DNA of 64,000 bases from a bacterium (GTDB lineage Bacteria; Patescibacteriota; Andersenbacteria; UBA10190), in assembly GCA_030698495.1 (NCBI GenBank), contig JAUYKA010000035.1, positions 8,778 through 72,777 of the forward strand, given 5' to 3'. Under the pieces are notes generated by a model. That model was not told the origin of the DNA and did no database searches. It saw only the letters and a program-made list of their open reading frames with translations. Positions 1 to 64,000 of this stretch are shown here, piece after piece. The position numbers and the translations under genes are program-made. Positions within the stretch are counted from its first letter, which is position 1, and the number at the start of each line of letters is the position of its first letter.

Positions 1-201
1 CGGCAGAGATTGGCCGTGAAAGAATTCTGGTTTCTTTTCCTCGATCGCTTTCGGCACCTGGTAAGAAGCCGCTCTTTCTGCGTCCATTTTGTTCATTTCG
101 AACCAAAGGAGTGGGCCGAAGAATATTGCGCAAGGCACAAGCAAACCAAAAAAGCTAATAACCGCCAGGCTTCTAATGGCCTGTCTTTGAGTAATGGTCA
201 T
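1..201 (-). CDS. Partial CDS covering only the N-terminus, which runs off the window start. It is a putative membrane protein beginning MTITQRQAIRSLAVISFFGLLVPCAIFFGPLLW.
   Basis: ATG at 199-201 on the minus strand is preceded by an AAGGAGG Shine-Dalgarno (plus 208-213) with a 6 nt spacer. The frame stays open to the window edge and the N-terminus has a hydrophobic helix. The overlapping plus-strand ORF 10-216 has no RBS. Confidence 0.45.
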   Translation of the reverse strand, partial: MTITQRQAIRSLAVISFFGLLVPCAIFFGPLLWFEMNKMDAERAASYQVPKAIEEKKPEFFHGQSLP

Positions 202-280
202 AATAGACCTCCTTGAATGGGTTTCAGTTGGAAAGTGTACAAGACCAGTAATTACACACATATTTAGTAATTCGTCAAGA

Positions 281-308
281 TTGACAAAATCTTTCGGGCG
301 GCTAATAT
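281..308 (+). promoter_or_regulatory. sigma70-type promoter TTGACA-16nt-TAATAT
   Basis: The -35 TTGACA lies at 281-286 and the -10 TAATAT at 303-308 with a 16 nt spacer. The -10 ends only 2 nt before the GTG at 310, so GTG 310 is unlikely to be the start if this promoter is used. Confidence 0.5.
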
Positions 309-429
309 AGTGAATATCACTACGAAAAAGCTCCCATGCGGGTTTTGTCCCACAGCGGGGCTTTTTCATTTTTGCCTACTTATATACGAACCGTGCGGAT
401 TTTTTGTTTCCTATGCTAAAATCCATAAT

Positions 430-897
430 ATGATTATCGAGATTGATCAGAGCGGAAAAGTTGAGGAAACGGCAAAAGATACAGTTGTCGCTTTCGTTGA
501 TAACAGTAAGAAGAAGCTGTATCGGTCAATATTGTTACCTAAAAAGGAGAAGAGAAAATTACAGCGTTTTTTCCGAGACGTTGGGATGCCGCGCAGATAT
601 AACTATCAAGTCTTTTCTGCATTAATCTTCTTACTCATTCGCCCTTATTTACGTCGACTAGATAGAGTTATAGTTGATATTGAGTATCCTGGACAAAATA
701 CGTTGATTAGGAATCTCATTCTCGAAAAAGTACGTCCAATTTACGAGAAATTTGATCCTTCTATTATTGTATTCCAGCGAATCGGAAAAGGGTCGCCGGC
801 CCACGACCGTGCTTATTACACATATCAGAAAAAATATAAGCCCAATCAAAAAATTGGTAGTAAAGACGTATTAGGGGCTATTATAGCTCCGGAATAA
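430..897 (+). CDS. Hypothetical protein of about 155 aa (MIIEIDQSGKV...), from an AT-rich gene of about 38% GC. The ORF track extends it to a GTG at 310.
   Basis: The frame is open 310-897 and ATG 430 is in frame. No clear Shine-Dalgarno precedes either start. No recognisable family motif was found by eye. Confidence 0.5.
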   Translation: MIIEIDQSGKVEETAKDTVVAFVDNSKKKLYRSILLPKKEKRKLQRFFRDVGMPRRYNYQVFSALIFLLIRPYLRRLDRVIVDIEYPGQNTLIRNLILEKVRPIYEKFDPSIIVFQRIGKGSPAHDRAYYTYQKKYKPNQKIGSKDVLGAIIAPE

Positions 898-1215
898 AAA
901 ACCAGGCCCCGCGCTTAACTATCGAGTTTACGATTGGTCGGCGCCGCAGCCTGATTTATACTCTCATTATATTTCGGGATTCGCGAAAGTCAAGAGCAAA
1001 AAATAGGCGATAAAAAACCACCCCGCACAATGCGAGGAGGAAACGCCTATTCTAGTTAGCCCCTAGAAGACTTCACTACCAGTAGGTAGTTCCGCCATAC
1101 GGTCGGTTTTCGGCTTTTTTTGTTTATGACCATATTGTAATCAAATTATGATAGATGAGCCAGCCTAATCTCTATAGCCGCACTATTCCATTAGCGGCTT
1201 AGGTAAAAGGAATTA

Positions 1216-1224
1216 TGGTATAAT
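1216..1224 (+). promoter_or_regulatory. Extended -10 promoter element TGgTATAAT, implying a leaderless transcript for the gene starting at 1231.
   Basis: TG lies at 1216-1217 and TATAAT at 1219-1224. The ATG at 1231 lies 7 nt downstream, where the transcription start is expected, and no Shine-Dalgarno is possible. Confidence 0.45.
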
Positions 1225-1230
1225 ATATTT

Positions 1231-2445
1231 ATGTTTACCTACCCGCATCGCATAATAAGACCATTTACGCATCCCTTCACCGTTGCTACTGCCGGTTTGT
1301 ATACAATAACGATTAATGCTATCTGCCGCTCCGGCAGACAAATCAACCAGCCCGGTGGTGAAGATTTGCGAGTAGAAATTGACAGTATAGCACTGCGGGA
1401 AATACCGGCTGTCGCCCGCACACAAGAATATGATATACCCCCTGCGTGGAATGGGACTCAATTATGCGGATTGTCTAAAACTGTTGTTTTTGTATTGCGT
1501 CTTGAGACCGGTAATCATCAAATCAATTTTATACCATATCGTGGCGCAGAAATTGTGGCTGAACCGAAGATCGAATTAGTCAGTGATCCACACTCATTAT
1601 CCTTAATAATGGAACAGCAAGCCGAAGATAGTGATCGAAGGCCATGGTATACGATTTCGCTTGTTAATTTGCCGTTACAAAGACTCACCATTGATGCAAC
1701 GGCTAAATGGCACTTAGGCGATAGTGACGATATTAAAATCATTGTTGATAATGCTGTAAAGCCTAATCCTAGCTCTCTGGCAATCCTTCGTCGTGACTGG
1801 CTCATATCCGGCAGTCTTCTAAAAAAGCTTTTCAAGAATGAACGCCAGCAATTCAATTTTGAAGAAAATCTGAACCAAGGTATTCACTATATAGAACTTT
1901 GGGCGGATCGGGAACCCATAATACATAGCTTTGAGCTAGATTTAGGAGATATAGAGATTGAAGAACCGGCCCAACGCACACCGACAGTAGACGATCCAAA
2001 ATGGACAGGCAATTTTGATGATGACTCCGAGACCATCCTCCTTGCCCGTCTTATTTTCGGTGAAGCAGAGGGTGAATCTAGAGAGGCTAAAACTTGGGTC
2101 GGAGCGAGTGTATTAAACCGAGTTAGGGCACAAACATGGTGGGGCAAAACATTGCGTGAAGTAATTTTGAAGCCAGCGCAATACGATCCATTCGGACTAA
2201 CCGATGAGCGCTTTAAAACCATCATCAATCCAATGAAAAACGCTAATTCTGGCACAGTACAAGCATGGCATGAATCATACACAGTAGCGGAGGAGCTACT
2301 TTCCGGGAAAATTTCAATTCCAACTGAAGCAACTCACTTTCACGGCATCGGTATTGTTCGTGACGAATTTATCAAAAAGGTTGTGCCAAATGGACGTTTC
2401 TTACGACAAATCGACAATACATTTTTTTATTGGAGTCCCAATTAA
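1231..2445 (+). CDS. Cell-wall hydrolase with a C-terminal SleB/CwlJ-type (Hydrolase_2) domain and an N-terminal region of about 250 aa of unknown function.
   Basis: The C-terminal segment ...ILLARLIFGEAEGESREAKTWVGASVLNRV...LKPAQYDPF...ATHFHG matches conserved blocks of SleB-family hydrolases. No signal peptide is evident. Confidence 0.7.
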   Translation: MFTYPHRIIRPFTHPFTVATAGLYTITINAICRSGRQINQPGGEDLRVEIDSIALREIPAVARTQEYDIPPAWNGTQLCGLSKTVVFVLRLETGNHQINFIPYRGAEIVAEPKIELVSDPHSLSLIMEQQAEDSDRRPWYTISLVNLPLQRLTIDATAKWHLGDSDDIKIIVDNAVKPNPSSLAILRRDWLISGSLLKKLFKNERQQFNFEENLNQGIHYIELWADREPIIHSFELDLGDIEIEEPAQRTPTVDDPKWTGNFDDDSETILLARLIFGEAEGESREAKTWVGASVLNRVRAQTWWGKTLREVILKPAQYDPFGLTDERFKTIINPMKNANSGTVQAWHESYTVAEELLSGKISIPTEATHFHGIGIVRDEFIKKVVPNGRFLRQIDNTFFYWSPN

Positions 2446-2446
2446 T

Positions 2447-3007
2447 ATGAAAACCAGACTAATAATTGTACCTGTCTCGTATGTATTACTTGGCATTATT
2501 AGCTCAACACTATTTTTTTATCTAGTGAGGCCAAAAAACAACATTACTTTACCTACCATTACAACACAACCAACAAAACTGCCCGTAACCAGCAATAAAA
2601 ACCCGTACGGGGAACGTTCATTATTTGATTTTTCTCCCGATCAGAAGAATATTGCTTTTATCGAGGATGTTTTCGAAAAATACGGCCATAATTATGACCG
2701 TTATTATGCTGTCAATGTTTTTAATGTAGAAAGCAAACGGGAAAAGAGTCTTTTGATTGATACCTATAAAATATCCGGTTTTGAATGGCGTAATAATGAT
2801 ACGATACGAGTTTTCCTGGATGCCGGCACAGGCATTCGCGCTTATCGTGATATCTCGATTCAAATTTCGAAACCGCTTATTTTCAAGGACTTTGTGGCGA
2901 GCAGCCATAAGCCAGAAACGTTCTGGACACCCGACGAGCAATACCTCCAGGAGCTCCAAAGAAAACAGCTAGCCAACCAGAAATACCTAGAGCTTACGTC
3001 GCAATAA
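2447..3007 (+). CDS. Hypothetical membrane-anchored protein of 186 aa with an N-terminal TM helix, translationally coupled to the upstream hydrolase.
   Basis: The ATG at 2447 overlaps the upstream stop (TAATATG). It lies in frame within ORF-track entry 2354-3007. The N-terminus MKTRLIIVPVSYVLLGIISSTLFFYLV is hydrophobic. The gene is AT-rich, at about 36% GC. Confidence 0.6.
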   Translation: MKTRLIIVPVSYVLLGIISSTLFFYLVRPKNNITLPTITTQPTKLPVTSNKNPYGERSLFDFSPDQKNIAFIEDVFEKYGHNYDRYYAVNVFNVESKREKSLLIDTYKISGFEWRNNDTIRVFLDAGTGIRAYRDISIQISKPLIFKDFVASSHKPETFWTPDEQYLQELQRKQLANQKYLELTSQ

Positions 3008-3042
3008 CCTCCGCTAAATCATGTCAGATAATATGCACTAAA

Positions 3043-3080
3043 AGTGCTCACCGTATTTTGCGATGAGCACTTTCATTGTT
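3043..3080. terminator. Hairpin (8 bp stem, 13 nt loop) followed by a T-rich tract between convergent genes. It is a possible bidirectional terminator.
   Basis: agtgctca...tgagcact is followed by ttcattgttcttaatttta, between the stop at 3007 on the plus strand and the ftsZ stop at 3088 on the minus strand. Confidence 0.4.
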
Positions 3081-3087
3081 CTTAATT

Positions 3088-4317
3088 TTATAGCGATTGA
3101 TCTTCTGAATCGCCGTGGTTCCTAGCTTCTTTTTGTTCGCGCATCTTACGGCGGATGAACGTAGGCACTTCCAGGTCTTCGTCATTACCATCCGTTCGCG
3201 GAGTCACGACAGGGCGGCTATATGGATTTGGTTTTACTTCCGGCTGACTGCGAACCGGCTCCGACTCCGGTATAGCACCGAAACGAACCGGCTGGGTAGC
3301 CATTCCCTGGCTATAGGGAATCGCCCCGCTATAACGTTCTGTCTTACGAACAGCTTCCGGCTTATCAAAACCAGTCGCCACCACTGTAATTTTTAATTCC
3401 CCCTCTTCTACCTGGTTGTTATCAATAACCGTCCCGAATATTACTTTCGCGTTATTATCCGCGTGTTCTGTAATCACTCGCGCCGCTTCCTCCACTTCAA
3501 ACATCTTCAGATCTTCCCCCGCAGTAACATTAAAGATAATACCCTTAGCCCCATCAATCGTAATATCCAACAAAGGACTCTCAATGGCCGCCCTTGCCGC
3601 GTCCACCGCCCTATTCTCGCCAGACGCTCGGCCAATTCCCATTAACGCTGACCCAGCGTTAGACGTTATCGCTCTTATGTCCGCAAAATCAACATTCACC
3701 ATACCATGATGGACAATCAAATCTGATATGCCCTGCACCCCCTGACGCAAAACGTCATCTACCACGCGGAATGCGTCCACTAAACTTGTCTTCTTATCAA
3801 TTATCTGTAACAATCGATCGTTCGGCACCACCACTGCCGCGTCCACTCTGTCCTGCAATTCCGCCAGCGCTTCTTCCGCAATCGTCATCCGTTGCTGGCC
3901 CTCAAACGAAAAGGGACGCGTTACCACCCCCACCGTAAGAGCGCCGCTTTCTTTGGCAATCTCTGATATCACCGGACCGGCTCCGCTGCCTGTACCACCG
4001 CCAAAACCGCACGTAATAAATACCATATCCGACCCCTTCAAAACCTCGTAGATTTCCTCACGACTTTCTTCCGCCGCTTGCTGGCCAACAGAGGGATCCA
4101 TTCCTGCTCCCAGGCCCCGTGTAATAGTCTGACCGATATGAATTTTTGTCGGTGCCCCGGAATAATGCAGCGCCTGCGCGTCCGTGTTTACCGCGATAAA
4201 CTCAACCCCCTTAATTTGCGCTTCCACCATTCTGTTCAAAGCCGCGTTGCCAGAACCACCCACGCCGACAACCTTAATGTTGGCTACATTCTCTATACTT
4301 GGTTTTACTACTGGCAT
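3088..4317 (-). CDS. ftsZ: Cell division GTPase FtsZ
   Basis: The tubulin signature GGGTGSG and N-terminal VIGVGGGGNNA-like VVGVGGSGNAALNRM are present. The length is 409 aa and the C-terminal tail is typical. Confidence 0.95.
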   Translation of the reverse strand: MPVVKPSIENVANIKVVGVGGSGNAALNRMVEAQIKGVEFIAVNTDAQALHYSGAPTKIHIGQTITRGLGAGMDPSVGQQAAEESREEIYEVLKGSDMVFITCGFGGGTGSGAGPVISEIAKESGALTVGVVTRPFSFEGQQRMTIAEEALAELQDRVDAAVVVPNDRLLQIIDKKTSLVDAFRVVDDVLRQGVQGISDLIVHHGMVNVDFADIRAITSNAGSALMGIGRASGENRAVDAARAAIESPLLDITIDGAKGIIFNVTAGEDLKMFEVEEAARVITEHADNNAKVIFGTVIDNNQVEEGELKITVVATGFDKPEAVRKTERYSGAIPYSQGMATQPVRFGAIPESEPVRSQPEVKPNPYSRPVVTPRTDGNDEDLEVPTFIRRKMREQKEARNHGDSEDQSL

Positions 4318-4508
4318 AATGTTTTTCTACACAATTAAACAGTTCTCGTCTCGTTTTGCAGCACGGCATAACAAAACATCACTTATACTTCTTTAAGCGT
4401 AGAGGGTTGTTCTAGAATGTCAATAACAAAACCTGTTCACTTTGGACACACTTGTTGTTCACTAAATCCGCGCCTCGTAAAGGCGCGGCTTCATTTCTAT
4501 CACTCAAT

Positions 4509-5756
4509 TTACGGCATGAAAGTCTTAAGCCAGCCGCGGATACGATGAGCTGTATTTCCCCAATCATGTAAATTGATCAGCGTTCGTTGACGTCCTTTTC
4601 CTTCCTGATCAAATGCCCATAAAAGTAAACCCAACACCACCGCGTATCCAGGACTGGCTGCCTTTTCAGATAAACCAGACATTTCTTGTACCCGACCAAC
4701 TCGGGCAGGCAAACGTAACCTCTTCTTCGCTATCTCCACCACCCCGGGCAACTGCGCGCCACCGCCAGTAAACACAATACCCGCCGGTAAAAGACCAGAA
4801 CGATTTACTCCCTTAAGCTCCCGATCGACAAAAGAAAAAATCTCTTCCAGCCTGGCCCGAATAATAGTAGCCACTTCTTTTCTTGAAACCGATTCTTGTT
4901 CATTGTTTTCATCTCCCTCAATCAGTATAGCTTCGTTGGTTTTTATCTCATCGGCTAACGCCGTACCATGTTCCACCTTAACCACTTCAGCCACATCAAT
5001 GGACGTGCGCAGACCGATTGCTATATCGTTAGTTATGTGACTGGATCCCAGTGGTAAAACCGCGGTATGTAACAAGGCATTTTCTTCATACACTACCAGA
5101 CTGGTAGTTCCCGCCCCCAGATCAACCAGCACCACTCCTAACTCTTTCTGTCTTTTATCCAGAAGAATCTGCGCCGCCGCCAGCGGTGAAAACACAAAAT
5201 CCTCAACATGAACACCAGCCTGGTTCACCGCTTTGGTTATGTTCTTAATAAAAGGAGCCGATCCTTCAATAATATGCGTCTCCACTTCCAGCCTTACCCC
5301 CGTCATCCCCACCGGATCATGAATATGTTCCTGCCCGTCTACAACAAAATTTTGCGGCAGTACATGCAGGATCTCCCTATTGCTTGGCAGCGAAATCGCC
5401 TGCGCGGCATTAATAACCCTGGCCACGTCATCGGCGGTAATCTCGCCATCCGCTCGACTAACCGCTATAACCCCTCTTGAATTCTGCGACATTATATGAG
5501 ACCCGTTTATGCTCACATACGCGTGTTCAATCGGCACACCCGCTACTCGCTCCGCCACATCCAACGCCTTACTAATCGACGCTACCGCCGCCTCAACATC
5601 GGTAATCACACCTTTCTGCATGCCGTCCATAGGCTCGGCCGATATGCCAAGAATTGTCGGGCTTTGCCCCGCCAGCGCGCCGCCTAGTTGAGCCACCGCT
5701 ACTCGGACTTGGGAAGAACCGACGTCGATGCCTGTTACGTGTTGTTCACGAGCCAT
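4509..5756 (-). CDS. ftsA: Cell division protein FtsA (actin-like ATPase)
   Basis: It lies immediately upstream of ftsZ on the same strand. The actin/Hsp70-fold motifs GIDVGSSQVRVAV and DLGAGTT are present. Confidence 0.9.
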   Translation of the reverse strand: MAREQHVTGIDVGSSQVRVAVAQLGGALAGQSPTILGISAEPMDGMQKGVITDVEAAVASISKALDVAERVAGVPIEHAYVSINGSHIMSQNSRGVIAVSRADGEITADDVARVINAAQAISLPSNREILHVLPQNFVVDGQEHIHDPVGMTGVRLEVETHIIEGSAPFIKNITKAVNQAGVHVEDFVFSPLAAAQILLDKRQKELGVVLVDLGAGTTSLVVYEENALLHTAVLPLGSSHITNDIAIGLRTSIDVAEVVKVEHGTALADEIKTNEAILIEGDENNEQESVSRKEVATIIRARLEEIFSFVDRELKGVNRSGLLPAGIVFTGGGAQLPGVVEIAKKRLRLPARVGRVQEMSGLSEKAASPGYAVVLGLLLWAFDQEGKGRQRTLINLHDWGNTAHRIRGWLKTFMP

Positions 5757-5940
5757 ATTATATCTATATCAAATCAATAATTAATACTAATTGTAAACCG
5801 TCGTCTGTTTTTTTGCACGCCCAGTTGCCGCTATAAAGAAGGGCTAAGGACTAATTAAGATAAAATTTATCTATAAGCCAGACACCCAGTAAACAAAACA
5901 CAACATCACAAGAATAAGTATTGTATAGCCGGGCAAACCC

Positions 5941-6348
5941 CTAAAAATTTAACTGCTGTAATAGATGGGGAACAAACACCACTATACCGATAACCAACGC
6001 GACTAAACTTACGATCAATACCGCCCCCGCCATCATGTCCTTGGCTTTTTGTACCAACTCTCCATAATCCGGATGTACTGCGTCAGCTAAAGCCTCCATT
6101 GCCGAATTCATCATCTCCAAACTCAACACTGCCCCGGCCGCCAATAAAACGATTACTGTCTCCGTAACCCCCACCCGCAACCACCAAACCAATCCCAAAA
6201 CCACCAGCAACACTATGCTCTGCCGTCGAACATTTGCCTCGGACCACAAGCCGATGATTACTCCGCGCACCGCGTGAGTAACCGAAGCAGAAAAAGACCT
6301 GCTCTTGCCCGTACGACCGTGAAATACATTACCAAACCCTGAACGCAT
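5941..6348 (-). CDS. dgkA: Diacylglycerol/undecaprenol kinase (DgkA family)
   Basis: The EMMNSAMEALADAVHP motif is typical of prokaryotic DAGK. It is a polytopic 135 aa protein in the ybeY-dgkA arrangement. Confidence 0.8.
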   Translation of the reverse strand: MRSGFGNVFHGRTGKSRSFSASVTHAVRGVIIGLWSEANVRRQSIVLLVVLGLVWWLRVGVTETVIVLLAAGAVLSLEMMNSAMEALADAVHPDYGELVQKAKDMMAGAVLIVSLVALVIGIVVFVPHLLQQLNF

Positions 6349-6363
6349 AACAATATTTTACCA

Positions 6364-6792
6364 CTATTCTGACAGCACTGCTTTGTAGCCGCACTGTTGT
6401 AAAATATTTCTTTCCCGTTCTCGAGTCAGCTCCGCTTCCGTTAATGATCTTTCATGATCCATACCCGCCGCGTGCAAAAACGCATGTACTAACAGCCACG
6501 CCATATAATCACGCCACGACATTCCGTGCTCTTTAGCTTCTTCTTTTGCTATCTGATCACATAAAGCAACATCATGCTCACCTTCGTCATAGGAAAAAGT
6601 CAATACATTTGTCGCCCGATCCAACCCCCGATATTGCTTATTTAGCTTTCTCGCTTCTTCCTTCTTTACAACCACCACTGTTACTAAATCGTCCGTACAC
6701 CCCATCTCGCCAACCACCGCTTGCCATAAAGTGTTAGCTTCTACTAAAGTCAGCGGCATTTTTCTCCCCTTCAACAAAACCGGCACAACCAA
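6364..6792 (-). CDS. ybeY: rRNA maturation endoribonuclease YbeY
   Basis: The HxxxHxxGxxH metal site (LLVHAFLHAAGMDHE) is present. The size is about 140 aa. Confidence 0.85.
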   Translation of the reverse strand: MVVPVLLKGRKMPLTLVEANTLWQAVVGEMGCTDDLVTVVVVKKEEARKLNKQYRGLDRATNVLTFSYDEGEHDVALCDQIAKEEAKEHGMSWRDYMAWLLVHAFLHAAGMDHERSLTEAELTRERERNILQQCGYKAVLSE

Positions 6793-6798
6793 ATAACA

Positions 6799-7689
6799 TT
6801 AAAGCTTATCGCCGGGCGAAGGAATGAGCGGATTATAACCGTTCTGTATTTCCTCGCCATCTGAATAACCATCACCGTCCGTATCCGGGTTAAACGGATC
6901 GCTGCCAAACGCCCGCTCATCAGGATCGGGAAACCCGTCGTTATCCGAATCCAGTTTACCCGGACCCAAAGGATCGTACCCCACCTTCACTTCATCGCCA
7001 TCACTATATCCATCGCCATCACTATCCACTTTAGCAGGATCAGTACCATAATATTTCTCTTCCGCCGCGGTTAGCCCGTCATGATCCGCATCCAATACTT
7101 CGGCCTCGGCATCAACGGACAAAGACGGTTCAGGCGAGGTAGACACTGACGGCTCCAAAGAAACAGACGGACTTGGTGTCGCACTGGTCAAGGGTGGCGG
7201 CGTAGAAGTTGGTGTCACATTGTTAAATAATCCGCCCGCACCCGAACCGCCTCCGGCAAAAAATCTGGCCAGAATCAAACCCAGCACAACCAGCAACAAA
7301 ACCAAAATTATTACTCCCCCTAACAATACCGCCAAACGTTTATTGCGCCGCGGCGGCACCGGACGCTGAAACACTGATGGCGCCAATGCGACACCGCCAA
7401 CCGGCGTAGAACTCCCCTCCCTCTTTGCCGTCGGTACCGCCAAACCACCCGCTTGGCCTTTTCCGGAAGACATGACATTATTACTATTTACATTTTTCTG
7501 AATAAACGGATCAGGTATATCCATGCCTTCGCCTGGACGCTTTACTAACGGTTGCCGACCGACAGGCTCACCCGACATCGTAGCATTTTTCTTGTCATCC
7601 GCACGTCCGCTAAAACCGGAGGGTGTTTTTCCGTCAGAAGCTGCGGCAGATAATGGTAAATTTGTCGGCGGAAACCCCTGATTTGCCAT
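6799..7689 (-). CDS. Membrane-anchored protein with thrombospondin type-3-like calcium-binding repeats
   Basis: A single TM helix ([21 protein letters not shown]) is present. C-terminal DxDxDG-type repeats are present ([37 protein letters not shown]). Confidence 0.6.
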
Positions 7690-7826
7690 AATTCAAATTA
7701 ACTAACTGCTTAATTGTCATTATTATAATTGACGTCCGAATAAAAGTCACCCCATAGCTTGCGGCTACCAAAACCCCGCATCCTTATAACACCAGGGTAA
7801 GTTATTTTTCGGTGGTGACAAACCTA

Positions 7827-8093
7827 TTAACGCCTGCCGCCGGAACGACCTTGCGGCCGATACGACAAAGCACTGAACTCATCCAGCTCACCGATTTTTA
7901 TCAAATGCTCTCTCTCCGCCTGCAGCTCCGTGCGCCGTTGGGCTTCTTCCCGCATCCGCCGCCGATTCTTTTTCCGCGTATGAAAACGAATTTTCCTGGC
8001 CTGCAACAAAACACCGCTCTGTTGCACCTTGCGGCTGAATCTCCTCACTACGCTGTCCGATCCTTCATTGTCTCGCCGTTTTACTTCTACCAT
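7827..8093 (-). CDS. rpsU: 30S ribosomal protein S21
   Basis: MVEVKRRDNEGSDSVVRRFSRKVQQSGVLLQARKIRFHTRKK aligns with the S21 family (E. coli [29 protein letters not shown]...). The ORF track extends it to a TTG at 8114, which is part of a GGGAGG Shine-Dalgarno. Confidence 0.8.
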   Translation of the reverse strand: MVEVKRRDNEGSDSVVRRFSRKVQQSGVLLQARKIRFHTRKKNRRRMREEAQRRTELQAEREHLIKIGELDEFSALSYRPQGRSGGRR

Positions 8094-8288
8094 TTTAATA
8101 AAGACACCTCCCAAGATTGAACATAAAGAGTGAAAGAGGACTCAATGAATTAATCGCCATAAAACACCCTCTTTAGAGTAGCGATTATCTAAAAATCCTC
8201 ATTAAAATACTGCCACAAGACGGTTTTCCCGTCAAGACAGTTAATCGCGATCAAAATGCGTTTATCATCTCTTTGTCTTAACGCCCTA

Positions 8289-8753
8289 CTATATTTGAGC
8301 CTTATCCAGAACAGATTGAATACCACCCCCGCCCAACATACCAATCAACGTATTCACAACCAAGAAAGCCACCGCAATAATAATCAGCCCTACAATCGCC
8401 CTGGTAACCGTAGTCTTCGCCGCTTCCAGCTCCCCCGGCGCGTTCTCCATAAAACTCCAGTAAAACATTCTGACGCCGCCGAATATAATAAACAATATCG
8501 CCACCAGACCCGCCAACCCTAACAATGTATTATATATATTAACTAACAGTTGAATAATATCCTCAACACCGCAAGGGTTTGAAGACTCCGTGACATCACC
8601 ATTCGGCAATGTCTTATACCTTATCGGATCGCAATCAGGCAACAACTGAATCGCACTCGCCACCCCCGGTGTCGCTATAAAAATCAATCCCGCAAATCCT
8701 GCCGCCACTATTAGTAATCTTATGTTTGCTGAAATTTTTGAAAATTGGTTCAT
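8289..8753 (-). CDS. Small secreted/membrane protein with a signal peptide plus two hydrophobic segments, giving a TrbC/VirB2-pilin-like topology. Family assignment is unsure.
   Basis: MNQFSKISANIRLLIVAAGFAGLIFIATPGVASA is signal-like. Two later TM segments are present. The start ATG 8751-8753 directly abuts the GGAAATTG repeat array. Confidence 0.5.
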   Translation of the reverse strand: MNQFSKISANIRLLIVAAGFAGLIFIATPGVASAIQLLPDCDPIRYKTLPNGDVTESSNPCGVEDIIQLLVNIYNTLLGLAGLVAILFIIFGGVRMFYWSFMENAPGELEAAKTTVTRAIVGLIIIAVAFLVVNTLIGMLGGGGIQSVLDKAQI

Positions 8754-8754
8754 T

Positions 8755-8794
8755 GGAAATTCAATGGAAATTGGAAATTGATAATTGGAAATTG
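8755..8794. repeat. Tandem array of four GGAAAT(T)G octamer-type repeats filling the HIT-to-next-gene intergenic space
   Basis: ggaaattcaatggaaattggaaattgataattggaaattg is present. The same motif family recurs at about 21.73, 41.01-41.14 and 46.42-46.48 kb and as the GGGAAATTTCCC palindrome at 10615. Confidence 0.7.
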
Positions 8795-8799
8795 TCGCG

Positions 8800-9171
8800 C
8801 TAACAGCGCATCGGTCCCAGCCTCTCGCCCCCCAAAACATGGAAATGCACGTGCTTCACCACCTGCCCGGCATCATCTCCGACATTACTGATAATCCTAT
8901 ACCCGCCCGCGACTAGGCCTAAATCCCGCGCCACTTTTGTCGCGTCATGAATTAACTTGCCTATTAACAACTGATCATCATCAGTCATGTGTGCCAGTGA
9001 CACTATATGCCGCTTCGGTATTCCCAGCACATGCACCTTGGCTTTCGGAGAAATATCACGAAAAAACAACGTGTCCGTGCTCTCATATACCGCCTCCACC
9101 GGCGTTTCTCCTGTCACCATCCGGCAGAAAATACAATCCGGATCGTGCGTTTCATTCCTCCTAGCTGTCAT
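8800..9171 (-). CDS. HIT-family (histidine triad) nucleotide hydrolase
   Basis: The HVHFHVLGG histidine triad motif is present. The protein is 123 aa. Confidence 0.85.
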   Translation of the reverse strand: MTARRNETHDPDCIFCRMVTGETPVEAVYESTDTLFFRDISPKAKVHVLGIPKRHIVSLAHMTDDDQLLIGKLIHDATKVARDLGLVAGGYRIISNVGDDAGQVVKHVHFHVLGGERLGPMRC

Positions 9172-9208
9172 ACTCTCATTATAAAACTATCCTGCCCCGT
9201 CCACAAAC

Positions 9209-10573
9209 CTACCCCCCATTCTGTATATGCAACCGTCTTTGTAATTCTTCGATAAGTTTTTCCTGCGGTATTACTTCCTGCATGCCGCTCTCCATGTTCC
9301 GCAAAATAACCGTCTTATCAATAACCTCTTTGTGTCCGATAATCAGCGCCGACTGTACCCGCAACCTGTCCGCCGCTTTTAATTGCGCCTGCATGCCATC
9401 GCGATGGATACTCTCGGCAAAAGGAATACCGGCTACTTGTAAATCGCGCATGATACGCAAAGACTGGTTTTTAGCCAGTTCCCCCAGATGAGCAATAAAT
9501 AACTGCGGCGCGTCGGTCACGGTCAATTCCACTTCTTCCGCTTTCAATTGATCAATCACCCGTTCCACACCAATCGATACACCGGTACCCGGCGTATCGC
9601 GACCGCCCAACGCTCTCACCAAACCATCGTATCTGCCACCGCCGGCTAGAGTGTTTTGCGCCACGTCTTCGCGTTTCTTAGCTACAAATTCAAACACGGT
9701 GTGGGTATAGTAGTCCAAACCCCGAACCAGCGACGGAGCCACTTCGTATTTTACCTCTAAGGCATCCAGGCTCTTTAACACCGACTCAAAATATTGCTTT
9801 GATACATCCGTCAAGTGATCCAACAATCGCGGTGCCGTGTTGGCTAGCTGCTGACATTTTTCCTCTTTGCAATCCAGCACCCGCAACGGATTGGTCTTTA
9901 ATCTTTCCGCGCAAAGCCGACACATTTTTTTGCGATTACGCCGATAATGATCGCGCAAAACCTTAATATATTCCTTGCGCTCTCCCGGCCCCCCGATACT
10001 GTTGATTTTTAAAACATAATCCTCAATCCCCAGTTCTCCAAACATCAAATTAGTCACGTAAATCACCTGCGCGTCCGTTATGGGCGCAGACGAACCAAAC
10101 ACCTCCAAGCCTATTTGATGAAACTGCCGCCAGCGTCCGGCCTGGGGGCGATCATAACGAAAATACGGACCAACATAAAAAAGTTTGACCGGCTTCGGCC
10201 AACTGCGCATACCATGTTCAATATAAGCGCGCGCTACCGCCGAAGTTCCTTCGGGACGCAGCGCATACTGACTACTGCCACCGCGCCTCTTTAATTCAAA
10301 CAACTCCTTGCTGACAATATCCGTTTCCTCACCCACCCCTCGAGTAAACAGTATTGTTTCCTCAAACATCGGTGTATCAATTCTCTGCCAGCCAAATCCT
10401 CTGGCCACCGCCTTGGCCGTCTCCACTACATACTCCCAATACTTCTGCTCCTGCGGCAAAATGTCCTGCGTCCCTCGCGGTACCTGCACGGGAAAACCGG
10501 CCGGCGGTTTAACCCTGGCGCTAGCTTTATTCTCCTCCTCTTGCTGTGCCTTTGTCTTTTTATTGAACACCAT
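9209..10573 (-). CDS. hisS: Histidyl-tRNA synthetase
   Basis: Class II aaRS motifs are present, with HisRS-like blocks (RPEGTSAVARAY, GGGRYDGL). The protein is 454 aa. Confidence 0.9.
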   Translation of the reverse strand: MVFNKKTKAQQEEENKASARVKPPAGFPVQVPRGTQDILPQEQKYWEYVVETAKAVARGFGWQRIDTPMFEETILFTRGVGEETDIVSKELFELKRRGGSSQYALRPEGTSAVARAYIEHGMRSWPKPVKLFYVGPYFRYDRPQAGRWRQFHQIGLEVFGSSAPITDAQVIYVTNLMFGELGIEDYVLKINSIGGPGERKEYIKVLRDHYRRNRKKMCRLCAERLKTNPLRVLDCKEEKCQQLANTAPRLLDHLTDVSKQYFESVLKSLDALEVKYEVAPSLVRGLDYYTHTVFEFVAKKREDVAQNTLAGGGRYDGLVRALGGRDTPGTGVSIGVERVIDQLKAEEVELTVTDAPQLFIAHLGELAKNQSLRIMRDLQVAGIPFAESIHRDGMQAQLKAADRLRVQSALIIGHKEVIDKTVILRNMESGMQEVIPQEKLIEELQRRLHIQNGG

Positions 10574-10614
10574 AAGTCTTTTATTCTACTACAAAAATTA
10601 ATAAATGCAAGACC

Positions 10615-10626
10615 GGGAAATTTCCC
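10615..10626. promoter_or_regulatory. Perfect 12 bp palindrome GGGAAATTTCCC about 42 nt upstream of the hisS start. It is a candidate operator related to the GGAAATT repeat family.
   Basis: gaccGGGAAATTTCCCataa is seen directly in sequence. Its half-site equals the unit of the tandem arrays. Confidence 0.3.
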
Positions 10627-10701
10627 ATAAAAATCGGATAAGCCAGTCAAAACAAATCAACCATTGACGATAAAATAACCTTTACTAATAAGCTTATCCA
10701 G

Positions 10702-11310
10702 TTATTGCAAACTAAGGTATCCCGGCTTCATTATCTCAAAAACACTAAAACGATCAAAGGGATACGCCCTGATCCACGTTCTTCCCACAATTTCAAACCT
10801 CTTTAACGGCCCCCACGACCTTGAATCGGAACTAGCGGAACGATTGTCACCCATCACAAAATATTCATCAGACCCCAACCTAACATCTAGTTGTCCACCG
10901 GTCCTGGTACCTGCCGATAAATAGCCGCTCTCGTCTAGCACAACTCCCTGCTGATATTGATCGTTTTGTATTACCACTCGCCCGTCGTTTACCCTGACAG
11001 TATCTCCAGGCAAGCCGATAATTCTCTTGATAAAAAACTGGGAAGGATTATTTGGGTACCGGAAGACAATAACCTCGCCTCGTTGCGGCTCGCGCCAACG
11101 ATATGATAATTCATCGACCACCAGATACTCACCGTCTTCATAACTCGGCTCCATGCTCGCCCCCCTCACAAAAAACGGCTGCACTAAAAAATAACGAACG
11201 GGTATAATAATTACCACCGCGATTAAAAAAACTTTTATCAGCTCCCAAAAAAAACTTCCGATCGACATCAGCGCCGCCTTTGCTCCTACGGTATCGTTTG
11301 GCTCATCCAT
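10702..11310 (-). CDS. lepB: Signal peptidase I (S26 family)
   Basis: The start is taken at MDEPND, an internal Met of ORF 10702-11454. The SM box GASMEP is present after an N-terminal TM segment. Confidence 0.8.
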   Translation of the reverse strand: MDEPNDTVGAKAALMSIGSFFWELIKVFLIAVVIIIPVRYFLVQPFFVRGASMEPSYEDGEYLVVDELSYRWREPQRGEVIVFRYPNNPSQFFIKRIIGLPGDTVRVNDGRVVIQNDQYQQGVVLDESGYLSAGTRTGGQLDVRLGSDEYFVMGDNRSASSDSRSWGPLKRFEIVGRTWIRAYPFDRFSVFEIMKPGYLSLQ

Positions 11311-11508
11311 TTTTATTAACTTAATATTTATGCTTCTATTGTACGCCCCGCGCACAATGCGGCAAGGGTTGATAATTATCGAGTTGCCAATTTTGTTTAA
11401 ATCTTGTTCTCTATAGCCTAACCGAATATATGTTGTATACTCTACCCCAGTCACCGCAATTCCCTAACACGAAGATACACTGCGTTCTCGTTTTTGTCTT
11501 TAAAAATT

Positions 11509-13068
11509 ATGCCAAAAGACCAATCTAAATCAAGCGCGGAAAAACGTATTCTCTGGGAAATAAGAGACAAATATCAAATCCCCAAATCCCCGCGCCGCGG
11601 CAGTTTGACCGCTGCTGCCCGAAAACCCACTCTGTCTGGCCGACCGCAACTCGCCCACGTATCGCCTCCCCCCGCACCGCCGCGTCGAGACAGCGCCAGG
11701 AGCAACTCGCGCCTACCGTCTCGTCCCGCCAAAAAACATTGGCCGCGCCGTTTTTTCATTTTGCTTATAATTGTCATTCTTTTTTCCGGCGGGGTTTTCG
11801 GTTATAAAATTTTAGCCGCCGGCAACAAAATAAGCAGCGCCGAGCGATCTCTGATCGGACAGATCAAAGACCTTTTTCTCGTCGGAGACAAACAACTTAA
11901 AGGAGAAGCCGACGACCGCATCAACGTCATGCTGATTGCTATTGGCGGCGCCGGGCACTCCGGTGAAAACCTGGCCGACACTGTTATGATCGCCAGCCTA
12001 AGACCGTCCGATAATCGGGTATCTCTCCTTTCTATTCCTCGCGACCTTTATGTCCAAGTACCGGGCCAAGATTATTACACGAGAATTAATGCCGTTCACG
12101 CTCACGGTGAATCCCAGAAAGAAGGTCAAGGACCCGAGATGCTCCGCGGTCTGGTCGAAGAAGTTACCGGCTTACCTATTCACTATTACGGACGCGTTGA
12201 TTTCACCGCTTTTAAACAAATTGTTGATGCCGTCGGCGGCATCGACATTACCATTCCTAACGGTTTTTACGACTATTGGCACAAAATTGATTTTCGCGCC
12301 GGCACGGAAAAAATGGACGGGGAACGTGCCCTGGCTTACGTTCGCGCCCGCTACATTGAAGGTCCGGAAGGCGGCGACTTCAAAAGAACCACTCGACAGC
12401 AACAAGTCTTAATGGCTATTCAGGAAAAAGTTTTCTCCGTTAACACCGCTTTCGATTTCGCCGGGCTCAACAAAATTCTCAACTCGCTGTCGGATAACGT
12501 GCGCACCGACATGCAGTTATGGGAAATGAAAAGATTTTACGAAATAGCCCGCCAAGTCAAACATGACAACATCTCTTCAACCGTACTAACCACCGGTCCC
12601 ACAGCTCCCCTGGTCGGCGCTACTGAAATTCTTGGCGACACCCCCGCTTCCGTTCTTAAAACAAAAACCGGGGACTTCTCCGAAATCCAAAGCATTGCCG
12701 CCGGACTTTTTGACAATATTCCGAAGACTGTCACCGCCACCGCCCCACCCCAAGCCTCACCTTCAACCAGCCCCACCCCCCTAACCAAACCTACTATCGC
12801 CATCAGAAACGGCACCGCCATTACCGGCCTAGCCAAACAAACCGGCGATGACTTGAAAGACAAAGGTTACACCGTTACCGGTATCGGCAATGCTGCGAGT
12901 AAAGATACCTCCCAAACAACAGTTTATGTTATCAACGACGACTACGAAGACCAGGCCCAAGACATTGCGGACACCCTGCACGCCCAACTTTCCCATAACT
13001 TGCCGGATAGCGAACAATCCACCGACGCTCAAGTCTTAATTATTCTTGGTACCGATACCGGCGCCTAA
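11509..13068 (+). CDS. LytR-CpsA-Psr (LCP) family cell-wall polymer transferase with an N-terminal TM anchor
   Basis: The ATG at 11509 is taken as the start. The ORF-track start at 11494 is a TTG. A basic cytoplasmic N-terminus, a TM helix and LCP-domain blocks (NVMLIAIGG...DTVMIASL, YVRARY) are present. The 3' end overlaps pth by 33 nt. Confidence 0.8.
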   Translation: MPKDQSKSSAEKRILWEIRDKYQIPKSPRRGSLTAAARKPTLSGRPQLAHVSPPPAPPRRDSARSNSRLPSRPAKKHWPRRFFILLIIVILFSGGVFGYKILAAGNKISSAERSLIGQIKDLFLVGDKQLKGEADDRINVMLIAIGGAGHSGENLADTVMIASLRPSDNRVSLLSIPRDLYVQVPGQDYYTRINAVHAHGESQKEGQGPEMLRGLVEEVTGLPIHYYGRVDFTAFKQIVDAVGGIDITIPNGFYDYWHKIDFRAGTEKMDGERALAYVRARYIEGPEGGDFKRTTRQQQVLMAIQEKVFSVNTAFDFAGLNKILNSLSDNVRTDMQLWEMKRFYEIARQVKHDNISSTVLTTGPTAPLVGATEILGDTPASVLKTKTGDFSEIQSIAAGLFDNIPKTVTATAPPQASPSTSPTPLTKPTIAIRNGTAITGLAKQTGDDLKDKGYTVTGIGNAASKDTSQTTVYVINDDYEDQAQDIADTLHAQLSHNLPDSEQSTDAQVLIILGTDTGA

Positions 13069-13617
13069 CTCACCCAGAACAGCAACTTTAGTCAAACTTG
13101 CCATCGCCGTCAGTTTTTGTTTACTCATCGTTTCCCGCTCTGCCGCCGAAAATTTTTGCAGCACATATTCTTCAGCCTCCATATTCTGCGGCGGACGTCC
13201 TATCCCCAAGCGCAAACGACGAACATCCTTGCTCCCCAACGCTGTCTGCACCGACCGTACCCCATTGTGCCCCTTAGCGCTGCCTCGACCTAAACGAATC
13301 TCGCCCAACGGCAGCTCCATATCATCATGCACTAATAATATCTCCCCCTTATCTAATCGCTCGTATCGGATAAACTCGCCCACCGCCTCACCGGAATTAT
13401 TCATCATCGTTAAAGGAAACATAACCGTTATCTCGCAATCACCAAACACCAACTTGGCGCTGGCCCATTTCCCGCTCGCGTCTGTTTTCCATCCCGACTT
13501 CACCGCCGATTCGTTTTCTCCTACCCAGTCACGCAGTGTTGCAATGCCAAAATTATGACGCGTGTTTGTAAAACGCGTGCCAATATTACCCAACCCGACA
13601 AACAACATCTTTTTCAT
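13036..13617 (-). CDS. pth: Peptidyl-tRNA hydrolase
   Basis: The N-terminus MKKMLFVGLGNIGTRFTNTRHNFG is the classic Pth signature. The protein is 193 aa. Confidence 0.9.
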   Translation of the reverse strand: MKKMLFVGLGNIGTRFTNTRHNFGIATLRDWVGENESAVKSGWKTDASGKWASAKLVFGDCEITVMFPLTMMNNSGEAVGEFIRYERLDKGEILLVHDDMELPLGEIRLGRGSAKGHNGVRSVQTALGSKDVRRLRLGIGRPPQNMEAEEYVLQKFSAAERETMSKQKLTAMASLTKVAVLGELGAGIGTKNN

Positions 13618-14482
13618 ATTTCCATCATAACCCGGTTACGGTCTTCTGTGCAGTTCCACTGTCGAGAGTAGTGAGAAGCGTAGGAGGGGTTGCTTCGCAC
13701 CACAAGCTCGCCAGCGGAACCGCCAAGAACACTCATTACCAGCTTTTCAACCTAGCACATGCGCCTGGTAAGTCAAGAATAGTCTGGTGTTTGTCACGAA
13801 CCCCACTTCGCTCTCACTGAAGCTCGAGCTTCCAGCCTTCGCACAAGGCTTCGGCCGGCGCGGCGAGGGGTTATCCCCCTTCGCTAAAGCTTCGGAGGGA
13901 CAGGTATTTTCGCTCAAAATGCGTGGCTCACCTTCGGTGAGCTCACTTATTTTGGCGAAAATATAAAAAAAAGACCCGTTGGCGCCTGAAGCTGCCACAC
14001 AAACCCTCGAGTTCAGACATGCTGATCTTTGAGGTTTCGCGGCAAGCCATCCACGGCGCCAAGCGGGTCGGGTAACGCCACTCCTCCGAGTGGCATCGAC
14101 CCTGGGCGTATGCTTCTACGGTATAGATAATAGCATCTCTTTACTGCACACACCCAAGAAAGAATGTCCTGCCCCGGGCTTTTCTATAACAGGCAAACCT
14201 GCCTAGTTAAAGCCCGGAAACAGGACAGATCGATTGAAGGAGGAGGAACGTCTGTTCGTTCCTTCTCTTCCTCTTCTCTGATCGTATGAGTAAACCTTTA
14301 CTCATACTCTCTCCTCCTTTCAATCTAGAGAACTGCTACGCCCAGAGGTCAGTTACCCTCTTTGAAAGGACTGTTTCCCATGACAGGCTCCCTTCCCAAA
14401 AAGAGTAACGGATCACCAGCTGTCTGCCTAAACAAACAGACCACCCCAATCAAGAAGTGGTGCCTACAATATATCAATGCTT
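13618..14482. other. An 865 nt non-coding gap between the TrmB-like regulator and pth that is unusually rich in stable hairpins. It is a candidate structured RNA locus of unidentified class.
   Basis: Multiple GC stems with UUCG-type loops are present (gcttcggc, cttcggag, ccttcggtg). A long hairpin gtcctgccccgggcttt...aaagcccggaaacaggac is present. A 14 bp-stem purine-rich palindrome gattgaaggaggag...ctcctcctttcaatc is present. No convincing protein ORF was found. RNase P, tmRNA and SRP consensus motifs could not be matched by eye. Confidence 0.4.
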
Positions 14483-15262
14483 TTACTCATTGTCAACACT
14501 TTCCGATTTGTCCCAAGCTAAATCAAAAAGACGCCTCATCATATCTGCCATAGACTGACTCTCGATAATTACCCCGCCAAGTTTTCCAGTAAACGACCCT
14601 ATAGCAATTCTGTCTTTAAAAATTGTCATACCACTGGTACTAGGAAACAGATCGGTCGGTACAAACCGTCTCTCAGATAATTTCAAATATTCTTTAGAAA
14701 AAAGCTTATTTCTCTGACTTAACGACCTAGTAGAAAAAATTGTCTTTGATTTGATTCTTTTTGCTAAACGTTGACGATAATATTGGTTCTCTTGTTCCGC
14801 AAAAACCGCGTCCAAATGATCGGATGGTGTAAAGTTGTAAATAACATCGCCCGGCTCGCTATACATCACAATTTCCTGTCTCATCGCATGCAGTCCCTCT
14901 TTGCCGCTAAAATACCTCACCGATGGTCGATCGCCAGCCGACTTCATTAATATCTGTAATGCCGGCAACAGACGCTCTAAATCATGCTCTTTGTCTTGTA
15001 TTACCTCGCGCTGCTTCTCCAACAGCCTCATCAACTGCCGCGGCGGCTCGGCTGAAAACAGTGTCTTTTTTCCTTCCTTGTATTGCGTTACCAAGCCCCG
15101 CTTCGCCAAAGAATCAAGCACTACGTAAGTCGTCGCCCGCACTACATGCGCCTTGCGCGATATTTGCTGTACCGCTGCCGAACCAAGCTCTAAACAAGCC
15201 AAGTATACCGAGGCTTCTTTATCCTTTAAACCTAGTTTTTTGAGTTCCGTCTCAAATGGCAT
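14483..15262 (-). CDS. TrmB-family HTH transcriptional regulator
   Basis: The N-terminus LGLKDKEASVYLACLELGSAAVQQISRKAHVVRATTYVVLDSLAKRGLV matches TrmB-type winged helix regulators. Confidence 0.7.
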   Translation of the reverse strand: MPFETELKKLGLKDKEASVYLACLELGSAAVQQISRKAHVVRATTYVVLDSLAKRGLVTQYKEGKKTLFSAEPPRQLMRLLEKQREVIQDKEHDLERLLPALQILMKSAGDRPSVRYFSGKEGLHAMRQEIVMYSEPGDVIYNFTPSDHLDAVFAEQENQYYRQRLAKRIKSKTIFSTRSLSQRNKLFSKEYLKLSERRFVPTDLFPSTSGMTIFKDRIAIGSFTGKLGGVIIESQSMADMMRRLFDLAWDKSESVDNE

Positions 15263-15303
15263 AGAATAGTCCTTGACGCTACATTACAAGCCTAACAAAG
15301 TCA

Positions 15304-18300
15304 ATGAACACTGCTCAAGACAACTGTCAATTATTATCAACAAATCTTCAGGAAAATCTGATGCCCTTTATCGAGTATTTAAAAAACGACCTGACTGCGA
15401 ATGATAACACCGCCAAAACAGACATTCCTATACGCCATCTGCCTTTGTTTTTGGCCTACATCAACACTTTCTTTAATCGGATTTTTGCCATAGTTGACAC
15501 GGGACCGCAACGTGCCCAGAAGCTATCCATAATAACTTCTCAATGGTCATCACTTCTAAATGTCAAAAATAATTGTCAATTAATTTCCGATACCTTAAAC
15601 CAAGCTGAAACCAGCGGCGATGTTGTGTCCAGTCTCAGTCAGACTTATCACCGTTTGCTTCTCCCCCAAAACCAGGAGAAAAACATATTTATTTTACCGA
15701 TAGACAAATTAGACATAGCCATACCCGATCCCGCGCAATATCAAAACAACATTATAACCATCACCGTCGGCGAGCCAACCACTCTAAGCCAACTCACCGA
15801 AGCCCTTATTAAAACCGGCTACCATCGTTATCGCGAACAACTGTCCGGCCCCGGTCTGCAAATCATAGGGGAACAGATGCATATCAAACACCCCCTTCTA
15901 ACTGGCTACTATGCCATAACCTTTTACGGCTCGTCTATTGAAAAGATAGTTCACCACCACGCCCGACGCGCTATCCGCCAACACCGCCTTAATATACCAC
16001 CTGCTTCTTTTTCCCAATCCCGTCAAAACATAACATCAATTTTATCCTCCTTTTTATTAATTCGGCCCGCGCACTCACCCGCGCCAAACCACACCAAAAA
16101 CATTATCTATAACGCGATCGGTGCCCATCGGCTTTTTCCTTTTCAACAACCTTCAAATCCGATGAAAGTCCTGTCTTCACCAAACAACTTTCTTCTTTAT
16201 ACTAATCATGACCGCGTTGCCAACTTTCTCAAAAATAATCGTTTATCGGTTAAATTATGCTCCTCTCCATTGGCAACCAACAATTCAAGTCTGGTCGGTA
16301 ACAACCTGGCCGTAGTTTGTGAACAAACACTTTTTCCTTCTACAGACAAGCAAAAAAACGCACCCCTATCTTATCAACAAGGGCTGGCTCTTATCAGCGA
16401 CTTGCGCGTCGGCCGGCCGGCCGTGCACAGCGACCATGGCATCGGCATATATGAAGGACTGCAGACAAGAACTATCAGCCATCAAACTCGCGAGTATCTG
16501 GTTTTGCGTTACGCGCAGGGCGACAGTCTATCCGTACCGGTCGAATACGCCCATAAAGTTACCGGCTATCTAGGAGACACCACCCCCGTCCTCAACCGCC
16601 TTGGCGGCAACTTGTGGTTTAAAACCAAAAAAAGCGCCCAACATGATGCCGCCAAGTTTGCTCGCGAACTCCTCGACCTCGCCGCCCGCCGGTCACAATC
16701 GACAGCCAATCAATATATTATTGACTCCGAATTGGAAAAAAAATTAGCCGACAGTTTTCCCTATAAACTTACTCCCGACCAATTACGCGCTTGGCTTGAT
16801 ATTCAAGACGATCTCGTCTCACCGCGTCATCTGGATCGCTTAATTGTCGGCGATGTTGGCTTCGGCAAAACGGAACTGGCGCTGCGTACTGCCCGCCACG
16901 CCGTTAACAACAATAAACAAGTCGCCATCCTCGCCCCCACTACTTTACTCGTCCAACAACACGTCGATAATTTCCACCAACGCCTGGCCGATATCGCTGA
17001 TCAAATAGGAGTTTTATCCCGTTTTTCATCCCCTTCCCAACAAACCGCAACCAAAAGACAAATTACTGCGGGCAGTTTAAAAATAATTATCGGCACCCAC
17101 GCCCTATTGAGCCCATCAATTGACTGGCAAAATCTTGGCCTCGTTATTATCGATGAAGAACAACGCTTCGGTGTTAAACAAAAAGAACACTTTAAGAAAA
17201 TCCGCGCCCATTTAGATGTACTGGCTCTTACCGCCACCCCTATCCCCCGCACCCTCTCCATGGCGCTCACCGGATTAAAGCAGTTATCCGTTATCAGCAC
17301 CCCTCCGGCCGGACGGCGCAGTATCAAATCTTTTGTCTGCCCACTCAATGACCAAGACTTCGCCCGCGCTCTTAACACCGAGCTTGTCCGTCACGGCCAA
17401 ATATATATTATCGCGCCCAAAATCCGTCAGCTTCACGCGCTGGCACATCAAGTCAATCAACTAGCGCCCCAAGCCAAGCTCGCGATTGCACATGGACGCA
17501 TGCCGGCCAAACAATTATCTGATGTCATGTCCCGATTCGATAACCAAGACATCGATGTTTTGGTGAGCTCATCTATTATTGAAAACGGACTTGATCTACC
17601 CCATGCCAACACCATCATCATCGTTAATGCCACTCATTTCGGTCTAGCCGATCTCTATCAGCTACGTGGACGCGTCGGACGACGCCAGCGCCAAGGTTAT
17701 GCCTACTTTTTTTATGATCAACATAAACTATCTGAACAACAACGCCGCCGGCTCACTGCCCTTATAGAAGCCTCGCGCCTGGGCTCCGGCTGGTCGCTCG
17801 CCCAAAAAGACTTGGAAATTCGCGGGGCTGGCAGTCTGCTTGGCGCCGAACAAAGCGGCACCGTCAACGCCGTCGGCATCCAATTATATCTTGATTTAAT
17901 CAAACAAGCGGCTGACCGGATGGAAGATAATTTCATTCCCCGCCGCGACGTTGATATCCTTCTGCCTTTACCGGCATTTATTCCGCCTCCTTACGTTGCA
18001 GACCCAGCCCAGCGCGCCCTCGTTTATCAAAAAATGTCCCGTGCCGACAGTCCCAAAAATCTCGAATTGGAACTATCGCGTTTAATAGAGCAATATGGTC
18101 CTCTGCCGCCAGAAGTCAACAACCTGCGTCTGGTCATCCTGCTCCAACATGCCGCTTCCAAAGCCGGCATCTCCCGCCTGGAAAGTACCGTTATCACACC
18201 ACCCGACGAAGACCCTTACACTAAGATATTTATAACCACCGCTAGTCCACCGGCTGTCCTGCGTAAAATCGGCGGTTTGGGCAATTGGCAGGTAATCGAA

Positions 18301-18387
18301 AACAAATTAGTGTTAGTCTTAGATGCTGTCACCCCAAAATTCATCTCACAGCTCATCGCTAAACTACTCAATAAACAATTAACCTAA
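15304..18387 (+). CDS. mfd: Transcription-repair coupling factor Mfd. It has a shortened N-terminus of 1027 aa.
   Basis: A CarD/TRCF RNAP-interacting domain (RPAVHSDHGIGIYEGL...) is present. Superfamily-2 helicase motifs (GDVGFGKTE, DEEQRFGV) are present. A TRG-like region and a C-terminal D7-like domain are present. Confidence 0.85.
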   Translation: MNTAQDNCQLLSTNLQENLMPFIEYLKNDLTANDNTAKTDIPIRHLPLFLAYINTFFNRIFAIVDTGPQRAQKLSIITSQWSSLLNVKNNCQLISDTLNQAETSGDVVSSLSQTYHRLLLPQNQEKNIFILPIDKLDIAIPDPAQYQNNIITITVGEPTTLSQLTEALIKTGYHRYREQLSGPGLQIIGEQMHIKHPLLTGYYAITFYGSSIEKIVHHHARRAIRQHRLNIPPASFSQSRQNITSILSSFLLIRPAHSPAPNHTKNIIYNAIGAHRLFPFQQPSNPMKVLSSPNNFLLYTNHDRVANFLKNNRLSVKLCSSPLATNNSSLVGNNLAVVCEQTLFPSTDKQKNAPLSYQQGLALISDLRVGRPAVHSDHGIGIYEGLQTRTISHQTREYLVLRYAQGDSLSVPVEYAHKVTGYLGDTTPVLNRLGGNLWFKTKKSAQHDAAKFARELLDLAARRSQSTANQYIIDSELEKKLADSFPYKLTPDQLRAWLDIQDDLVSPRHLDRLIVGDVGFGKTELALRTARHAVNNNKQVAILAPTTLLVQQHVDNFHQRLADIADQIGVLSRFSSPSQQTATKRQITAGSLKIIIGTHALLSPSIDWQNLGLVIIDEEQRFGVKQKEHFKKIRAHLDVLALTATPIPRTLSMALTGLKQLSVISTPPAGRRSIKSFVCPLNDQDFARALNTELVRHGQIYIIAPKIRQLHALAHQVNQLAPQAKLAIAHGRMPAKQLSDVMSRFDNQDIDVLVSSSIIENGLDLPHANTIIIVNATHFGLADLYQLRGRVGRRQRQGYAYFFYDQHKLSEQQRRRLTALIEASRLGSGWSLAQKDLEIRGAGSLLGAEQSGTVNAVGIQLYLDLIKQAADRMEDNFIPRRDVDILLPLPAFIPPPYVADPAQRALVYQKMSRADSPKNLELELSRLIEQYGPLPPEVNNLRLVILLQHAASKAGISRLESTVITPPDEDPYTKIFITTASPPAVLRKIGGLGNWQVIENKLVLVLDAVTPKFISQLIAKLLNKQLT

Positions 18388-18454
18388 CAAAAAATTATTT
18401 TGTAATTTTGGATTGTCATTTTGATTTTTGCATTTTAAATTTTGAATTAACGAA

Positions 18455-19339
18455 ATGTCCGAAATCCACCACATAACCGAGAACAGCGACCTCTACCCGC
18501 CCCTCCTGCGCGAAATTCATCATCCGCCCGTCGAACTTTTCATCCGCGGCAATATACACCTTCTGCAACACCCTCACCTACTCGCCGTTGTCGGCAGCCG
18601 CCGCGCTTCCACTTACGGCAAACAGTGCGTGACCCAACTCCTCCCGCCCGCGGTACTGGCGGGAGCCGTTCCCGTTTCCGGCCTTGCTTATGGCATCGAC
18701 TCTCTGGCGCATCGTACAGCCGTTGATTTACAACTGCCCACTATTGCCGTACTGGGTTCCGGCATTGACGACGCCTCTATATACCCTCGTATCAATATTG
18801 CCTTGGCACATAAAATTATTTCTTTCGGCGGAGCGCTAATCTCCGAATATCCGCCCGGCACCCCCGCTTATCCATACAACTTCCCCGCGCGCAACCGCAT
18901 CATTTCCGGCCTGTGCCAAGCCACTATTATCGTTCAGGCCGCCCGGCGTTCCGGCTCGCTAGTCACCGCCCGTCTGGCGCTGGAAGCAAACCGGGACGTA
19001 GCCATAATCCCCGGCCCTATCAATGATCCCAGAAATGCCGGCACCAACGAGCTTCTTCTGCACGGTGCCATTCCCATTATCAGCCCCGAACAAGTCGCGG
19101 ATCTGGTCGGACTTACTTTACCCGCAAACAACGCCGCTCCCGAACAAATATCACTCACCGCCACCCAGCAAAAAATTATGGACATCCTTTCCGATAAACC
19201 GCTACATCTTGATACGATTACCGAACGCAGTCAGCTTCCTTCTCCAACCATCGCCGCCATTATTACCGAACTGGAACTTTTTGATTTAATCCAACACGCC
19301 GGCGGACAGACATACCTAAAAATCAAACAAACAACTTGA
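18455..19339 (+). CDS. dprA: DNA processing protein DprA (Smf)
   Basis: Rossmann-like DprA core (LAVVGSRRASTYG, GLAYGIDSLAH, ARNRIISGL) with a C-terminal winged-helix region. Confidence 0.85.
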   Translation: MSEIHHITENSDLYPPLLREIHHPPVELFIRGNIHLLQHPHLLAVVGSRRASTYGKQCVTQLLPPAVLAGAVPVSGLAYGIDSLAHRTAVDLQLPTIAVLGSGIDDASIYPRINIALAHKIISFGGALISEYPPGTPAYPYNFPARNRIISGLCQATIIVQAARRSGSLVTARLALEANRDVAIIPGPINDPRNAGTNELLLHGAIPIISPEQVADLVGLTLPANNAAPEQISLTATQQKIMDILSDKPLHLDTITERSQLPSPTIAAIITELELFDLIQHAGGQTYLKIKQTT

Positions 19340-19429
19340 CATACCAGCAATGTTTCGCTTTACTCCCACTAATGACTTATTATTACCGAATAGCCAACGG
19401 CTCATTAAATTAACTTAAATTATCTTCAG

Positions 19430-21646
19430 ATGAAACTAGTCATTGTCGAATCTCCCGCCAAAGCTAAAACCATTCAAAAATATCTAGGCCCCGGTTTTAA
19501 AGTCACCAGCAGTTACGGCCATGTTCGCGACCTGCCTAAAAGTAAGCTGGGTGTCGACACCGATAACGACTTTACTCCTTCTTACGTTATCCCGGTTAAA
19601 GCTCGCGCGCACGTAGCCTCCCTAAAAAAAGACGCGGCCAAAGCCGAAACTATCTACTTCGCCACTGATGAAGATCGCGAAGGAGAGGCCATTGCCTGGC
19701 ATCTGTTTGCCATTCTAAAGCCGGATCCGGCTAAAGTTTTTCGCATTACTTTTGACGAAATCACCAAGGCGGCTATAACCAAGGCTGTTGCCAATCCACG
19801 CCAGATAGATATCAATTTAGTTGACGCTCAACAGGCACGCCGTATTCTGGATCGCCTGGTCGGCTATGAGCTCTCCCCTCTGCTTTGGAGCAAAGTCCGC
19901 CGCGGTCTCTCCGCCGGTCGTGTCCAGTCGGTCGCCGTCCGTTTGATTGTTGAGCGCGAAGATGATATCAAGGCTTTCCGACCGCAAGAATACTGGTCGG
20001 TAGAAGCCAATCTCAATCATCAAGATACGGATTTTACCGCCCAGTTGTCCGAACACCAAAAAAAGAAAATCGGCAAATACGACGTCAAAGACAAAACAGC
20101 AGCGGAGAACATCAAGCGCGACGTTTCCGGTGTAACTTACACCGTCTCGGACATCCAGACCAAGGATCGCCGCCGCACCCCGCCGCCTCCATTTACCACC
20201 AGCACTCTGCAGCAAGCGGCTGTCAACCGCCTCGGTTTCTCCAGTAAAAAAACCATGATGCTGGCCCAGCAGCTCTACGAAGGCGTGGAATTGGGAGACG
20301 AAGGATCAACCGGTCTCATAACTTACATGCGCACCGACTCCGTTCACTTGGCTAATGAAGCCTGCGCGGCCGCGCGCCAGACAATTGAAAACCTATTCGG
20401 CGCCAAATACTCCTTGCCCCAGCCCCGAGTTTACAAAACTAAATCCCGCGGCGCCCAAGAAGCCCATGAGGCCATCCGTCCCACCGATCCGGCACACACC
20501 CCCGAAGCCCTCGCTCCATTTTTATCAAATGATCAATTACGTTTATACCGGTTGATTTGGCAGCGCCTGCTGGCCTCGCAAATGGCGGAAGCGATTCTGC
20601 AAAACACTACCGCCCTCATCACCGCCGGCGCCTACACCTTCAAAACCGTCGGCAGTATTGTCGTATTCGATGGCTACGTCAAAGTACTCGGTGCCAAAGC
20701 CGCCTTCAAAGAAAACATTTTACCCGCCCTAAAAGTTGGCGACACCCCAAGCTTGGAGAAAATTTCTTTGGAACAGCACTTCACTCAACCCCCGGCGCGT
20801 TATTCCGAAGCCACGCTAGTTAAAGCTTTGGAAGAACACGGCATTGGCCGTCCCTCCACTTACGCTCCCACCATCGACACTATTCAGCGCCGTGAATACG
20901 TTATTAAACAGGAAGATAAAAAATTCACCCCCACCGAGATAGGTGTCATCGTCACCAATCTGCTCAAAGAACATTTCCCCGATATAGTCGACTTGCAATT
21001 TACTGCCAACATGGAATCCGACCTGGATAAAATAGCTACTGGCGACAAACAATGGCAGCCGATAATCAAAGATTTTTATAACCCCTTCCACGCTAATCTC
21101 GCCAAAAAACAAACCGAGATCAGCAAACAGGAATTAATGCAGGAATCAACCGGCGAAACTTGTCCCAAATGCGGCCACGAGCTGGTAATCAAACTGGGGA
21201 GGTTTGGCAAATTCAAAGCTTGCAGTAATTATCCCGAGTGCAAGTTTACTGAATCCGTCGGCGAAGAAAAGAAGCTCCAGGAAGAACACAGCGGTCAAAC
21301 TTGTCCCCAATGTGGTAAAGAGCTAATCGTTAAGAGAGGACGTTTCGGCCCATTCTTGGGCTGCTCCGGCTACCCTGACTGTAAATTCATTCAGCCAATA
21401 GAAAAGAAAACCGGCGTCACCTGCCCCGCTTGTGGCCAAGGAGACATTGTCGAGAAAAAATCCCGCCGCGGTAAATTATTCTACGCTTGCAATCGCTATC
21501 CTGATTGTAAAAATGCCTACTGGAGTAAACCCACCGGCGAGAAATGCCCCAAGTGCGGCAGCCTCCTGGTCTACGGCGCCAAAAATACCGCTCGCTGTTC
21601 CAGCAAAGAATGTGACTTCAGCCAACAATTAGTAGCAAGTAGTTAG
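19430..21646 (+). CDS. topA: DNA topoisomerase I with four C-terminal C4 zinc ribbons
   Basis: The TOPRIM N-terminus (MKLVIVESPAKAKTI, DEDREGE) is present. The active-site region is present. Four CxxC...CxxC modules lie at the C-terminus. Confidence 0.95.
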   Translation: MKLVIVESPAKAKTIQKYLGPGFKVTSSYGHVRDLPKSKLGVDTDNDFTPSYVIPVKARAHVASLKKDAAKAETIYFATDEDREGEAIAWHLFAILKPDPAKVFRITFDEITKAAITKAVANPRQIDINLVDAQQARRILDRLVGYELSPLLWSKVRRGLSAGRVQSVAVRLIVEREDDIKAFRPQEYWSVEANLNHQDTDFTAQLSEHQKKKIGKYDVKDKTAAENIKRDVSGVTYTVSDIQTKDRRRTPPPPFTTSTLQQAAVNRLGFSSKKTMMLAQQLYEGVELGDEGSTGLITYMRTDSVHLANEACAAARQTIENLFGAKYSLPQPRVYKTKSRGAQEAHEAIRPTDPAHTPEALAPFLSNDQLRLYRLIWQRLLASQMAEAILQNTTALITAGAYTFKTVGSIVVFDGYVKVLGAKAAFKENILPALKVGDTPSLEKISLEQHFTQPPARYSEATLVKALEEHGIGRPSTYAPTIDTIQRREYVIKQEDKKFTPTEIGVIVTNLLKEHFPDIVDLQFTANMESDLDKIATGDKQWQPIIKDFYNPFHANLAKKQTEISKQELMQESTGETCPKCGHELVIKLGRFGKFKACSNYPECKFTESVGEEKKLQEEHSGQTCPQCGKELIVKRGRFGPFLGCSGYPDCKFIQPIEKKTGVTCPACGQGDIVEKKSRRGKLFYACNRYPDCKNAYWSKPTGEKCPKCGSLLVYGAKNTARCSSKECDFSQQLVASS

Positions 21647-21682
21647 CAGCAAGTAGCAAGGGACAAACAAAAGCTTCTTGCA

Positions 21683-21715
21683 CTACACCCAGAGGTGTTG
21701 TCGGGGTGTAGTTTT
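21683..21715 (+). terminator. Intrinsic terminator downstream of topA
   Basis: The 8 bp stem ctacaccc/gggtgtag has a 13 nt loop and is followed by TTTT. Confidence 0.6.
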
Positions 21716-21729
21716 AGTATTTGGTCATT

Positions 21730-21772
21730 GGAAAATTGAAGAATTGATTGGAAATTGGAAATTGAAAATTTG
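21730..21772. repeat. GGAAA(A)TTG-type tandem repeats (ggaaaattg, gaagaattg, ggaaatt, ggaaattg, gaaaatttg) between convergent topA and parB
   Basis: Seen directly in sequence. It is the same motif family as 8755-8794. Confidence 0.65.
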
Positions 21773-21847
21773 CAGACAACTTCCCTGTTCCCTAAATAGC
21801 GTCCCTATACAAAGGAATTTAGTTTTATTGCAACCACAAATGGCCTT

Positions 21848-23278
21848 CTAGTCCTCAATCACATCCTGATCAACCGTATCCGGCAGTGGCTGCAAACCCA
21901 GCAGTCTCTCGATTAACTCCTGCGCTTCATCCTCGCTAAAAGCGTGAAATACCACTTCAAACCGATTCTTGTCCGATTTGAACATGACTCGCGCGTTATA
22001 ACCGAACTTATCCTGCAGCATCCCGTCGTATTTAAGCGCTAACTGCGGCCGCCCTCTGGTTTTCTTACGCAGCGGATCATTCAACTTCATTGTCCGCTGA
22101 ACACGACGCGCTCGGTTTTCCGCTTTGCGCACCGTTAACCCCTCATCCACCACATGATTATAGAACCGTATCTGTTTCTCTTCATCCGGAATCATCAATA
22201 TCGCCCGCGCGTGCCCGATAGAAATCTTGCTCTCAATCAAACCCCGCTGGATCTCCGCCGGCAGCTGTAGCAAACGGATAATATTAGTTATTCCTACCCG
22301 GCTGCGCCCCACTCGTTCGCCTATTTCCTCATGTGTCATACCGTATTCCTCGTTCAACCTCTGATAACCCATCGCCTCTTCCACTGGGTTTAAATTCTGT
22401 CTCTGCACGTTTTCCGTCAGAGCCAGCTCCAGCCGATGACGATCGGACGATACATCGCTTCTGATAACACACGGCACTTTCTCCCAACCAAGCCTCTTTG
22501 ACGCCCGCCAGCGCCGTTCGCCGGCAACTAACTGATACATCTTCTGTCCCGGCATCTTAGCCACCACCAGCGGCTGCAACATACCGTGCTGATCCAACGA
22601 TTGCACCAAGTCTTCCAAATCCTCTTCGTCAAACGCGCGCCGCGGCTGCAGCGGATTAACCTCAATATCACCGATAGTAATGTACTCCACCTTCTCACCC
22701 AATACGCGCCGCTCGCCCACTGCCGCCAAATCGTCAAACGCCGCCGCTACTTTTTCTTTAACTGTTTTTTTAGGCTCTGTTTGCTCTTCTTCCTTATTAG
22801 CTTTAACCCGCTTTTCTGCTTTAAGTGGTTCAACTTTTTCCGCCGCTATCGTTTCTTTGGCTTCCTCCGCTTCACTCTCCTTATCTTCATCCGTCTCGTT
22901 ATCTGCTTCAGCCAAAATTTCTTTATCCTTCTCATCCGGCTCTACTTCTATAGTTAATGGTGTCACCATCGGTTTAGCCGGCATCGGCTCCGGCACCGTC
23001 TCTTCTATCACATCAGCCTCCATTTCCTCTACCACTTGCACTTTTTTCTTCTCTACTTTAACCGGCTCCTCCTCAACCCCTACCGTTTCCTGCCACTGAA
23101 TCTCATCCGTATTTTCTTCCTCAATATCTTCCTCAACTTCATCGCCGCGCAAAGCCCTCACATTCTCCGGCTCATCCCCAACCGCCTCCATACTGTCTAT
23201 TTGTTCAATAATATCTTCGGCATTTTCCTTATGTCGTCTGGGTATTAATGAGGCCAAGCCTCGTCCTAATGGTGTCAT
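21848..23278 (-). CDS. parB: Chromosome partitioning protein ParB with a roughly 170 aa acidic low-complexity insertion after the N-terminal ParA-interaction peptide
   Basis: The N-terminus LGRGLASLIPRR is present. The ParB box GERRWRASKRLG is present. An HTH and a C-terminal dimerisation region are present. The protein is 476 aa, against a typical length of about 300. Confidence 0.85.
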   Translation of the reverse strand: MTPLGRGLASLIPRRHKENAEDIIEQIDSMEAVGDEPENVRALRGDEVEEDIEEENTDEIQWQETVGVEEEPVKVEKKKVQVVEEMEADVIEETVPEPMPAKPMVTPLTIEVEPDEKDKEILAEADNETDEDKESEAEEAKETIAAEKVEPLKAEKRVKANKEEEQTEPKKTVKEKVAAAFDDLAAVGERRVLGEKVEYITIGDIEVNPLQPRRAFDEEDLEDLVQSLDQHGMLQPLVVAKMPGQKMYQLVAGERRWRASKRLGWEKVPCVIRSDVSSDRHRLELALTENVQRQNLNPVEEAMGYQRLNEEYGMTHEEIGERVGRSRVGITNIIRLLQLPAEIQRGLIESKISIGHARAILMIPDEEKQIRFYNHVVDEGLTVRKAENRARRVQRTMKLNDPLRKKTRGRPQLALKYDGMLQDKFGYNARVMFKSDKNRFEVVFHAFSEDEAQELIERLLGLQPLPDTVDQDVIED

Positions 23279-24039
23279 AGATATAAATTTAATAATTCTT
23301 CTGACAAATACTCGTAAGCTTTGGCGCCCCGAGAATCTTTAGCATACTCCAAAATCGTCCGTCCCGTTGACGGCGCTTCCGCCAGCTCCGTATTTCGAGG
23401 AATAACACTGTCAAACACATGCCCGGGAAAAGTCTTACGCACTTCTTTCACTACCCGCCGCGCCAGCGCTGTGCGCCGATCGTACATCGTCAGCACCGCT
23501 CCCAGCACTTGTATCTGTGGGTTAAGATGCTTTCGTACCATGTCTACCGTATTCAACAACTGCCGTAATCCTTCCAGCGCGTAATACTCACACTGCACCG
23601 GAATTAATACCCGGTGCGCCGCTGCCAAAGCATTTACTGTTAACAAACCCAAGCTGGGCGGACAATCAACTAATATAAAATCAAAACTGGGCGCTAAATC
23701 CTTCAATGCCCGGCGCAATCGATATTCCCGGTACGGCTGATCCATTAATTCAATTGCCGCGCCCACCAAATCAGGCGTCGCCGGAATCACATTCAAATTT
23801 TCCTGCGTCGTCGCCTGCAACGCTTCTCTGGTCTGTTTTTCTCCTAACAAAACTTCATAAACCGTCGGTGCGCCATCCGCTACCTTCACGCCCAAACCGG
23901 CCGTGGCGTTTCCCTGCGGATCCATATCCACCACTGCCGTCGCCTTGCCGGAATTGGCCAAGTAGCCACCCAAATTAACGCTGGTCGTGGTCTTACCCAC
24001 ACCGCCCTTCTGATTTACAACCGCGATTACTTCTGTCAT
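23275..24039 (-). CDS. parA: Chromosome partitioning ATPase ParA/Soj
   Basis: The deviant Walker A KGGVGKTT is present. It overlaps parB by 4 nt (ATGA). Confidence 0.9.
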   Translation of the reverse strand: MTEVIAVVNQKGGVGKTTTSVNLGGYLANSGKATAVVDMDPQGNATAGLGVKVADGAPTVYEVLLGEKQTREALQATTQENLNVIPATPDLVGAAIELMDQPYREYRLRRALKDLAPSFDFILVDCPPSLGLLTVNALAAAHRVLIPVQCEYYALEGLRQLLNTVDMVRKHLNPQIQVLGAVLTMYDRRTALARRVVKEVRKTFPGHVFDSVIPRNTELAEAPSTGRTILEYAKDSRGAKAYEYLSEELLNLYL

Positions 24040-24138
24040 CTAAAGGATTTAGTGTAATATGTATATAGTGTAAACCAAGCGAACTAAAAATAACAACTAC
24101 TTGGCAACACCGTTCTAGTTTTGTACAGTATATATCTT

Positions 24139-24225
24139 GCCGGGATGGCGGAATTGGTTTACGCGCACGACTCAAAATCGTGTGAGCTTACGCTCGTGTG
24201 GGTTCGAGTCCCACTCCCGGCACCA
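24139..24225 (+). tRNA. tRNA-Leu (anticodon CAA), type II with a long variable arm and an encoded CCA
   Basis: The acceptor stem GCCGGGA/TCCCGGC is present. The anticodon loop is cuCAAaa. The T-arm GGTTCGAGTCC is present. A possible TTGGCA-17-TACAGT promoter lies just upstream. Confidence 0.9.
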
Positions 24226-24230
24226 CAAAT

Positions 24231-24872
24231 ATGATCAAAGCAATTTTATTTGACGTCGACGGAGTATTAATAGACTCCTTTGAAGCAAATTTAAGGTTTT
24301 TTCAAGACTTAATGAATAAAGTTGGTTACCCTCCGCCAACCAGAGATCAATTTCATGATATTTTTGCCATGAACCTTGTTGATGCTATCAAAACTCTTAC
24401 TAAATCAAATTCCGAAGAAGAAATTCAGCGCATATGGCATACAGGAAAAAACAGAGAAGTTAATTATCATACAGAACTAATTAACATTCCCAATGAATTA
24501 GAAATTGCGCTCAAACAACTAAGCAAAGATTTTTTATTGGGTATCGTTACCAGCCGCGTCCGAGAAAATATCTACGAAGCCCCTTCTTTAAAAGAACTTA
24601 AACATTATTTCAAAATTGCAGTCGGCTATCAGGATACAAACAACCATAAACCGGATCCTGACCCGTTATTATTTGCTGCTAAAAAGTTAAAAATCAAACC
24701 GGAGGAATGCATATACATAGGCGACACTTCAAACGATCTGCAGGCAGGCCATGCTGCAAACATGAAGGTTATAATCTATCCCAATAATAAAAACCTTCCC
24801 GCCGACGCTCACGCCGCATCCTTTACTGAATTACCAACACTGATATCGTCTTTAAACAAAGAAACGCGATAA
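24231..24872 (+). CDS. HAD-superfamily hydrolase (beta-phosphoglucomutase/phosphatase-like)
   Basis: Motif I FDVDGVL is present. The ATG at 24231 is in frame within ORF-track entry 24198-24872. The track start overlaps the tRNA. Confidence 0.75.
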   Translation: MIKAILFDVDGVLIDSFEANLRFFQDLMNKVGYPPPTRDQFHDIFAMNLVDAIKTLTKSNSEEEIQRIWHTGKNREVNYHTELINIPNELEIALKQLSKDFLLGIVTSRVRENIYEAPSLKELKHYFKIAVGYQDTNNHKPDPDPLLFAAKKLKIKPEECIYIGDTSNDLQAGHAANMKVIIYPNNKNLPADAHAASFTELPTLISSLNKETR

Positions 24873-24942
24873 ACCTTAGTAAACTTCAACCAAACACAAT
24901 TAATACCCTACTCATCTCCCTGTCATTATCCCTAGGGATCTT

Positions 24943-26151
24943 CTACAACGCCCGATAAAACAACGCCATCACTCCCGCCAACGCGAAGGTAACCACAAAT
25001 GCCGTTTGCATCGGCAGGAAGAAAAAGACCGCCGCCAGCGCCGCCGCCATCACTACCTTGCCGCAGGCCAACGAAATTTCAAACGCCAGCATATAACGTA
25101 GCGACCCAACCCGTCGCGCCTTGGCGTACAACCGCGACATCGTCGGTACCTCCATACTTGTATCACTCACCCGCGCTAATATGTCCGCCGGTAAAATCAT
25201 TGCCACGGAATGCGATAATATTCGCAAAATATAACTAGCCGCAATAAACGGTGCCGCCCAGCGCAACACTACCCGGGGTGTCTTTCTGTCCGCCAGTTCT
25301 CCTACAAAAAATCCCCACAGCACCATTACCGCCACACTCAACGACACTACCAATCCCAGCAACTCCGCACTGCGCAAAATAATAAACATATAGATCGGCC
25401 AGAAAACCATATAAACCAAGTTCTCCATCCATCCTGCCGATGCCGCCAGTACCATGCGTCGGTTTGCCCGTTGGCGGATAACTTGCCACCCCGCGCTATA
25501 AGACATCTCTCGACGTTGTTGATTTTCCTTCGTAGTCAAAAGCGGCAAACCGGCTAGCACCAGAGTAACCGCCGCTACTATGAACAGCGCAGCAAAACCA
25601 AACCACACTACAATAAATCCTCCTAGTAGGGGACCAATTATACCTACCCCGTAAACAATAATCCTCTGCCATGACTGCTCGGTACCCCTGTTATCCGAGT
25701 TACTATAAGCCGCGAAAGTAGCATGATAAGCTGGCCAGAAAAATATCTTGTGCGCCGCCAGAACAAAAGGCCCCAGCCAAAATAACTGCCAAAACTCCGT
25801 GACACCGGACAAAATCAGAAAATACACCACCAGTATAGGCGTGGAAACGGCCAATGACCGCTCGTACCCGAATCTCGCCGCTAGCTTCGCGCCCCACGGC
25901 AGAGCAACTACATAGACCACATAATGTGTCAGGTAATATATCGCTATTAGCCACAGCTTGAATCCTTGGCTGTAAAAAAATATTGGTTCGAAAATTGTGA
26001 TCAGCGAAGAAGCAAAAGAAAAAAGCAGTAAAAACAAATATAACTCGCGTATTTGTCGCCGGGCTTTAAACCCAAACACGCTGCGTAAATCGCCTAACGT
26101 AATATGCAATTGTCCCAACATGTGATTATTATACATTATCGTTAACCACAA
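24943..26151 (-). CDS. Polytopic membrane transporter, MFS-like
   Basis: The protein has about 12 predicted hydrophobic helices and is 402 aa. No strong signature motif was seen. Confidence 0.5.
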   Translation of the reverse strand: MWLTIMYNNHMLGQLHITLGDLRSVFGFKARRQIRELYLFLLLFSFASSLITIFEPIFFYSQGFKLWLIAIYYLTHYVVYVVALPWGAKLAARFGYERSLAVSTPILVVYFLILSGVTEFWQLFWLGPFVLAAHKIFFWPAYHATFAAYSNSDNRGTEQSWQRIIVYGVGIIGPLLGGFIVVWFGFAALFIVAAVTLVLAGLPLLTTKENQQRREMSYSAGWQVIRQRANRRMVLAASAGWMENLVYMVFWPIYMFIILRSAELLGLVVSLSVAVMVLWGFFVGELADRKTPRVVLRWAAPFIAASYILRILSHSVAMILPADILARVSDTSMEVPTMSRLYAKARRVGSLRYMLAFEISLACGKVVMAAALAAVFFFLPMQTAFVVTFALAGVMALFYRAL

Positions 26152-26230
26152 GTTACGAGTTCCGAGTTACAAGTTATAAGCTACAAGATAATATTTGCCA
26201 AACATCACCTTTTTCTAGTATGTTATTTTT

Positions 26231-27550
26231 ATGAATAAGCCCGCAAAAAATCAGCATAAATTAGCCTTCATCGGCGCCGGTTATGTCGGTCTTGTTTCCG
26301 GCACCTGTCTGGCTGAAATCGGCCACACCGTCATTTTAGTCGACAACAACAAAGATAAAATCACTCGCCTTAATAAAGGTCAGATACCTATTTTTGAACC
26401 AGGCCTGGACGAGCTGGTAACCAAAAACGTCAAAGCAGGACGCTTGTCGTTTACCACCAGTCTCAAGGACGCTGTTAAAAATTCCGAGGCAATTTTCATC
26501 GCCGTTAACACCCCGCCTCTACCCAACGGTCGAGCCGATCTCTCTTTCGTAGCTGGTGCCGCCCGTGAAATCGCCGAGGCCGCCGACGGCTACAAAGTCG
26601 TTGTCGATAAAAGCACCGTCCCCGTACAAACCGGCGAGAGAGTGGCCGAAACAATCAAGCGCTACAATAAACGGCAAATTGATTTCGATGTTGTCAGTAA
26701 TCCCGAGTTTTTACGCGAAGGCTCCGCTATTGACGACTTTCTCCAACCCGATCGTATCGTTGTCGGCGTAGCCAACAAACGCGCCGAAAAAATCATGCGT
26801 GAAATATACTCGCCTATCGATGCTCCTTTTATTGTCACCGATGTTAAAAGCGCCGAACTGATCAAACACGCCAGTAATTCTTTCTTAGCCACTAAAATAT
26901 CTTTTGCCAACGCCGTCGCCAGAATTTGCGAACTATCCGGCGCCAACATTGATCAGGTAGTCGGCGGCATGGGACAAGACGCGCGCATCGGTAAACATTT
27001 CTTAAACGCCGGCATCGGCTATGGCGGCTCGTGTTTTCCTAAAGACGTATCTGCTTTTATCAATATCGCTGACGAGCTTGGCTACCATTTCGGCATCTTA
27101 AAAGAAGTGGAAAAAATAAATGAGCAAGCCAAACAACTTTTCTTGCAGAAAATCGAACAGGCTTTATGGGTTACTAAAGGCAAAACCATCGCTATGTGGG
27201 GCTTGGCCTTTAAGCCTAACACCGACGACATGCGCAACGCCCCTTCCATCGACATCGTTAATCAACTACACGCCGACGGCGCCGTTATTCAGGCCTACGA
27301 TCCCGCAGCTCAAGACACAGCCAAAGCTGTTTTAGGCAATAAAGTAAAATATATTAAAGACAAATACGATGCTCTGAAAAATGCCGACGCGCTGGTTATT
27401 GTCACCGACTGGAATGAATTCAAAGATCCGGATTGGAATAAAGTCGCCAAGCTTCTTCACAGTCCCATCATTATTGATGGCCGCAATATGTTCGACCCCA
27501 AAGAGATGGAAAAGAAAGGTTTTGTCTACCACTCGGTCGGCCGCGGCTAG
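26231..27550 (+). CDS. ugd: UDP-glucose 6-dehydrogenase
   Basis: The N-terminal NAD fold FIGAGYVG is present. The catalytic Cys region GYGGSCFPKD is present. The protein is 439 aa. Confidence 0.9.
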   Translation: MNKPAKNQHKLAFIGAGYVGLVSGTCLAEIGHTVILVDNNKDKITRLNKGQIPIFEPGLDELVTKNVKAGRLSFTTSLKDAVKNSEAIFIAVNTPPLPNGRADLSFVAGAAREIAEAADGYKVVVDKSTVPVQTGERVAETIKRYNKRQIDFDVVSNPEFLREGSAIDDFLQPDRIVVGVANKRAEKIMREIYSPIDAPFIVTDVKSAELIKHASNSFLATKISFANAVARICELSGANIDQVVGGMGQDARIGKHFLNAGIGYGGSCFPKDVSAFINIADELGYHFGILKEVEKINEQAKQLFLQKIEQALWVTKGKTIAMWGLAFKPNTDDMRNAPSIDIVNQLHADGAVIQAYDPAAQDTAKAVLGNKVKYIKDKYDALKNADALVIVTDWNEFKDPDWNKVAKLLHSPIIIDGRNMFDPKEMEKKGFVYHSVGRG

Positions 27551-27634
27551 AGCAGTAAATACAGTGAATACAGTAAATTAAGTAAATACAGTTACTGTAT
27601 TTACTGTACTCGCTGTATTTACTTTATTTACTGA
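27551..27634. repeat. Inverted array of GTAAATACAG/CTGTATTTAC tandem repeats forming a hairpin with about 40 bp arms between convergent ugd and the nucleotidyltransferase gene
   Basis: agtaaatacagtgaatacagtaaattaagtaaatacag is followed by its imperfect reverse complement ctgtatttactgtactcgctgtatttactttatttactg. Confidence 0.7.
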
Positions 27635-28311
27635 CTCAACACTCTCTCCGCCTCTTCTAACTGCTCCTTGTCATTAATTGGCAACCAAAAGTCAGTTTCC
27701 ACGACTTTAATTTTTGCCCCATTTTCCTGAATCATTTTCATCCACACATCCGGTGTCTCGTACTCCCCGCGCGCCGACGGCGGCACTTCCAAATCCAAAA
27801 ACGACTCATCCATCACCATTGCTCCTGTCCACACTAAATTGGAAATAAACTCCTGCGGTTTTTCCACCGACCGCACTAAATACCCCTCATCATCAGCTAC
27901 CAGCACCCCAAATTTTTCTGGGTGTTCCACCCTGTCCGCCAACGCCGCTAAGTCATGCCGCACTAATTCCTGCATTCCTTTCGGACCAAATATGTCATCC
28001 CCAACCATCCCCAACCATCTTCCAGTCACCAATTCTCTGGCGCACCGAAAAGCATGCGCCAGTCCCAACTGCTCTTCTTGGCGTACAAATTCAATCGGCC
28101 GGCCGTCATGTTCACCGCTCTTAAAATAATCCCGTATTGTCTGCTCGTGCGGCCCGCCGACCACAAACACCAAGCCATCCACTTCCGGTGGCAATAAATC
28201 CAAACTATGCTCAATCACCGGCTTATCGCCAACCGGCAATAATTGCTTTGGGCCTTCGTAATATTTGGCCATCCTTGTACCCTTCCCGGCCACCAAAACC
28301 ACTGCTTTCAT
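27628..28311 (-). CDS. Sugar-1-phosphate nucleotidyltransferase (NTP_transferase fold)
   Basis: The N-terminal GxGTR motif (LVAGKGTRM) is present. Confidence 0.75.
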   Translation of the reverse strand: MKAVVLVAGKGTRMAKYYEGPKQLLPVGDKPVIEHSLDLLPPEVDGLVFVVGGPHEQTIRDYFKSGEHDGRPIEFVRQEEQLGLAHAFRCARELVTGRWLGMVGDDIFGPKGMQELVRHDLAALADRVEHPEKFGVLVADDEGYLVRSVEKPQEFISNLVWTGAMVMDESFLDLEVPPSARGEYETPDVWMKMIQENGAKIKVVETDFWLPINDKEQLEEAERVLSQ

Positions 28312-28317
28312 AGCTTT

Positions 28318-28436
28318 GTATTTAGTATTTAGTATTCCGTATATAGTATATTACAAAAATGTTGTCCACAAGAGTTATGACAAAAAAATCAACGATGCTA
28401 AATACTATATACAAAATACGAAATACTAAATACTAG
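28318..28436. repeat. Large inverted repeat with about 35 bp arms built from TATTTAG heptamers and a 44 nt spacer
   Basis: gtatttagtatttagtattccgtatatagtatatt pairs with agtatttagtatttcgtattttgtatatagtatttagc (the reverse complement of 28397-28436). It lies between the FG-GAP protein stop and the nucleotidyltransferase start. Confidence 0.7.
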
Positions 28437-31400
28437 ACCGTCGCCGCCCTAGCCGCCGCCAGCCCGCCGGACTGCGGTGTCACCGGCATTAAATCGGCTG
28501 TCATTTGCACCGTTGTGTCATGTTCAGACTTCATTTGCACATTCTCCTTGGCAAAATTCGCATAGCCCGGCTTTGTCACCGTAATCATATAAGATCCCGC
28601 CGGCGGCAGGGCAAAAAACTTACCCTGATTGTTCGTCACTCGTGTCATCACCAGCCGCTTAGTCTTCTGATTGAACAGTCGTACGACCGCCAAATCCAGC
28701 GGTATATGGGTAATGGCATCCCTCACCTGGCCGTAAGCCGGACGCATCCTCACCTCCAAAGCAATCTTAACAATTACCAATAGTATATACAGACCTTCAA
28801 TCACCAGATACAGCCAATTGAGCGCCAAGAACACCAACGCTGTATTTAACAAAGCTCCCGCTAAAAACAACGGCCACGACAACAACCGTCCCAATCGCTG
28901 GACCGTCTGCCAAATATGGAGAACACTCACCCGCACCGACGTTACTTCCGCCGCTGTCGGTTTCATTGGTATCACAATAGACAGTGGCTGATTAGCGTCT
29001 TTTACCGTTAATTTTCCGCCGGTATAAACAATATTTTCCGCCGGCGCCAACGACCGACCCGCCGGCGCGAATGTAAACCCTTCTGCCTTTACTCCGATTG
29101 TGTACTGACCAACCGGAAAGAAAGTACTAAACGCACCTTGAGCATTTGTTCTCTCTGTTGCCCTTAATTTACCGGTCGCGTCGTAAACCAACACAGAAAC
29201 GCCGGCCATCGGCTCATTAGTCCGATAATGCACCACCTTACCTTGAGGTTGCATCCTGCCCGTAGCCAAACTGACAGAGTCATCTTTTTTATTACGTCTC
29301 TGATTTATAGCCTGTACTAACCTTTCCGCTAATAAGATGGCCATTGAGCCCAGAGTCAAAAACAGTAAAAACAAATCGGCCGGTTTCAGTATATTGCGAA
29401 TCAGCGCCGACTCCTCTTTAACCGGCTGCGGCGGAGGCGTTTCTTGCTTTACAATATTAAAGTCCACCGTCTCTTCAGTAGGCAAGCTCCTGGTTGCGAC
29501 AGTTACTGTATCCGACGCAGACGCACCGTTCAAATCACGCGCCGTCAAAACAAAAATATATGTTTCGTTTTCATCTCCCGCCGAAAACGAAGCGGTGGCT
29601 GTCCTGTCCGACATTAACTTTACTGCCGGTCCGCTTAACTGACGCCAGCTGAAGTTAAGCGTACTGGTATCGCCCGGATCCGGATCGAAAGACGCTGTAC
29701 CGTCCAAAATTACCAGTGCCCTAGGGTTAACCACCTGGTCCGGACCGGCATCAACTGCCGGCGGTCGATTGTTTTTTAACACTGGCGCTAAATCCGGCGC
29801 CGCCGGTTTCGGAGAAACAGCCGGAGTCGGTGTTATGGAAGGCAATCCGGTCACTTGTGCCGACGTTGCCGGCGTCGGACTGGGAGTCGGGGTTGCCCCG
29901 GACAACGGCGTTGCCACCGGGACTGTCGCGGTGGAACCATCCGTCTTGCCCCTCACACTGGGCCAAGCTCCGATATTGCCAAAATTATCTTCGGCAACCA
30001 GCTTAAAAGTGTAATATTTATCGGCTGCCAAGCTGGTAATAGTTGTTGTTGTCGCCTCTGTATCATCGAGATCGCTATCGTCATTAACGTCCCAAACATC
30101 CGAACGCAATTCCAGCACCGCGGTGTTATCCGTACCGTAATACACCTTATAAACGAAAGTGTTACTGTCGGTAGCCCTATTCCAGCTCAACACCGCTTTC
30201 TCTGGATCAATACTAACCAGTCGCAGTGCTCCTGCGCCAGTAGGCGGCGCGTTATCCACCCGAAAACCAGAACTGACCGCGGCTAACCCTACATCTCTAT
30301 CATCACGAGGAATAATTCTTAAATATACCTTGGCCGTATCGCCACTTATCGGTCCGCCTGTATTTTCCGTTGATTTCGTATCCCAAGTAAACGTCAGCTT
30401 CACACTGTCGTTTTGATCGGTATCGATATGATCCACCGTTCCTACCTGATAACCATTTTTATTTACCAAATCCACACTGCCGTTATCCGCGGTAACTTTA
30501 GTCAGCCACGGTTTATACCAATGTTGGCCGTCAACAGAATATTGAACCCTAATCCGCGTCGGATCGTCATCGCCATCGGAAATTTCGCTGGTGAATTGCA
30601 CCGCCCCGCTACCGGTAGTGCTTTGCACTATTTCCCCCGGAGCCATCGCGCTAGGCTTGGTACGCAATCTTTCGTAAGCGTAAACAATGCCGCGCTGTAA
30701 ATCCGCTGTCACTATGTCACTGTCTCCGTCGCCGTCCAAATCGGCCGCCGCCACGCCATACACGCTCTGCAAATTTGTCGCGATTGTCTGTTGAGATTTA
30801 AACTGTCCCGTCCCATCGTTTTCGTACCAATAAACGCTATTCTTATCCTGATCCGCCACTAATAAGTCCAAGTTACCATCGCCGTTCAAATCAACCGTCG
30901 CCACCGTTTTCGCGTCAATACTGTTAGCCACCACCATGCGCCCATAACGAGTATAACTTGATTCCGTCGGTCCCGACTTATATAATACCAACTCATCCAC
31001 GTTATCATCGGCCGTAGCAATCCACGTACTGCCATTTTCCGGATCGCCCACGACAATATGCGTCCGATTCGCATTGCTATCGTCAACATCCACTCTAGTC
31101 CAAGTCGCCCCGTCCGACGTATCCCAGCGCTGTAAGCCGTCATCACCACCGGTAACAATATCCTTATAGCCGTTATGGTTCAAATCACCTATCGCCACCG
31201 CCGTTACTTTACTATCAGCATTTAAAACCGTTGCCGAAAACGTCCCGCTGCCGTTATTGATCCATGTGCGCAACACAAAAGGACCGCTCAAGTCCCCGCT
31301 ACTGCCGGAAGTGATAATATCAATCGCGCCATCACCGTTTATGTCCCCCGCCGCGGCCACCGCGTCCCGCCCGGTCGCCCCACCCAAAGACTGGGACGAA

Positions 31401-31888
31401 AACTCAAAATCACCGTTGTTTTTAAACCAAGCCACACTGGGCGAATCTCCCTTGAAATTAACCAAGATATCACCGTCACCGTCGCCGTCCAAATCGGCAA
31501 TTTGTACCCGCTCACTTTGTTTATCGCTCACCACGTGCAAATCAAACTTAAAATCTCCCGTGTTGGCGTAAATCTTAATGCCATCAATACCGCCGGTAAC
31601 AATATCCCTATCTCCGTCACCATCAATATCATACGCGGCCACTCCTTGCACGCCCACGGCACTGCCCGACTCTCCCACCACATGCGGCGTAAATTCCAGC
31701 GCCCCCGCTTGCGGTACCTCTATTAACCAACGCCAGCCGCTTATAACCAGCGACACAACCAACACTAAACTCACCGCGGTACGCACCGCCGGCATCACTC
31801 GGCTAAACCTCGCTCTACGGCTTCTGACTCTTAACCTCGCCCGCAAAACCACACGCTCTCTGCTTCCATGGGAGCTTTTTCTTTTCAT
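28433..31888 (-). CDS. Very large surface protein of 1151 aa with FG-GAP/VCBS-like repeats, beta-sandwich (FN3/PKD-like) domains, C-terminal TM segments and CarboxypepD_reg-like beta domains
   Basis: Repeated DxDGDGxxD / FG-GAP-like blocks are present (DIDGDGDRDIV, DLDGDGDGDIL, DLNGDGNLDLL, DLDGDGDSDIV). Hydrophobic helices lie near residues 880-1000. Confidence 0.7.
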   Translation of the reverse strand: MKRKSSHGSRERVVLRARLRVRSRRARFSRVMPAVRTAVSLVLVVSLVISGWRWLIEVPQAGALEFTPHVVGESGSAVGVQGVAAYDIDGDGDRDIVTGGIDGIKIYANTGDFKFDLHVVSDKQSERVQIADLDGDGDGDILVNFKGDSPSVAWFKNNGDFEFSSQSLGGATGRDAVAAAGDINGDGAIDIITSGSSGDLSGPFVLRTWINNGSGTFSATVLNADSKVTAVAIGDLNHNGYKDIVTGGDDGLQRWDTSDGATWTRVDVDDSNANRTHIVVGDPENGSTWIATADDNVDELVLYKSGPTESSYTRYGRMVVANSIDAKTVATVDLNGDGNLDLLVADQDKNSVYWYENDGTGQFKSQQTIATNLQSVYGVAAADLDGDGDSDIVTADLQRGIVYAYERLRTKPSAMAPGEIVQSTTGSGAVQFTSEISDGDDDPTRIRVQYSVDGQHWYKPWLTKVTADNGSVDLVNKNGYQVGTVDHIDTDQNDSVKLTFTWDTKSTENTGGPISGDTAKVYLRIIPRDDRDVGLAAVSSGFRVDNAPPTGAGALRLVSIDPEKAVLSWNRATDSNTFVYKVYYGTDNTAVLELRSDVWDVNDDSDLDDTEATTTTITSLAADKYYTFKLVAEDNFGNIGAWPSVRGKTDGSTATVPVATPLSGATPTPSPTPATSAQVTGLPSITPTPAVSPKPAAPDLAPVLKNNRPPAVDAGPDQVVNPRALVILDGTASFDPDPGDTSTLNFSWRQLSGPAVKLMSDRTATASFSAGDENETYIFVLTARDLNGASASDTVTVATRSLPTEETVDFNIVKQETPPPQPVKEESALIRNILKPADLFLLFLTLGSMAILLAERLVQAINQRRNKKDDSVSLATGRMQPQGKVVHYRTNEPMAGVSVLVYDATGKLRATERTNAQGAFSTFFPVGQYTIGVKAEGFTFAPAGRSLAPAENIVYTGGKLTVKDANQPLSIVIPMKPTAAEVTSVRVSVLHIWQTVQRLGRLLSWPLFLAGALLNTALVFLALNWLYLVIEGLYILLVIVKIALEVRMRPAYGQVRDAITHIPLDLAVVRLFNQKTKRLVMTRVTNNQGKFFALPPAGSYMITVTKPGYANFAKENVQMKSEHDTTVQMTADLMPVTPQSGGLAAARAATV

Positions 31889-31929
31889 ATACCTGCATAT
31901 TAGCAGGAAAACACCTTTTAAATCTACAA

Positions 31930-32015
31930 AAGCTACGTATCTACAAACTTACATTGGTAGAGTAGTTTTGTATATTTGTAGCTTTGTACATTTGTAGATC
32001 TGCAGATTTGTAATC
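31930..32015. repeat. Inverted array of TTTGTAG(A/C)T / ATCTACAAA repeats between the FG-GAP gene start and the leuS stop
   Basis: aaatctacaaaagctacgtatctacaaac ... gtatatttgtagctttgtacatttgtagatctgcagatttg is seen in sequence. Coordinates are uncertain by about 1 nt. Confidence 0.6.
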
Positions 32016-32020
32016 CATCT

Positions 32021-34444
32021 CTACTTCACCACAAAATTAATGAGCTTATTCGGTACAAATATAACTTTCACAATTTGCTTCCCCTCTAAATACTTACCTA
32101 CATTCTCTACCTGCCACGCTTGCTCTTCAATTACTGTCTTAGCCGCACCTACGACCACCTCCAGCGTCCCGCGCAAACGTCCGTTCACCTGCACCGGAAT
32201 CGTAATCGCCGCCTGCTTTAAAACACGCTCGTCAAACACCGGCCACTCTTCCCGCAAAACCGAGGTTTTATGACCAAGATATTGCCATAACTCCTCCGTC
32301 AGATGCGGCGCGTAAGGGCTAAGCAATAAAACAAATCGTTCCAACACTCCACGCGGCACCGGCACGCTTTTTTCCAGTTCGTTCAGCATCTCCATTAAAG
32401 CCGCGATGGCCGTATTAAAGCTGAATTTCTCCGTGCTCTCTGAAACTCGTTTTATCGTCTGCTGTGTCAGTGTTTCCAGTTCTTTATTTCCAACACCGTC
32501 AGCTATCGAACTTCCTTTTACTACCCCCCACACCCGTTTCAAAAACCGCTGCGCCCCGGCAATACTTGCCGTACTCCACATGCCCGACCCGTCAAACGGT
32601 CCCATAAACATCTCGTAAATGCGCAGCGTATCGGCGCCATATTTGGCCACCACATCATCAGGATTAATTACATTTCCCCGCGACTTGCTCATCTTTTGTC
32701 CATCCTCTCCGATTACCAAACCCACATTGCGCAAACGTAAAAAAGGTTCCCTAAAAGAGAGCGCTCCGGCATCGGCCAGCACCTTAGTCCAAAAGCGCGC
32801 GTACAAAAGATGCAACACCGCGTGTTCCGCTCCGCCGATATACAAATCAACCGGCAACCAGCGCTTAAGCGCTTCCGGACCCGCTAGCGCTTCTTTATTG
32901 TTCGGATCAACATAGCGCAGGAAATACCAGGAAGAACCGGCCCATTGCGGCATAGTGTTGGTTTCCCTCTTGCCCATGCCCGAGCAAGTAGGACACCTTA
33001 CGTTTACCCAATCATCAATTTGCGCCAGGGGAGACTCACCCGTTCCCGTCGGTTCGTATTTTTCCACCTCCGGCAATTTAACCGGCAGCTGGTCTTCCGG
33101 CACCGGCACCGCGCCGCATTTGTCGCAATGAATAATCGGAATTGGCTCTCCCCAGTAACGCTGTCGGGAGAACACCCAGTCGCGCAAACTATACGTAACC
33201 ATCCGCTTGCCGTAACCGTTTTGCTGCATGTAATCTTTCATTCTTTCCGTCGCGTCATGAATATTCATTCCGTCCAAAAATCCGGAATTAATCATTTTCC
33301 CCTCGTCTTCCTGCACCTGCTCAATTCTCTCAATTTCAGACGCATCATCATCCGCCGCTACCACCACCCGGATAATGGGCAATTCAAATTTTTTCGCGAA
33401 TTCAAAATCACGCTTATCATGCCCCGGCACTCCCACCACCGCCCCCGTGCCAAAATGTCCAATCACAAAATCAGATATCCACACCGGCATCTCCCGCTTT
33501 GTCAGCTGATTAACGACGTAGTATCCGGTAAACACACCTGTTTTATCGCGTCCCTCTTCCATTCTCTCTCGCTCCGTTTTATGAGCCGCACGATCAATAT
33601 AATCCGCCACCTCTTTATTCTTTTTTGCCAACTGCCCAGCAATTTTGTGCTCTGGCGCCAGCACCACAAACGTCGCGCCGAAATTGGTGTCCGGCCGCGT
33701 CGTAAAACACGTAATTGTCTCGTCAGTTCCTTTAATCTTGTAAGTAATATTTATTCCTTCTTTGCGCCCGATCCAATTTCTTTGTGATTCCATAATAAAC
33801 TTCGGCCACTCCAAACCGCCCAAATCATTTAACAGCTGATCGGCGTAACGCGTAATTCGCAACAGCCATTGGCGCATCGGCTTCTGTACCACCGGCGTGC
33901 CGCACCGCTCGCACTTGCCATCCACCACTTCCTCGTTAGCTAAACCTGTTTTATCCTTCGGACACCAATTTATCGGCACTGTCGCCTCATACGCCAGACC
34001 AAGCTTGTAAAGCTGTAGAAAAATCCACTGCGTCCACTTGTAGTATTCCGGATCCGTCGTGTTTACTTCCCGATCCCAGTCATATAACAAACCGACCCGT
34101 CGCATCTGCTGGCGGAACCGATCAATGTTTTTCTCCGTCAGCTTGGCCGGATGCACACCGTACTTTATTGCCGAGTTCTCCGTCGGCAACCCGAAGGCGT
34201 CCCAACCGGTCGGATGTAATACGGCAAACCCTTTCATCCGCAAATACCTGGCCACTACATCCGAAGCGGTATAAATCTTCACATGTCCCACGTGCAAGCC
34301 ATCTCCCGAAGGATAAGGAAACATATCCAGCACATACCGCTTCTTCTTCACCGGATCCGTATCGGTTTGATATAATTTCTCATCCAGCCAAAATTTCTGC
34401 CACTTCGGTTCAATTTCCTGTGGTTTATATTCGTCTGTCGCCAT
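32021..34444 (-). CDS. leuS: Leucyl-tRNA synthetase
   Basis: The HIGH-type motif (HVGH) and KMSKS are present. The LeuRS editing and anticodon-binding regions are present. The protein is 807 aa. Confidence 0.95.
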   Translation of the reverse strand: MATDEYKPQEIEPKWQKFWLDEKLYQTDTDPVKKKRYVLDMFPYPSGDGLHVGHVKIYTASDVVARYLRMKGFAVLHPTGWDAFGLPTENSAIKYGVHPAKLTEKNIDRFRQQMRRVGLLYDWDREVNTTDPEYYKWTQWIFLQLYKLGLAYEATVPINWCPKDKTGLANEEVVDGKCERCGTPVVQKPMRQWLLRITRYADQLLNDLGGLEWPKFIMESQRNWIGRKEGINITYKIKGTDETITCFTTRPDTNFGATFVVLAPEHKIAGQLAKKNKEVADYIDRAAHKTERERMEEGRDKTGVFTGYYVVNQLTKREMPVWISDFVIGHFGTGAVVGVPGHDKRDFEFAKKFELPIIRVVVAADDDASEIERIEQVQEDEGKMINSGFLDGMNIHDATERMKDYMQQNGYGKRMVTYSLRDWVFSRQRYWGEPIPIIHCDKCGAVPVPEDQLPVKLPEVEKYEPTGTGESPLAQIDDWVNVRCPTCSGMGKRETNTMPQWAGSSWYFLRYVDPNNKEALAGPEALKRWLPVDLYIGGAEHAVLHLLYARFWTKVLADAGALSFREPFLRLRNVGLVIGEDGQKMSKSRGNVINPDDVVAKYGADTLRIYEMFMGPFDGSGMWSTASIAGAQRFLKRVWGVVKGSSIADGVGNKELETLTQQTIKRVSESTEKFSFNTAIAALMEMLNELEKSVPVPRGVLERFVLLLSPYAPHLTEELWQYLGHKTSVLREEWPVFDERVLKQAAITIPVQVNGRLRGTLEVVVGAAKTVIEEQAWQVENVGKYLEGKQIVKVIFVPNKLINFVVK

Positions 34445-34512
34445 GTTTATAGCCTAAATCCAACCCACCCAAATTACCAGACAAGTCAACCAACATTATT
34501 GCTTTTTCATAA

Positions 34513-34676
34513 GCGAGAGGCACTTTTCGCGGCACCTACTTCCGGCAACGCACTTGCCCCGTCCAGCGACGGGACTGCGCTCGACTAAAAGCCTGCCGCT
34601 CCGCCTTTTAAGGCGGAGACCATGCCGGCAAGCTTTTAGACGGTTGCCGGAAGTAGGCACCGCGAGTGCCGCTCGC
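34513..34676. repeat. Palindromic element copy C. It is inverted relative to copies A and B.
   Basis: Its reverse complement aligns with copy A through ccgtct(a/g)aa(a/g)gcttg(c/t)cggcatggtc(t/c)ccgcc ... gtcgagcgcag(t/c)ccg...gggcaagtg. The outer imperfect stem is gcgagaggcac...gtgccgctcgc. Confidence 0.7.
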
Positions 34677-34746
34677 CACGAAAGTCCATGTAGAATAGGC
34701 TAACAATAGCCATTCTATCCTGATGAAACTCATATTAAGTTTTGTC

Positions 34747-34782
34747 ATTCCGGAATTTTGCCAAGGGCAAAATATCCGGAAT
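34747..34782. repeat. Short hairpin related to the element core (attccggaattttgcc-aag-ggcaaaatatccggaat)
   Basis: It has the same X-TTTTGCC-n-GGCAAAA-X' architecture as the central hairpin of copies A and B. Confidence 0.5.
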
Positions 34783-34818
34783 CCAAGCGGAAATTCAACG
34801 CTCTAGTATAACGCACCA

Positions 34819-34997
34819 GCAAGCGACGCCACGACTTTTGCTCTTGGCGACCGTCTGAAGGCTTGTCGGCATGGTCCCCGCCGTTATTTTGCCGCGGCAA
34901 AATAACGGCGGGGCGACAAAACTTCAGTCGAGCGCAGCCCGCCCGCAGGGGGCGGGCAAGTGTGTCGTCCAAGAGTGAAAGTTGTGGCGCCGCTTGC
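34819..34997. repeat. Palindromic element copy A (179 nt), ending 12 nt from the rarA stop
   Basis: The roughly 33 bp imperfect outer stem has G-T/T-G wobbles. The core is gaccgtctgaagg...ggtccccgcc-gttattttgccgcggcaaaataac-ggcgggg...cttcagtcgagcgcag-cccgcccgcagggggcgggc-aagtgtgtcg. Confidence 0.75.
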
Positions 34998-35008
34998 TAA
35001 TTAAAATT

Positions 35009-36331
35009 TTACTTACCCCCGTGTAACATTTTCCGCGCCTCGTCAACGCGCCTTTTAACTTCCTTCTCAAACCCGTCACTGCCCGGTTCATAATAAATAT
35101 GCTCTTGAATACTTCCCGGCCGATATTTCTGCTCCACCACATGTCCGGCAAAATCATGCGGATACTTGTATCCAACTCCTTTGCCAAATTGCTTCATCCC
35201 TTCTATCGGTGCATTTGTAATATGTCCCGGCGGCGCGTCATTGCCGTGTAAACGCACATCATCCTTTGCCGCTTCCTTCGCCCTATACACACTATTGCTC
35301 TTCGGCGCCGCCGACAAATACACCGCCGTCTGCGCCAACGCAAACTCCGCTTCCGGCAGTCCCACCCACTTCAGCGCCTGACTGGCCGCCGCCGCCAGCA
35401 TCAGCGCGTGCGGATCCGCATTGCCTATGTCTTCCGACGCAAAAATCATCATTCGCCTGATGATGAACTTAGGATCTTCCCCTGCCAGCAACATCCGAAA
35501 CAGATAAAACAGCGCCGCGTCCGGATCCGACCCCCGCATACTTTTTATAAACGCCGAAATAGTATCGTAATGCGCGTCGCCTTTCTTGTCATACTGCACC
35601 ACTGACGCTTGCGCCGCCGATTCCACCTCTTCCCGCGTAATCGCTTTCTTCGACCTCGTTTTGCTTGAACCTCTGGCCAACACCATCCGCTCCAGAATAT
35701 TAAGCGCCCGCCGCGCGTCCCCACCCGCCAACTCCACGAGCGTCTTTCTGGCTTCCACTGACAGCTTCTCCTTTCCGGCTAAACCGTTTTCCTCATCCCG
35801 CAACGCTCGATCGATAATTTTCCCTATCGCTTCCTGATCGTGCGGTTCCAATTTAACCACTTCCGCGCGACTTACCAGTGCCGCGATAACTTCAAAATAT
35901 GGATTTTCCGTCGTCGCCCCTATCATCGTCACCACGCCTTCTTCCACCGCCGGCAGCAGCACATCCTGTTGCGCTTTATTAAACCGATGTATTTCATCCA
36001 CAATCAGAATCGTTCTCGTATTCATTTTGCGCCACTCTTGCGCCCGGCTTATCACTTCCCGTAATTCTTTCACACCAGCCGCCACCGCACTGATCCGCTC
36101 CACTTTCGCCGACATCACATTGGCAATTAAAAAAGCCAGGCTCGTTTTTCCTACTCCGGGCGGCCCCCATAAGATAAGTGATCCAACAAGGCCTTGTTCT
36201 ATTGAGCGCCTTAAAGCCGAATCATGCCCCAAAACTTTATTTTGCCCCACATACTCATCCAAATTTCGCGGACGCATTCTTGCCGCCAGCGGCACGTAAG
36301 ACTGGCTTATTTTGCTTTTAGTTCGTGGCAT
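35009..36331 (-). CDS. rarA: Replication-associated recombination protein A (RarA/MgsA AAA+ ATPase)
   Basis: Walker A ILWGPPGVGKTSLA is present. Walker B ILIVDEIHRFNK is present. The MgsA C-terminal domain is present. Confidence 0.85.
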   Translation of the reverse strand: MPRTKSKISQSYVPLAARMRPRNLDEYVGQNKVLGHDSALRRSIEQGLVGSLILWGPPGVGKTSLAFLIANVMSAKVERISAVAAGVKELREVISRAQEWRKMNTRTILIVDEIHRFNKAQQDVLLPAVEEGVVTMIGATTENPYFEVIAALVSRAEVVKLEPHDQEAIGKIIDRALRDEENGLAGKEKLSVEARKTLVELAGGDARRALNILERMVLARGSSKTRSKKAITREEVESAAQASVVQYDKKGDAHYDTISAFIKSMRGSDPDAALFYLFRMLLAGEDPKFIIRRMMIFASEDIGNADPHALMLAAAASQALKWVGLPEAEFALAQTAVYLSAAPKSNSVYRAKEAAKDDVRLHGNDAPPGHITNAPIEGMKQFGKGVGYKYPHDFAGHVVEQKYRPGSIQEHIYYEPGSDGFEKEVKRRVDEARKMLHGGK

Positions 36332-36385
36332 ACTTTTCAGTGTACCCCAAAACAGCCGTTCTCACACCGGAATTTTACACCTCGC

Positions 36386-36538
36386 CTAATCCAGTAAACT
36401 CTCCAGTGATGCCTGAATATAACCGTGTAATGGTGTCGCGTAAAGCAAACCCAGCGCCCCTAAAAACACGGCTATTAATATTGCCAGCAAAAGCAGCACC
36501 TTCCGCTGCGCCACCTGTTGCCAATAATCCTTAACCAT
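36386..36538 (-). CDS. Candidate small single-TM protein of 50 aa (MVKDYWQQVAQRKVLLLLAILIAVFLGALGLLYATPLHGYIQASLESLLD), not in the ORF track because it is shorter than 60 aa
   Basis: The frame is open from ATG 36536-36538 to the TAG at 36386-36388. It lies 54 nt upstream of the rarA start on the same strand. It has a hydrophobic core and a weak RBS. Confidence 0.3.
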   Translation of the reverse strand: MVKDYWQQVAQRKVLLLLAILIAVFLGALGLLYATPLHGYIQASLESLLD

Positions 36539-36699
36539 ACTATAACTATCCTCCAAATTTTCTTTTCAATCAAACTGCAACCATATTTTTATTACCACCA
36601 ATCAATTTGTGGTAATATGCGCCAGGTTGTACTTTTCAATCTTTTAATGTATTACTTTTACAAGTTGGTTCCCTTACAAATTTATGGGGAGGGTTTAAA

Positions 36700-37119
36700 A
36701 TGGATCGCTCGCCTTTTGACAAACAAAACCGGATAATATCCAGTTGGTCACTGCCCGTTCCTGCCACTGCAACCGAATGCAATCGATTAATCCGTTACAT
36801 CCTACAGGGTAACGGTACCGATTCTGGTCACATAGGCGACCATGTTCGCCTATCCCGGAAATATCATCAACGATGGGTCGGCACACGCGTTAGAATCAAA
36901 AGGAGAAAAGGAAGACGCTACAGTGGTAGACAAGGCACCGTCATCGCCCTTCAGGCTAGAACCGCCGACGAAGTTGAACAAGCTCGGCTTACTTGCCGCC
37001 GCCACACCCCGCACCCCTTCAAAGCCCTCGTGCATCTTGAGGGAATAACAAAACCCGTTACCATATCTCTTTCCCTCCTGCTCCTGGTCGAACGCCAAGA
37101 ACAGCGCACCTTGTTCTAA
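36700..37119 (+). CDS. Hypothetical 139 aa protein with a KOW-like basic segment (GTRVRIKRRKGRRYSGRQGTV)
   Basis: The ATG is preceded by a GGGGAGGG Shine-Dalgarno at an 8 nt spacing. The upstream inverted repeat attaccac/gtggtaat overlaps a TAATAT -10-like hexamer. Confidence 0.5.
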   Translation: MDRSPFDKQNRIISSWSLPVPATATECNRLIRYILQGNGTDSGHIGDHVRLSRKYHQRWVGTRVRIKRRKGRRYSGRQGTVIALQARTADEVEQARLTCRRHTPHPFKALVHLEGITKPVTISLSLLLLVERQEQRTLF

Positions 37120-37132
37120 AAGCGCCTCCCAC

Positions 37133-37156
37133 TAGCCCACCCGGGCTAGTTTTCTT
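37133..37156 (+). terminator. Intrinsic terminator
   Basis: ctagccc-acc-gggctag is followed by ttttctt. Confidence 0.6.
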
Positions 37157-37227
37157 ACTTAAAAAAACAAACCCGAACAATATCAAGGATTATCCTTTAA
37201 AATGCCTTGATACGGCTTATGAACACT

Positions 37228-38004
37228 CTATTTTAAGCCAAACAACTTACGTGTGTTCTGTTCTGTTGCACTATCCACAACCTCTAAATCCACTCCTCGC
37301 AACTGCGCAATCTTTTCCGCCGTCAGCCTTACATAAGCCGGCTCATTCCGTTCACCCCGATGGGGCACCGGCGCCAGAAACGGCGCGTCGGTCTCCACCA
37401 GCATTCTATCCAGCGGTACCAACTTAGCCACCTCCGGCAGCGCCCCGGAGTTTTTAAAAGTGACCACGCCGGAAAAAGAAACATAAAGTCCCAACTCCAA
37501 ATATCTTTGCGCTTGCTCTAAACTGCCACTGAACGAATGCATCACACCACGCGGACGCTCATCCACCGACAACCTTCCCAGTATTTCCAGTAAATCTTCA
37601 TTGGCATCTCGGTCACCGCTTCTTATATGCCAAACTACCGGCAAGTCACGAGTAACCGCCAACCTTATAAACCGCAACAAAACCGGCTCCTGCTCCTCGC
37701 GTTTGCCGCCACGGTAATAATCAAGCCCTACCTCACCAATTGCCACCACTTTATTGCCGGTTATCAATTGTTCCATCTCCCGCCAGTCATTCTCCGTTAA
37801 TTTATTAATATCATCGGGATGCACACCTACCGTCGCCCACGCATTACTATATTTCCGGGCCATTGCAACCGCCTGTCGGCTGGATACCATATCCGCGCCT
37901 ATTTCAATCCAACCTTTAACACCGACCGCCGCCATCCGGGCTACCGCCTCATCCCTGTCATTATCAAAAGCCTCAAAGGCTACATGTGCGTGTGAATCAA
38001 TCAT
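37228..38004 (-). CDS. tatD: TatD-family metal-dependent DNase/hydrolase
   Basis: The N-terminus MIDSHAHV (HxH) is present. The TIM-barrel TatD blocks (GEVGLDY, HSFSG) are present. Confidence 0.85.
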   Translation of the reverse strand: MIDSHAHVAFEAFDNDRDEAVARMAAVGVKGWIEIGADMVSSRQAVAMARKYSNAWATVGVHPDDINKLTENDWREMEQLITGNKVVAIGEVGLDYYRGGKREEQEPVLLRFIRLAVTRDLPVVWHIRSGDRDANEDLLEILGRLSVDERPRGVMHSFSGSLEQAQRYLELGLYVSFSGVVTFKNSGALPEVAKLVPLDRMLVETDAPFLAPVPHRGERNEPAYVRLTAEKIAQLRGVDLEVVDSATEQNTRKLFGLK

Positions 38005-38174
38005 TGTTTTATGTAATTATAAATACATAATCAAATAACTTTAACCCCATTAACCTCTCAATATAAGCCCCCCACTACTAGCTACTTACTGCTTACTACT
38101 TTTAACTAAAACGCTTTATATTAACATGAGACACAATTATCTTTGTTATTATCTCTAACCTATAATTTCAACCA

Positions 38175-38621
38175 ATGCTTTCCGCCGTCCACACTGTAAC
38201 TAGTCTCCCCTTCGCCATCTATCTCGGTAACATCCCGGCAATTCTCATCGCTGCTTTTCTGTGGCATTTTTTGGCCGACTCAATTCTGCATTGGAATATA
38301 GATCCCAACAAACCGGACTCTTATCCTTACTTCTTTGTCAGTCTGGATGTCATTGGCGGACTAGTCGTAGCCTACTTTCTCCTTGGTCCCGCTATGTTCA
38401 CCCCCCGCTTTCTGGCCGCTATTATCGGCGGCAACCTGCCGGATGTCATCCACACCGTCTGGTACTTACTACCACCAAACAAGCGCCAACACTGGTTCGG
38501 CTGGGCCAAATGGTGGTTTGATTTTCACCACCGCGTCCAAAACGAAACCAAAAATATACTTGCCGGACTAGCTACTCAAGCCTTGGCTGTAATCACTGCA
38601 ATTTATCTCATCCTTAAGTAA
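38175..38621 (+). CDS. Hypothetical polytopic membrane protein (148 aa)
   Basis: It has four hydrophobic segments. No known motif was seen. Confidence 0.45.
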   Translation: MLSAVHTVTSLPFAIYLGNIPAILIAAFLWHFLADSILHWNIDPNKPDSYPYFFVSLDVIGGLVVAYFLLGPAMFTPRFLAAIIGGNLPDVIHTVWYLLPPNKRQHWFGWAKWWFDFHHRVQNETKNILAGLATQALAVITAIYLILK

Positions 38622-38665
38622 ACACAGGTCTGTATTTACTTTATTTACTGTGTTCTGTATTTACT
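38618..38665. repeat. CTGTATTTAC-family repeats with a flanking hairpin (gtaaacacag...ctgtgtt) between convergent genes
   Basis: gtaaacacaggtctgtatttactttatttactgtgttctgtatttactatact is the same unit as at 27551-27634. Confidence 0.6.
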
Positions 38666-38669
38666 ATAC

Positions 38670-39716
38670 TCACCCCGGCAGCTCTTCCGTGTTATTCTTA
38701 GCAACAAATATATCCGCCAATAAAATACTGATAACCGTAGCAATCGGCACCGACAATATAATTCCCACCACTCCGGCTAAACGCGCGCCCAATAAAATTC
38801 CGACTATCGTCACCAACGGATGCAAACCGATTGCTTTCCTCATGATATTAGGCACCAGCACATGCGCTTCAAATTGCTGAATAATAATATACATAGCCAG
38901 CACCACCAACCCCATCACCCAAGACATGGTGAACCCAACAGCAACCCCGGGAATAGCCGCCAATACCGGGCCAATATACGGCACAACCTCCAAAATTCCG
39001 GCAATCAACCCCAGCAACAAAGCGTATGGCACACCCAAAATCCAAAGACCAGTCCCTACCAGCAATCCGATAATTATTCCCAACGACACTTGCGCCAACA
39101 CCCATTTCCCCACTTTTTGCTGCGCCCGGTCAATTGCTCTTTCCGCGTAAGCCACGTGCATTGCCGGCGTCACCAGCCGTACAAATTTTTTCAAAGCTTC
39201 GCGCTCCACCACCAAATAAAACGTTAGCACAAACACAAACACTACCGTGAAAACCCCCGAAACAAATGTTCTAGTCTGCTGAAATATATTCACGCCTAAA
39301 TTCGCCAGATTGTCTCCGAATCTGCTTATCCCCGTCTGCAAATAACCCACGACTGCCGCCCGATCCACTTCCGGCACAAAAGTTATAAAACGATGCGCCA
39401 CTTGTATTATCGAAGGAACCGCTTGCGCTAGTTGCTGACTCTGTGTAACTAACGGCTCAACCATCAAAGACAACACCCCGGCCAATAATGCCAATACCAT
39501 TATATATATCAACGCCACCGAAATCATCCGCGGGATACGCCGCTGCTGCAGCCAATTAACCACCGGCTCAATCGCCGTCGCCAGCACCACCGCCGCAAAT
39601 AACATTAATAAAATATCGAAAATCAGATACAAAAACCATGCTCCGATCAGAATAATAATCACCCGGAAAATCGTCCCCGAGGTTATATCTATACTCATTC
39701 TGTTTCCGTTACCCAT
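38670..39716 (-). CDS. AI-2E family (PerM/UPF0118) membrane transporter
   Basis: The protein is 348 aa with about 8 TM helices and the characteristic long hydrophilic loop. Confidence 0.6.
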   Translation of the reverse strand: MGNGNRMSIDITSGTIFRVIIILIGAWFLYLIFDILLMLFAAVVLATAIEPVVNWLQQRRIPRMISVALIYIMVLALLAGVLSLMVEPLVTQSQQLAQAVPSIIQVAHRFITFVPEVDRAAVVGYLQTGISRFGDNLANLGVNIFQQTRTFVSGVFTVVFVFVLTFYLVVEREALKKFVRLVTPAMHVAYAERAIDRAQQKVGKWVLAQVSLGIIIGLLVGTGLWILGVPYALLLGLIAGILEVVPYIGPVLAAIPGVAVGFTMSWVMGLVVLAMYIIIQQFEAHVLVPNIMRKAIGLHPLVTIVGILLGARLAGVVGIILSVPIATVISILLADIFVAKNNTEELPG

Positions 39717-39725
39717 ACCCTTATT

Positions 39726-41003
39726 TTACCCTAATTGCCTCATAAATGCACCGGCAGATTTCTGCGGTCCCAGCAAAGCCAATGCCCGCTTTGGCGCTGT
39801 CAGCAGCTCTCCGGCTACTCTTTGTACATCACTTGGTTGCACCGCGTCAATCCTGGCTAAAACCTCATCCGGCTTTTGAATCTTCCCGACCAGAAGTTTC
39901 TGCGCGCCGGCAAATGCGGCCAGCGAATTGGTTTCTTCCATTTCAATTAGCATCTGCCCCCTCATCATCTGCTTAGCTTTATTCAGCTCTTCTTTAGCCG
40001 GCGGTTCGTTCATCGCCCTGTCATATTCTTCTAAAATAATCTTCAGGGCTTCCGGTGCTTTGTCGGTACGCACACCCGCCTGCGTCACCAGCATCCCCGT
40101 ATCGGTTAAACTTTCCGAACTCATTCTAATAGCGTAAGCCAAACCCCGCCTCTCCCTTACCTGAATAAACAAACGGCTGCTCATTCCGCCGCCTAATATC
40201 ACCGACAGCACTCCCGCCGCCCACCGTCGCTCGTCGGTCATCGACACTCCTGGCACCCCTACCAGCAAATGAGTTTGATCCAAAGACGGCCGGGATTCGA
40301 AAACCACTCGCTCAACCGGTAAACGCTTGCCAACAGGCTTCGGCTTGGTTTCTTCCCCCACCGCCAGATCATCGAACAAACCGGCCAGCAGTTTCTTCGT
40401 CTTATCTTCATCAAACATCCCCGCCACCGCTACTACCACATTGCCGGTATGGTAATGATGATGAGTATAATTAACAAAATCTTTCTTTTGCAGTTTGCCC
40501 ACCGTTTCCGGCTTACCGTCAATCCGCCGCCCCAGCGGATGGTTACCAAACAAAGCCTGGTTCCACAAATGCCAAACATGGCGCATCGGCGTTTCCGTGT
40601 ACATTTTCATCTCCTCCATGATTACCCCCCGCTCCCGCTCGATTTCCTCCGGGGGAAAAAGCGGCCGCAGTAAAATATCCGCCACCACATCCGCACCGCG
40701 CGCCAGATACTTGGCCGCCACTTTTACGTAATAACCCGTGTATTCCTCGCCCGTGAACGCGTTAAACTCACCGCCGACATTATCAATCGCTTCCGCGATC
40801 TCCTGCGTAGTCGGCCGCTTTTCTGTCCCCTTGAAAAACATATGCTCCAGAAAATGCGACAACCCGGCCTGCCGCGGCGTCTCATAGCGCGATCCAACCC
40901 CCACCAATACCAAAAACGTTACCGTCTCGCTTTCCCGCCGCGGTAATAGCACCGCCCGTAAACCGTTTGGTAAAACCGTTTCGCTTAATTTAAATGTGGA
41001 CAT
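39726..41003 (-). CDS. M16-family (pitrilysin/insulinase-like) zinc peptidase
   Basis: The inverted zinc motif HFLEHMFFKGT (HxxEH) is present. Confidence 0.8.
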   Translation of the reverse strand: MSTFKLSETVLPNGLRAVLLPRRESETVTFLVLVGVGSRYETPRQAGLSHFLEHMFFKGTEKRPTTQEIAEAIDNVGGEFNAFTGEEYTGYYVKVAAKYLARGADVVADILLRPLFPPEEIERERGVIMEEMKMYTETPMRHVWHLWNQALFGNHPLGRRIDGKPETVGKLQKKDFVNYTHHHYHTGNVVVAVAGMFDEDKTKKLLAGLFDDLAVGEETKPKPVGKRLPVERVVFESRPSLDQTHLLVGVPGVSMTDERRWAAGVLSVILGGGMSSRLFIQVRERRGLAYAIRMSSESLTDTGMLVTQAGVRTDKAPEALKIILEEYDRAMNEPPAKEELNKAKQMMRGQMLIEMEETNSLAAFAGAQKLLVGKIQKPDEVLARIDAVQPSDVQRVAGELLTAPKRALALLGPQKSAGAFMRQLG

Positions 41004-41013
41004 AAAATATTAA

Positions 41014-41137
41014 TTAATTTTCAATTTTCAATTTCCATTGAATTATCAATGACGCAATTTTCAAACACTAAAACTTTTCATCGTTGTGCTTGGAAATTGA
41101 TAATTGATTATTATATGGAAATTGGAAATTGGAAATT
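41014..41137. repeat. GGAAATTG-family repeat arrays in both orientations. These are aattttcaattttcaatttcc at 41014-41036 and ggaaattg at 41092, then three tandem ggaaatt units at 41117-41137 that overlap the glyQS stop codon.
   Basis: Seen directly in sequence. It fills the glyQS-M16 peptidase intergenic region. ORF-track entry 41104-41328 over it is judged spurious. Confidence 0.7.
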
Positions 41138-42518
41138 ATATCGACAGTTTATCTGTTAAATATCCACCAACCTTGTCTATATTAATCCTCTCCTGCTCCA
41201 TACTATCCCTCTCTCTCACTGTCACCTGCTTATCTTCCAAGGAGTCAAAATCAACCGTTACGCAATACGGCGTGCCAATTTCATCCTGGCGCCGATACCG
41301 CTTGCCGATTGATTGCGTCTCATCGTAATCAACGCGCAGACTTTTTGCCAATTCATCAGCCAACGGCTCGGCCAGCTTTATAAGTTCCGGCTTCTTCGAC
41401 AAAGGCAGTACTGCCACCTGATACGGCGCCAAATTTGGTTTCAGCTTTAGCACTACCCGCTTATCTCCCTTAACTTCTTCCTCGTAGTAAGCATCCATCA
41501 ACACAAATAATACCAGCCGCGACAAACCGAATGTCGGTTCAATCACATGCGGATAAAATTTTTCTCCCGTTTTTGTATCCGTCACCTGCAGATCCTGACC
41601 CGTAGCCTGCGCGTGATTCTTCAAATCGTAATCGGCACGATAAGCCAGCCCGAACATTTCTTTACTGCCCCAAGACGACGCATACTCAATATCCACCGTC
41701 CGTCTGGAATAATGCGCCCGTTCTTCAGTCGCCTGCTCCCGCAAACGCAAGTTTTCTTTTTTGATCCCCACTTCCTCCGTCACCCATTTTTGCATCTCCC
41801 CAAGCCACATCTCAAAATACTTCTCCCAATCAGCTTCTCTCACAAAATACTCAAACTCCATCAAATCGAACTCCAGCGTGCGGAAAATAAAATTACCCGG
41901 CGTGATTTCATTGCGAAACGCCTTGCCGACTTGCGCTATGCCAAACGGTAAGGATTTCCGCATTGAATCCATAATCAATTTAAAATCTACAAACATCGAT
42001 TGCGCCAGCTCCCCCCGCAAATAAACAATCTGTTTATTACTTTCAACCGTTCCCAACGAAGTCTCAAACAGTAAGTTGAATTGACGCGCTTCGGTAAAAT
42101 CATGTTTACCACAATTCGGACAGACAATATTGTTATCAGCGCTAATTAAAACGGACATTTCCTCTATCGTCATCGCGTCCGTATTCCTATCAGGCAATAT
42201 GTTCTTTATCAGATCGTCCGCCCGCCAGCGATTATGGCAGGACTTACAATCCACCATCGGGTCGTTAAAATTATCAACGTGATGCGAAGCTTTCCACACT
42301 TCCGGATTCATTAAAATCGCCGCGTCCAAACCAACCATATCCCGCCGGCTCTCCACAAAATACTTCCACCAGGCATCCCGCAAATTATTTTTTAACTGCA
42401 CTCCCAACGGACCGAAATCCCACGAATTGCGCAACCCGCCGTAAATCGCCGACCCCGGATACACAAACCCGCGTCTTTTGCATAACTCAACTATTTTTTC
42501 CAGAGAAACTTTTTCCAT
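41136..42518 (-). CDS. glyQS: Glycyl-tRNA synthetase, single-chain (alpha2) type
   Basis: The N-terminus VELCKRRGFVYPGSAIYGG is present. Class II motifs are present. The protein is 460 aa. Confidence 0.9.
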   Translation of the reverse strand: MEKVSLEKIVELCKRRGFVYPGSAIYGGLRNSWDFGPLGVQLKNNLRDAWWKYFVESRRDMVGLDAAILMNPEVWKASHHVDNFNDPMVDCKSCHNRWRADDLIKNILPDRNTDAMTIEEMSVLISADNNIVCPNCGKHDFTEARQFNLLFETSLGTVESNKQIVYLRGELAQSMFVDFKLIMDSMRKSLPFGIAQVGKAFRNEITPGNFIFRTLEFDLMEFEYFVREADWEKYFEMWLGEMQKWVTEEVGIKKENLRLREQATEERAHYSRRTVDIEYASSWGSKEMFGLAYRADYDLKNHAQATGQDLQVTDTKTGEKFYPHVIEPTFGLSRLVLFVLMDAYYEEEVKGDKRVVLKLKPNLAPYQVAVLPLSKKPELIKLAEPLADELAKSLRVDYDETQSIGKRYRRQDEIGTPYCVTVDFDSLEDKQVTVRERDSMEQERINIDKVGGYLTDKLSI

Positions 42519-42586
42519 AATATAGCAAAAATTATACTCCTTACTGCTTGCTACATACTACTTATTACCAATAAACAGCACAACCC

Positions 42587-43012
42587 TCACCCCACCCCGC
42601 GCAGCCGCAACCTAATTACCTTAGTTCTGTCATTACGCGCCGCCCTCACTTGCTTCTCTGCTCGCAGCTGCTCCCGATGCAGCTTCTCCATTACCTTCTT
42701 CTGTGCCGCTTGAGGGTTGTTTTTTTGCTCATAAGACATTATTCCAAACTCCCGGTAAGTGCGATCCCGATCGCGCCTAAACCCCTGTTTTATCTCCCTC
42801 TCCCGCCGTTTAAAATCCGAGCGCACCCTCCCCAGCTCGCCCACATACCAATCCGACACCTGCCTCCTCTCCTTCCGCCACTGCTTCATGTACTCGCTCG
42901 TCCCCAAAAAACTCTGGATAAAATTTCCCTTATCCGGCGGCCGTACCGGCTGACCTCCCCAATCGTTTGGATTACTGAAACCTCCCGGATTTTGCTCCAT
43001 AAAACTCCCCAT
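42587..43012 (-). CDS. Hypothetical highly charged Arg/Lys/Glu-rich protein (141 aa)
   Basis: The frame is open. The sequence is low-complexity basic/acidic with no motif seen. Confidence 0.4.
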   Translation of the reverse strand: MGSFMEQNPGGFSNPNDWGGQPVRPPDKGNFIQSFLGTSEYMKQWRKERRQVSDWYVGELGRVRSDFKRREREIKQGFRRDRDRTYREFGIMSYEQKNNPQAAQKKVMEKLHREQLRAEKQVRAARNDRTKVIRLRLRGVG

Positions 43013-43111
43013 AAAGCCAGTATATCACACCCTTGACCAAACACAGCCTTTGGGCGTAGCGTAAAGCTGCTTCTTAGGCACTCCCGTTCCTTACCAACAA
43101 GGAGACTGACC

Positions 43112-44269
43112 ATGTTTCACGGCATCGAACAAGCCTACGCCGGCGCTATGGTGACTGCCGCGCGTACCGCCCAGCAAACTCTGTTCGACACCCCCATTTG
43201 CGAGGCCATCCGGCCTTCCACGGTTTGGAACAAAGGTGACACGGAAAGCTTCGACACCATTCCGGAAAACGCGATTGTCGGAGTCTTGCGCCGTTTTGAC
43301 CCATATGCCGTCGTCGTCACCGAGGAACGTGGCGCTGCTAACCCCTTTCTAAGCGACGACCCGACCCAAAGCAAGGGAGCACGTACTTTCTGTGTCTGCG
43401 ACCCTTTCGACCGATCAAACCAGGCCAAACAATTTCTTACCCCTCTAGCCGCCAAAGGCGGAAAGATCGTTGACATCCTGCGCAACCCGGAAACCATCGC
43501 CAACTGGGAAAAAGACTTCGGTTCTCCCGCCTCCATCACCGGCTTCACTACAGGCATCACCTGCGTCCGTCGCGGCTTGCCTATTGCCAGCGTTATCTTG
43601 AATTACCTTACGGAAGAAGTAACCCTGGCCTGCGCCGCCGGCATCTTCCACGCCAAGCTGCCTGAAGATCTCTCGCATGATATCAACCTTGAATATATCA
43701 TGCAGCAGGGAAAACGCCTGGTCTTCCCTCAACCCAACCACTTTACCGTCCGCAACATCGTGTCATACATCGGTAAACCGGAGCGTGGCTACCCCAAGAA
43801 CTTCTCCAGTATCCGTCTGGTGCAGGATCACGAACTAGATCACCGCCTTTACTACAATCTGCCCGGCGGCCCCTCGCGTATTCTGTATCTCTCAAATCTG
43901 CAACCGGCCGAAGCCCCCATTGGCGCCGTTGTTGCCAACGGCGAGAAGATCGGAGAATGGACTTCGTGGCTTACCTTCATCCGCTTTGCTCTACGCGCAG
44001 ACGATCACAGTTCTCCGGCCTTACGCATCTTCGAAGCCTCACAAAAAGAAACGTTGTCCATAGACGGCATATTGATGATGCCTACGCCCGACTACAGCAT
44101 CTTCGTCAACCGCAACCCCGATTCCAACCGCGTCTATATCAGCGCCCAAAAGCTGCAGGATTTCACCAACCCCAGCAAATATCGCGCCACAATGATTGTG
44201 TTCCCCGCCAGCAGTCGTTGGGCCTTAAGTCTGGTGGAGCAGTACGGCTACCGCGAGATCGTCTTTTAG
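43112..44269 (+). CDS. Hypothetical 385 aa protein with weak resemblance to IMPase/FBPase/CysQ-superfamily phosphatases
   Basis: An AAGGAG Shine-Dalgarno lies 8 nt upstream. VVVTEERG and FCVCDPFDRS loosely match the EE and DPxDGT motifs, with Gly replaced by Arg, so the assignment is tentative. GC content is elevated and codons are C/G-ending. Confidence 0.45.
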   Translation: MFHGIEQAYAGAMVTAARTAQQTLFDTPICEAIRPSTVWNKGDTESFDTIPENAIVGVLRRFDPYAVVVTEERGAANPFLSDDPTQSKGARTFCVCDPFDRSNQAKQFLTPLAAKGGKIVDILRNPETIANWEKDFGSPASITGFTTGITCVRRGLPIASVILNYLTEEVTLACAAGIFHAKLPEDLSHDINLEYIMQQGKRLVFPQPNHFTVRNIVSYIGKPERGYPKNFSSIRLVQDHELDHRLYYNLPGGPSRILYLSNLQPAEAPIGAVVANGEKIGEWTSWLTFIRFALRADDHSSPALRIFEASQKETLSIDGILMMPTPDYSIFVNRNPDSNRVYISAQKLQDFTNPSKYRATMIVFPASSRWALSLVEQYGYREIVF

Positions 44270-44322
44270 CTCGACTAACCCGGCACCATTACCAGACTCG
44301 GCTAAACGATTCAACAACCCAA

Positions 44323-44351
44323 CCCCCCGCAAACCCAAGCGGGGGGTTTTC
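44323..44351 (+). terminator. Intrinsic terminator
   Basis: ccccccgc-aaacccaa-gcgggggg is followed by tttt. Confidence 0.7.
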
Positions 44352-44353
44352 AA

Positions 44354-44381
44354 TTGACATGGTAAATACGACTGCTAATAT
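44354..44381 (+). promoter_or_regulatory. sigma70-type promoter TTGACA-16-TAATAT for the purM-like gene
   Basis: The -35 lies at 44354-44359 and the -10 at 44376-44381. The 5'UTR is about 65 nt with an AAAGGA Shine-Dalgarno. Confidence 0.55.
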
Positions 44382-44450
44382 AAAAAACCAGGCGGGATCA
44401 AACCAACTGGCTGTTCTCTTCCCAATCTTTTTCTCGAAAGGACTGCTGTC

Positions 44451-45491
44451 ATGTCCCAAGCTTCAGCGTACGCGGCTAGCGGTGTTGACATCGACAAGGG
44501 CGCGCTTTTTGTCAAAATGGTCAAAGAACGAATCGCCAAAGCCTGGCCCGGCAGAGAAGACGCCATCGGCGGCTTCGCCGGCCTCCTACAACTAGCCACA
44601 CCAACCAGCATCCTCAAAACTTGCTGTGACGGCTCCGGCACCATCGCTATTCTCGGCGCGCTCACCGGCCGGTTTTCCCTGATCGGCCACAACGCCGCCG
44701 CCATGTCACTGGTTGACGCCTATGTCGCCAGCACCCACCCCGTGGGCCTGAATGACGTAATCGGCACCGGCAGTCTTGATCCGGAACGGCACATCGGGAT
44801 TATTGACGGCATTATTAATGCCTGTCAGTATTCCGAAGATTGCTTCATCGTCGGCGGCGAAACGGCTGAACAGCCCGGTATGTACAAGTATGACTGGATA
44901 GTGGACATCAACACTTTCGTTGTCGGCATACCCGACCCAGATATCGTTACCGGCAACGTTCAACCAGGACAACCCGTTTACGGCTGGCCTTCTTATGGTC
45001 CTGCCTCCAACGGTTTCTCGTTGATCCGCAACGTGTTCAACCTTAACACCGATCCGGAATCAGCCAGAGACACATTGAATCAACTTCCTCTCGATGGTGC
45101 TTGTTCTCTGGCCGATGCCCTGCTTGTACCAGCGCCAGTGTACATCAATCAGATCGAAGTGCAGCGCCGAACCGGCATCCGCTTTGCCGCCCATGCTCAC
45201 ATCACCGGCGGCGGATTGGTGGACAACATTCCGCGTGTACTGCCTGAAAACTGCAAAGTGGTTCTCGACCGCTCCGCCTGGCTGCGTCCGTCAATCTTCA
45301 AAGCTATCCAGGAAACCGGTCACATTACGCCTGCTGAAATGGATCGCGTCTTCAACCAGGGCATCATGGTCGCCTCCATTATTGACGGCAATGAGATGCC
45401 CGACAGCTGCAACGCCACGTGCATCGGCACTGTCGAACAGCGCCAAGGCAACGAACCCCAGGTTCAGTTCACCGGTTCCTTCAAACAGTAG
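44451..45491 (+). CDS. PurM-superfamily protein (AIR synthetase-like), divergent
   Basis: YAASGVDIDKG...GGFAGL...DGSGT matches the PurM N-domain. GGETAEQPGMY and HITGGGLVDNIPRVLPEN match the PurM C-domain. ThiL, HypE and SelD hallmarks are absent. Confidence 0.75.
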   Translation: MSQASAYAASGVDIDKGALFVKMVKERIAKAWPGREDAIGGFAGLLQLATPTSILKTCCDGSGTIAILGALTGRFSLIGHNAAAMSLVDAYVASTHPVGLNDVIGTGSLDPERHIGIIDGIINACQYSEDCFIVGGETAEQPGMYKYDWIVDINTFVVGIPDPDIVTGNVQPGQPVYGWPSYGPASNGFSLIRNVFNLNTDPESARDTLNQLPLDGACSLADALLVPAPVYINQIEVQRRTGIRFAAHAHITGGGLVDNIPRVLPENCKVVLDRSAWLRPSIFKAIQETGHITPAEMDRVFNQGIMVASIIDGNEMPDSCNATCIGTVEQRQGNEPQVQFTGSFKQ

Positions 45492-45505
45492 CCCCCCGAG
45501 CAACC

Positions 45506-45546
45506 CCGCGCGAGACCTCAAAAAGTCTCCGCGGGTTTTTCTTTTT
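45506..45546 (+). terminator. Intrinsic terminator
   Basis: ccgcgcgagac-ctcaaaaa-gtctccgcgg is followed by gtttttcttttt. Confidence 0.7.
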
Positions 45547-45571
45547 AAAAAACTCTAACCACCAGTCGTGC

Positions 45572-45600
45572 TTGACTTAACTGAATATTTCATCTATTAT
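45572..45600 (+). promoter_or_regulatory. sigma70-type promoter TTGACT-17-TATTAT for the NUDIX gene
   Basis: The -35 lies at 45572-45577 and the -10 at 45595-45600. An AAGAGG Shine-Dalgarno lies before ATG 45648. Confidence 0.55.
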
Positions 45601-45647
45601 TATCCACTCCTCTAAGACCGTACATTCTCAAACCAAAGAGGCTAATC

Positions 45648-46163
45648 ATGGCAATCATCAAACACACTTGGTGCGGTAAATTCGTTTCAGTTCGCGTAGA
45701 AGAACGTGGCTCCCAAACATTGGAAATAGTCCACGTCCGCAATGGTGTCACTGTTGTTCCTATTTTCCCAGACGGTCGCCTGTGTCTCATCCGCGAACGC
45801 AGCTGGAAGACCCAACAGATGGTAACAAAGCCGGTTACCGGATTTATCGACGACAATGAAAACCCCTGGGCAGCGGCGCGACGCGAGCTTGCCGAAGAAA
45901 TCGGCTTTGAAGCCGGCGAGTGGGAACTGGCTCTAACGTCAACCAAAAACGACGTGATTGAGCACCAGCAATTCTGTTTCGTATGCCACGACCTGACTGC
46001 CACATCCCCCCATCCGGAACCGGGGGAGTATATCGAGAAATTGGTTAAACTCACGCCGGCCGAAGTCCAACAACGCACTCTTGGCCTTGAGTTTGGCAGC
46101 AATATCACCGCGTTCTTTCTCCTTCGCCTAGCCACACAGCTTCTAGAAAATTCTGGCAAATAG
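45648..46163 (+). CDS. NUDIX hydrolase (ADP-ribose pyrophosphatase-like)
   Basis: The Nudix box GFIDDNENPWAAARRELAEEIGF fits Gx5Ex7REUxEExGU. Confidence 0.85.
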   Translation: MAIIKHTWCGKFVSVRVEERGSQTLEIVHVRNGVTVVPIFPDGRLCLIRERSWKTQQMVTKPVTGFIDDNENPWAAARRELAEEIGFEAGEWELALTSTKNDVIEHQQFCFVCHDLTATSPHPEPGEYIEKLVKLTPAEVQQRTLGLEFGSNITAFFLLRLATQLLENSGK

Positions 46164-46175
46164 CCAGTACTTTAC

Positions 46176-46202
46176 ACACCCGGACCCCACCGGGTGTTTT
46201 CA
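46176..46202 (+). terminator. Intrinsic terminator downstream of the NUDIX gene
   Basis: acacccgg-acccc-accgggtgt is followed by tttc. Confidence 0.6.
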
Positions 46203-46415
46203 TTACCTACACACCAATCTATTTTTTTTCTCCGTACCTGCTTAACAATTCCTCACGCGACATAGCGGCTGTCCAAACCGGCCGCGTTTCTTTCGCGAAA
46301 AGCTGCTGGCGCATCTCTTCGGAAATTGCGCCTTCCCAACATTCTCATTCAAACCAGACTTTGGCACTCCTTCCGCACTCATTGTTTTTTGTCATTTTAA
46401 AATTGAGACTTAAAT

Positions 46416-46476
46416 GGAAATTGCCTTGCCGGCCATAGCTCGCGAGCGACGGCTGGGAAATTGAGCCTTGAAAATT
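46416..46476. repeat. GGAAATTG-family repeats (ggaaattg at 46416 and 46456, gaaaatt at 46470) between convergent NUDIX and protease genes
   Basis: Seen in sequence. The last unit abuts the protease stop at 46478. Confidence 0.55.
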
Positions 46477-46477
46477 A

Positions 46478-47539
46478 TTATTCCCATCCTTGCCGCACCA
46501 CCCGCCAAACTACTTTTTCCTGCTGAACCTGCATCGGGCCCTGCGGCGTCTGCTGTTGCACCGGCACTTGCTGACGGCGAAACTCCACATGCAAATCAAA
46601 GTGCTGTGATTGCTTCTCACTTTCTACATAAGCAATCGTGTAGTCTTTTTCTCCTTGACTCATACCCGCTCCCAGCTCCATTTCCTGGTTCCACTGCTCG
46701 CCTATTTTCATCTCCTCTTTAAAGCTCTCATAAATTTCCGTCATCACATCAGCCAAGCCGCTCTTGGCATACATCACGCTGTTTAATCCCAGCGACTCTC
46801 GCGCTTCCTTGCGCCCGATAAAGTACTGGTGACTGTACAGCTTTTCCGTAAAGTAACCAACCACTTTGTCCACTTCCGCCTCTGCCATCGGCTCTTTATG
46901 ACTAAGCAGTAACTGACGAGCCAGCAATCGAATTAAATTATGAATACGGTTAACATTCCCCAGCGCCAGCGGATGAATCTGCGGATTAGCTTTTCCGAAT
47001 TGGCTGAAAATTTGCTCCAAACTGGCATCTGATGAAATTCCAAACTTATTCTTGGCCAAATCAAAATAGGCGACTACGTCTTCCACGGAAATCGGTATGC
47101 GCCCCTGCGGACTTCCCGGCTGTGGCGGATTAAACACGTTCGCCGTGGACGGATCGATAGGGGACAACTCCGACAAGTCACTCATCACTATTTCGTCCGC
47201 TCCCAGCGCAATCATCGTCGCCGCGCTGTGCGCTTTATAGGGCACCAACACTGCCAACTTATCACAGTATTCCCGAATCATAGACACCAGCCGCCACGGC
47301 ACCATGGTATCCCCGCCCGTGCTGTACAAAACCAAATCTATTTTTTCCTGTTTCCCCATCGCGCGCAGCTGTCCGCTAAAAATCGGAATTATATCCATGC
47401 CGATTTTAGCGCCAATCGGTCCCGGCCGGTCGCTGGTGAAATAAGCTAAAACACTTGATCCCCGCTCCTGGCCGATTTTTTTCAGTAATTCTTTTCTATC
47501 CATATTAAAACTATACTCCCCTGCCCATACAAAAATCAA
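46478..47539 (-). CDS. SDH-family (ClpP/crotonase-fold, Peptidase_S49-related) serine proteinase
   Basis: The N-terminal region GSSVLAYFTSDRPG...LYSTGGDTMVPWRLVSMIREY...HSAATMIALGADEIVM matches the serine dehydrogenase proteinase family layout. Confidence 0.65.
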   Translation of the reverse strand: MIFVWAGEYSFNMDRKELLKKIGQERGSSVLAYFTSDRPGPIGAKIGMDIIPIFSGQLRAMGKQEKIDLVLYSTGGDTMVPWRLVSMIREYCDKLAVLVPYKAHSAATMIALGADEIVMSDLSELSPIDPSTANVFNPPQPGSPQGRIPISVEDVVAYFDLAKNKFGISSDASLEQIFSQFGKANPQIHPLALGNVNRIHNLIRLLARQLLLSHKEPMAEAEVDKVVGYFTEKLYSHQYFIGRKEARESLGLNSVMYAKSGLADVMTEIYESFKEEMKIGEQWNQEMELGAGMSQGEKDYTIAYVESEKQSQHFDLHVEFRRQQVPVQQQTPQGPMQVQQEKVVWRVVRQGWE

Positions 47540-47546
47540 AAACTAT

Positions 47547-47585
47547 GTAAAAAAATAGGAACCTTAGATCAAAGACCCAAGGTTC
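47547..47585 (-). terminator. Intrinsic terminator between the 127 aa gene and the protease gene
   Basis: Read on the minus strand, ggaacctt-gggtctttgatct-aaggttcc is followed by tattttttt. Confidence 0.55.
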
Positions 47586-47633
47586 CCAAAGTAAGAACAT
47601 TCATAACGGACTCTCCTTTCACCCAAAGGGCGT

Positions 47634-48017
47634 TCAGTAATTGCGGCACTCGCGGGCCAGCACTTCCGCCCGTTCGTCTTCACCCAAGCCAGGCAACTGA
47701 TCATGCAGCCGGCACATCAGCGCGTGCAGCCTGGCACGCTTCTTCTGCCCAATCGTGTCGAGATTCAGAGCATCAGCCACTCGGTGAGCGTCGGTGAAGA
47801 TCTCCTGCATCAGACGCTCACTATACTCTCTCATCAGCCGACGCCTGACATACTCCAGGAACCTTTTCACCGAGTTGAACTCGCTGCCAGCGGAGAGCTG
47901 CTTCCTCATCCTCTTCTGCTGCTTACGCTTCTCGCTCTCCGCTTGTAGCTGCTCCCTGTCCCGCTGGCCGGCCGAAATCAGGCCTGCCACGAACAACTGA
48001 TCAGATAGAGTGCCCAC
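47634..48017 (-). CDS. Hypothetical helical protein (127 aa), GC-rich at about 58%
   Basis: The GTG start at 48015-48017 is preceded by an AAAGGAGG Shine-Dalgarno 5 nt upstream. The protein is charged and helical with no motif seen. Confidence 0.55.
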   Translation of the reverse strand: MGTLSDQLFVAGLISAGQRDREQLQAESEKRKQQKRMRKQLSAGSEFNSVKRFLEYVRRRLMREYSERLMQEIFTDAHRVADALNLDTIGQKKRARLHALMCRLHDQLPGLGEDERAEVLARECRNY

Positions 48018-48072
48018 CAGAGCCTCCTTTCATAAAAAGCAGTGATATTGCCAAAAGAGCCACTAACTCTTA

Positions 48073-48101
48073 ATTATAGCTCTTGTGGCACTATTTGTCA
48101 A
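48073..48101 (-). promoter_or_regulatory. Perfect-consensus sigma70 promoter TTGACA-17-TATAAT on the minus strand, overlapping the last codons of tgt
   Basis: The minus-strand -35 corresponds to plus-strand tgtcaa at 48096-48101. The -10 corresponds to attata at 48073-48078. It lies about 50 nt upstream of the GTG start of the 127 aa gene. Confidence 0.6.
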
Positions 48102-49218
48102 GCACGGCTCTTATCTCCCGCATCAACTGCACGTAAAAATATATATTATGTAACACCACCAGCCGAAACCCGCTCGGCGCCTCGCAACGCATCAGATGAT
48201 GCACATAACTCACGCTGTAATCTTTTGTAATCACCGGATTTCCCGGAGAAAAAACTTGTTGGTCATCCTTAAACGAACTCTTGGTAATATCCATCACTTC
48301 ATATAACTTGTCTGCCTCCACCGGACGCTCCGGATCCTGCAAACACGCCGCCAGTTCTTTGATATTTAAATTACGATAAATCTTGCCGTGCCGCGCGTTG
48401 CGTATCGGCAGTACGCAGTCAAACTGGTCCACCCCCGCTCGCACCGCCCGCACAATATCCTCCGGCATACCCGCCCCCATTAAATATCGCGGCGCGTCCT
48501 CCGGCAAAAACTGCGTTGTCATGCGTACTCCCTCGTCCATGGAAGTTGCCGTCACATCGCGCATCTCTCCGCCAATACTGTAACCGAAAAACCCTATTTC
48601 CCTTAGAGCCGCCGCCGACTTCTCCCGCAAGTCTTTATATATACTACCCTGAACTATGCCGTATAAAGCCTGTGTGTCTTTACCAGCCCTCTCCCATTCT
48701 GCTTTGCACCGTGCCGCCCACTTGCTTGTCTGCTCTACCGCCGCCGCCACTTTTTCCCTATCAGCCCCGTACGGTGTACACACATCCAACGGCATAATAA
48801 TATCCGCGCCCAGCTTTGCCTCAATTTGCACGGCCGACTCCGGCGTCAGCCGATACTTATTACCATCAATTGGCGAAGCAAAAGTTACCCCGTCACTATC
48901 CAGCTTCACATTTTTGCCTAAACTGAATACCTGATAGCCACCCGAATCAGTCGTCACCGGATGAGACCACTGCATAAATCCGTGTAAACCGCCGCCGGCT
49001 TCCACCACATCTTCCCCCGGTCGCAAATGCAAATGATACGTATTTGCCAGCACAATCTGCACTCCCATCTTTTCCAAATCCTCGGCAAACACCTGCCCGC
49101 GCACCGCGCCTTGAGTTGCCACAAACTGAAAAAAAGGCCCCTCTACCGTGCCGTGAGGGGTTGTTAACTTCGTTAGCCTAGCTAAACCCACTTTTTTTAT
49201 TATCTCAAACCTAAACAT
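48091..49218 (-). CDS. tgt: Queuine tRNA-ribosyltransferase (tRNA-guanine transglycosylase)
   Basis: The N-terminus MFRFEIIKKVGLARLTKLTTPHGTVEGPFFQFV is present. A zinc site of CxCxxC...H type is present in the C-terminal part. The protein is 375 aa. Confidence 0.9.
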   Translation of the reverse strand: MFRFEIIKKVGLARLTKLTTPHGTVEGPFFQFVATQGAVRGQVFAEDLEKMGVQIVLANTYHLHLRPGEDVVEAGGGLHGFMQWSHPVTTDSGGYQVFSLGKNVKLDSDGVTFASPIDGNKYRLTPESAVQIEAKLGADIIMPLDVCTPYGADREKVAAAVEQTSKWAARCKAEWERAGKDTQALYGIVQGSIYKDLREKSAAALREIGFFGYSIGGEMRDVTATSMDEGVRMTTQFLPEDAPRYLMGAGMPEDIVRAVRAGVDQFDCVLPIRNARHGKIYRNLNIKELAACLQDPERPVEADKLYEVMDITKSSFKDDQQVFSPGNPVITKDYSVSYVHHLMRCEAPSGFRLVVLHNIYFYVQLMREIRAVLDK

Positions 49219-49345
49219 CGAGTATCAACATTCTTGAAGAGTAAAAGGTAAAACCAAAAATGTAAAACAACAATGCAAAATTTAAAGTATCTTTTGCGTT
49301 TTGAGTTGTTGTTTTAAGTTTTTCGTTTGACCCTTTACGTTTTCG

Positions 49346-51352
49346 TTATTCCACTTTCCCCTCCCCCGGTACTGCCGACTCGGTTGACGGGAAAGAAGTA
49401 ACCTCCGTTTCCAAATCACTATTAGTAAACAAGTCTGTTCCCATCGCCGTCAGACGATTCAAAAATTCTATCACACTTCCGCGCTGATTTTCTCCCGGCA
49501 CCACCGCCACCTGCCAATACAGCTCCGCCGCCGGCTGCCTGCTTCCCGCCAACCCCGCCAGTTGCGGCAAACGCCAAATTAACTCCCCGGTCCGATCGTT
49601 ATACTCAACTTCACCCGTCGTCTTAACCACTTTGCCCGTGTAGCGCACCCCGTCCGGCAACACCGCCGACACCCTGACATCCCCGGCGTCGTTTAGGGTC
49701 GAGCCCAAACGCAGCCGTACCGTGTAAGTCGTCTCCTCTCCCACTTTCGGCGGTGTTGGTCCCGTGCTCGTAATACCCAACCGGCCGTCATCATAAAAAG
49801 CATCCGCCTGTATTGTCAAAGCGGTCGCCACTGACAACACCGCTCTGTCCGATATTTCTTTTGGCGTTTCTCCCGCCGTCACAGTCAGTGACGGGCTGTC
49901 AACTGAAGCCGTAATAATCAAAGCATTACTTGTCCTAGACTCTTCTCCAGCTGCTAAAACATCCACGCCTTGTATATCAAACTGATAAGAGATTTCTCCT
50001 GCCTGGTTTGGCTGCACCGCCGCTAACTCCGGCATTGATGCTGCCGTCCACGTAATTGTCTTTGTCGTCGGATCATACGCGCCGGAAGAAAGCTGTAATG
50101 AAGCCGGATCAAGCCCCTGCCCTTCAAATTTCGCCCGCACCACCACGTCAGTCAGCGCCACCGTGCCCGTATTGACGTATTTAATTACCCCCTTAACTTT
50201 GTCCTCCGGTTTCACCGTCAAAAGCTCATTAGTATTGTTATAATACTGATCAATCGACAGCGTGCTGGACGCTATAGACACTACTCCCGCCAGCGTCCGC
50301 TGAACAAACACTTGATCCCCCTGCTTAATTCCCGTCTCCACTCTGATTTCTCTTTTGTCTCCCGATCGACCTTCTACAAACACCACCGCCTCGCGCGTCG
50401 CCACATCCAGCGGCTCCAAATCTTCCAAGCGCCATAGGCTCTCCGGCACGGAAAAATCAGCAGAAAACTGCGGATCCTGCAAAGCCAACTGCGCGCCGGG
50501 CGGCACTTGCAGCTTCAAATATGCCCCGCTGATTTTATTAGTACTGGTATTGGTCACCGTAATTTTTATCGGCACTCGCTCGCCCTGCCGCGCTTCGTTC
50601 GGCACATCCGCCGCCAGATCCAGCGGCACCGTGCTAATATTGGTAGTCGCCAACGCTGCCTTGGCAAAACGCCCGCTTGGAAAATTCTCCGGCGTGATGG
50701 TTATTTCCGCTCGAGCCACCGCTGCTGTATTGATCTCTCCCAGTAAATATCCTGTTATCTCCAACTTTCTTTCTTCACCGCTTTTCAACTCCCCCACCGT
50801 CAACACCCGCTCTTGGCCGCTTTCATCTAACGGCAATGAACTGTCGCTTAAGGTAAACCCAACCGGCTGATCAAATATCAACACCACATTTTGCCAATGT
50901 TCCAAACTGTTATTGGCAAAATCGACTACGTATTTTATCTCATCGCCCGCCGCCAGCGCCGACGGCGCTTCAATCGCTATGCCAATCTGATCGGCCGTCA
51001 CATTATGCCGCGCCCTATACCACAATGTCCCCGCCAGCGCCACCGCAAATAACACTACCAGCAACAATACAGACACAACCGCAACTATCACCTGACGCCT
51101 CTTTTTCGCTCGCCCCTCGGCCATCGATTTAAAAGTCACCGGAGCCGATGGCGCATTTTCGTCTGTTGACAAAACCTTTGTTCTTCTAATCCCTAATTGC
51201 TTCAGCTGATCTTCGCGTTGACGCATTGTGGACGACTCCTGCCTGGCATACAGTTGTCGCTCTAAATCAGGCAACTGACTCCTACCATCGCCGGTATGAG
51301 CCCCTTCCGTTTCTTCCGGCGTCTGCCTTTTATTTTCTTCTTTGCCTTCCAT
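49346..51352 (-). CDS. Type II membrane-anchored surface protein (668 aa) with repeated beta-sandwich (DUF11/CARDB-like) domains
   Basis: A charged N-terminal cytoplasmic segment, a single TM helix and a long extracellular T/V/S-rich repetitive beta region are present. Confidence 0.55.
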   Translation of the reverse strand: MEGKEENKRQTPEETEGAHTGDGRSQLPDLERQLYARQESSTMRQREDQLKQLGIRRTKVLSTDENAPSAPVTFKSMAEGRAKKRRQVIVAVVSVLLLVVLFAVALAGTLWYRARHNVTADQIGIAIEAPSALAAGDEIKYVVDFANNSLEHWQNVVLIFDQPVGFTLSDSSLPLDESGQERVLTVGELKSGEERKLEITGYLLGEINTAAVARAEITITPENFPSGRFAKAALATTNISTVPLDLAADVPNEARQGERVPIKITVTNTSTNKISGAYLKLQVPPGAQLALQDPQFSADFSVPESLWRLEDLEPLDVATREAVVFVEGRSGDKREIRVETGIKQGDQVFVQRTLAGVVSIASSTLSIDQYYNNTNELLTVKPEDKVKGVIKYVNTGTVALTDVVVRAKFEGQGLDPASLQLSSGAYDPTTKTITWTAASMPELAAVQPNQAGEISYQFDIQGVDVLAAGEESRTSNALIITASVDSPSLTVTAGETPKEISDRAVLSVATALTIQADAFYDDGRLGITSTGPTPPKVGEETTYTVRLRLGSTLNDAGDVRVSAVLPDGVRYTGKVVKTTGEVEYNDRTGELIWRLPQLAGLAGSRQPAAELYWQVAVVPGENQRGSVIEFLNRLTAMGTDLFTNSDLETEVTSFPSTESAVPGEGKVE

Positions 51353-51367
51353 ATATTTAACTATATC

Positions 51368-52105
51368 TTAAGTAGTTCGCACCATCGGCACCGTCTCGGC
51401 CACCACCATCGCATAATACCTCATCGCCGCCAGCACTTGTCTGCTTTCCTCCTTGGTCGCACTAAGCTGTAATGCCTTTTGCGGATACCTACCCAGCCAG
51501 CGCAGCGCGCGCAACAAACGCGGCGGCAGTGACAACTGCGTCCCCACAAAAGAATCGTGACACGACAAACATCGCCAACCTCCGGCTTGGGGATTCAATA
51601 TCACCGCTTCGTCCGGCTGGTTTCTGCCGCACGCTTGACACCGATTTAAATCCGGCTGCAAACCCGCACAACGTAGGGCATAACCGGCCACGGCTACCTC
51701 TAGAAAATCCCGCTTGGGCGCTGGCAACTCCGGAAACATCTGACAAGCATGATACAAAGCATCAAACAACTCCACCTGCACTTCTTCCTCTTCAAAAAGC
51801 CCCAAGACTAATCGTGCCAGCATCTCCGCGTGCTCCCACGCCTGCACATCACCGCGCAAAGCCAGATGATCATCCACCGTCTCCACCGCCGCCAGATATT
51901 TCCGGTCCGCCGTACCCGTTACAATCGCCAATACGTAAGTCAAAGGCTCCAAGTGCCCCCCACGCCGTGACGGTATCCGACGCACACCTTTAGCCAGCAC
52001 TCGCAGCAAACCTTGCTGCCGGGAAAACAGTGTCACCAGCCGATCCGCTTCATTAATGTCGCGACGCGCTAAAACCAGCGCGTGCAGCTTCTCCCGCTTA
52101 TTCAT
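51368..52105 (-). CDS. recO: DNA repair protein RecO
   Basis: The N-terminal OB-fold region LHALVLARRDINEADRLVTLFSRQQGLLRVLAKGVRR is present. A C4 zinc motif (CQACG...CLSC) is present. Confidence 0.8.
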   Translation of the reverse strand: MNKREKLHALVLARRDINEADRLVTLFSRQQGLLRVLAKGVRRIPSRRGGHLEPLTYVLAIVTGTADRKYLAAVETVDDHLALRGDVQAWEHAEMLARLVLGLFEEEEVQVELFDALYHACQMFPELPAPKRDFLEVAVAGYALRCAGLQPDLNRCQACGRNQPDEAVILNPQAGGWRCLSCHDSFVGTQLSLPPRLLRALRWLGRYPQKALQLSATKEESRQVLAAMRYYAMVVAETVPMVRTT

Positions 52106-52183
52106 TCATATATTATAGCACATACCCTCTCCACTCCCCGTCCTCTTTCCTCCTCCCGGAAGGGAATAAACTAACCTATGAGC

Positions 52184-52353
52184 AAAAATTTTCTAATCTT
52201 CTGCTCTTAGCGACCGTCTGAAGGACTGCCAGCCTGGTCCCCGCCTAAATTTTGCCGCGGCAAAATTTAGGCGGGGTGGCAGGCCTTCAGCCGAGTAACG
52301 CCCGCGCTGGGGCGGGCGTTATGTGTCGCTAAGAGCAGAAGATTAGAAAATTT
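52184..52353. repeat. Palindromic element copy B (170 nt), ending 6 nt from the ileS stop
   Basis: A perfect 29 bp outer stem (aaaaattttctaatcttctgctcttagcgac / gtcgctaagagcagaagattagaaaattt) encloses the same core as copy A. The core reads ccgtctgaagg..ggtccccgcc-taaattttgccgcggcaaaattta-ggcggggt..ccttcagccgag..cgcccgcgctggggcgggcg..gtgtcg. Confidence 0.75.
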
Positions 52354-52358
52354 CATCA

Positions 52359-55300
52359 CTAACTATCACCTTTCATCACTCCAATATGCATTTCTTCCCC
52401 ATCTACTTTAAAATCCCCCCCCGCATCCTCACTGCCGTTTTCCATAACTTCATCCGCCTGCAACACATCCAGTATTAATACTTTCTGGCTCTCCACTGTT
52501 TTACGCAGCTTCTCACTGGAAGTTGTTATTACCAACTTAATCCTATCATCCAGCGCGTACCCCGCTTCCCGGCGCAACACCTGCCCCCGCCTGATAATCT
52601 CCCGCGCTCGGCCTTCTTCCTTTAACTCCTCTGTCAAAACAATGTCTAAAGCCAACTTCACCTTGCCTTCCTCTCCGCTCACCGCGTACTCGTCGCTATC
52701 GGGTAGCTTCTCCGCATATTCCACATTCTTAACATTCACCTCTTCTTTTATAATATTCATAATTTCTTCCGCCGGCGGCACACCCATCACCATCATCTTA
52801 TTCAATGGTTGGCGCACTTTTATACCATGTCCGGCCCGTATGGCTAACCCGGCCGAAACCGCCTCGCGCGCCTGCTTCATTACCTCTAATAACTCCAGTT
52901 TATTTTTCTCAAAATCAACCGCAACCGGCAGACGCGATAAATGCACCGACTCCTCTTTTGTCAGATTACGATAAATATTTTCCGTCACAAAGGGCATAAA
53001 GGCCGCCAACAACCGGACACAACGCACCAACACTTCATGTAACGTGCCAAAAGCTTCGTCACGAATTTTATCACTGGCCGGCCGCTGAAACCGCCCCCGT
53101 GATCGCCTTATATACCAGTTACTCAAATCATCAACAAACCCCGTAAACGCCCGCGCCGCTAGATCTATTTGATAATCATCTGCCGCCGACACCACCTCGT
53201 TTTCCAGCTGAACCAGCCTGGCTCTAATCCATTTGTCCAATATATTGCTGCTCTCCGTCACCTGATCACCCGGCTGCCAGTCATGTGTGTTGGCGTAACG
53301 AACAAAAAAGCTGTAAGCGTTCCACAGTGTCAGATAAAAACCCCGCTGTACTTGCTGCATCTCTTTTTCTGAAAACCGATACGGCTCGCCCAGGCTGGTA
53401 CCGGCCAACAGGTAAAATCGCAAAACGTCCGCCCCGTATTTGGCTATTGTCGGCTCCGGCTCCGGATAATTTTTCAACTTCTTGGATAATTTTTGTCCAT
53501 CCTCCGCAAATATCAATCCCGACCCGATTACATTTTTGTAGGCCGGCTTATCCTTGCCTAAACCAATATCGTCTTTAGTTAATGCTGTCGCCAATACATG
53601 CATCACATAAAACCACGCGCGGGTTTGTTCAACACTCTCCGCAATAAAATCAGCCGGAAAACTTTTTTCTACAAACTCCTTATTGGCAAACGGATAGTGC
53701 CACTGGCTGTACGGCATCGCCGCCGAGTCGAACCAGACATCCAACACTTCCTCCACACGTTTCATTTTCCCCTCGCCTTTCGTACAACTCCACGTCACCT
53801 CGTCAACGTACGGCCGGTGCATATCATCTAATTGCTTCTGTCCGGACAACTCTGCTAATTCCGCTAAACTGCCGGCGCAAACTCTTTCCCCGCACTTATC
53901 ACACTCCCAAATTGGCACCGGTACACTCCAAAAACGATTACGCGACACCGCCCAATCCGGCGCCGATTCTATTCCTTTGGCAAACCGCCCATGCTTCACA
54001 TGTTTCGGCGTCCAATTTATCTGCTCATTTATTTCCAGCATCCGCTTTTTCAAATCCGTCACCTTTATAAACCAAGTATCCAACGCGTAATAAATTAGCG
54101 GCTCATCGCACCGCCAGCAATAAGGATAGCTGTGCGTAAATTGCTCCGCTTTCAGCAACAAACCACGCTCACGCAAATCATCCGTCACCTTGTCGTTAGC
54201 CGCGAATATCTTTTCGCCGGCCCACGGTTTTACTTCATCCGTAAAACGCCCGTCCGAATCCACGTTGCGAATTACCGGCAGCCCCAGTTTTTTTCCCAAT
54301 TCAGCGTCTTCCTCGCCGAAAGCCGTGGCGATATGCACCAATCCCGTACCGTCTTCGCCCGTCACGTGCCCGCCATACACTACTTTGTAGCCACCCTCAA
54401 CCGCCGAGAAATTATACAGCGGCTCATACGTTAAGCCGTCCAGTTCGCTCCCGCTCCATTGCTTTTTTACCGGCAAGTCCTCGCCAAAAATTGCTTTGAT
54501 TCTCTGCTTAGCCACAACAACTTCTTTGCCTTCGTAATCCACGCTCACGTATTCCAACTCGGGGTTTATCGCTACTGCCACGTTACCCGGTAACGTCCAG
54601 GGTGTTGTAGTCCAGATGGCCAGATATAGGCCATCTGACTCTGAGCGAGCGAAGCGAGTCGAAGAGCCATTCACCTTTAACAACACATAAACCGCCGTAT
54701 CCGTCCGGTCATGATAATTACTGGTCACTTCAAAATTAGACAGCGGCGTCGCACAGCGAATGCAGTACGGTGTCGAACGAAAATCCTTGTAAACCAACTC
54801 CTTCTCCCATAACCTCTTAAACGCCCACCATTCCGATTCCATGTAATCACGGTCAAGCGTAGCGTAAGCCTGATCATAATCGGCCCACCGCCCGATTCGC
54901 TTCAGCGTCGTCGTGAAGTCGTCAATGTATCGAAAAACAGTATCGCGGCATTTTTGATTAAATTTTTCTATACCGTATTTCTCAATATCTTTCTTCGACT
55001 TAAAACCCAGTTCTTTTTCTACTAACGTTTCCACCGGCAACCCGTGACAATCCCAGCCTACTCGGCGCGGCACGTGATACCCCTGCATCGTTTTATAGCG
55101 CAGCACCGTGTCTTTGATCGCCGACTGTAAGATATGACCGTAGTGCGGCTTGCCCGTCGCGTACGGCGGCCCATCATAAAAAGTATAAATTTTCCCCCTA
55201 GCAGTCTGCTCTAAAGAACGCGCATATATCTTTTTCTCATCCCAGTAATCTAAAATCTCCCGCTCCAGCTCGTCAGCCGCCATCCGCGGCGGCACATCAT

Positions 55301-55361
55301 CAAAATATGGTTTCTTTTGACCCATAACACTAAAGGTAAAATCCGGCTGAACAAAATGCAA
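52359..55361 (-). CDS. ileS: Isoleucyl-tRNA synthetase
   Basis: The HYGH (HIGH-type) motif is present. KLSKK (KMSKS) is present. The CP1 editing domain and a C-terminal zinc-binding region are present. The ORF-track start is a TTG and the true start is probably an internal Met. Confidence 0.95.
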   Translation of the reverse strand: MHFVQPDFTFSVMGQKKPYFDDVPPRMAADELEREILDYWDEKKIYARSLEQTARGKIYTFYDGPPYATGKPHYGHILQSAIKDTVLRYKTMQGYHVPRRVGWDCHGLPVETLVEKELGFKSKKDIEKYGIEKFNQKCRDTVFRYIDDFTTTLKRIGRWADYDQAYATLDRDYMESEWWAFKRLWEKELVYKDFRSTPYCIRCATPLSNFEVTSNYHDRTDTAVYVLLKVNGSSTRFARSESDGLYLAIWTTTPWTLPGNVAVAINPELEYVSVDYEGKEVVVAKQRIKAIFGEDLPVKKQWSGSELDGLTYEPLYNFSAVEGGYKVVYGGHVTGEDGTGLVHIATAFGEEDAELGKKLGLPVIRNVDSDGRFTDEVKPWAGEKIFAANDKVTDDLRERGLLLKAEQFTHSYPYCWRCDEPLIYYALDTWFIKVTDLKKRMLEINEQINWTPKHVKHGRFAKGIESAPDWAVSRNRFWSVPVPIWECDKCGERVCAGSLAELAELSGQKQLDDMHRPYVDEVTWSCTKGEGKMKRVEEVLDVWFDSAAMPYSQWHYPFANKEFVEKSFPADFIAESVEQTRAWFYVMHVLATALTKDDIGLGKDKPAYKNVIGSGLIFAEDGQKLSKKLKNYPEPEPTIAKYGADVLRFYLLAGTSLGEPYRFSEKEMQQVQRGFYLTLWNAYSFFVRYANTHDWQPGDQVTESSNILDKWIRARLVQLENEVVSAADDYQIDLAARAFTGFVDDLSNWYIRRSRGRFQRPASDKIRDEAFGTLHEVLVRCVRLLAAFMPFVTENIYRNLTKEESVHLSRLPVAVDFEKNKLELLEVMKQAREAVSAGLAIRAGHGIKVRQPLNKMMVMGVPPAEEIMNIIKEEVNVKNVEYAEKLPDSDEYAVSGEEGKVKLALDIVLTEELKEEGRAREIIRRGQVLRREAGYALDDRIKLVITTSSEKLRKTVESQKVLILDVLQADEVMENGSEDAGGDFKVDGEEMHIGVMKGDS

Positions 55362-55376
55362 AGCAACCGCTCCAAG

Positions 55377-56078
55377 CTACTTCTTCCGCTGGCTTTTAAC
55401 TTTGCTTTTATGCTCGGTTTTAATCTTCTTAGCCTTACCCTCCTCGTAAACTTCCCGATAAACCTGAATTAATTTTTTCACCCGGCGCGGCCAGTCAATT
55501 GTATTTGTATCCTCATCACCCGTCACCACTATTCTCTCCTTGGGATACCCGTGCCGCTCCACCAGTATCTTCTCATCGCTCGGCTTATTCACAATAATCC
55601 TCTTGGCCCGTTTGCATAGCTGGGCAAAAGCCACCCGCGCCCCCATCATAAATGTGCGCGTGAACAAATTGCTGTCTCCCACACCACGCGGCACGTAATG
55701 AAAAGTGGTCAAGATCTTGCCGGGATAAACAAATGGTATTAAACCTTCCGGCGAGTGAAACACATCCAATTTAGCCGAACGCAGAAAAGCGGAAATCAAC
55801 ATATGAGAATACAACACCGGCATATACTTCCGATACTGCACAAATGGAAAATGTCTTATCACCACATTCTCCTGCTTATATTTAGCCAGTTTCTTCGAAT
55901 CTTTCATCCGCTCATCAAAAAACAGCACCCAAGTATGTTCCTTCTTCTTATCCGCCTCCAGCAAATACGTAATTAATTGCTCCGTATACCAGGCAATTTT
56001 CGGATCATACCGCTTGTGTTTGGGCAAAATTATATGCGCGTCAATACCAATTCGCATAGGACTTTTATCATAGGCCAT
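55377..56078 (-). CDS. Truncated GT4-like glycosyltransferase. It has the N-terminal domain only and lacks the catalytic C-terminal half. It is a possible gene remnant.
   Basis: MRIGIDAHII...DVFHSPEGLIPF (the GT4 N-terminal domain) and the first strands of the Glycos_transf_1 domain (RIIVNKPSDEKILVERHGYPKERIVV) are present. The protein then ends 15 nt before ileS. Confidence 0.45.
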   Translation of the reverse strand: MAYDKSPMRIGIDAHIILPKHKRYDPKIAWYTEQLITYLLEADKKKEHTWVLFFDERMKDSKKLAKYKQENVVIRHFPFVQYRKYMPVLYSHMLISAFLRSAKLDVFHSPEGLIPFVYPGKILTTFHYVPRGVGDSNLFTRTFMMGARVAFAQLCKRAKRIIVNKPSDEKILVERHGYPKERIVVTGDEDTNTIDWPRRVKKLIQVYREVYEEGKAKKIKTEHKSKVKSQRKK

Positions 56079-56126
56079 TCTCCCTAAAAAAGGAAGATTA
56101 TTAGGCCTATTTACATAGTACCACAG

Positions 56127-57827
56127 CTACATCACCTCCGGCTTGCTTATACCCAGCAAATCCAGCGTTTGTCCCATCACCTTTCGCGCCGCCAGCACCA
56201 ACTGCAGACGGCTCATCCGCACTTCTTCCTTATCCGCCGCAATCACTGGCACATTCCGGTAAAAAACATGTACCGCTCGCGCCAGCTCCAGCGCATAATA
56301 AGCCAACTGCTGTGCTTCCCCACTAGCCGCAATATCCGTTATCGCCTCCGGCAACCGATACATCTGCCGCATCAACTCCAACTCCGTCGTATGTGTCAGT
56401 TCCCCGTGACTGGTCAACTTTATTTTCTCGCCGGCCCCTTCAATCACACCTAACTCCTTGGCCCGACGCAATATAGACTGCAAACGCACATACGCGTACT
56501 GCGCATAATAAACCGGGTTGCGCTCGTTTCGTTCTTTCGCCAAATTAATATCAAAATCCATGTGCGTCGTCAGCGCGTGCTGGACCATAAAGAAACGCGC
56601 GGCATCATACCCCACCTCTTCTATCAAATCACCTGGTCCGTATAAGTTCCCTCGCCGCTTGGACAACTTCACCGGCTTGCCGTCCCGCAACACGCCAATC
56701 CACTGCGCCGCCACTACGTGCAACTTACTCACGTCGCAGCCCAGCGCCTCCAGCGCCGCGCGCAGCTTCGATCCATGACCCTGATGATCCGCGCCGACAT
56801 AAGTAAAAATACCGTCGAATTTTCGGTCAAACTTGTCCTGATGATAAGCCACATCCGGCGCAATGTAAGCATATTCACCGTCGCTCTTGACAAAAATCCT
56901 GTCCTCGCTGTCGCCAAATTTCGTTGTCCGCAAATATTCCGCACCGTCTTTTTCGTAAATCATCTTTTTATCGCGCAATTTCTCGTGAACCTTCTCAACC
57001 GCTCCGCTGGTTCTTAATTTTCTCTCTGACGTCCACACATCAAACTTTATCCTTAAATCCTCCGCTATCGTTTTTTTTATCTTATCCATCATTGTATCCG
57101 CCGCCTGCTGACCCAGTTCCTCTATCAACTTCTTATCTTTTAAATCGCCCCCGGTAAACTCTCTCCCCTCGTTTTCTTTCGCGTTCTCCGCCAGTATCGT
57201 TGCCACCTCACTAATATATTCGCCCTGATAAAGCTCCTCTGGATAATCAACTTTTTCCCCTTTCCCTTCCAAAATTCTCCGCAGCGCTGATTCGCCCAAT
57301 TTCATAATCTGGCCGCCCGCGTCGTTAATGTAATATTCCCGCGTCACGTTATAGCCGGCGCAGGTCAGCACGTTAGCCAAACTGTCCACGGAAAAAGCCG
57401 TGCGCGCGTTGCCCAGCGTCAGCGGCCCGGTGGGATTAGCCGAAATAAATTCAAAATTATATTGCTTACCCCGACCAATATTTACCCCGCCGCAAATATC
57501 TTCTTCTAAAACATCGTCCAACCGCGCCGTCATCCAGCCAGGGTTCAGGCGGATATTTAAAAACCCCGGCGCCACCGCTTCCAGCTTGCCTACATATTCC
57601 TTCTTCGGCATATGGCGCGCAATAATATCCAAAATATCCAGCGGCGGCTTATCCGCGCTTTTTGTCAACGTCAAGGCCACCGGCGAAGCGTAATCGCCAT
57701 GCTCCGCTTTTTCCGTCCGCTCTACCACCACTGCTTCATTTTTAGTTTTAGGCAACTCCCCGGCCGACCGCGCTGCGGCAATGCCAGCCGCGATATCTTC
57801 AACCAAAGACTGTTTTAAATTAATCAT
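56127..57827 (-). CDS. argS: Arginyl-tRNA synthetase
   Basis: The class I HIGH region (P...GPLTLGNAR) is present. The DALR anticodon-binding C-terminus is present. The protein is 566 aa. Confidence 0.9.
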   Translation of the reverse strand: MINLKQSLVEDIAAGIAAARSAGELPKTKNEAVVVERTEKAEHGDYASPVALTLTKSADKPPLDILDIIARHMPKKEYVGKLEAVAPGFLNIRLNPGWMTARLDDVLEEDICGGVNIGRGKQYNFEFISANPTGPLTLGNARTAFSVDSLANVLTCAGYNVTREYYINDAGGQIMKLGESALRRILEGKGEKVDYPEELYQGEYISEVATILAENAKENEGREFTGGDLKDKKLIEELGQQAADTMMDKIKKTIAEDLRIKFDVWTSERKLRTSGAVEKVHEKLRDKKMIYEKDGAEYLRTTKFGDSEDRIFVKSDGEYAYIAPDVAYHQDKFDRKFDGIFTYVGADHQGHGSKLRAALEALGCDVSKLHVVAAQWIGVLRDGKPVKLSKRRGNLYGPGDLIEEVGYDAARFFMVQHALTTHMDFDINLAKERNERNPVYYAQYAYVRLQSILRRAKELGVIEGAGEKIKLTSHGELTHTTELELMRQMYRLPEAITDIAASGEAQQLAYYALELARAVHVFYRNVPVIAADKEEVRMSRLQLVLAARKVMGQTLDLLGISKPEVM

Positions 57828-57843
57828 AACCTTATATTATACC

Positions 57844-59697
57844 TTATATCTTATACCTGAACATCCTAATCGCATTCATAATCGGCAAGAAATCCGTCGC
57901 GAAGTTATAGGCCGCCGCTTCGGCCGGGCCCATCATTTTGGCGAAGACCAAATACATTCCCAGCAAATTAACCGCGCCCCAAATCACAAAATTCTGGCGG
58001 CTGATAGACACGGCAGCCTTGCCGATTTTTCTCGCCTCGGCGACTTTCATTAAATCATCCTGCATTAACGCCACATCCGCCGCTTCTATCGCCGCGTCCG
58101 ATCCCACCGCCCCCATCGCCACGCCAATATCCGCCAGCGCCAAAGCAGCCGCGTCGTTGACTCCATCACCCACCATCACCAGCTTACCCGGACGCTTCAA
58201 TAATGCTTTGACCCGTTCCAGTTTATCCGCCGGAGTCAGATTCGCCGCGAAAGAATCCAATTTCAGATCACCGGCCACTTTTCCCGCCACTTTATCATTG
58301 TCTCCCGTTAACATCACCATATATTCCATCCCTTCGCGGCGCAGCGCCGCCAGTGCCGCGCGCGCTTGCGGCCTTATCGCGTCGGCACAAACAATCACCC
58401 CCGCCAGCCCTTGGCCGCGGCCAACATAAACCAGCGCCCCCGCTTGACGACTCTGTTGGTCATCAACCGCCCGTTCTTGTTCATCCGTCACTACAACACC
58501 TTCTTTTTCCACGTAATCCCGCCGACCGCAATATACCTTTTCTTCACCGTATTGCGCCCAGCTTCCCTGCCCGGCTACCTGACCGAATTTCTTCGGTTCA
58601 TCCCAGGCAATACCCCTTGCCTTGGCATAATCGAGTATCGCCCGGGCCAACAAATGTGACGAGAAAGAATCTGTCGCCGCCGCCATCTTTATTACCTCCT
58701 CCTTTGTAAACTTGCCGAAAGTAATTACATCAATAACCTTCACTCTGCCAGCAGTTAATGTCCCCGTCTTATCGAAAACAACTGTTTTGGCTTTCGTTAA
58801 TCCTTCCAGGAACGCGCCGCCCTTGACGATGATGCCGCGCCGCGCCGCCCTCCCCAGCGCCGCCGAAAATGTCAACGGCACCGCCACGGCAATATCGTCG
58901 GCACACGCCACCAACAGCAACGCCAGCACTAAACGTAAATCCCTCGTTGTCACGTACAGCACTATCGCCGCGGTAAAAACAATCACAATATATCCGGCCG
59001 CGAACCGACTGCCCAAAGTCTGTATAGGCCCCTTACTATCCCGCGCGCTTTTAACCAGCTTCACCATTTTCTCAAAAGTCGTATCTTTCCCCACTTTTTC
59101 CGCCCGCACCACTATTGTCCCTTCCACTACTACCGTCGCGCTTAATACTTTTTGTCCGACACCCCGCGACACCGGTAAAGACTCACCCGTCAAAGACGCC
59201 TGATCAATCGATGCCGCGCCCTCTACTGCCTCACCGTCCACCGGCACCTGCTCACCCAACTGCACCACCACTAAATCGCCGACTCTAACCCGGCCAATCG
59301 GCAGCATCACTATCGTTCCGTCAAGACGTCTGATTCTAGCCTGATGAGGACGCAGTTTCAATAAACCCGCAATCGCCGTCCGCGATTTACCCTCCGTATA
59401 TGCGGAAAAAATCCTTGCCGCCGTTAACATTAAATTAATAAATACTGCTGATGCCCATTCCGCCGCCAACAACGACGCCACTAGCGCCACGCTGGCCAGT
59501 AAATCAACGGTTATTTCCCGCCGTTTTAGCGCCTGCCAGGCGCTAACCACTACCGGAAAGGTTGCCAGTCCGGCTATCGCCACTAAAACCGTTTCGTTAA
59601 ACTCACGCGGCAAAAAACCAAGATAATAATTCACCAGCACCGCTACCAGTGTCGCGGCTAAATACTTATCAATTCTTTTCCAATTTATTCGCCTCAT
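57844..59697 (-). CDS. P-type ATPase with P1B heavy-metal-type topology. It has no N-terminal metal-binding domain and an atypical C-A-D at the TM CPC position.
   Basis: DKTGTLT, GDGVNDAAALA and a TGES-like region are present. The TM4 sequence VACADDIAVAVP aligns to the P1B IACPCALGLATP. Confidence 0.8.
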   Translation of the reverse strand: MRRINWKRIDKYLAATLVAVLVNYYLGFLPREFNETVLVAIAGLATFPVVVSAWQALKRREITVDLLASVALVASLLAAEWASAVFINLMLTAARIFSAYTEGKSRTAIAGLLKLRPHQARIRRLDGTIVMLPIGRVRVGDLVVVQLGEQVPVDGEAVEGAASIDQASLTGESLPVSRGVGQKVLSATVVVEGTIVVRAEKVGKDTTFEKMVKLVKSARDSKGPIQTLGSRFAAGYIVIVFTAAIVLYVTTRDLRLVLALLLVACADDIAVAVPLTFSAALGRAARRGIIVKGGAFLEGLTKAKTVVFDKTGTLTAGRVKVIDVITFGKFTKEEVIKMAAATDSFSSHLLARAILDYAKARGIAWDEPKKFGQVAGQGSWAQYGEEKVYCGRRDYVEKEGVVVTDEQERAVDDQQSRQAGALVYVGRGQGLAGVIVCADAIRPQARAALAALRREGMEYMVMLTGDNDKVAGKVAGDLKLDSFAANLTPADKLERVKALLKRPGKLVMVGDGVNDAAALALADIGVAMGAVGSDAAIEAADVALMQDDLMKVAEARKIGKAAVSISRQNFVIWGAVNLLGMYLVFAKMMGPAEAAAYNFATDFLPIMNAIRMFRYKI

Positions 59698-59776
59698 AAG
59701 CCTTCACTATACTATATTTATAACTTCTTCGGATAAAAAAAGAGCCCCGCCCTCAAGCGAAGCTCGGTGCAGCCAT

Positions 59777-60157
59777 CTACTCCGTCTTTACTTTCGGCCA
59801 CTGCGGCAAATCAGATGGCATTGGCAGCGGTTTTCTGGGCGAATCCGGCAGAAACTTGCGATACAAAAGCTTTACCAACTCACAAGCGCCGCACCGCCAA
59901 CACAATCTATAGACACCGATGTACACCCACCTGTCATCGTCCGGATGTCCTGTTTTGAGCCACTTCTGATACGTCAACCCGCTGCCGCAACAACCGCACC
60001 GACCGCGCCAATCGCTGATTACCCGCCACAACCAAAATAGCCAATATCCTCCCAACAGCGCCGCCAACAAGAAGAAAAACGACAAGTGAATCGCCGCCAA
60101 AAAGACCAGAGTCAACCCCACTGCCGCCGCCAGATGAATCAAAAACCAGCGTCCCAT
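59777..60157 (-). CDS. Two-TM membrane protein with a cytoplasmic Cys-rich domain (putative zinc ribbon)
   Basis: GRCGCCGSG and CWRCGAC clusters follow two hydrophobic helices. It lies immediately upstream of the P-type ATPase gene. Confidence 0.5.
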   Translation of the reverse strand: MGRWFLIHLAAAVGLTLVFLAAIHLSFFFLLAALLGGYWLFWLWRVISDWRGRCGCCGSGLTYQKWLKTGHPDDDRWVYIGVYRLCWRCGACELVKLLYRKFLPDSPRKPLPMPSDLPQWPKVKTE

Positions 60158-60270
60158 GGCAATATCCTCCAGGAATTTCTAAAGTACCAAACCCCTCTAA
60201 CCCTATACCACCAAACACCTATTAACAAGACACTAAACACAACGGACAAAAAAGTGTTACTATATAAAAG

Positions 60271-60501
60271 ATGTACTCCCGCCGCTTGGAAATATTTCTT
60301 GAGTTTTTAATCTTCGGAATTATTATGGGTGTAATCGAAGACCTTATCGCTATTACGCTAGTCACCAAGGACCCTATTACCTGGCGTACCTTTATCGTCG
60401 CTACTGCTGTCGCCATTCCCTTCGCTTTTCTCGGCGAATATATTGTCGACCGTAAACACCTTATCCCCGTTAGACCAACCGAAAAAGAAAAACGCCGCTA
60501 G
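60271..60501 (+). CDS. Small two-TM hypothetical protein (76 aa)
   Basis: The frame is open and two hydrophobic helices are present. Confidence 0.4.
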   Translation: MYSRRLEIFLEFLIFGIIMGVIEDLIAITLVTKDPITWRTFIVATAVAIPFAFLGEYIVDRKHLIPVRPTEKEKRR

Positions 60502-60545
60502 TGGATAGTTTCCGATCCAGGCGCTAATTTTTATCACAAAAAAAA

Positions 60546-60647
60546 TCAGCTGCCGCCCAACACCCAACCAACAAAAAGACTGATCATCGCTATCAAAAAA
60601 ATAAACAAGGACACCGCCACCACTCCCCTTACTAGTTTTTTAAGCAT
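60546..60647 (-). CDS. Candidate 33 aa hydrophobic peptide (MLKKLVRGVVAVSLFIFLIAMISLFVGWVLGGS) directly downstream of the ferric-reductase-like gene
   Basis: The ATG lies 11 nt after the upstream TAA and is preceded by a GGTAGGGGGG Shine-Dalgarno-like run. It is shorter than 60 aa, so it is absent from the ORF track. Confidence 0.3.
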   Translation of the reverse strand: MLKKLVRGVVAVSLFIFLIAMISLFVGWVLGGS

Positions 60648-60658
60648 ACCCCCCTACC

Positions 60659-61951
60659 TTAAAGCTCAAACTCCTCCGAGTAAATATCTTTTGCTGCCAC
60701 TCCCACTTCCCGCAATTGACGGCGCAAACTGGCCATCATTGGCAAAGGACCGCACAGGAAAAACGACTTCCCCGGCAAATCCTCACTCAATATCTCCCTT
60801 ATTCTTGCCACCGTTATCCTACCGTAGGTATCGGAAAACCAGTTAAATACTCTTAAGCTACCACTGGTACCTGCCAAGGCATCCGTCAAAGCAATTGCGT
60901 CATCTTTATTGCGCGTGGCGTAAAAAAGATCCACGACTGGAGCTTTCTCACCGCCGTAGCGCATCTGTTTCGCCATACTGATAAACGGCGTAATGCCGAT
61001 GCCGCCCGCGATCCACACTTGTCTTTTTGCGTCAACATTACGCGGCCAGAAACGTCCGTACGGACCCTGCACTCGCACTAATGTTCCCGGTCGCACCTGC
61101 CTTAGCTGGCTCGTAAAATTTCCCAGATTCTTCACCGTCACCGCCAATATTTTCTCTGCCGGATGTGAACTCATGGAAAACGGGTGCGCCTCCGCCAACG
61201 CTCCCGTGCCGACAAAACTAAACCAGGCAAACTGTCCCGGATAGTACGGCATTCTCTCTCCTCGCGCCGTCATTAAAACCCGGAAGATACTACCGTTTAT
61301 CCCTAGTACACCCTTAACTTCATATACATATTTACGATGCTTATTAAGCACCGAGTGATAAACAAAAAATACTAGCGCCGAAACAACCAGCGCCAGCATG
61401 TATCCGCGCAACCATATATTTCGCGATATGTCGCTGGGCATCAATAAAATATGTAAACCGGCCAAGAAAAAAGCCAACCCCAAAAACTTATGGGTAAACT
61501 TCCAAAGCTGATACCCCGGACGAAAATAAAAAGTCAGAACCAGCAGAATAATCATTAACCCCAGCGCCAACCAGCCTAGCGCTATCGGCAAGCTGGCTGC
61601 CGGCCAAACTGACAATGCCGCGTCTCGTATTGAAAACGGCAACAGCTTTACCGCCGATAGTACCGGATGGAGTAAAAGCAGCACCAGCGCTGTGCCTCCC
61701 AATAAATGATGGATCACATACATCCGGCTTAAACCCCCGAAATAGTCTTCAAAAAAAGACATGCGCGCGCCTAAAATCAGGACAACCGTAAACAACGCCA
61801 TACCAGTCAATCCGGCCAGCTGCGCCAAACTAGTTAGCGAATTGGTAAAATCGCTAAAGCGCTGCGACCAAGGCAGCATCGCGCTCCACAACAACGCCGG
61901 TATGACCGTTACCGCGAATACCGCCGCCGGCCCCCAGTTTTTCTCCAACAT
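60659..61951 (-). CDS. Ferric-reductase/NOX-like flavocytochrome with an N-terminal 6-TM ferric reductase domain and C-terminal FAD- and NAD-binding domains
   Basis: An HPFS-type FAD motif (AHPFSMSS) is present. GPYG and an IAGGIGITPFISM NAD(P)-binding block are present. The N-terminal half is polytopic. Confidence 0.7.
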   Translation of the reverse strand: MLEKNWGPAAVFAVTVIPALLWSAMLPWSQRFSDFTNSLTSLAQLAGLTGMALFTVVLILGARMSFFEDYFGGLSRMYVIHHLLGGTALVLLLLHPVLSAVKLLPFSIRDAALSVWPAASLPIALGWLALGLMIILLVLTFYFRPGYQLWKFTHKFLGLAFFLAGLHILLMPSDISRNIWLRGYMLALVVSALVFFVYHSVLNKHRKYVYEVKGVLGINGSIFRVLMTARGERMPYYPGQFAWFSFVGTGALAEAHPFSMSSHPAEKILAVTVKNLGNFTSQLRQVRPGTLVRVQGPYGRFWPRNVDAKRQVWIAGGIGITPFISMAKQMRYGGEKAPVVDLFYATRNKDDAIALTDALAGTSGSLRVFNWFSDTYGRITVARIREILSEDLPGKSFFLCGPLPMMASLRRQLREVGVAAKDIYSEEFEL

Positions 61952-62071
61952 GTCATATGAATAACAGCTTGCCAGTTTATTGACAAGATAATTCCAAACA
62001 TTTTAAAAATCGTCCGCGCTCTTACTTCAAGAACACGGACGTATATTATTGCCCCGACCGGAAAACCCACA

Positions 62072-62581
62072 CTAAGCGCCGATTTCGCGTCGGACCATTT
62101 GATACCCCTTGGCGCATAGACGAAAGTCACTCGCTACCTCTATCAGAACCTGGCCGCTTACCGCCTCCAAACAACCGGCTTCCGGTGCCGGCAGACCATC
62201 TACCTTACTGGCATCGCGAAAAACTCTGATGCCCAGCTGTTCCAAAAGCATTGCTGCTCTCGCCCGTCTTCGGCCATTGATCATGTCGGGACAAAACCCC
62301 AACACAACCAAAATTGCGTTACCCAGCTGCACCAATTCCAGGCGCCATTGAACTTCGGTTGGCGTTAATGGTAACTCGTAAAGAGCAATTGCCTTGTTCA
62401 TCAAATACGCCGTCGGCCAGGACAAGAAAGGCGCGTCAGCGGCGTAAATATGCGCCACCAAAACATCCTCCAGATAGTACACAACCGTAGCGTTGGCCAG
62501 ACACAATTGCCGCTGAAAAACATCCTCAACCAACCCGCGCACAAACTGCTCCGGCTTGGTTACAATCAGATTCGTTTTCAT
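62072..62581 (-). CDS. Hypothetical protein (169 aa)
   Basis: The frame is open and no motif was recognised. Confidence 0.4.
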   Translation of the reverse strand: MKTNLIVTKPEQFVRGLVEDVFQRQLCLANATVVYYLEDVLVAHIYAADAPFLSWPTAYLMNKAIALYELPLTPTEVQWRLELVQLGNAILVVLGFCPDMINGRRRARAAMLLEQLGIRVFRDASKVDGLPAPEAGCLEAVSGQVLIEVASDFRLCAKGYQMVRREIGA

Positions 62582-62656
62582 GGCCAGTCTCCTTAAATTT
62601 TCCAGGGAACCACAGCTCTTTTATATATACAAATTTTACTTTCCTGTCCAGACAAA

Positions 62657-62878
62657 TTACTCGCCAATAACAATCAGCTTCTCCTTGGCTGTCTTACCTA
62701 ACTTAATATAAATCCGCGACGGCGCCACATCAAAATATTCCGCCAGCGCTTTTATAATCGCTTCGTTCGCCCGCCCGCCCTGCGGCGTCGCCGTCACCGC
62801 CACCCGATAATGTCCGTCATCAACCTTTGTGACACCCGTTTCCCCCGCCCTTGTTTTAGCCGTCACTATAATTTTCAT
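62657..62878 (-). CDS. DUF167/YggU-family small protein
   Basis: MKIIVTAKTRAGETGV...TATPQGGRANEAIIKALAEYFDVAPSRIYIKLGKTAKEKLIVI matches the YggU (UPF0235) pattern. Confidence 0.7.
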   Translation of the reverse strand: MKIIVTAKTRAGETGVTKVDDGHYRVAVTATPQGGRANEAIIKALAEYFDVAPSRIYIKLGKTAKEKLIVIGE

Positions 62879-62913
62879 GGCCTACTTTAACTGAAAACTA
62901 CAAATCAGATTCC

Positions 62914-63945
62914 TCACGCTTCATATTCAAAACCCTCCCCCGGAAAAAGAAGCTTTATATCAATTCCTTTTAATTCACCAGGATACTGCCTGTAAATATT
63001 CTCCGCGTAATCAAACGTGCTGTTCTCCAGCTCCTCGCGATTGGACATAAACTTAAATAAATGCATCGGCACCACCACTTTCGGACTAATGTCGCGAATA
63101 TCGTAAGCAGCCACTTTCACATTACACAAAAAAACGTCCACACCGCTGTGCGCCAGTGCCGCCTTCTCATTTTTATACTTAAAATTTATGCCGTCGCCCG
63201 TATGCAGAATTTTAAATCCATCCGTCTCCACCAGATACCACGCATTTGGTTCGTTAAAATTACCATCCACTCTATGGTCCGTTTGCAAAGCCGTTATCTT
63301 CACCCCGTTTATATCAACCGGCTGACCATCCTTTAGATAGTAAATATTAGACCAATTCTCGCTCTCATACATAAACCGGAAGCCCTCCGGAAAAACCGCT
63401 GACTTGCCGTTCTGCAAAGCTTTTTTTAATAAAGTTGGATTGTAATGGTCCATATCGGCATGCGTCACCAAAAATATATCGGCAATATCTGCCAGCCTTT
63501 TCTGCACCACCGACTCCGGCATATCCGCCGTATCAAAAGCGATTGCCTTATTACTTGTTTTCACCACCGCCCCCATATTCATAAAACTCCAAATTCGCAT
63601 TTTCCCCGGCGCAACTGCCGTTTGATCAATATCGTCAATCGCCTGCCCCAAACTCAAATCAAAAAATTTTCTTTGATTACCTAAAAACAAATGTAACAGC
63701 GTCGGCGTCTTGCCCGTATCCCGCGGCAGCCAAACCGCCAGATATTTTTCCAGATCGCGCGACAACTCCACCCTCTCTTCGGTTAAAACATTCGGGTCTG
63801 TCGCCGCAATACGTTCGTGCAGCCTCACCGCCGACCGCGGCATGTAAAGATAATAGCCGACGCAAATCAAAACAATAACCAGCAAAACAAGAAAATCTTT
63901 AATCAGCCCCCTCGCCAGCTTGTTCATATTTAAAAAATACCACAC
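62914..63945 (-). CDS. Membrane-anchored metallo-beta-lactamase-fold hydrolase
   Basis: An N-terminal TM helix is present. The histidine motif region LVTHADMDH is present. A second His/Asp cluster (HTGDG) is present. Confidence 0.7.
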   Translation of the reverse strand: MWYFLNMNKLARGLIKDFLVLLVIVLICVGYYLYMPRSAVRLHERIAATDPNVLTEERVELSRDLEKYLAVWLPRDTGKTPTLLHLFLGNQRKFFDLSLGQAIDDIDQTAVAPGKMRIWSFMNMGAVVKTSNKAIAFDTADMPESVVQKRLADIADIFLVTHADMDHYNPTLLKKALQNGKSAVFPEGFRFMYESENWSNIYYLKDGQPVDINGVKITALQTDHRVDGNFNEPNAWYLVETDGFKILHTGDGINFKYKNEKAALAHSGVDVFLCNVKVAAYDIRDISPKVVVPMHLFKFMSNREELENSTFDYAENIYRQYPGELKGIDIKLLFPGEGFEYEA

Positions 63946-64000
63946 CCGAAATTTTTATCCCACCACGTTAATCGACATCCAAAAAAAGAAACCGCCGATC

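Follow-up and report, generated by a model that had tools for sequence, protein, structure and literature searches.

The window, the whole 64,000-nt stretch of DNA that was analyzed, belongs to a Ca. Andersenbacteria (Patescibacteria) metagenome-assembled genome (MAG) and contains a low-GC island (202..3007, plus strand) with three intact plus-strand genes. The island has a GC content of 0.411, compared with 0.491 ± 0.022 across all equally long segments (among the lowest 4 of 612), and a GC skew of -0.01, against -0.252 ± 0.053. Both flanks are compositionally normal, and the 7 kb upstream of the window (record L001) again has GC values of 47–52% and skew values between -0.16 and -0.39, which limits the island to approximately 3 kb. 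An earlier note on this DNA had described the segment as AT-rich, and that description holds (GC 41% versus 49%, skew of about 0 versus -0.25). On the left the island borders a minus-strand membrane-protein gene with its start codon at 199-201, and on the right the convergent ftsZ. Between gene 3 and ftsZ, at the island end, lies an inverted repeat (3036..3078) with 18-nt arms that are 83% complementary in the repeat search, likely a bidirectional terminator, with a terminator-like site also listed at 3047-3035. The same search found no flanking or att-like repeats around the island.

Gene 1 (430..897, plus strand) encodes a 155-aa member of an uncharacterized family of approximately 150-aa proteins, for which we found 706 cluster representatives at E ≤ 1e-3. 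The N-termini of these representatives align with the ATG at 430, which confirms this codon, and not the GTG at 310, as the start. The family alignment has invariant D6, K41, F62, D83 and E85, and gene 1 has no match in Pfam, NCBIfam, PHROGs, PADLOC or the PDB. Further upstream, a sigma-70-like site TTGACA-16-TAATAT (281..308, plus strand) matches the consensus at 10/12 positions. With 9 promoter-like sites observed in the region and 7.8 expected, this site is unexceptional and is not significant alone. Between it and gene 1 is a symmetric hairpin (324..372), its 11-bp stem having an A-run on one side and a U-run on the other, which looks like a bidirectional terminator or attenuator; the sequence 309-429 folds with a minimum free energy of -33.2 kcal/mol (z = -2.95), and a terminator-like site is also listed at 347-361. 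The promoter that was earlier said to drive gene 1 is therefore present but does not straightforwardly drive it, because the terminator-like hairpin intervenes. An extended -10-like box, TGcTAAAAT (414..422, plus strand), lies 7 nt before the gene 1 ATG. The 333-nt spacer between genes 1 and 2 (898..1230) is structured (fold z = -3.06), with terminator-like hairpins on both strands and the region's best minus-strand promoter-like site (993-966), and has no match in Rfam.

Gene 2 (1231..2445, plus strand) encodes a 404-aa predicted lytic transglycosylase, with 256 relatives that come from Patescibacteria lineages where the source names them, some MAG records being labeled otherwise. Its N-terminal module (1231..1941, plus strand) consists of two jelly-roll/CBM-like beta-sandwiches (residues 1-116 and 122-237), and no recognizable Pfam family was found in residues 1-250. 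The SleB-type catalytic domain (2008..2442, plus strand) matches Pfam PF07486 (Hydrolase_2) over residues 281-400 and the full profile (1-100) with an E-value of 3.3e-10 and 40.9 bits, above the gathering cut-off of 27, and the AF2 model (pLDDT 93.3) shows the SleB catalytic-domain fold. E278 (codon at 2062-2064) is invariant across 41 aligned sequences and pairs with the Glu of the SleB YGE motif (MANAVYGESRGE), which we take, from SleB structures, to be the catalytic residue; by this alignment the catalytic Glu is intact. Residues of the N-domain are invariant as well. A signal peptide or hydrophobic N-terminal segment is found in 0/41 homologs, no 19-residue stretch within the first 70 residues exceeding a hydropathy of 1.41 in 41/41, and the window copy has no hydrophobic N-terminal segment either. 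The C-terminal SleB hydrolase without a signal peptide, which the earlier note had read from the window copy, is thus seen across the family, and gene 2 is predicted to be a folded SleB-type lytic transglycosylase. It was rejected as the spore cortex-lytic SleB proper, given a score of 29.4 bits against the NCBIfam SleB equivalog TIGR02869 (cut-off 236.5; match limited to residues 265-320), no signal peptide and an N-domain of beta-sandwiches instead of PG_binding_1.

Gene 2 starts without an SD-like motif, at an ATG (1231) that follows an extended -10 box, TGgTATAAT (1216..1224, plus strand), after a 6-nt spacer. A -10-like box is found 4–10 nt before the start in 28/74 gene 2 homologs, mostly at exactly 6 nt, and an SD-like motif in just 2/74. 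Layout and homolog comparison therefore support a leaderless gene 2 mRNA, as had been claimed, but the arrangement is not special to this gene because it is common across the genome: 13/49 genes in the window have it, compared with 4.75% of random ATGs. By these counts, leaderless layout recurs throughout the genome and within the gene 2 family.

Gene 3 (2447..3007, plus strand), the conserved partner of gene 2, encodes a predicted type II (N-in/C-out) membrane protein. The earlier description of a 186-aa protein with a single N-terminal transmembrane (TM) helix proved accurate: a short, basic tail precedes one helix at residues 4-26 (2456..2524, plus strand; Kyte–Doolittle hydropathy 2.22). 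The ectodomain core (residues 57-137; 2615..2857, plus strand) has seven strands forming approximately two PD40/TolB-type propeller blades; the model has a mean pLDDT of 72.9, and its confident parts are limited to the TM helix and this core. Two propeller blades cannot close alone, and oligomerization is therefore assumed. The ectodomain of most homologs has a pair of cysteines in a CGTxC motif, which is missing from the window copy. Gene 3 has no Pfam match at E ≤ 1, no PepSY or other known regulator domain, and no holin homology in Pfam or PHROGs. The helix is a plain hydrophobic anchor and the protein is unlike known holins in sequence and size; gene 3 as a recognizable holin was hence rejected in favor of a type II protein with a conserved beta-propeller-blade ectodomain. 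Around the TM helix of 43 homologs, 147 K/R residues fall before and 75 after, with more before the helix in 32 proteins and more after it in 6. This bias, together with the natural fusions described below, points to an N-in/C-out orientation under the positive-inside rule.

The two genes meet at TAATATG, with the gene 2 stop at 2443-2445 and the gene 3 ATG at 2447. The tight coupling proposed earlier is seen here and across the family, but stop and start do not overlap in the window, where a 1-nt spacer separates them; all features lie where they had been placed, apart from small corrections of this kind. An iterated HMM search places the gene 3 family immediately after gene 2 in 54 loci and shows the two fused in 5–6 loci. 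The gap is ≤20 nt in 51/54 loci, with overlap in 32 and a median of -4, and direct tblastn with the window gene 3 gives 9e-33 to locus L002 and 3e-19 to L036. Gene 3 is hence predicted to be translationally coupled to gene 2, and with pairing, gene order and tight junction conserved across many lineages, sequence comparison makes genes 2 and 3 a conserved, previously undescribed pair. The refuting condition set in the earlier note, a known spore-cortex or housekeeping wall pathway conserved with synteny, does not apply: the pair is syntenic in relatives but is part of no such pathway.

Fused relatives (P0082, P0084, L051, L062, L073 and L076, plus the SLT-type P0024) carry both parts in one chain. 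Across 14 fused or long variants, the flank before the TM helix is the K/R-rich one in 11 and the reverse is seen in 0, a distribution from which we infer that the hydrolase is inside and the propeller outside. The N-terminal module of gene 2 is conserved while the middle is swapped, being Hydrolase_2, SH3_3+SLT or unrecognized domains, and in the SH3_3+SLT and unrecognized variants a TM helix and a C-terminal domain follow. Gene 3 evolves much faster than gene 2, with a mean column identity of 19% versus 42%; for the paralogous pairs at L069 and L081, gene 2 is 66% identical and gene 3 approximately 32% over just 41 aligned residues.

The immediate surroundings of the pair at other loci are rich in toxin–antitoxin and mobile genes. 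Among 120 immediate neighbors, eight toxin–antitoxin or mobile families account for approximately 32 matches (Fic 6, IS200-like Y1_Tnp 6, AAA_14/DUF4143 5, AbiEii 4, DUF4325 4, Polbeta 3, HepT 2, PIN 2), whereas each of these families has ≤1 member among 120 distal control genes. Between 2 and 5 divergent copies of the pair occur in 7/70 genomes. Odd composition, divergent multiple copies and such neighbors mark the pair as accessory and probably mobile, and the horizontal acquisition suggested earlier gains support from the composition and from variable flanks rich in toxin–antitoxin and transposase genes.

Our tentative interpretation, which we hold at a confidence somewhat short of even, is that genes 2 and 3 form a mobile, phage-independent two-gene wall-lytic module of Patescibacteria, in which the lysin is stored inside the cell and a membrane protein serves as its gate or tether. 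The hydrolase would stay where it is made, on the cytoplasmic side, with the propeller exposed at the cell surface, as suggested by the positive charges before the TM helix in both split gene 3 and the natural fusions. The enzyme would gain access to peptidoglycan solely when its membrane partner permits, and the partner could do so by forming an oligomeric lesion or, at a breach, by letting the enzyme go or anchoring it there. The likely outcome would be controlled self-lysis or local wall opening, with the fast-evolving surface propeller as the probable input or recognition side. Candidate purposes are altruistic lysis when phages attack, the release of cell content or DNA, and breaching of the wall at host contact.

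Such a release-gated scheme would follow, by analogy, holin/endolysin pairs, Enc34/M4Lys-type endolysins with a C-terminal TM domain, and LytA. The signal-less autolysin LytA of Streptococcus pneumoniae is likewise a cytoplasmic wall hydrolase with a wall-binding module that acts only after release, but LytA is a choline-binding-repeat amidase and no membrane partner gene is dedicated to it. The fused relatives resemble the Enc34 and M4Lys endolysins in placing a C-terminal TM segment behind a catalytic part that lacks a signal peptide (PMC8943055, PMC7143992). In E. coli, phage endolysins built this way, with the catalytic domain N-terminal and the TM domain C-terminal, bring about lysis that depends on the TM domain but on neither holin nor Sec; for M4Lys, lysis from within depends on this domain, and holin and Sec are dispensable (PMC8943055, PMC7143992). 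However, the catalytic fold differs, the phage enzymes end soon after the TM segment whereas the proteins of the pair carry an ectodomain of 130–300 aa, and the positive charges come after the TM segment in M4Lys but before it in the pair's proteins. Lysis-type pairs outside a phage life cycle are also found in type 10 secretion (ChiW/ChiX), with TcdE of C. difficile, and among tailocin and GTA lysis genes (PMC9527704, PMC6200909), but those keep recognizable holins and phage-type endolysins and adjoin their cargo, whereas the pair has no recurrent cargo gene.

A more specific version of the wall-lytic module, improbable in our estimation, is an inside-out lysis device particular to Patescibacteria. 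In it, a wall-binding lytic transglycosylase stored at the cytoplasmic face would be linked by a single TM helix to a surface propeller that diversifies rapidly and serves as a receptor, and the device would convert an external event into a local wall breach or altruistic self-lysis. The event could be wall damage, the adsorption of a phage, or contact with a cell of a host or competitor. If true, this would be a new abortive-infection or contact-triggered class in the toxin–antitoxin-rich accessory islands of ultrasmall epibionts.

The enzyme-first gene order is that of sleB-ypeB or of toxin–immunity pairs and not the usual holin-then-lysin, which speaks against a lysis module, as do the CBM-like, SH3 and SLT domains, which are typical of exported proteins, so that another export route could exist.

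Export is the basis of a different explanation, possible but doubtful, in which gene 2 exits by a non-Sec route as a wall-remodeling or host-wall-attacking enzyme and acts on the wall of its own cell or of a host bacterium, while gene 3 holds, positions or restrains it at the outer face of the membrane, as in YpeB-SleB or FtsX-PcsB/CwlO. In Bacillus, the lytic transglycosylase SleB of the spore cortex and its partner YpeB, which is anchored in the membrane, are encoded in a bicistronic operon of the same design: a wall-binding module followed by Hydrolase_2, then the gene of a protein with an N-terminal anchor and an external domain. The resemblance ends with an enzyme without a signal peptide, two CBM-like sandwiches in the place of PG_binding_1, PD40-like propeller blades in the place of the PepSY domains of YpeB (the N-terminal anchor is common to both), host organisms that do not sporulate, and natural fusions that imply an enzyme and an ectodomain on opposite sides of the membrane. 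In favor of this explanation, CBM-like, SH3_3 and SLT domains normally lie outside the cytoplasm, and the tight translational coupling suggests a stoichiometric complex. However, no export route is known for an enzyme whose homologs all lack a signal peptide, the fused parts are split by one TM helix and cannot both be outside, with the charge bias putting the hydrolase inside, and gene 3 has none of the known regulator domains. The position of the window pair beside ftsZ and ftsA would suit a role in the wall, but a member of the neighbor-gene cluster that includes the window's FtsZ lies near the pair in just 2/81 loci, and elsewhere the accessory, multi-copy pair sits among toxin–antitoxin genes and not in division or wall clusters.

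We regard it as unlikely that the pair is an antibacterial effector with its immunity protein. Gene 2 would then be a polymorphic toxin that degrades the wall, with lytic domains that can be exchanged behind a constant N-terminal module for delivery or targeting, and gene 3 would be the cognate immunity protein, guarding the producer's wall at the outer face of the membrane. In the peptidoglycan-hydrolase effectors of type VI and VII systems, which are modular, the toxin gene precedes a small gene that evolves fast and encodes a product facing the wall compartment. The pair has this layout, with swapped catalytic domains behind a conserved N-terminal module, a small and often overlapping downstream gene that diverges much faster (most clearly between L069 and L081), several divergent copies in some genomes, and an enzyme that lacks a Sec signal as specialized-secretion effectors do. 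But a fusion of toxin and immunity protein across the membrane makes little sense, the fold of the gene 3 ectodomain is unlike any known inhibitor of lysozymes or lytic transglycosylases, and no recurrent secretion-system or cargo genes were found among the neighbors at related loci. Genes 1, 2 and 3 have no defence-model match in PADLOC-DB 2.0 at E ≤ 1.

A remnant of a prophage lysis cassette, with an endolysin and a class III-like holin left in the chromosome, is very unlikely. Holin T of phage T4 combines a single TM helix with a large external domain, and the pair shares the layout of a signal-less muralytic enzyme with wall-binding domains beside a coupled gene for a small single-TM protein of this kind; by analogy the architecture would be compatible with holin function. 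SleB-type domains are also common in phage endolysins, and the island has a foreign composition. Yet no integrase, terminase, capsid or tail genes were found within 7 kb upstream, where the earlier note had proposed to look for phage or integrase genes, or 61 kb downstream (the L001 gene tables and the sampled window genes are housekeeping), no phage structural or lysis families occur among the 120 immediate neighbors at other loci, and there are no flanking repeats. The N-domain of gene 2 is absent from 50,697 phage genomes (INPHARED), in which the SleB domain alone matches gene 2 (24–37% coverage in isolate phages), and from BFVD (TM-score normalized to query ≤0.29), and a scan of 2.9 million IMG/VR viral contigs, which hinges on exact peptide patterns, gave 0 confirmed relatives; Patescibacteria phages are poorly sampled. 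Most lysis cassettes have the opposite gene order, and the multi-copy family is intact and maintained vertically or horizontally in cellular genomes of many lineages, with invariant catalytic and N-domain residues and a conserved beta-propeller ectodomain. Endolysin–holin logic, as proposed in the earlier note, is therefore a fair description of a signal-less SleB enzyme with a coupled single-pass protein, but the phage link is missing; by analogy, the pair would represent phage-lysis-type logic in the foreign-looking island of an ultrasmall bacterium.

That gene 1 works with genes 2 and 3 in a functional three-gene operon is scarcely credible: the genes share a strand and a low-GC island, but relatives of gene 1 occur in none of the 80 loci related to the pair and lie in unrelated gene contexts elsewhere, the structured spacer with its terminator-like hairpins separates gene 1 from a gene 2 that has its own -10 box, the upstream gene at L085 is AbiEii-like by eye with no match to the gene 1 profile, and both closest relatives lack a gene 1 relative. 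The three-gene module first described hence reduces to the pairing of genes 2 and 3, and gene 1 appears as an unrelated passenger within the island, separate from the pair.

A large part of bacterial diversity falls within the Patescibacteria, which live attached to other cells; how they breach walls, whether their own or those of a host, is to our knowledge poorly understood. The robust outcome here is that genes 2 and 3 of the island at 202-3007 (+) form a pair that is conserved and mobile in Patescibacteria and at times fused, with the inferred functions of a wall-binding lytic transglycosylase without a signal peptide and its surface-exposed membrane partner. The three + strand ORFs that an earlier note had read as one lysis-cassette-like module lie where it had placed them (gene 1, 430-897; gene 2, 1231-2445; gene 3, 2447-3007).

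Gene 2 has the C-terminal SleB-type domain and the missing signal peptide claimed for it: Pfam Hydrolase_2 covers residues 281-400 (40.9 bits, cut-off 27), and a hydrophobic N-terminal segment is found in none of 41 homologues. The score against the NCBIfam SleB equivalog is far under threshold (29 vs 236.5 bits). In the AlphaFold2 model (alignment of 41 sequences, mean pLDDT 93.3), beta-sandwiches at residues 1-116 and 122-237 precede a helical C-terminal domain, and the N-terminus itself forms the first strand of the fold; E278, aligned to the Glu of the SleB YGE motif, is invariant. An NCBI protein with the name 'cell wall hydrolase' is identical to the gene 2 product. The family has 256 database relatives, mostly of about 400 aa and conserved along their full length, and those with a named source are labeled as Patescibacteria lineages (Portnoy-, Magasanik-, Falkow-, Moran-, Roizmanbacteria and others). 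One locus, L051, is from Ca. Saganbacteria, and many TPA MAGs with the pair bear the titles 'uncultured Gammaproteobacteria', 'Pseudomonadales' or 'Bdellovibrionales' (loci L017, L020-L023, L029-L031, L039, L041, L043, L044, L053, L058 and L072); either these titles are wrong or the pair extends beyond Patescibacteria.

A leaderless mRNA had also been proposed for gene 2, and its layout fits one: a TGgTATAAT box at 1216-1224 (+) lies 6 nt before the ATG at 1231, with no SD-like motif. Among 74 homologues of gene 2, which come from many Patescibacteria, 28 share this geometry and only two have an SD-like motif. Within the window, a -10-like box stands 6-9 nt before the start of 13 of 49 genes, compared with 4.75% of all ATG trinucleotides, with a modal spacer of 6 nt, and an SD-like motif is found in only about 9 of 51 ORFs. 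Further starts of this type are at 6348, 9171, 39716, 43012, 52105 and 57827, all on the - strand. Judged from these patterns, the predicted leaderless layout does exist, as a general trait that gene 2 shares with the genome and the lineage.

A single-sequence search with gene 3 matched only gene 3 itself; its family was revealed by synteny and an iterated HMM over the loci of gene 2 relatives. Plain tblastn was enough to place, at about 25 loci, a gene 3 relative directly 3' of the gene 2 relative, and the iterated HMM found the family in 60 of 81, as a separate gene in 54 and fused into one ORF of 571-683 aa in 5-6. The 21 loci without a match comprise 15 with other variants of the N-domain protein and six that are truncated or divergent. 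Each of the two closest gene 2 relatives (63% and 54% identity) is directly followed by a match to the gene 3 family profile. The genes are at most 20 nt apart in 51 of the 54 loci (median gap -4) and overlap in 32, most commonly as ATGA. In the window the junction is tight, as the earlier note held, but without the overlap that it described: the stop codon at 2443-2445 is followed by 1 nt and then by the ATG at 2447. Joining of the two products by stop-codon read-through or frameshifting was considered and rejected: the reading frame of gene 3 is +1 with respect to that of gene 2, and read-through would leave the products separate.

Start calls for gene 3 differ, with NCBI giving 160 aa from an internal GTG, at the loss of the TM helix, and the Logan assembly 205 aa. 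The family alignment supports the ATG at 2447 (186 aa) as the start, and a basic tail and TM helix begin all 43 aligned partners. Lysine and arginine number 147 before and 75 after the helix in these 43 proteins, with the excess before it in 32 and after it in six. The external part of most homologues has a CGTxC pair, where the window copy reads AGTGI. Built on an alignment of database proteins from a more distant subfamily (A3), the AF2 model of gene 3 (mean pLDDT 72.9) therefore reaches good confidence at the TM helix and at residues 57-137 and nowhere else. Neither gene 3 nor any of its 42 database relatives is covered by a Pfam family.

Topology is argued from the fusions and the long variants. 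In the proteins P0082 and P0084 and at loci L051, L062, L073 and L076, a TM helix comes immediately after the hydrolase and leads on to a gene 3-type domain. Other proteins combine the double beta-sandwich N-module with SH3_3+SLT or with middle domains that match no known family, and these variants have one TM helix at residues 417-479 and then a C-terminal domain of 170-300 aa, which in one long variant (L056:627-2720) consists of FG-GAP propeller repeats. A K/R-rich flank precedes the helix in 11 of 14 fused or long variants and follows it in none. With a single helix, both protein ends cannot lie outside the membrane, and we know of no route by which an N-terminal domain of 400 residues that lacks a signal peptide could be exported; hence, the simplest reading is that the hydrolase would lie inside and the propeller, the PD40/TolB-like ectodomain of gene 3, outside. 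FG-GAP is also found in a 1151-aa surface-type protein encoded in the window at 28433-31888 (-), together with PKD and CarboxypepD_reg domains.

We tentatively favor a reading in which the hydrolase would be kept as a stored lysin on the inner side of the membrane, with the propeller displayed outside, and the membrane partner would gate or tether its route to the wall. Closest to this in logic are holin/endolysin pairs and, likewise, endolysins with a C-terminal TM domain (Enc34/M4Lys), in which that domain is needed for holin- and Sec-independent lysis by an unknown mechanism (PMC7143992, PMC8943055). In the main rival reading the enzyme would be exported and the membrane protein would regulate it in the manner of SleB-YpeB. 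The operon design fits this, and the CBM, SH3 and SLT domains, usually extracellular, would speak for it; the absent signal peptide and the natural fusions conflict with it, and we consider it rather unlikely. An effector/immunity pair is less likely, and improbable in our judgment. Less likely again, and very improbable, is a prophage remnant: PHROGs searches of the neighbors gave no structural or lysis families, isolate phage genomes have only the SleB domain in common with gene 2, BFVD holds no full-architecture match to gene 2, and an IMG/VR pattern scan gave no confirmed relative. On these results, together with the lack of an integrase or flanking repeats at the island borders, a prophage origin was dropped as the leading interpretation. 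A known defense system was likewise rejected, as no PADLOC model matches any of the three.

The literature searched holds no description of the N-terminal module, the partner family, their pairing or the predicted inside/outside split; the catalytic domain is already known. One review mentions, in general terms only, that host envelopes may be a target of Patescibacteria lytic transglycosylases. The analysis defines three families without a Pfam entry, namely the double beta-sandwich N-module, the propeller-blade membrane partner and the gene 1 family, the first two of which form a widespread, mobile and often multi-copy pair with an unusual predicted topology, the enzyme inside and a domain of receptor-like character on the outer side. 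Should lysis or wall breaching be under the control of the pair, it would be relevant to the release and uptake of DNA and nutrients, to the response to phages, and to how signal-less lysins with a C-terminal membrane segment, such as the Enc34/M4Lys phage endolysins, reach the wall. As the pair is small and self-contained, it is directly testable by heterologous expression.

Other than the pair itself, no neighbor is conserved across loci. Toxin-antitoxin and mobile families are over-represented among the 120 genes that flank it immediately (Fic 6, IS200-like Y1_Tnp 6, AAA_14/DUF4143 5, AbiEii 4, DUF4325 4, Polbeta 3, HepT 2 and PIN 2); in a control set of 120 genes, four or more genes distant, none of these families has more than one member. 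At the locus of the closest relative (L085), a partial upstream ORF resembles AbiEii when inspected by eye, and a gene for a HicA toxin is found on the downstream side. Two to five copies of the pair are present in 7 of 70 genomes, and copies within a genome are 35-71% identical in gene 2 and only 19-51% in gene 3. Directly upstream of one pair (L008:5291-7873) lies an 860-aa DnaB-type helicase with an apparent intein-like insert, judged from sequence.

The GC drop reported for this region is borne out, with 0.411 for 202-3007 against 0.491 +/- 0.022 for all equal-size windows (within the lowest 4 of 612), and GC skew is -0.01 against -0.252 +/- 0.053. Composition is normal in all downstream sequence and in the 7 kb 5' of the window, taken from a second assembly of the same region (L001), so the island spans about 3 kb and contains exactly genes 1, 2 and 3. 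It is the sole stretch of the window with a skew near zero; elsewhere the + strand skew is about -0.25 in + strand genes (15304-21646) and - strand genes alike, so it does not simply track the coding strand. No integrase, tRNA or flanking direct repeats were found at the borders, and an Rfam scan of 200-3100 matched no family, even at E<=1. Upstream (L001) lie genes for NDK, a metallo-beta-lactamase-fold protein, a dehydrogenase, glycerate kinase and ComEC and two small unknown genes, and downstream ftsZ, ftsA, dgkA and ybeY. FtsZ, TopA and DprA of the window are identical to proteins from a 'Candidatus Andersenbacteria bacterium' MAG, a placement within the Parcubacteria of the Patescibacteria group. 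A link to cell division through ftsZ/ftsA was rejected, since a member of the neighbor cluster that includes the window's FtsZ occurs close to the pair at just 2 of 81 loci. Two competence genes are close to the island, ComEC 1.3 kb upstream (L001:4643-6055) and DprA 15 kb downstream (18455-19339); competence genes have no recurrent linkage to the pair in other loci.

The three-gene module did not survive comparison: members of the gene 1 family are absent from the 80 loci with gene 2 relatives, including the records of the two closest, and a structured spacer of 333 nt (898-1230; z = -3.06) separates gene 1 from gene 2. On genomic context, gene 1 is a matter separate from the pair. It has no Pfam, NCBIfam, PHROGs or PADLOC match and no convincing one in the PDB, where a weak hit to Dbh/Pol IV (E 0.013 over 47 residues) was taken to be fortuitous. 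An exhaustive HMMER search gave 706 cluster representatives of about 150 aa, whose N-termini align with ATG 430 and thus settle the start; NCBI also annotates 155 aa. D6, K41, F62, D83 and E85 are invariant and H125 nearly so, a pattern that would fit a small nuclease-like enzyme. Elsewhere the family stands in unrelated contexts, at times as apparent tandem duplicates; at one locus (L082:3541-4456, 6655-7110) a second 151-aa gene adjoins a family member and a third lies 2 kb off, and other members are near PIN/Phd toxin-antitoxin genes.

The promoter proposed for gene 1 is present as a TTGACA-16-TAATAT site at 281-308 (+; 10/12 positions; the region contains 9 such sites where 7.8 would be expected), but a strong symmetric hairpin with a U-run (324-372; z = -2.95) intervenes before the gene, beginning within about 15 nt of the transcription start expected from that site. 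The stretch 281-372 may encode a short sRNA (about 55-60 nt), act as an attenuator before gene 1 or serve as a bidirectional terminator. A TGcTAAAAT box at 414-422 (+) lies 7 nt 5' of ATG 430. The spacer at 898-1230 has terminator-like hairpins on both strands, and the region's best promoter-like match, TTGACT-16-TATAAT at 993-966 (-; 11/12), faces the 3' end of gene 1; the spacer may give rise to an antisense or small RNA.

Follow-up and report, generated by a model that had tools for sequence, protein, structure and literature searches.

Two conserved minus-strand RNA units, one with a mini-ORF, between a TrmB-family gene and pth in Candidatus Andersenbacteria

What occupies the 865 nt (13618-14482) between a TrmB-like gene and pth in a 64,000-nt stretch of DNA (hereafter the window) from a member of Candidatus Andersenbacteria (CPR)? 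The gap itself is genuine, and both flanking genes were confirmed with Pfam (Table 1). A preliminary description, made from the sequence by eye, had presented it as a hairpin-dense interval without a credible ORF in an otherwise tightly packed region. Folding did prove to lie well beyond that of dinucleotide shuffles, with whole-gap energies of -332 kcal/mol on the plus strand (z -11.0) and -384 kcal/mol on the minus strand (z -10.8). No protein-sized gene was found; however, a conserved 10-codon ORF (14381-14349) had been overlooked. Note also that tight packing does not hold throughout the region: further gaps of 300-600 nt occur elsewhere in the window. A replication origin at the gap was considered and rejected, as cumulative GC skew passes smoothly through the region.

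We are confident that the gap holds two conserved RNA units on the minus strand, designated RNA1 and el2, with the anatomy given in Table 1. Promoters, terminators, G-U pairs and covariance-model scores all agree on this strand. The earlier suggestion of a structured-RNA locus was thus well founded: across Andersenbacteria, two or more units recur whose promoters and terminators are conserved and whose helices co-vary. Neither RNA1 nor el2 is in Rfam 15, and outside Candidatus Andersenbacteria neither has been found to date.

Table 1. Coordinates of the RNA units, their predicted signals and the flanking genes (window positions).
Feature	Positions	Strand	Details
pth	13036-13617	minus	Pfam Pept_tRNA_hydro, E 1e-44
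Promoter-like site before pth	13624-13652	minus	TGCACA, 17 nt, TATGAT, ending 6 nt before ATG 13617; 9/12 matches
el2	13631-13733	minus	~100-nt long irregular hairpin, just upstream of pth
el2 helix P1	13720-13714 with 13659-13653	minus	GUUCCGC with GUGGAAC
el2 helix P3	13700-13692 with 13679-13671	minus	GUGCGAAGC with GCUUCUCAC
el2 apical loop	13691-13680	minus	AACCCCUCCUAC; CCCCUCC 13689-13683
Predicted promoter P2 (el2)	13749-13776	minus	-35 TTGACT 13776-13771, 16-nt spacer, TGc-extended -10 TAGGTT 13754-13749
Hairpin-rich insert	13790-13964	none	175 nt; lineage-specific, not conserved
Predicted intrinsic terminator T1	13965-14069	minus	97-nt GC-rich hairpin 14069-13973 + U8 13972-13965; z -5.4
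Small hairpin	14077-14094	minus	GCCACUC-GGAG-GAGUGGC; between LR domain and T1
Stem-loop III and LR helix 3' strand	~14160-14115 and 14113-14100	minus	3' strand GCAUACGCCCAGGG; MFE fold, LR-helix test
Stem-loop II (compound hairpin)	14166-14226	minus	repeat search and fold, z -6.5
Stem-loop I (palindrome)	14232-14325	minus	outer stem GAUUGAAAGGAGGAG / CUCCUCCUUCAAUC, 14 bp + one bulge
LR helix 5' strand	14335-14348	minus	CCUCUGGGCGUAGC; starts directly after mini-ORF stop codon
Mini-ORF	14349-14381	minus	AUG GGA AAC AGU CCU UUC AAA GAG GGU AAC UGA = MGNSPFKEGN-stop
Candidate SD-sequestering hairpin	14388-14404	minus	CUCUUUU, loop UGGG, SD-like purine tract GGGAAGGGAG (14397-14388)
5' hairpins of RNA1	A 14460-14441, B 14439-14420	minus	MFE fold
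Predicted promoter P1 (RNA1)	14468-14496	minus	-35 TTGACA 14496-14491, 17-nt spacer, TGn-extended -10 TATATT 14473-14468
TrmB-family gene	14483-15262	minus	Pfam, E 1e-14; stop codon 14485-14483

The preliminary description had left the class of RNA open among rnpB, ssrA, 6S and a novel family, and had recommended scans with Rfam and ARAGORN. Neither scan favored a known class. The gap had no Rfam hit above the gathering cutoff, and tRNAs were the only matches in the 64-kb window and 16 homologous loci; ARAGORN found no tmRNA, its sole call in the window being tRNA-Leu (24139-24225). A permissive Rfam scan (E<10, 13500-14600) gave Fibro-purF as its best match, at 19.9 bits versus a cutoff of 60. 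RNase P RNA, which has a core of P4 and CR-I to CR-V, was matched neither at gathering score in the 64 kb, nor at E<10 in 13500-14600, nor in the 16 loci. Models of tmRNA (a tRNA-like domain plus a tag reading frame) and of 6S RNA (a ~180-nt hairpin with a large central bubble) likewise had no Rfam match in the window or the homologous loci. Shape also led us to reject 6S, RNA1 being multi-branched with an internal ORF and el2 a 100-nt hairpin with a large apical loop and no central bubble. tmRNA was rejected also on its reading frame, which lacks an SD and AUG of its own; the mini-ORF of RNA1 has both. CPR RNAs can be divergent, and a divergent universal RNA (RNase P RNA, tmRNA, 6S or SRP RNA) would be compatible with the size and hairpin density of the gap, and with these only. 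Given the empty scans, and features that fit no such family (an SD and AUG mini-ORF, a CCCCUCC loop, an internal terminator and a second promoter), we assign this explanation next to no probability. The option of a novel class is the one that stood, no known family having been matched in the window or the 16 loci.

Protein genes and repeats were sought as well. The eight longest ORFs of the gap (38-83 aa) had no Pfam match at gathering score, the best reaching 15.3 versus 24.4 bits. By BLAST the gap is single-copy within the window, and a repeat or mobile element was rejected because searches against the window and all loci returned only 12-mers, the same MAG and the el2 apex, 30 nt of which match locus L011 (L-numbers denote homologous loci of relatives; WIN denotes the window). 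No dispersed copies of REP or MITE type were found within the 64 kb searched. A pth-based scan of a genome collection returned four loci, three of which were from Spirochaetales and had no related spacer.

The same locus was then compared among relatives, as had been proposed, and both RNA units recur there. The order TrmB, spacer, pth is kept in ~27 relatives, these being all the loci whose length takes in both genes, with spacer lengths of 350-1100 nt. The TrmB-like protein is itself highly conserved. All features conserved in the spacer lie on what is the minus strand of the window. In three loci (L012, L013 and L015) pth is inverted and convergent; the two RNA units still lie behind TrmB in their usual place and direction, and are therefore not simple 5' leaders of pth there. 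The simplest order is that of L021, with promoter, mini-ORF, terminator and pth; el2 is absent from this locus and from L033.

RNA1 is predicted to be a discrete ~0.5-kb transcript (~495 nt) extending from about 14461 to 13965, and it folds with a z of about -10. In the promoter scan P1 had 11 of 12 consensus matches with TG; it overlaps the TrmB stop codon, and transcription would start at about 14461. Most relatives inspected have TTGAC within the last TrmB codons and TAnnnT 16-17 nt downstream, with a few weak -10 boxes. RNA1 of relatives also opens, by inspection, with one to three hairpins of differing sequence. Next comes a GGAGG-type tract, found 4-12 nt before the AUG of the mini-ORF in 26 of 27 loci. 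Local MFE folding paired this tract with an upstream, mostly pyrimidine-rich segment in 22 of the 26. SD-like motifs were present at only 8 of 49 window genes, roughly the chance rate, so the strong SD of the mini-ORF stands out.

At a distance of 100-270 nt downstream of the TrmB stop, 26/27 loci have an SD with an ORF no longer than 12 codons, versus 0.02-0.15 expected per 290 nt. Lengths range from 3 to 12 codons (10 in the window). The peptide begins with MG in 21 or 22 of 27 loci, and the majority form is MGx-stop, with three codons. In the subclade of the window the peptides are MGNSPFKEGN (WIN), MGNSPSEQGR (L035), MGTSPSSCGR (L011) and MGNSPLHGG (L038). Their Ser codons, in that order, are AGU/UCU/UCG/UCA, which includes switches between the AGY and UCN boxes; the Pro codons are CCU/CCC/CCU/CCA and the stops UGA/UAA/UGA/UAA. 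Across relatives the wobble positions of Pro and Gly vary, and all three stop codons occur. This substitution pattern is of the coding type, and the mini-ORF appears to be translated. A GGGU...ACCC hairpin could contribute in part to the conservation of AUGGGU, instead of coding; note that L003 (MVH) and L032 (MIK) retain a three-codon ORF without this hairpin. Peptides in the alternative frame (M-x-W-V...) cease to be conserved after four residues. A different ORF, encoding a basic 32-aa peptide on the minus strand, had been offered earlier as a possible leader peptide. This ORF exists, with AGGAGG and an ATG at 14305, but it has no counterpart in the closest relative, L035, where there is no AUG at its start position. 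The idea of a leader peptide was right in spirit and belongs to the shorter mini-ORF, which lies 76 nt upstream and is kept in 26/27 loci.

The long-range (LR) helix closes a domain of three hairpins and ~225 nt, which includes the palindrome and the compound hairpin. It has a perfect 9-bp core (14345-14337 with 14110-14102), and only 1 of 200 shuffles was as good. A helix of different sequence is found at the same place in L035 (13 bp), L011 (14 bp), L038 (9 bp), L037 (14 bp), L012 (12 bp) and L017 (11 bp), and also in L022 and L036. In seven of the nine genomes with a significant helix it spans 204-251 nt; the spans in L037 and L017 are shorter, at 176 and 141 nt respectively. In the four genomes with a 10-codon form of the mini-ORF, the helix begins 0-3 nt past the stop codon, with complete turnover of sequence.

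Within this domain, the palindrome had been described as having perfect 14-bp stems enclosing two hairpins. The 14 bp (14325-14311 with 14245-14232) and the enclosed hairpins (14307-14284 and 14262-14245) are real; the stem contains a one-base bulge, and its perfect part is 9 bp. The block folds with z -6.8 versus shuffles. The base of stem-loop I, GAUUGAAAG/CUUUCAAUC, is kept in L035 and becomes GAUUGGAAG/CUUUCAAUC in L011, where a G-U pair is possible on the minus strand only. The compound hairpin described at 14166-14235 was also recovered, with CCGGGCTTT (14174-14182) pairing with AAAGCCCGG (14209-14217; z -6.5). Both recur, with different sequence, as stem-loops I and II of the domain in L035, L011 and L038, each of which has an unrelated hairpin of 65-70 nt at the same position after stem-loop I. 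L035 has an analogue (CCAGGCGUUUGCCUGG) of the small hairpin that follows the domain. Few nucleotides of the domain interior are conserved in sequence across the clade. A global alignment of RNA1 (MAFFT and RNAalifold) recovered almost no consensus structure because turnover of sequence and indels are high; conservation of the RNA1 fold therefore rests on folds of individual genomes and on the LR-helix test rather than on an alignment-wide covariation statistic.

This architecture invites comparison with large structured ncRNAs such as OLE, ROOL, GOLLD, raiA and HEARO, which RNA1 resembles in size (300-500 nt), hairpin density, long-range helices and lineage restriction. Were RNA1 an RNA of this kind, like OLE, ROOL, GOLLD or raiA, its domain would function through protein binding or catalysis, and the SD and mini-ORF would merely aid ribosome-assisted folding or stability, or be incidental. 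An LR helix that closes a multi-hairpin domain and is kept despite turnover of sequence would be expected of such an RNA, as would the z of about -10 and the discrete boundaries set by promoter and terminator. However, known large ncRNAs have conserved cores, and the domain of RNA1 has few nucleotides conserved across the clade and little conserved primary sequence. The best-conserved feature of RNA1 is instead the SD and translation start of a tiny ORF, and no Rfam model matched. We consider this explanation quite unlikely.

RNA1 would end at T1 (about 13965). A long-stem hairpin and U-run precede the second promoter in nearly all relatives, among which the 5' strand of the hairpin is partly conserved (for example, CCGCUUGG). 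Between T1 and P2 lies the insert, 13964-13790, which by alignment is absent from L035, L036 and L011 and is present in identical form only in a MAG of the same organism. It folds with z -5.7 on each strand and hence shows no strand preference. Its fragments resemble the el2 apex, and the insert therefore likely arose by local duplication. The preliminary description had drawn attention to UUCG-like loops on GC-rich stems. TTCG is real on the plus strand, but six of the seven occurrences are in this non-conserved insert and the seventh is inside a stem; as the RNAs lie on the minus strand, where the motifs read CGAAG, UUCG tetraloops are not the relevant feature.

The insert also bears on whether the hairpins are DNA-level or selfish elements (palindromic repeats, MITE-like sequences, protein-binding palindromes or duplication debris) rather than functional RNAs. 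It is confined to one lineage, folds no better on one strand than on the other and looks like duplicated parts of the el2 apex. A dispersed palindromic element exists elsewhere (34445-35008 and 52198-52317 of the window, and L039), and breaks of short-read assemblies fall inside the gap. This account fits the insert only. The remainder of the gap is single-copy, its co-varying helices have G-U pairs on one strand only, and its promoters and terminators are conserved in register, so that for the gap as a whole we hold the account to be very unlikely.

The second unit, el2, is one long hairpin with a single loop of 11-13 nt. Its predicted promoter P2 scores below the threshold of the consensus promoter scan; TTGAC and TAnnnT of P2 are nevertheless conserved columns in a 12-locus alignment, and transcription would start at about 13742. 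A covariance model of el2 (R1) found one match per locus in 16 loci, scoring 64-92 bits on the minus strand versus 18-28 bits on the opposite strand, and no second copy in the 64-kb window. Changes on both sides were seen at 23 of the 28 modelled pairs. Paired cells amounted to 81.5%, versus 68% when shuffled (0 of 500 shuffles reached this value) and 42-49% when slid. In the window el2 folds with z -7.3 on the minus strand versus -2.0 on the plus strand. CCCCUCC is invariant and apical in 18 of 18 sequences folded alone, two of which form a 2-bp pairing within the loop, and the loop sequence, CCCCUCC(U/A)A, is perfectly complementary to (U)GGAGGGG/AGGAGG. No Rfam model matched el2 in the window or the 16 loci, the RsaE/RoxS model included. 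In L013, L009, L012 and L018 el2 is followed by a terminator or U-run; in the window it runs into pth.

The pth-proximal promoter-like site overlaps the 3' flank of el2, and pth may be made as a leaderless mRNA from its own promoter. TAnnnT occurs 6-8 nt before the pth ATG in ~8 of 12 relatives; it also occurs before many other genes of the window.

These properties would suit two independent trans-acting riboregulators with no specific link to pth, el2 being an sRNA whose C-rich loop masks the SDs of the few SD-led mRNAs, in the manner of RsaE/RoxS or the RNAIII hairpins, and RNA1 its target or sponge. Each unit has a predicted promoter and terminator of its own (for el2, a terminator or U-run in the four loci named above), and neither moves where pth is inverted. 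RNA1 offers GGAGG at the SD of the mini-ORF and often also at the 3' end of the LR helix, to which the el2 loop is exactly complementary. A precedent is found in RoxS/RosA (PMC8216469). We searched variants of the el2 loop and the SD tracts of RNA1 for extended or co-varying complementarity, however, and found only the generic GGAGG/CCUCC core. An unrelated function would also not explain why every locus keeps pth adjacent, why the mini-ORF is conserved in the manner of a coding sequence, or why the LR helix abuts on its stop codon. On balance this alternative is somewhat unlikely.

The same pairing raises the question of a pair akin to type I toxin-antitoxin systems, with RNA1 as a highly structured toxin mRNA whose SD is sequestered and el2 as the neighbouring antitoxin sRNA, its loop complementary to that SD. 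Type I toxins are hydrophobic peptides of ~20-60 aa. The conserved peptide here has 3-10 residues and is variable and hydrophilic, no membrane peptide of 20-60 aa is encoded, and the 32-aa ORF of the window is basic rather than hydrophobic and lacks an equivalent in L035. With complementarity confined to the generic SD core, such a pair is highly improbable.

The reading that we prefer, and to which we give about an even chance, is that RNA1 and el2 form a translation-coupled regulatory device. The peptide of the mini-ORF is too short and too variable for a protein role, so that translating the mini-ORF would itself be the signal. The LR helix abuts on the stop codon and would have to be unzipped by a ribosome that occupies the mini-ORF or its stop, whereupon RNA1 would refold. 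Refolding could alter read-through of the terminator, or it could expose GGAGG tracts for pairing with the el2 loop. The module would in this way signal translation status to its neighbourhood, most plausibly to pth. Note that T1 is strong and that el2 has its own promoter, so RNA1 is possibly never co-transcribed with pth. By inspection, an antiterminator formed between the 3' strand of the LR helix and T1 would have only 6 bp in the window and is not conserved.

A more specific form of the translation-coupled device involves Pth itself. An ORF of three codons with a strong SD would correspond to a minigene design that maximises drop-off of peptidyl-tRNA, the substrate of Pth. Among minigenes the shortest, with three codons, accumulate the most peptidyl-tRNA, and Pth counteracts the effect (PMC2490762). 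A minigene placed in a switchable RNA might be both a generator and a sensor of peptidyl-tRNA drop-off that tunes expression of pth. If Pth or the cognate tRNA became limiting, ribosome occupancy on the mini-ORF would increase and the LR helix would be unzipped; tuning of pth would follow through terminator read-through, or through freed GGAGG tracts that pair with the anti-SD-like loop of el2. We offer this form as speculation that is unlikely in its full detail.

Two new candidate RNA families are described here; their boundaries are clear, they show covariation, and their place in the genome is conserved throughout a CPR class. The mini-ORF is a rare case of an ORF that may have three codons only and yet is deeply conserved with a coding-type signature. 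Its minigene-like design, the linkage to pth and the anti-SD-like loop together suggest a means by which ribosome or peptidyl-tRNA status might be monitored, which is testable. CPR bacteria are uncultured, few regulatory RNAs have been catalogued for them, and control of pth expression is, to our knowledge, poorly understood; our literature searches on control of pth by a minigene or uORF, and on CPR ncRNAs of such type, found nothing. Should the Pth-sensor form hold, peptidyl-tRNA hydrolase would have its first natural feedback circuit, and anti-SD mimicry would have been put to a new use by a lineage in which most genes are without an SD. Family building in the style of Rfam, and metatranscriptome checks, can start from the covariance model and coordinates.

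The 16S anti-SD motif is reportedly missing from about half of Parcubacteria (PMC9297842). In the window, SD-like motifs are at chance frequency, and the ATG of many genes is immediately preceded by a -10-like box, a pattern typical of leaderless mRNAs.

Several known systems share parts of this arrangement. Staphylococcus aureus RNAIII is a ~0.5-kb RNA with many hairpins, long-range helices that close domains and a small translated ORF (delta-haemolysin, 26 aa), and its C-rich hairpin loops pair with SD sequences. RNA1 is like this dual-function sRNA (others are SgrS and SR1) in size, hairpins, long-range helix and small ORF. Unlike in RNAIII, the C-rich loop belongs to a different RNA, the adjacent el2, and the ORF has only 3-10 codons; RNAIII has no sequence or Rfam relationship to RNA1. 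The functional resemblance of el2 to RsaE/RoxS lies in its unpaired, invariant, C-rich anti-SD-like loop, and, as RosA does for RoxS, a neighbouring G-rich RNA could titrate el2 or be its target. In contrast to RsaE/RoxS, el2 has a single loop instead of several C-rich regions, belongs to a CPR lineage and, in the search against RNA1, matched only the GGAGG core.

Leader-peptide attenuators (trp, his, pyrBI, erm/cat) have in common with this locus a short ORF with an SD and, between that ORF and a downstream gene, an intrinsic terminator. The short ORF has its ribosome-binding site in 26/27 loci, the terminator before the gene is T1 with equivalents in relatives, and L021 presents the plain order of promoter, mini-ORF, terminator and pth. 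The position of the ribosome would, as in attenuators, compete with an RNA helix, here one that starts at the stop codon. Unlike in attenuators, the terminator is at least 270 nt from the mini-ORF, regulatory codon runs are missing, inspection found no conserved antiterminator, P2 and el2 lie between T1 and pth in most loci, and the layout persists where pth is inverted.

Toxic minigenes, such as phage lambda bar and synthetic minigenes of 2-8 codons, share the design of the mini-ORF: an AUG with a strong SD, then two or three sense codons and a stop. Minigenes of the bar type cause peptidyl-tRNA to drop off and tRNA to be sequestered, an effect that Pth relieves. The MGx-stop form of most relatives, with GGAGG 6-12 nt upstream, combines a strong SD and AUG with at most ~3-4 sense codons before its stop; the window ORF has 10 codons, not three, and drop-off or toxicity would here be expected by analogy of design. 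The bar minigenes are not known to be sensors. The mini-ORF differs from toxic minigenes in being chromosomal, conserved across a bacterial class and physically linked to pth in every locus, and in lying inside a structured RNA of 0.3-0.5 kb with a predicted promoter and terminator of its own.

The 865-nt, hairpin-dense spacer noted in the preliminary description between pth (peptidyl-tRNA hydrolase) and the TrmB-family gene was confirmed, and each of its strands is predicted to fold far more stably than its dinucleotide-shuffled versions (z = −11.0 and −10.8). None of its eight longest ORFs (38–83 amino acids) reached the Pfam gathering score. The gap is single-copy when matched against the window and the collected loci, and cumulative GC skew follows a smooth course across it. 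Of the structures named earlier, the compound hairpin at 14166–14235 is real (z about −6.5 on its own), as is the palindrome at 14231–14325 (z about −6.8), although its 14-bp stem carries a one-base bulge, leaving 9 perfect pairs instead of 14. At its 3′ end, pth overlaps the convergent LytR_cpsA_psr gene (11494–13068, plus strand) by 33 nt.

Both database checks proposed earlier were performed on the whole window, using Rfam 15 at the gathering score with ARAGORN alongside for tmRNA. The sole Rfam match was a tRNA-Leu at 24139, and ARAGORN agreed, finding this tRNA only. With permissive filters, the top Rfam match in 13500–14600 was Fibro-purF at 19.9 bits (cutoff 60), and the spacers of 16 homologous loci contained no Rfam family match. 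RNase P, tmRNA, 6S and SRP were rejected because neither the gap nor these 16 loci gave an Rfam or ARAGORN match to them. What the gap contains is a module of two candidate RNAs, RNA1 (∼495 nt) and el2 (a hairpin RNA of ∼100 nt just upstream of pth), which belongs to no tested family. The call of a novel structured RNA thus stands, but not as rnpB, ssrA or 6S, and the relevant strand and small ORF differ from those first proposed, both RNAs lying on the minus strand and the mini-ORF at 14381–14349. The original observation therefore holds with corrections, and its interpretation is supported in part.

Features of the pth–TrmB gap and of related loci (WIN, the window's own locus; L numbers, homologous loci of relatives)
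Feature	Position	Strand	Details
pth (peptidyl-tRNA hydrolase)	13036–13617	minus	Pfam E 1e-44
el2	13733–13631	minus	fold z −7.3 minus vs −2.0 plus strand
el2 loop	13691–13680	minus	
Insert	13964–13790		no strand preference in folding; absent from closest relatives
RNA1 terminator	14069–13965	minus	long GC-rich hairpin + U-run
Mini-ORF	14381–14349	minus	MGNSPFKEGN in window
RNA1 promoter	overlaps TrmB stop codon	minus	TTGACA, 17 nt, TGaTATATT; 11/12 matches
TrmB-family HTH protein gene	14483–15262	minus	
Subclade mini-ORFs			WIN MGNSPFKEGN; L035 MGNSPSEQGR; L011 MGTSPSSCGR; L038 MGNSPLHGG
Long-range helix strands, WIN			CUGGGCGUA / UACGCCCAG
Long-range helix strands, L035			GACCUCGAUGGGU / ACCCAUCGAGGUC
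Long-range helix strands, L011			CUCCACUGGGUGUU / AACACCCAGUGGAG
Long-range helix strands, L038			GAUUCUGCG / CGCAGAAUC

Approximately 27 distinct syntenic loci were gathered by protein look-up, metagenome scan and genome scan. Every locus long enough for both genes has TrmB next to pth, 350–1100 nt apart. Pth is only ∼40% identical among the compared genomes, which are therefore deeply diverged; the TrmB-like protein is 60–78% identical where pth is only ∼40% identical, and TrmB homologues in this range carry the name Candidatus Andersenbacteria. In L012, L013 and L015/L016, pth lies on the opposite strand, downstream of a different gene, and converges on TrmB, RNA1 and el2; in L013, TrmB is also not preceded by full-length mfd. 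TrmB, RNA1 and el2 thus behave as the unit that is conserved, and a functional tie between the TrmB-like protein and the RNA module is possible. MAG GCA_034372665.1 encodes flanking proteins identical to those here; its assembly is broken within the gap at window positions 14309 and ∼14405, and positions ∼14310–14404 are missing from this NCBI MAG. Short-read assemblies of L001, L002, L008 and L010 also end within the spacer; break points lie at or close to the palindrome.

In most relatives inspected, the predicted RNA1 promoter has its −35 box within the last TrmB codons (NUU GAC) and a TAnnnT box 16–17 nt downstream; in nearly all relatives, the RNA1 terminator comes ahead of the el2 promoter. 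A GGAGG-type tract followed after 4–12 nt by an AUG and an ORF of ≤12 codons occurs ∼100–270 nt after the TrmB stop in 26 of 27 loci, where background predicts 0.02–0.15 per 290 nt. In 22 of 26 loci, local folding pairs this tract with upstream sequence that is mostly rich in pyrimidines. The peptide starts with MG at 21 or 22 of these 27 loci, most commonly as MGx-stop, with all three stop codons and with GGU, GGC or GGA for glycine. Retention of a three-codon ORF without GGG in L003 (MVH) and L032 (MIK) argues against a purely structural cause of conservation. The window's subclade has mini-ORFs of 9–10 codons with a coding-type pattern (in WIN, L035, L011 and L038, respectively, Ser is AGU, UCU, UCG and UCA, and Pro is CCU, CCC, CCU and CCA). 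In L029, whose mini-ORF is atypical and possibly AUG-UAA, a tRNA gene (L029:1357–1428) is inserted in the spacer upstream of the Shine-Dalgarno (SD) and mini-ORF region.

Start regions were examined for the 49 window ORFs of at least 120 amino acids. Only eight have an SD-like motif, about the chance rate, with a strong AAGGAG at a few; at many, a TAnnnT (TATAAT-like) box lies 6–8 nt ahead of the ATG, a pattern suggesting widespread use of leaderless mRNAs by this organism. The pth mRNA would be among them, as TATGAT ends 6 nt before its ATG. In a published survey, only 48% of Parcubacteria had the 16S anti-SD motif (PMC9297842). Against this background, two features are conspicuous: the deeply conserved strong SD of a three-codon ORF and the conserved anti-SD-like loop of el2.

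For the four genomes with a 9–10-codon ORF, a long-range helix begins 0–3 nt past the stop codon, with its partner segment 208–226 nt downstream, and its sequence is wholly turned over among WIN, L035, L011 and L038. Comparable helices occur in L037, L012, L017, L022 and L036. Nine genomes have a significant helix, with a span of 204–251 nt in seven of them and shorter spans in L037 (176 nt) and L017 (141 nt). WIN, L035, L011 and L038 share the layout of the domain that it encloses: stem-loop I (in the window, the palindrome), a 65–70-nt stem-loop II (in the window, the compound hairpin) and a shorter stem-loop III. Sequence-based alignment did not recover a consensus fold for RNA1, and conservation of the fold therefore rests on per-genome evidence.

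The earliest strongly conserved block detected was the el2 hairpin, whose loop reads A(A/C)CCCCUCC(U/A)A, with a promoter conserved ∼90 nt upstream (TTGAC, 16–17 nt, TGnTAnnnT). Single-sequence folds gave an irregular 85–100-nt hairpin with CCCCUCC at the apex for 18 of 18 sequences, among which the stems differ in sequence. In each of 16 loci, a covariance model found a single copy (64–92 bits on the TrmB strand versus 18–28 bits on the other); it found no further copy elsewhere in the 64-kb window, and the Spirochaetales pth loci had none. Both sides change in 23 of 28 pairs, and 81.5% of cells pair versus 68% in shuffled alignments (0/500) and 42–49% with partners slid; because this alignment is model-fitted, the independent single folds are the fairer evidence. 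A terminator or U-run follows el2 in L013, L009, L012 and L018; in the window, el2 runs on into pth. Two loci, L021 and L033, are without el2. Both (L021:3783–4136 and L033:3798–4351) keep RNA1 with its promoter, an MGK or MGN mini-ORF and its terminator, which pth directly follows in L021.

The UUCG-like motifs reported earlier are present, but six of the seven (CGAAG; TTCG on the plus strand) fall in the insert that closest relatives lack, and the seventh is part of the el2 P3 stem. Fragments of the insert resemble the el2 apex (repeats D3, D15 and D16). We read it as a lineage-specific expansion, any function being only putative. Elsewhere, the intergenic gap 34445–35008 (564 nt, GC 0.53) holds two very long, nearly perfect nested palindromes. 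Its fold (z −19.5 on the plus strand, −14 to −15 on the minus) exceeds that of the pth–TrmB gap, and Rfam gave no match to it at the gathering score. Part of this region is repeated at 52198–52317 (77% identity over 123 nt) and, within the TrmB–pth spacer on a different Andersenbacteria contig, at L039:1883–1930 (88% over 50 nt). The copies look like members of a dispersed family of palindromic (MITE/REP-like) elements that has no sequence relationship to RNA1 or el2.

Translation of the mini-ORF itself is likely the signal, since so short and variable a peptide can hardly be the product. A ribosome terminating at 14349–14351 would cover, and hence open, the long-range helix, and RNA1 would then refold; plausible outputs would be read-through of its terminator, altered RNA1 stability, or exposure of GGAGG tracts to the el2 loop. 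The combination of a strong SD and a three-codon ORF recalls toxic minigenes: peptidyl-tRNA accumulates most with their shortest forms, and Pth counteracts these (PMC2490762). Because of this minigene-type design, the counteraction by Pth and the linkage of the module to pth in every locus, we favor a sensor of translation status or Pth demand, with low confidence in the specific form. Several observations count against a Pth sensor: a strong terminator and a second promoter separate RNA1 from pth, the RNAs remain behind TrmB where pth is inverted (L012, L013 and L015), a search for a conserved antiterminator found none, and the el2 loop shows no specific co-variation with the RNA1 SD tracts. 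The main rival explanation is that RNA1 and el2 are autonomous trans-acting riboregulators, an SD-masking C-rich loop with a G-rich partner, for which RoxS/RosA and RNAIII are models. Literature searches brought up no account of RNAs of this kind in CPR bacteria, and none of pth being controlled by a minigene or uORF. The module has only some features of a leader-peptide attenuator; it resembles a leader-peptide/minigene device and a C-rich-loop riboregulator combined.

Follow-up and report, generated by a model that had tools for sequence, protein, structure and literature searches.

The window analysed here is a 64,000-nt stretch from an uncultured groundwater-type bacterium, Candidatus Andersenbacteria, whose ugd product is 100% identical to an NCBI entry of that name (CPR/Patescibacteria lineage). 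At 27.6 kb, ugd and an NTP-transferase gene converge on a gap between their stop codons (27548-27550 and, on the minus strand, 27628-27630) that is filled by an imperfect palindrome of about 80-81 bp built from 9-nt units (site 1, 27553-27633; Table 1). The units of the left arm follow one another as CAGTAAATA, CAGTGAATA, CAGTAAATT, AAGTAAATA and CAGT, with CAGTAAATA as the consensus, and the reverse-complement unit is present in 4.7 copies at 27592-27633 according to Tandem Repeats Finder. The two arms, 40 nt each and 1 nt apart, are 83% complementary. The last codon (CAG) and the stop codon (TAA) of the NTP-transferase gene are contained in the outermost unit of the right arm, and the product of this gene is 76% identical to its ortholog in an alignment that reaches the last residue. 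Allowing at most one mismatch, the window contains 15 occurrences of the 10-mer GTAAATACAG where 2.9 are expected, and none of 100 shuffles yielded as many as 15.

Folded as RNA, site 1 gives a single hairpin whose stem of about 36 pairs is capped by a 3-nt loop, at -41.6 kcal/mol (z -7.76) for the plus strand and -39.2 kcal/mol (z -6.5) for the minus strand. None of 200 shuffles folded as well, and with DNA parameters the same sequence yields -22.9 kcal/mol (z -7.6). The mismatches between the arms are uncompensated, so that a 6x6 internal loop remains, and the ...CTCG-type variant unit found here appears again in copies from other genomes. Both strands read as an A-rich 5' arm followed by a U-rich 3' arm, with 5 U of 9 in the CUGUAUUUA units by direct reading.

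Site 2 (38618-38672) also lies between convergent stop codons. Its CTGTATTTAC-type units start at 38630, 38639 and 38655, it has an exact 21-mer, CTGTATTTACTTTATTTACTG, in common with the right arm of site 1, and its longest and sole inverted repeat is 12 nt. The RNA folds of site 2, at -9.5 and -12.8 kcal/mol (z -0.27 and -0.71), do not amount to a significant hairpin, nor do further estimates (z about -2, and z -1.4 as DNA). The first-pass annotation had described both sites as repeat hairpins at convergent junctions. For site 1, the order of direct and reverse-complement units between ugd and a nucleotidyltransferase gene, the arms of about 40 bp with almost no loop and the overlap with the last codons of the minus-strand gene all proved accurate, the element being slightly larger than had been thought (4.4 + 4.7 units). 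For site 2 the units are there, exactly between the convergent stops, but the hairpin fell away (z -0.27 to about -2).

Table 1. Repeat elements, neighbouring genes and terminator-like hairpins discussed in the text (positions are those of the window unless a contig is given).
Feature	Position	Strand	Description
Third palindrome	L168:4571-4641		2.5 kb left of the window; two-unit 9-mer pattern
Direct-only ATTTTGA array	18397..18448	+	7.4 copies; spacer before dprA start codon; no hairpin
Direct-only array	21727-21770		does not fold
Direct-only AGTTACG heptamer array	26151..26176	.	3.7 copies; divergent spacer; no hairpin
ugd (UDP-glucose 6-dehydrogenase)	26231..27550	+	three UDPG_MGDP_dh domains; upstream convergent gene of site 1
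Site 1, left arm	27553..27592	.	4.4 tandem 9-nt units, period 9 (Tandem Repeats Finder)
Site 1, right arm	27594..27633	.	reverse-complement units, CTGTATTTA type
GC-richer variant unit CTGTACTCG	27603..27611	+	gives the 6x6 internal loop in the site 1 hairpin
NTP-transferase gene	27628..28311	-	other convergent gene of site 1
GTATTTA-type palindrome	28318..28435	-	(GTATTTA)4.6, about 50 nt, (TAAATAC)5.4; co-directional; -42 kcal/mol, z -6.5
Inverted arrays of 8-mer GTAGATTT	31920..32001	-	6.4 copies; co-directional; z -3.4 to -4.1
Direct-only ACTACTT heptamer array	38074..38101	.	4 copies; divergent spacer; no hairpin
Conserved hypothetical gene	38175..38621	+	upstream convergent gene of site 2; ortholog 45% identical, same position in L042
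Site 2, single inverted unit	38618..38627	+	(AA)GTAAACACAG; its AAG TAA ends the plus-strand gene (last codon, stop)
Site 2, mostly direct array	38630..38672	+	CTGTATTTA CTTTATTTA CTGTGTT CTGTATTTA CTATACTCA
AI-2E family transporter gene	38670..39716	-	other convergent gene of site 2
Inverted GGAAATT/GAAAATT arrays	41015..41138	-	co-directional; -37.4 kcal/mol, z -6.9
Long AT-rich imperfect palindrome	49241..49338	-	co-directional; -32.7 kcal/mol, z -6.0
Relative L040, ugd/NTP-transferase junction			canonical hairpin AAAAAAGCCCATTAAGGGCTTTTT
Relative L044, ugd/NTP-transferase junction			canonical hairpin AAATACCGCCCTTAACAGGGCGGTATTT
Relative L047, ugd/NTP-transferase junction			canonical hairpin AAAAAATCGCACTTAGGTAAGTGCGATTTTTT
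Relative L172, ugd/NTP-transferase junction			canonical hairpin AAAAAAAGCCTCTCAAGGGCTTTTTT
Relative L171, ugd/NTP-transferase junction			two putative canonical-type hairpins, by direct sequence reading

The 9-nt family and other arrays of the genome

Searching 81 kb, that is, the window and both its flanks, with the degenerate two-unit pattern ([CA]AG[TC][AG]A[AG][TG]N)x2 returned 10 matches against 0.06 expected, at three loci only. The third of these, to the left of the window, is a palindrome that exactly fills the 70-nt stop-to-stop gap between a DUF4147/MOFRL-domain gene and comEC, which are again convergent. Its fold energies are -34.7 and -40.4 kcal/mol (z -7.8 and -5.6), and its GC-richer variant units (CGAGG, CCUCG) pair with each other. 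All three 9-mer loci thus occupy convergent stop-to-stop gaps, a junction type that makes up 12 of 72 junctions overall (P = 0.0037, in a small and partly post hoc test that rests on three loci). Including the heptamer relative at 28.3 kb in the family would bring the ratio to three convergent loci of four. Because the 9-nt unit contains TAA and is frame-safe at gene ends, the stop-to-stop placement of the family may find an explanation in the unit itself. No canonical terminator was found at the three 9-mer junctions.

The window has a GC content of 48.9%, and many of its spacers, at 18-32% GC, are built of degenerate 7-9-nt tandem arrays. We counted 12 AT-rich arrays, and spacers bearing them are found at co-directional (4/18), convergent (2/8) and divergent (2/7) junctions alike; the strong array-built hairpins among them stand at convergent or co-directional junctions and at none of the divergent ones. 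Four co-directional palindromes (28.3, 32.0, 41.0 and 49.3 kb) run from the stop of one gene nearly to the start of the next, and several of the co-directional repeat palindromes fold as strongly as site 1. The one at 28.3 kb begins at the stop of an FG-GAP gene, ends 6 nt short of the NTP-transferase ATG and has a GTATTTA core in common with the 9-mer unit, so that the NTP-transferase gene is enclosed by GTATTTA-core repeat hairpins on both sides. The loops of the co-directional hairpins contain no convincing -35/-10 pair on the right strand.

It had been proposed that these repeats form a second, sequence-specific class of bidirectional terminator or insulator, marking convergent junctions in a genome that also has generic terminators with a GC stem and a U-tract. 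Terminators of the generic kind do occur, at 37131-37150 and 45505-45545. A count of the motif against convergent junctions, which the first-pass annotation had suggested for the whole genome, came out in favour of the proposed link for the 9-mer family over the 81 kb searched, on its three loci. As a class, however, the elements lose both attributes. They are not specific in sequence, for AT-rich palindromes made of other 7-8-nt units exist at co-directional junctions of the same genome, nor in junction, since AT-rich arrays occur at junctions of all types and 9-mer palindromes are mostly co-directional in other CPR genomes. The 9-mer family is junction-specific in the present genome, whereas repeat-built AT-rich hairpins in general are neither specific to convergent junctions nor tied to a single sequence, and therefore do not mark convergent junctions.

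At co-directional junctions the sense strand was the more stable in 5 of 13 cases. This lack of a sense-strand bias means that a signature of RNA-specific selection is missing, and it leaves room for a role at the DNA level or for a purely mutational origin. Heptad arrays are bound by ribbon-helix-helix proteins such as omega and ParR, and hexamer arrays by Fur; in omega of pSM19035, ParR/parC and ParG the heptad or iteron arrays are located at plasmid promoters or centromeres, with one unit sequence per protein. The arrays described here are like these in their uninterrupted 7-11-bp units, direct and inverted, but they are chromosomal, lie between stop codons and have many unit sequences. A binding array for a cooperative DNA-binding protein, or a cruciform acting as a boundary or insulator, would be in keeping with a symmetry that resides in the DNA, with the equal stability of both strands and absent sense bias, with contiguous units that keep fixed positions ([CA]AG..A..) across genomes, and with direct and inverted arrays standing side by side in one genome. 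The patchy distribution, too, looks as if a binding protein had been transferred, an idea raised for TAACTGA repeats (PMC4679880). Yet the unit sequences vary from spacer to spacer, so that many proteins would be required, and the analysis turned up no candidate. Periods of 7-9 bp are moreover out of phase with the DNA helix, and a convergent stop-to-stop gap has no promoter to regulate. We regard a DNA-level role as quite improbable.

Other assemblies and close relatives

A contig of assembly GCA_034372665.1 matches the window along 13.5 kb with three mismatches, all of them in the FG-GAP gene, and Logan contigs of SRR13727534 match it without mismatch. Assemblies often break at palindromes; one of the Logan contigs (L002) ends at 27582, inside the left arm of site 1. 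An NCBI contig (L001) includes the two arrays that flank the NTP-transferase gene and does not differ from the window in this part. The unit number is accordingly the same in three assemblies of the region, which possibly derive from one sample and of which L002 ends inside the left arm.

This constancy bears on the idea that the arrays are phase-variation (contingency) repeats that tune envelope or glycan genes, namely ugd, the NTP-transferase gene and the FG-GAP surface protein gene. Short tandem repeats are a classic substrate for such variation (PMC4679880), the neighbouring genes are envelope-related, and of the arrays around the NTP-transferase gene one lies 6 nt upstream of the ATG and another covers the stop codon. 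Against this, the unit number is unchanged in the other assemblies (in L002 over part of the element, and possibly all from one sample), arrays are also found beside housekeeping genes (leuS, dprA, peptidase genes), and a 9-nt unit with its own stop codon allows no frame shift. Phase variation therefore strikes us as extremely doubtful.

Seven relatives with ugd proteins 78-85% identical to the one in the window keep the gene order of the region. None of the seven has 9-mer repeats, and no AT-rich array was found in 25 spacers of four of them. At the ugd/NTP-transferase junction, five of the seven carry a hairpin composed of an A-tract, a GC stem and a U-tract (Table 1), and in the other two the genes abut or overlap; at the junction corresponding to site 2 the genes of the relatives overlap and leave no spacer. 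Since the repeats are absent in the relatives and a canonical terminator stands at this junction in five of the seven, the site 1 element is, as far as such a comparison of sequences goes, a recent, lineage-specific gain at a place where a bidirectional terminator is normally kept. The ordinary two-way stop signal of the relatives lies at the same spot, and from this position the palindrome of site 1 can be taken as probably its replacement, which is the principal argument for the function that the first-pass annotation had proposed. Site 1 is also part of a wider, lineage-specific population of AT-rich arrays of 7-9-nt units that occupies many spacers of the genome.

Copies in other genomes

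An exact-pattern scan of one genome per species gave 37 loci, most of which are unrelated, being either coding repeats or single arrays (Xenorhabdus, Ferruginibacter, Blastocatellia and others). The exception is CAZVEC01, a MAG labelled Candidatus Saccharibacteria, in which this architecture crowds four contigs at a density of 6-28 arrays per 10 kb. Site 1 can be aligned over 83 nt, at 79.5%, with one copy from this MAG, whose FtsZ is only 59% identical to that of the window. In metagenomes the pattern was found at at least 120 loci; among the matches listed, 62 of 120 lie in long open frames and at least about ten are the same spacer palindrome. Coding repeats thus account for about half of the listed metagenome matches and for many of the genome matches. 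A coding-repeat reading was rejected for the sites of the window, which are spacers between genes whose orthologs align to their last residues. A phage origin was likewise discarded: eight matches fall in viral contigs, for the most part AT-rich bins of giant viruses in which the arrays are plain direct ones.

In other CPR genomes the 9-mer palindrome stands mostly at co-directional junctions, often ending 7-13 nt before the next ATG, and several copies are present per contig. In two sets of other genomes 7/11 and 17/30 spacers, respectively, bear arrays. All 12 copies that we folded from ten distant CPR contigs form one long hairpin broken by symmetric internal loops, in which GC-richer ...CTCG units face A-rich units, as they do in site 1. 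A polarity rule that places the ...CTCG units always in the 3' arm as seen from the flanking genes fits several contigs and fails in three (L069, L095 and L165). Two strains that are about 87% identical (L061 and L065) share one copy that is 100% identical between flanking genes of about 87-92% identity; they have equal unit numbers at two spacers and different array families at a third orthologous spacer. One of the differing families is an ATTTTGN heptamer array very like that of the window at 18397-18448; this close counterpart is on L065, a CPR contig unrelated to the window. Both AGTAAATNN and the ...CTCG unit variants recur in distant CPR lineages.

Another reading takes the element for a small mobile palindrome, MITE- or REP-like, that was inserted at these junctions and spread horizontally among CPR bacteria. 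The exact 21-mer of sites 1 and 2, the 79.5% match over 83 nt to the Saccharibacteria copy despite 59% identity in FtsZ, and the several copies per contig in other CPR genomes speak for it, as does the absence of the element from close relatives, whose genes at site 2 overlap without a spacer. REPs measure about 35 nt, share a single conserved sequence that has a GTAG head, are associated with RAYT transposases (IS200/IS605-like), are dispersed in many copies and lack internal periodicity, and they are thought to stabilise upstream mRNA or to attenuate read-through. The elements studied here are like the REP/BIME sequences of enterobacteria and pseudomonads in being imperfect spacer palindromes downstream of genes and outside divergent promoter regions. 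We rejected this class for them because unit number and order differ in every copy, the GTAG head is lacking and there are three loci in 81 kb; unlike mobile palindromes, the element is also internally periodic. A MITE was rejected as well, direct reading of the three sites having revealed neither terminal inverted repeats distinct from the array nor a duplicated flank or target site. With no transposase in the gene lists adjoining any copy, we consider a mobile palindrome very unlikely.

The arrays might instead be a non-adaptive by-product, long simple-sequence repeats expanded by slippage in the AT-rich spacers of a lineage prone to it and made into palindromes via template switching, with no role in transcription. 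Arrays that are missing in all seven relatives would be young and dispensable. The many different unit sequences and periods, the presence of arrays at every junction type, the roughly one half of arrays that are direct-only and make no hairpin, site 2 without its hairpin, the uncompensated arm mismatches of site 1, the missing sense-strand bias (5/13) and the change of array family between L061 and L065 at one orthologous spacer all point the same way. Tandem CTGTATTTA is found, besides, in unrelated phyla and in giant viruses, and sporadic, lineage-patchy repeats of 5-11 nt, with heptamers the commonest, have already been described (PMC4679880). What a by-product leaves unaccounted for is the convergent position of all three 9-mer loci (P = 0.0037), the precise stop-to-stop fit of the elements, the replacement at site 1 of a terminator kept by five of seven relatives, the copy shared without change by strains that differ by about 10% in its flanks, and the recurrence of AGTAAATNN and ...CTCG variants in distant CPR lineages. 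On balance we think this explanation, the strongest of the alternatives, rather unlikely.

Relation to known elements

Bidirectional intrinsic (Rho-independent) terminators consist of an A-tract, a GC-rich hairpin and a U-tract and are read from both strands, and full-length RNA profiling by Ju, Li and Liu in 2019 reportedly placed such terminators at convergent genes. Site 1 is like them in its convergent, stop-to-stop position and in its one symmetric hairpin that folds from both strands, and the third copy, also convergent and stop-to-stop, folds on both strands too. Site 1 differs from them in a stem of about 36 pairs as against 5-14, in a GC content of 27% as against a GC-rich stem, and in being made of 9-nt tandem units with internal loops and no discrete U-tract. 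Canonical intrinsic terminators were defined here by at least three G-C pairs in the stem and at least five U in the 8 nt directly 3' of it. The 3-nt loop of site 1 is within the usual 3-8 nt, but a GC-rich stem of 5-14 bp is lacking, and with 27% GC the stem falls outside the canonical definition. Nor is there a U-tract after the stem on either strand, where the adjoining sequence is AACACUCU on the plus strand (2 U in the next 8 nt) and CUAGCCGC on the minus strand (about 1); it is only the 3' arm itself that is U-rich. A consensus terminator scan returned nothing at 27551-27634 or 38618-38672, and a simple scanner of this kind missed terminators visible by eye at 45.5 kb, where folding confirmed the terminator, and at 21.7 kb.

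Several other classes were set aside. Integron attC sites would show RYYYAAC ... GTTRRRY core sites, of which there are none, and the flanking housekeeping genes are syntenic in all seven relatives. CRISPR arrays were dismissed on anatomy, and a LexA box (CTGT-N8-ACAG) because direct reading gives the half-sites the other way round, as ACAG...CTGT. Rfam 15 has no family at either site, the sole gathering-score match in the window being a tRNA.

The closest descriptions are those of intergenic tandem repeats of 5-11 nt, which comprise LSSR (Mrazek et al. 2007), the STRR heptamers of cyanobacteria and the TAACTGA repeats of Beggiatoaceae, Cyanobacteria and Bacteroidetes (PMC4679880). In these, the same unit is found in distant lineages and in no close relatives, and many arrays are located just before start codons (PMC4679880). 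Site 1 belongs with them by its period of 9 and by its excess of units (15 against 2.9 for the 10-mer, 10 against 0.06 for the two-unit pattern), and the arrays of the window share the 7-9-nt tandem spacer units, the sporadic and patchy distribution and the frequent position before start codons. Unlike those repeats, which are almost all direct (the Beggiatoa genome has 169 direct sets and one indirect repeat; PMC4679880), a large share of the present arrays are paired and inverted, forming palindromes of 70-120 nt, and one unit family occurs, in this genome, solely at convergent junctions. What sets these elements apart from the short repeats already described is that they pair as palindromes, fit stop-to-stop and stand in for a canonical terminator. 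In the literature on CPR spacer repeats or terminators we found no description of such elements.

Discussion

We propose, with a probability of roughly 0.45, that palindromes grown from short repeats by slippage serve as long, AU-rich, two-way 3'-end hairpins. Site 1 would then have started as a short unit multiplied by replication slippage, like other short tandem repeats of spacers, and the array would afterwards have been mirrored into a second arm. A transcript entering from either side would contain an A-rich 5' arm followed by a U-rich 3' arm of CUGUAUUUA units, and the resulting hairpin of about 36 pairs could generate or shield the 3' ends of the two converging mRNAs. Such arms may mimic, at a larger scale, the logic of the A-tract and U-tract of bidirectional terminators. 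The element might act as a 'zipper'-type bidirectional terminator that dispenses with a U-tract, or as a 3' stabiliser, possibly as an RNase III site, and would thereby take the place of the canonical A-tract/GC-stem/U-tract terminator of the relatives.

What suggests a terminator is position, and from it we infer the effect on transcription. The strength of the site 1 hairpin on both strands counts in favour of a terminator, while site 2, with no significant hairpin, and the uncompensated mismatches between the arms of site 1 count against it. A distance of 7-13 nt to the next start codon, as seen in other CPR contigs, leaves the element poorly placed for a full terminator.

To our knowledge, nothing has been established experimentally about how transcription units end in CPR bacteria. 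If the palindrome terminates or processes transcripts, slippage repeats could quickly give rise to hairpin terminators that need no U-tract, and a part of the puzzling, patchy intergenic short-repeat arrays of bacteria would acquire a function. Should it do nothing, it would be a clean example of the fast turnover of spacer DNA in reduced genomes and a warning against taking every palindrome at a convergent junction for a terminator.

A broader version of the terminator proposal is that some CPR/Patescibacteria lineages use horizontally patchy boundary palindromes of 7-9-nt units as U-tract-independent two-way terminators, processing sites or targets of a dedicated, transferable binding protein, and that these palindromes have displaced canonical terminators in the genomes bearing them. 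We consider this generalisation unlikely. The unit families that could be cited for it, as common to distant lineages, are AGTAAATNN with its ...CTCG variants and ATTTTGN.

Repeat palindromes and arrays

The 9-nt repeat units supply stop codons at the two convergent junctions of the window that carry them. At the palindrome between ugd and the NTP-transferase gene (site 1), a unit ends the latter with CAG TAA (27628-27633), and in the array between a hypothetical gene and the AI-2E transporter gene (site 2) the hypothetical gene ends with AAG TAA, also from a unit (38616-38621). At a third site, a palindrome 2.5 kb left of the window, the first unit is overlapped by a TAG stop (contig L168, 4570-4572). 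The TAA-bearing 9-nt unit preserves both frame and stop at any unit number.

A GC-rich palindrome, gcgcgtaccgcgtgcgcgcggtacgcgc, lies between inverted CAGTAAATA-type arrays in one Prevotella MAG (L008, L022) and in another (L038), with near-identical copies of the whole on two contigs of one MAG; Bacteroidota thus have a dispersed element whose arms contain the same 9-mer. In the CAZVEC01 MAG (contig L020, labelled Candidatus Saccharibacteria), the entire repeat palindrome, including the loop, is the dispersed unit: inverted AGTATTTA/AGTAACTA arrays enclose a conserved centre, aagactaatgcatttatattattcatctta, in an element shared by three spacers (table). Array families seem interchangeable at one position. 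In an orthologous spacer before the same gene in two CPR strains about 87% identical (L061 1-78 and the reverse strand of L065), one strain carries 9-mer CTTGCCTCG/CTTGATTTA units, whereas the other has ATTTTGN heptamers closely resembling window 18397-18448.

One public assembly of the window's organism, a Logan contig (L002), ends at window 27582, inside the left arm of the site 1 palindrome. Such palindromes probably break up CPR assemblies, and MAGs probably contain too few of them.

Other structured regions of the window

Unrelated to the AT-rich arrays are three GC-rich palindromic elements that match no Rfam family; in appearance they suggest either an unknown RNA or a structured repeat present at dispersed positions. 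The element at 52.2 kb is self-complementary over about 165 nt around the centre ggtccccgcc..ttttgccg|cggcaaaa..ggcgggg, and a 564-nt spacer (34445-35008) holds a 77%-identical copy of it together with an inverted partner. Two further regions, the gene-free stretch and the strongly folding spacer of the table, likewise match no Rfam family and may be undescribed RNAs or leaders.

Coordinates of repeat elements, candidate RNA regions and the tRNA gene
Feature	Position	Strand	Remarks
Element common to three CAZVEC01 MAG spacers	L020 943-1153, 1688-1789, 6829-7105		~100 nt
GC-rich long palindromic spacer elements	52186-52353; 34835-34957; 34527-34665		about 51-53% GC
Gene-free stretch	13999-14482		484 nt, normal GC content
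Spacer with unusually strong fold	13618-13746	minus	129 nt; fold of the minus strand -60 kcal/mol, z -6.9
tRNA-Leu(CAA) gene	24139-24225		

The tRNA-Leu(CAA) gene extends into the opening codons of the HAD-hydrolase gene if the latter is taken as its longest ORF (24198-24872); the public gene call places the hydrolase start at 24231, with which there is no overlap.
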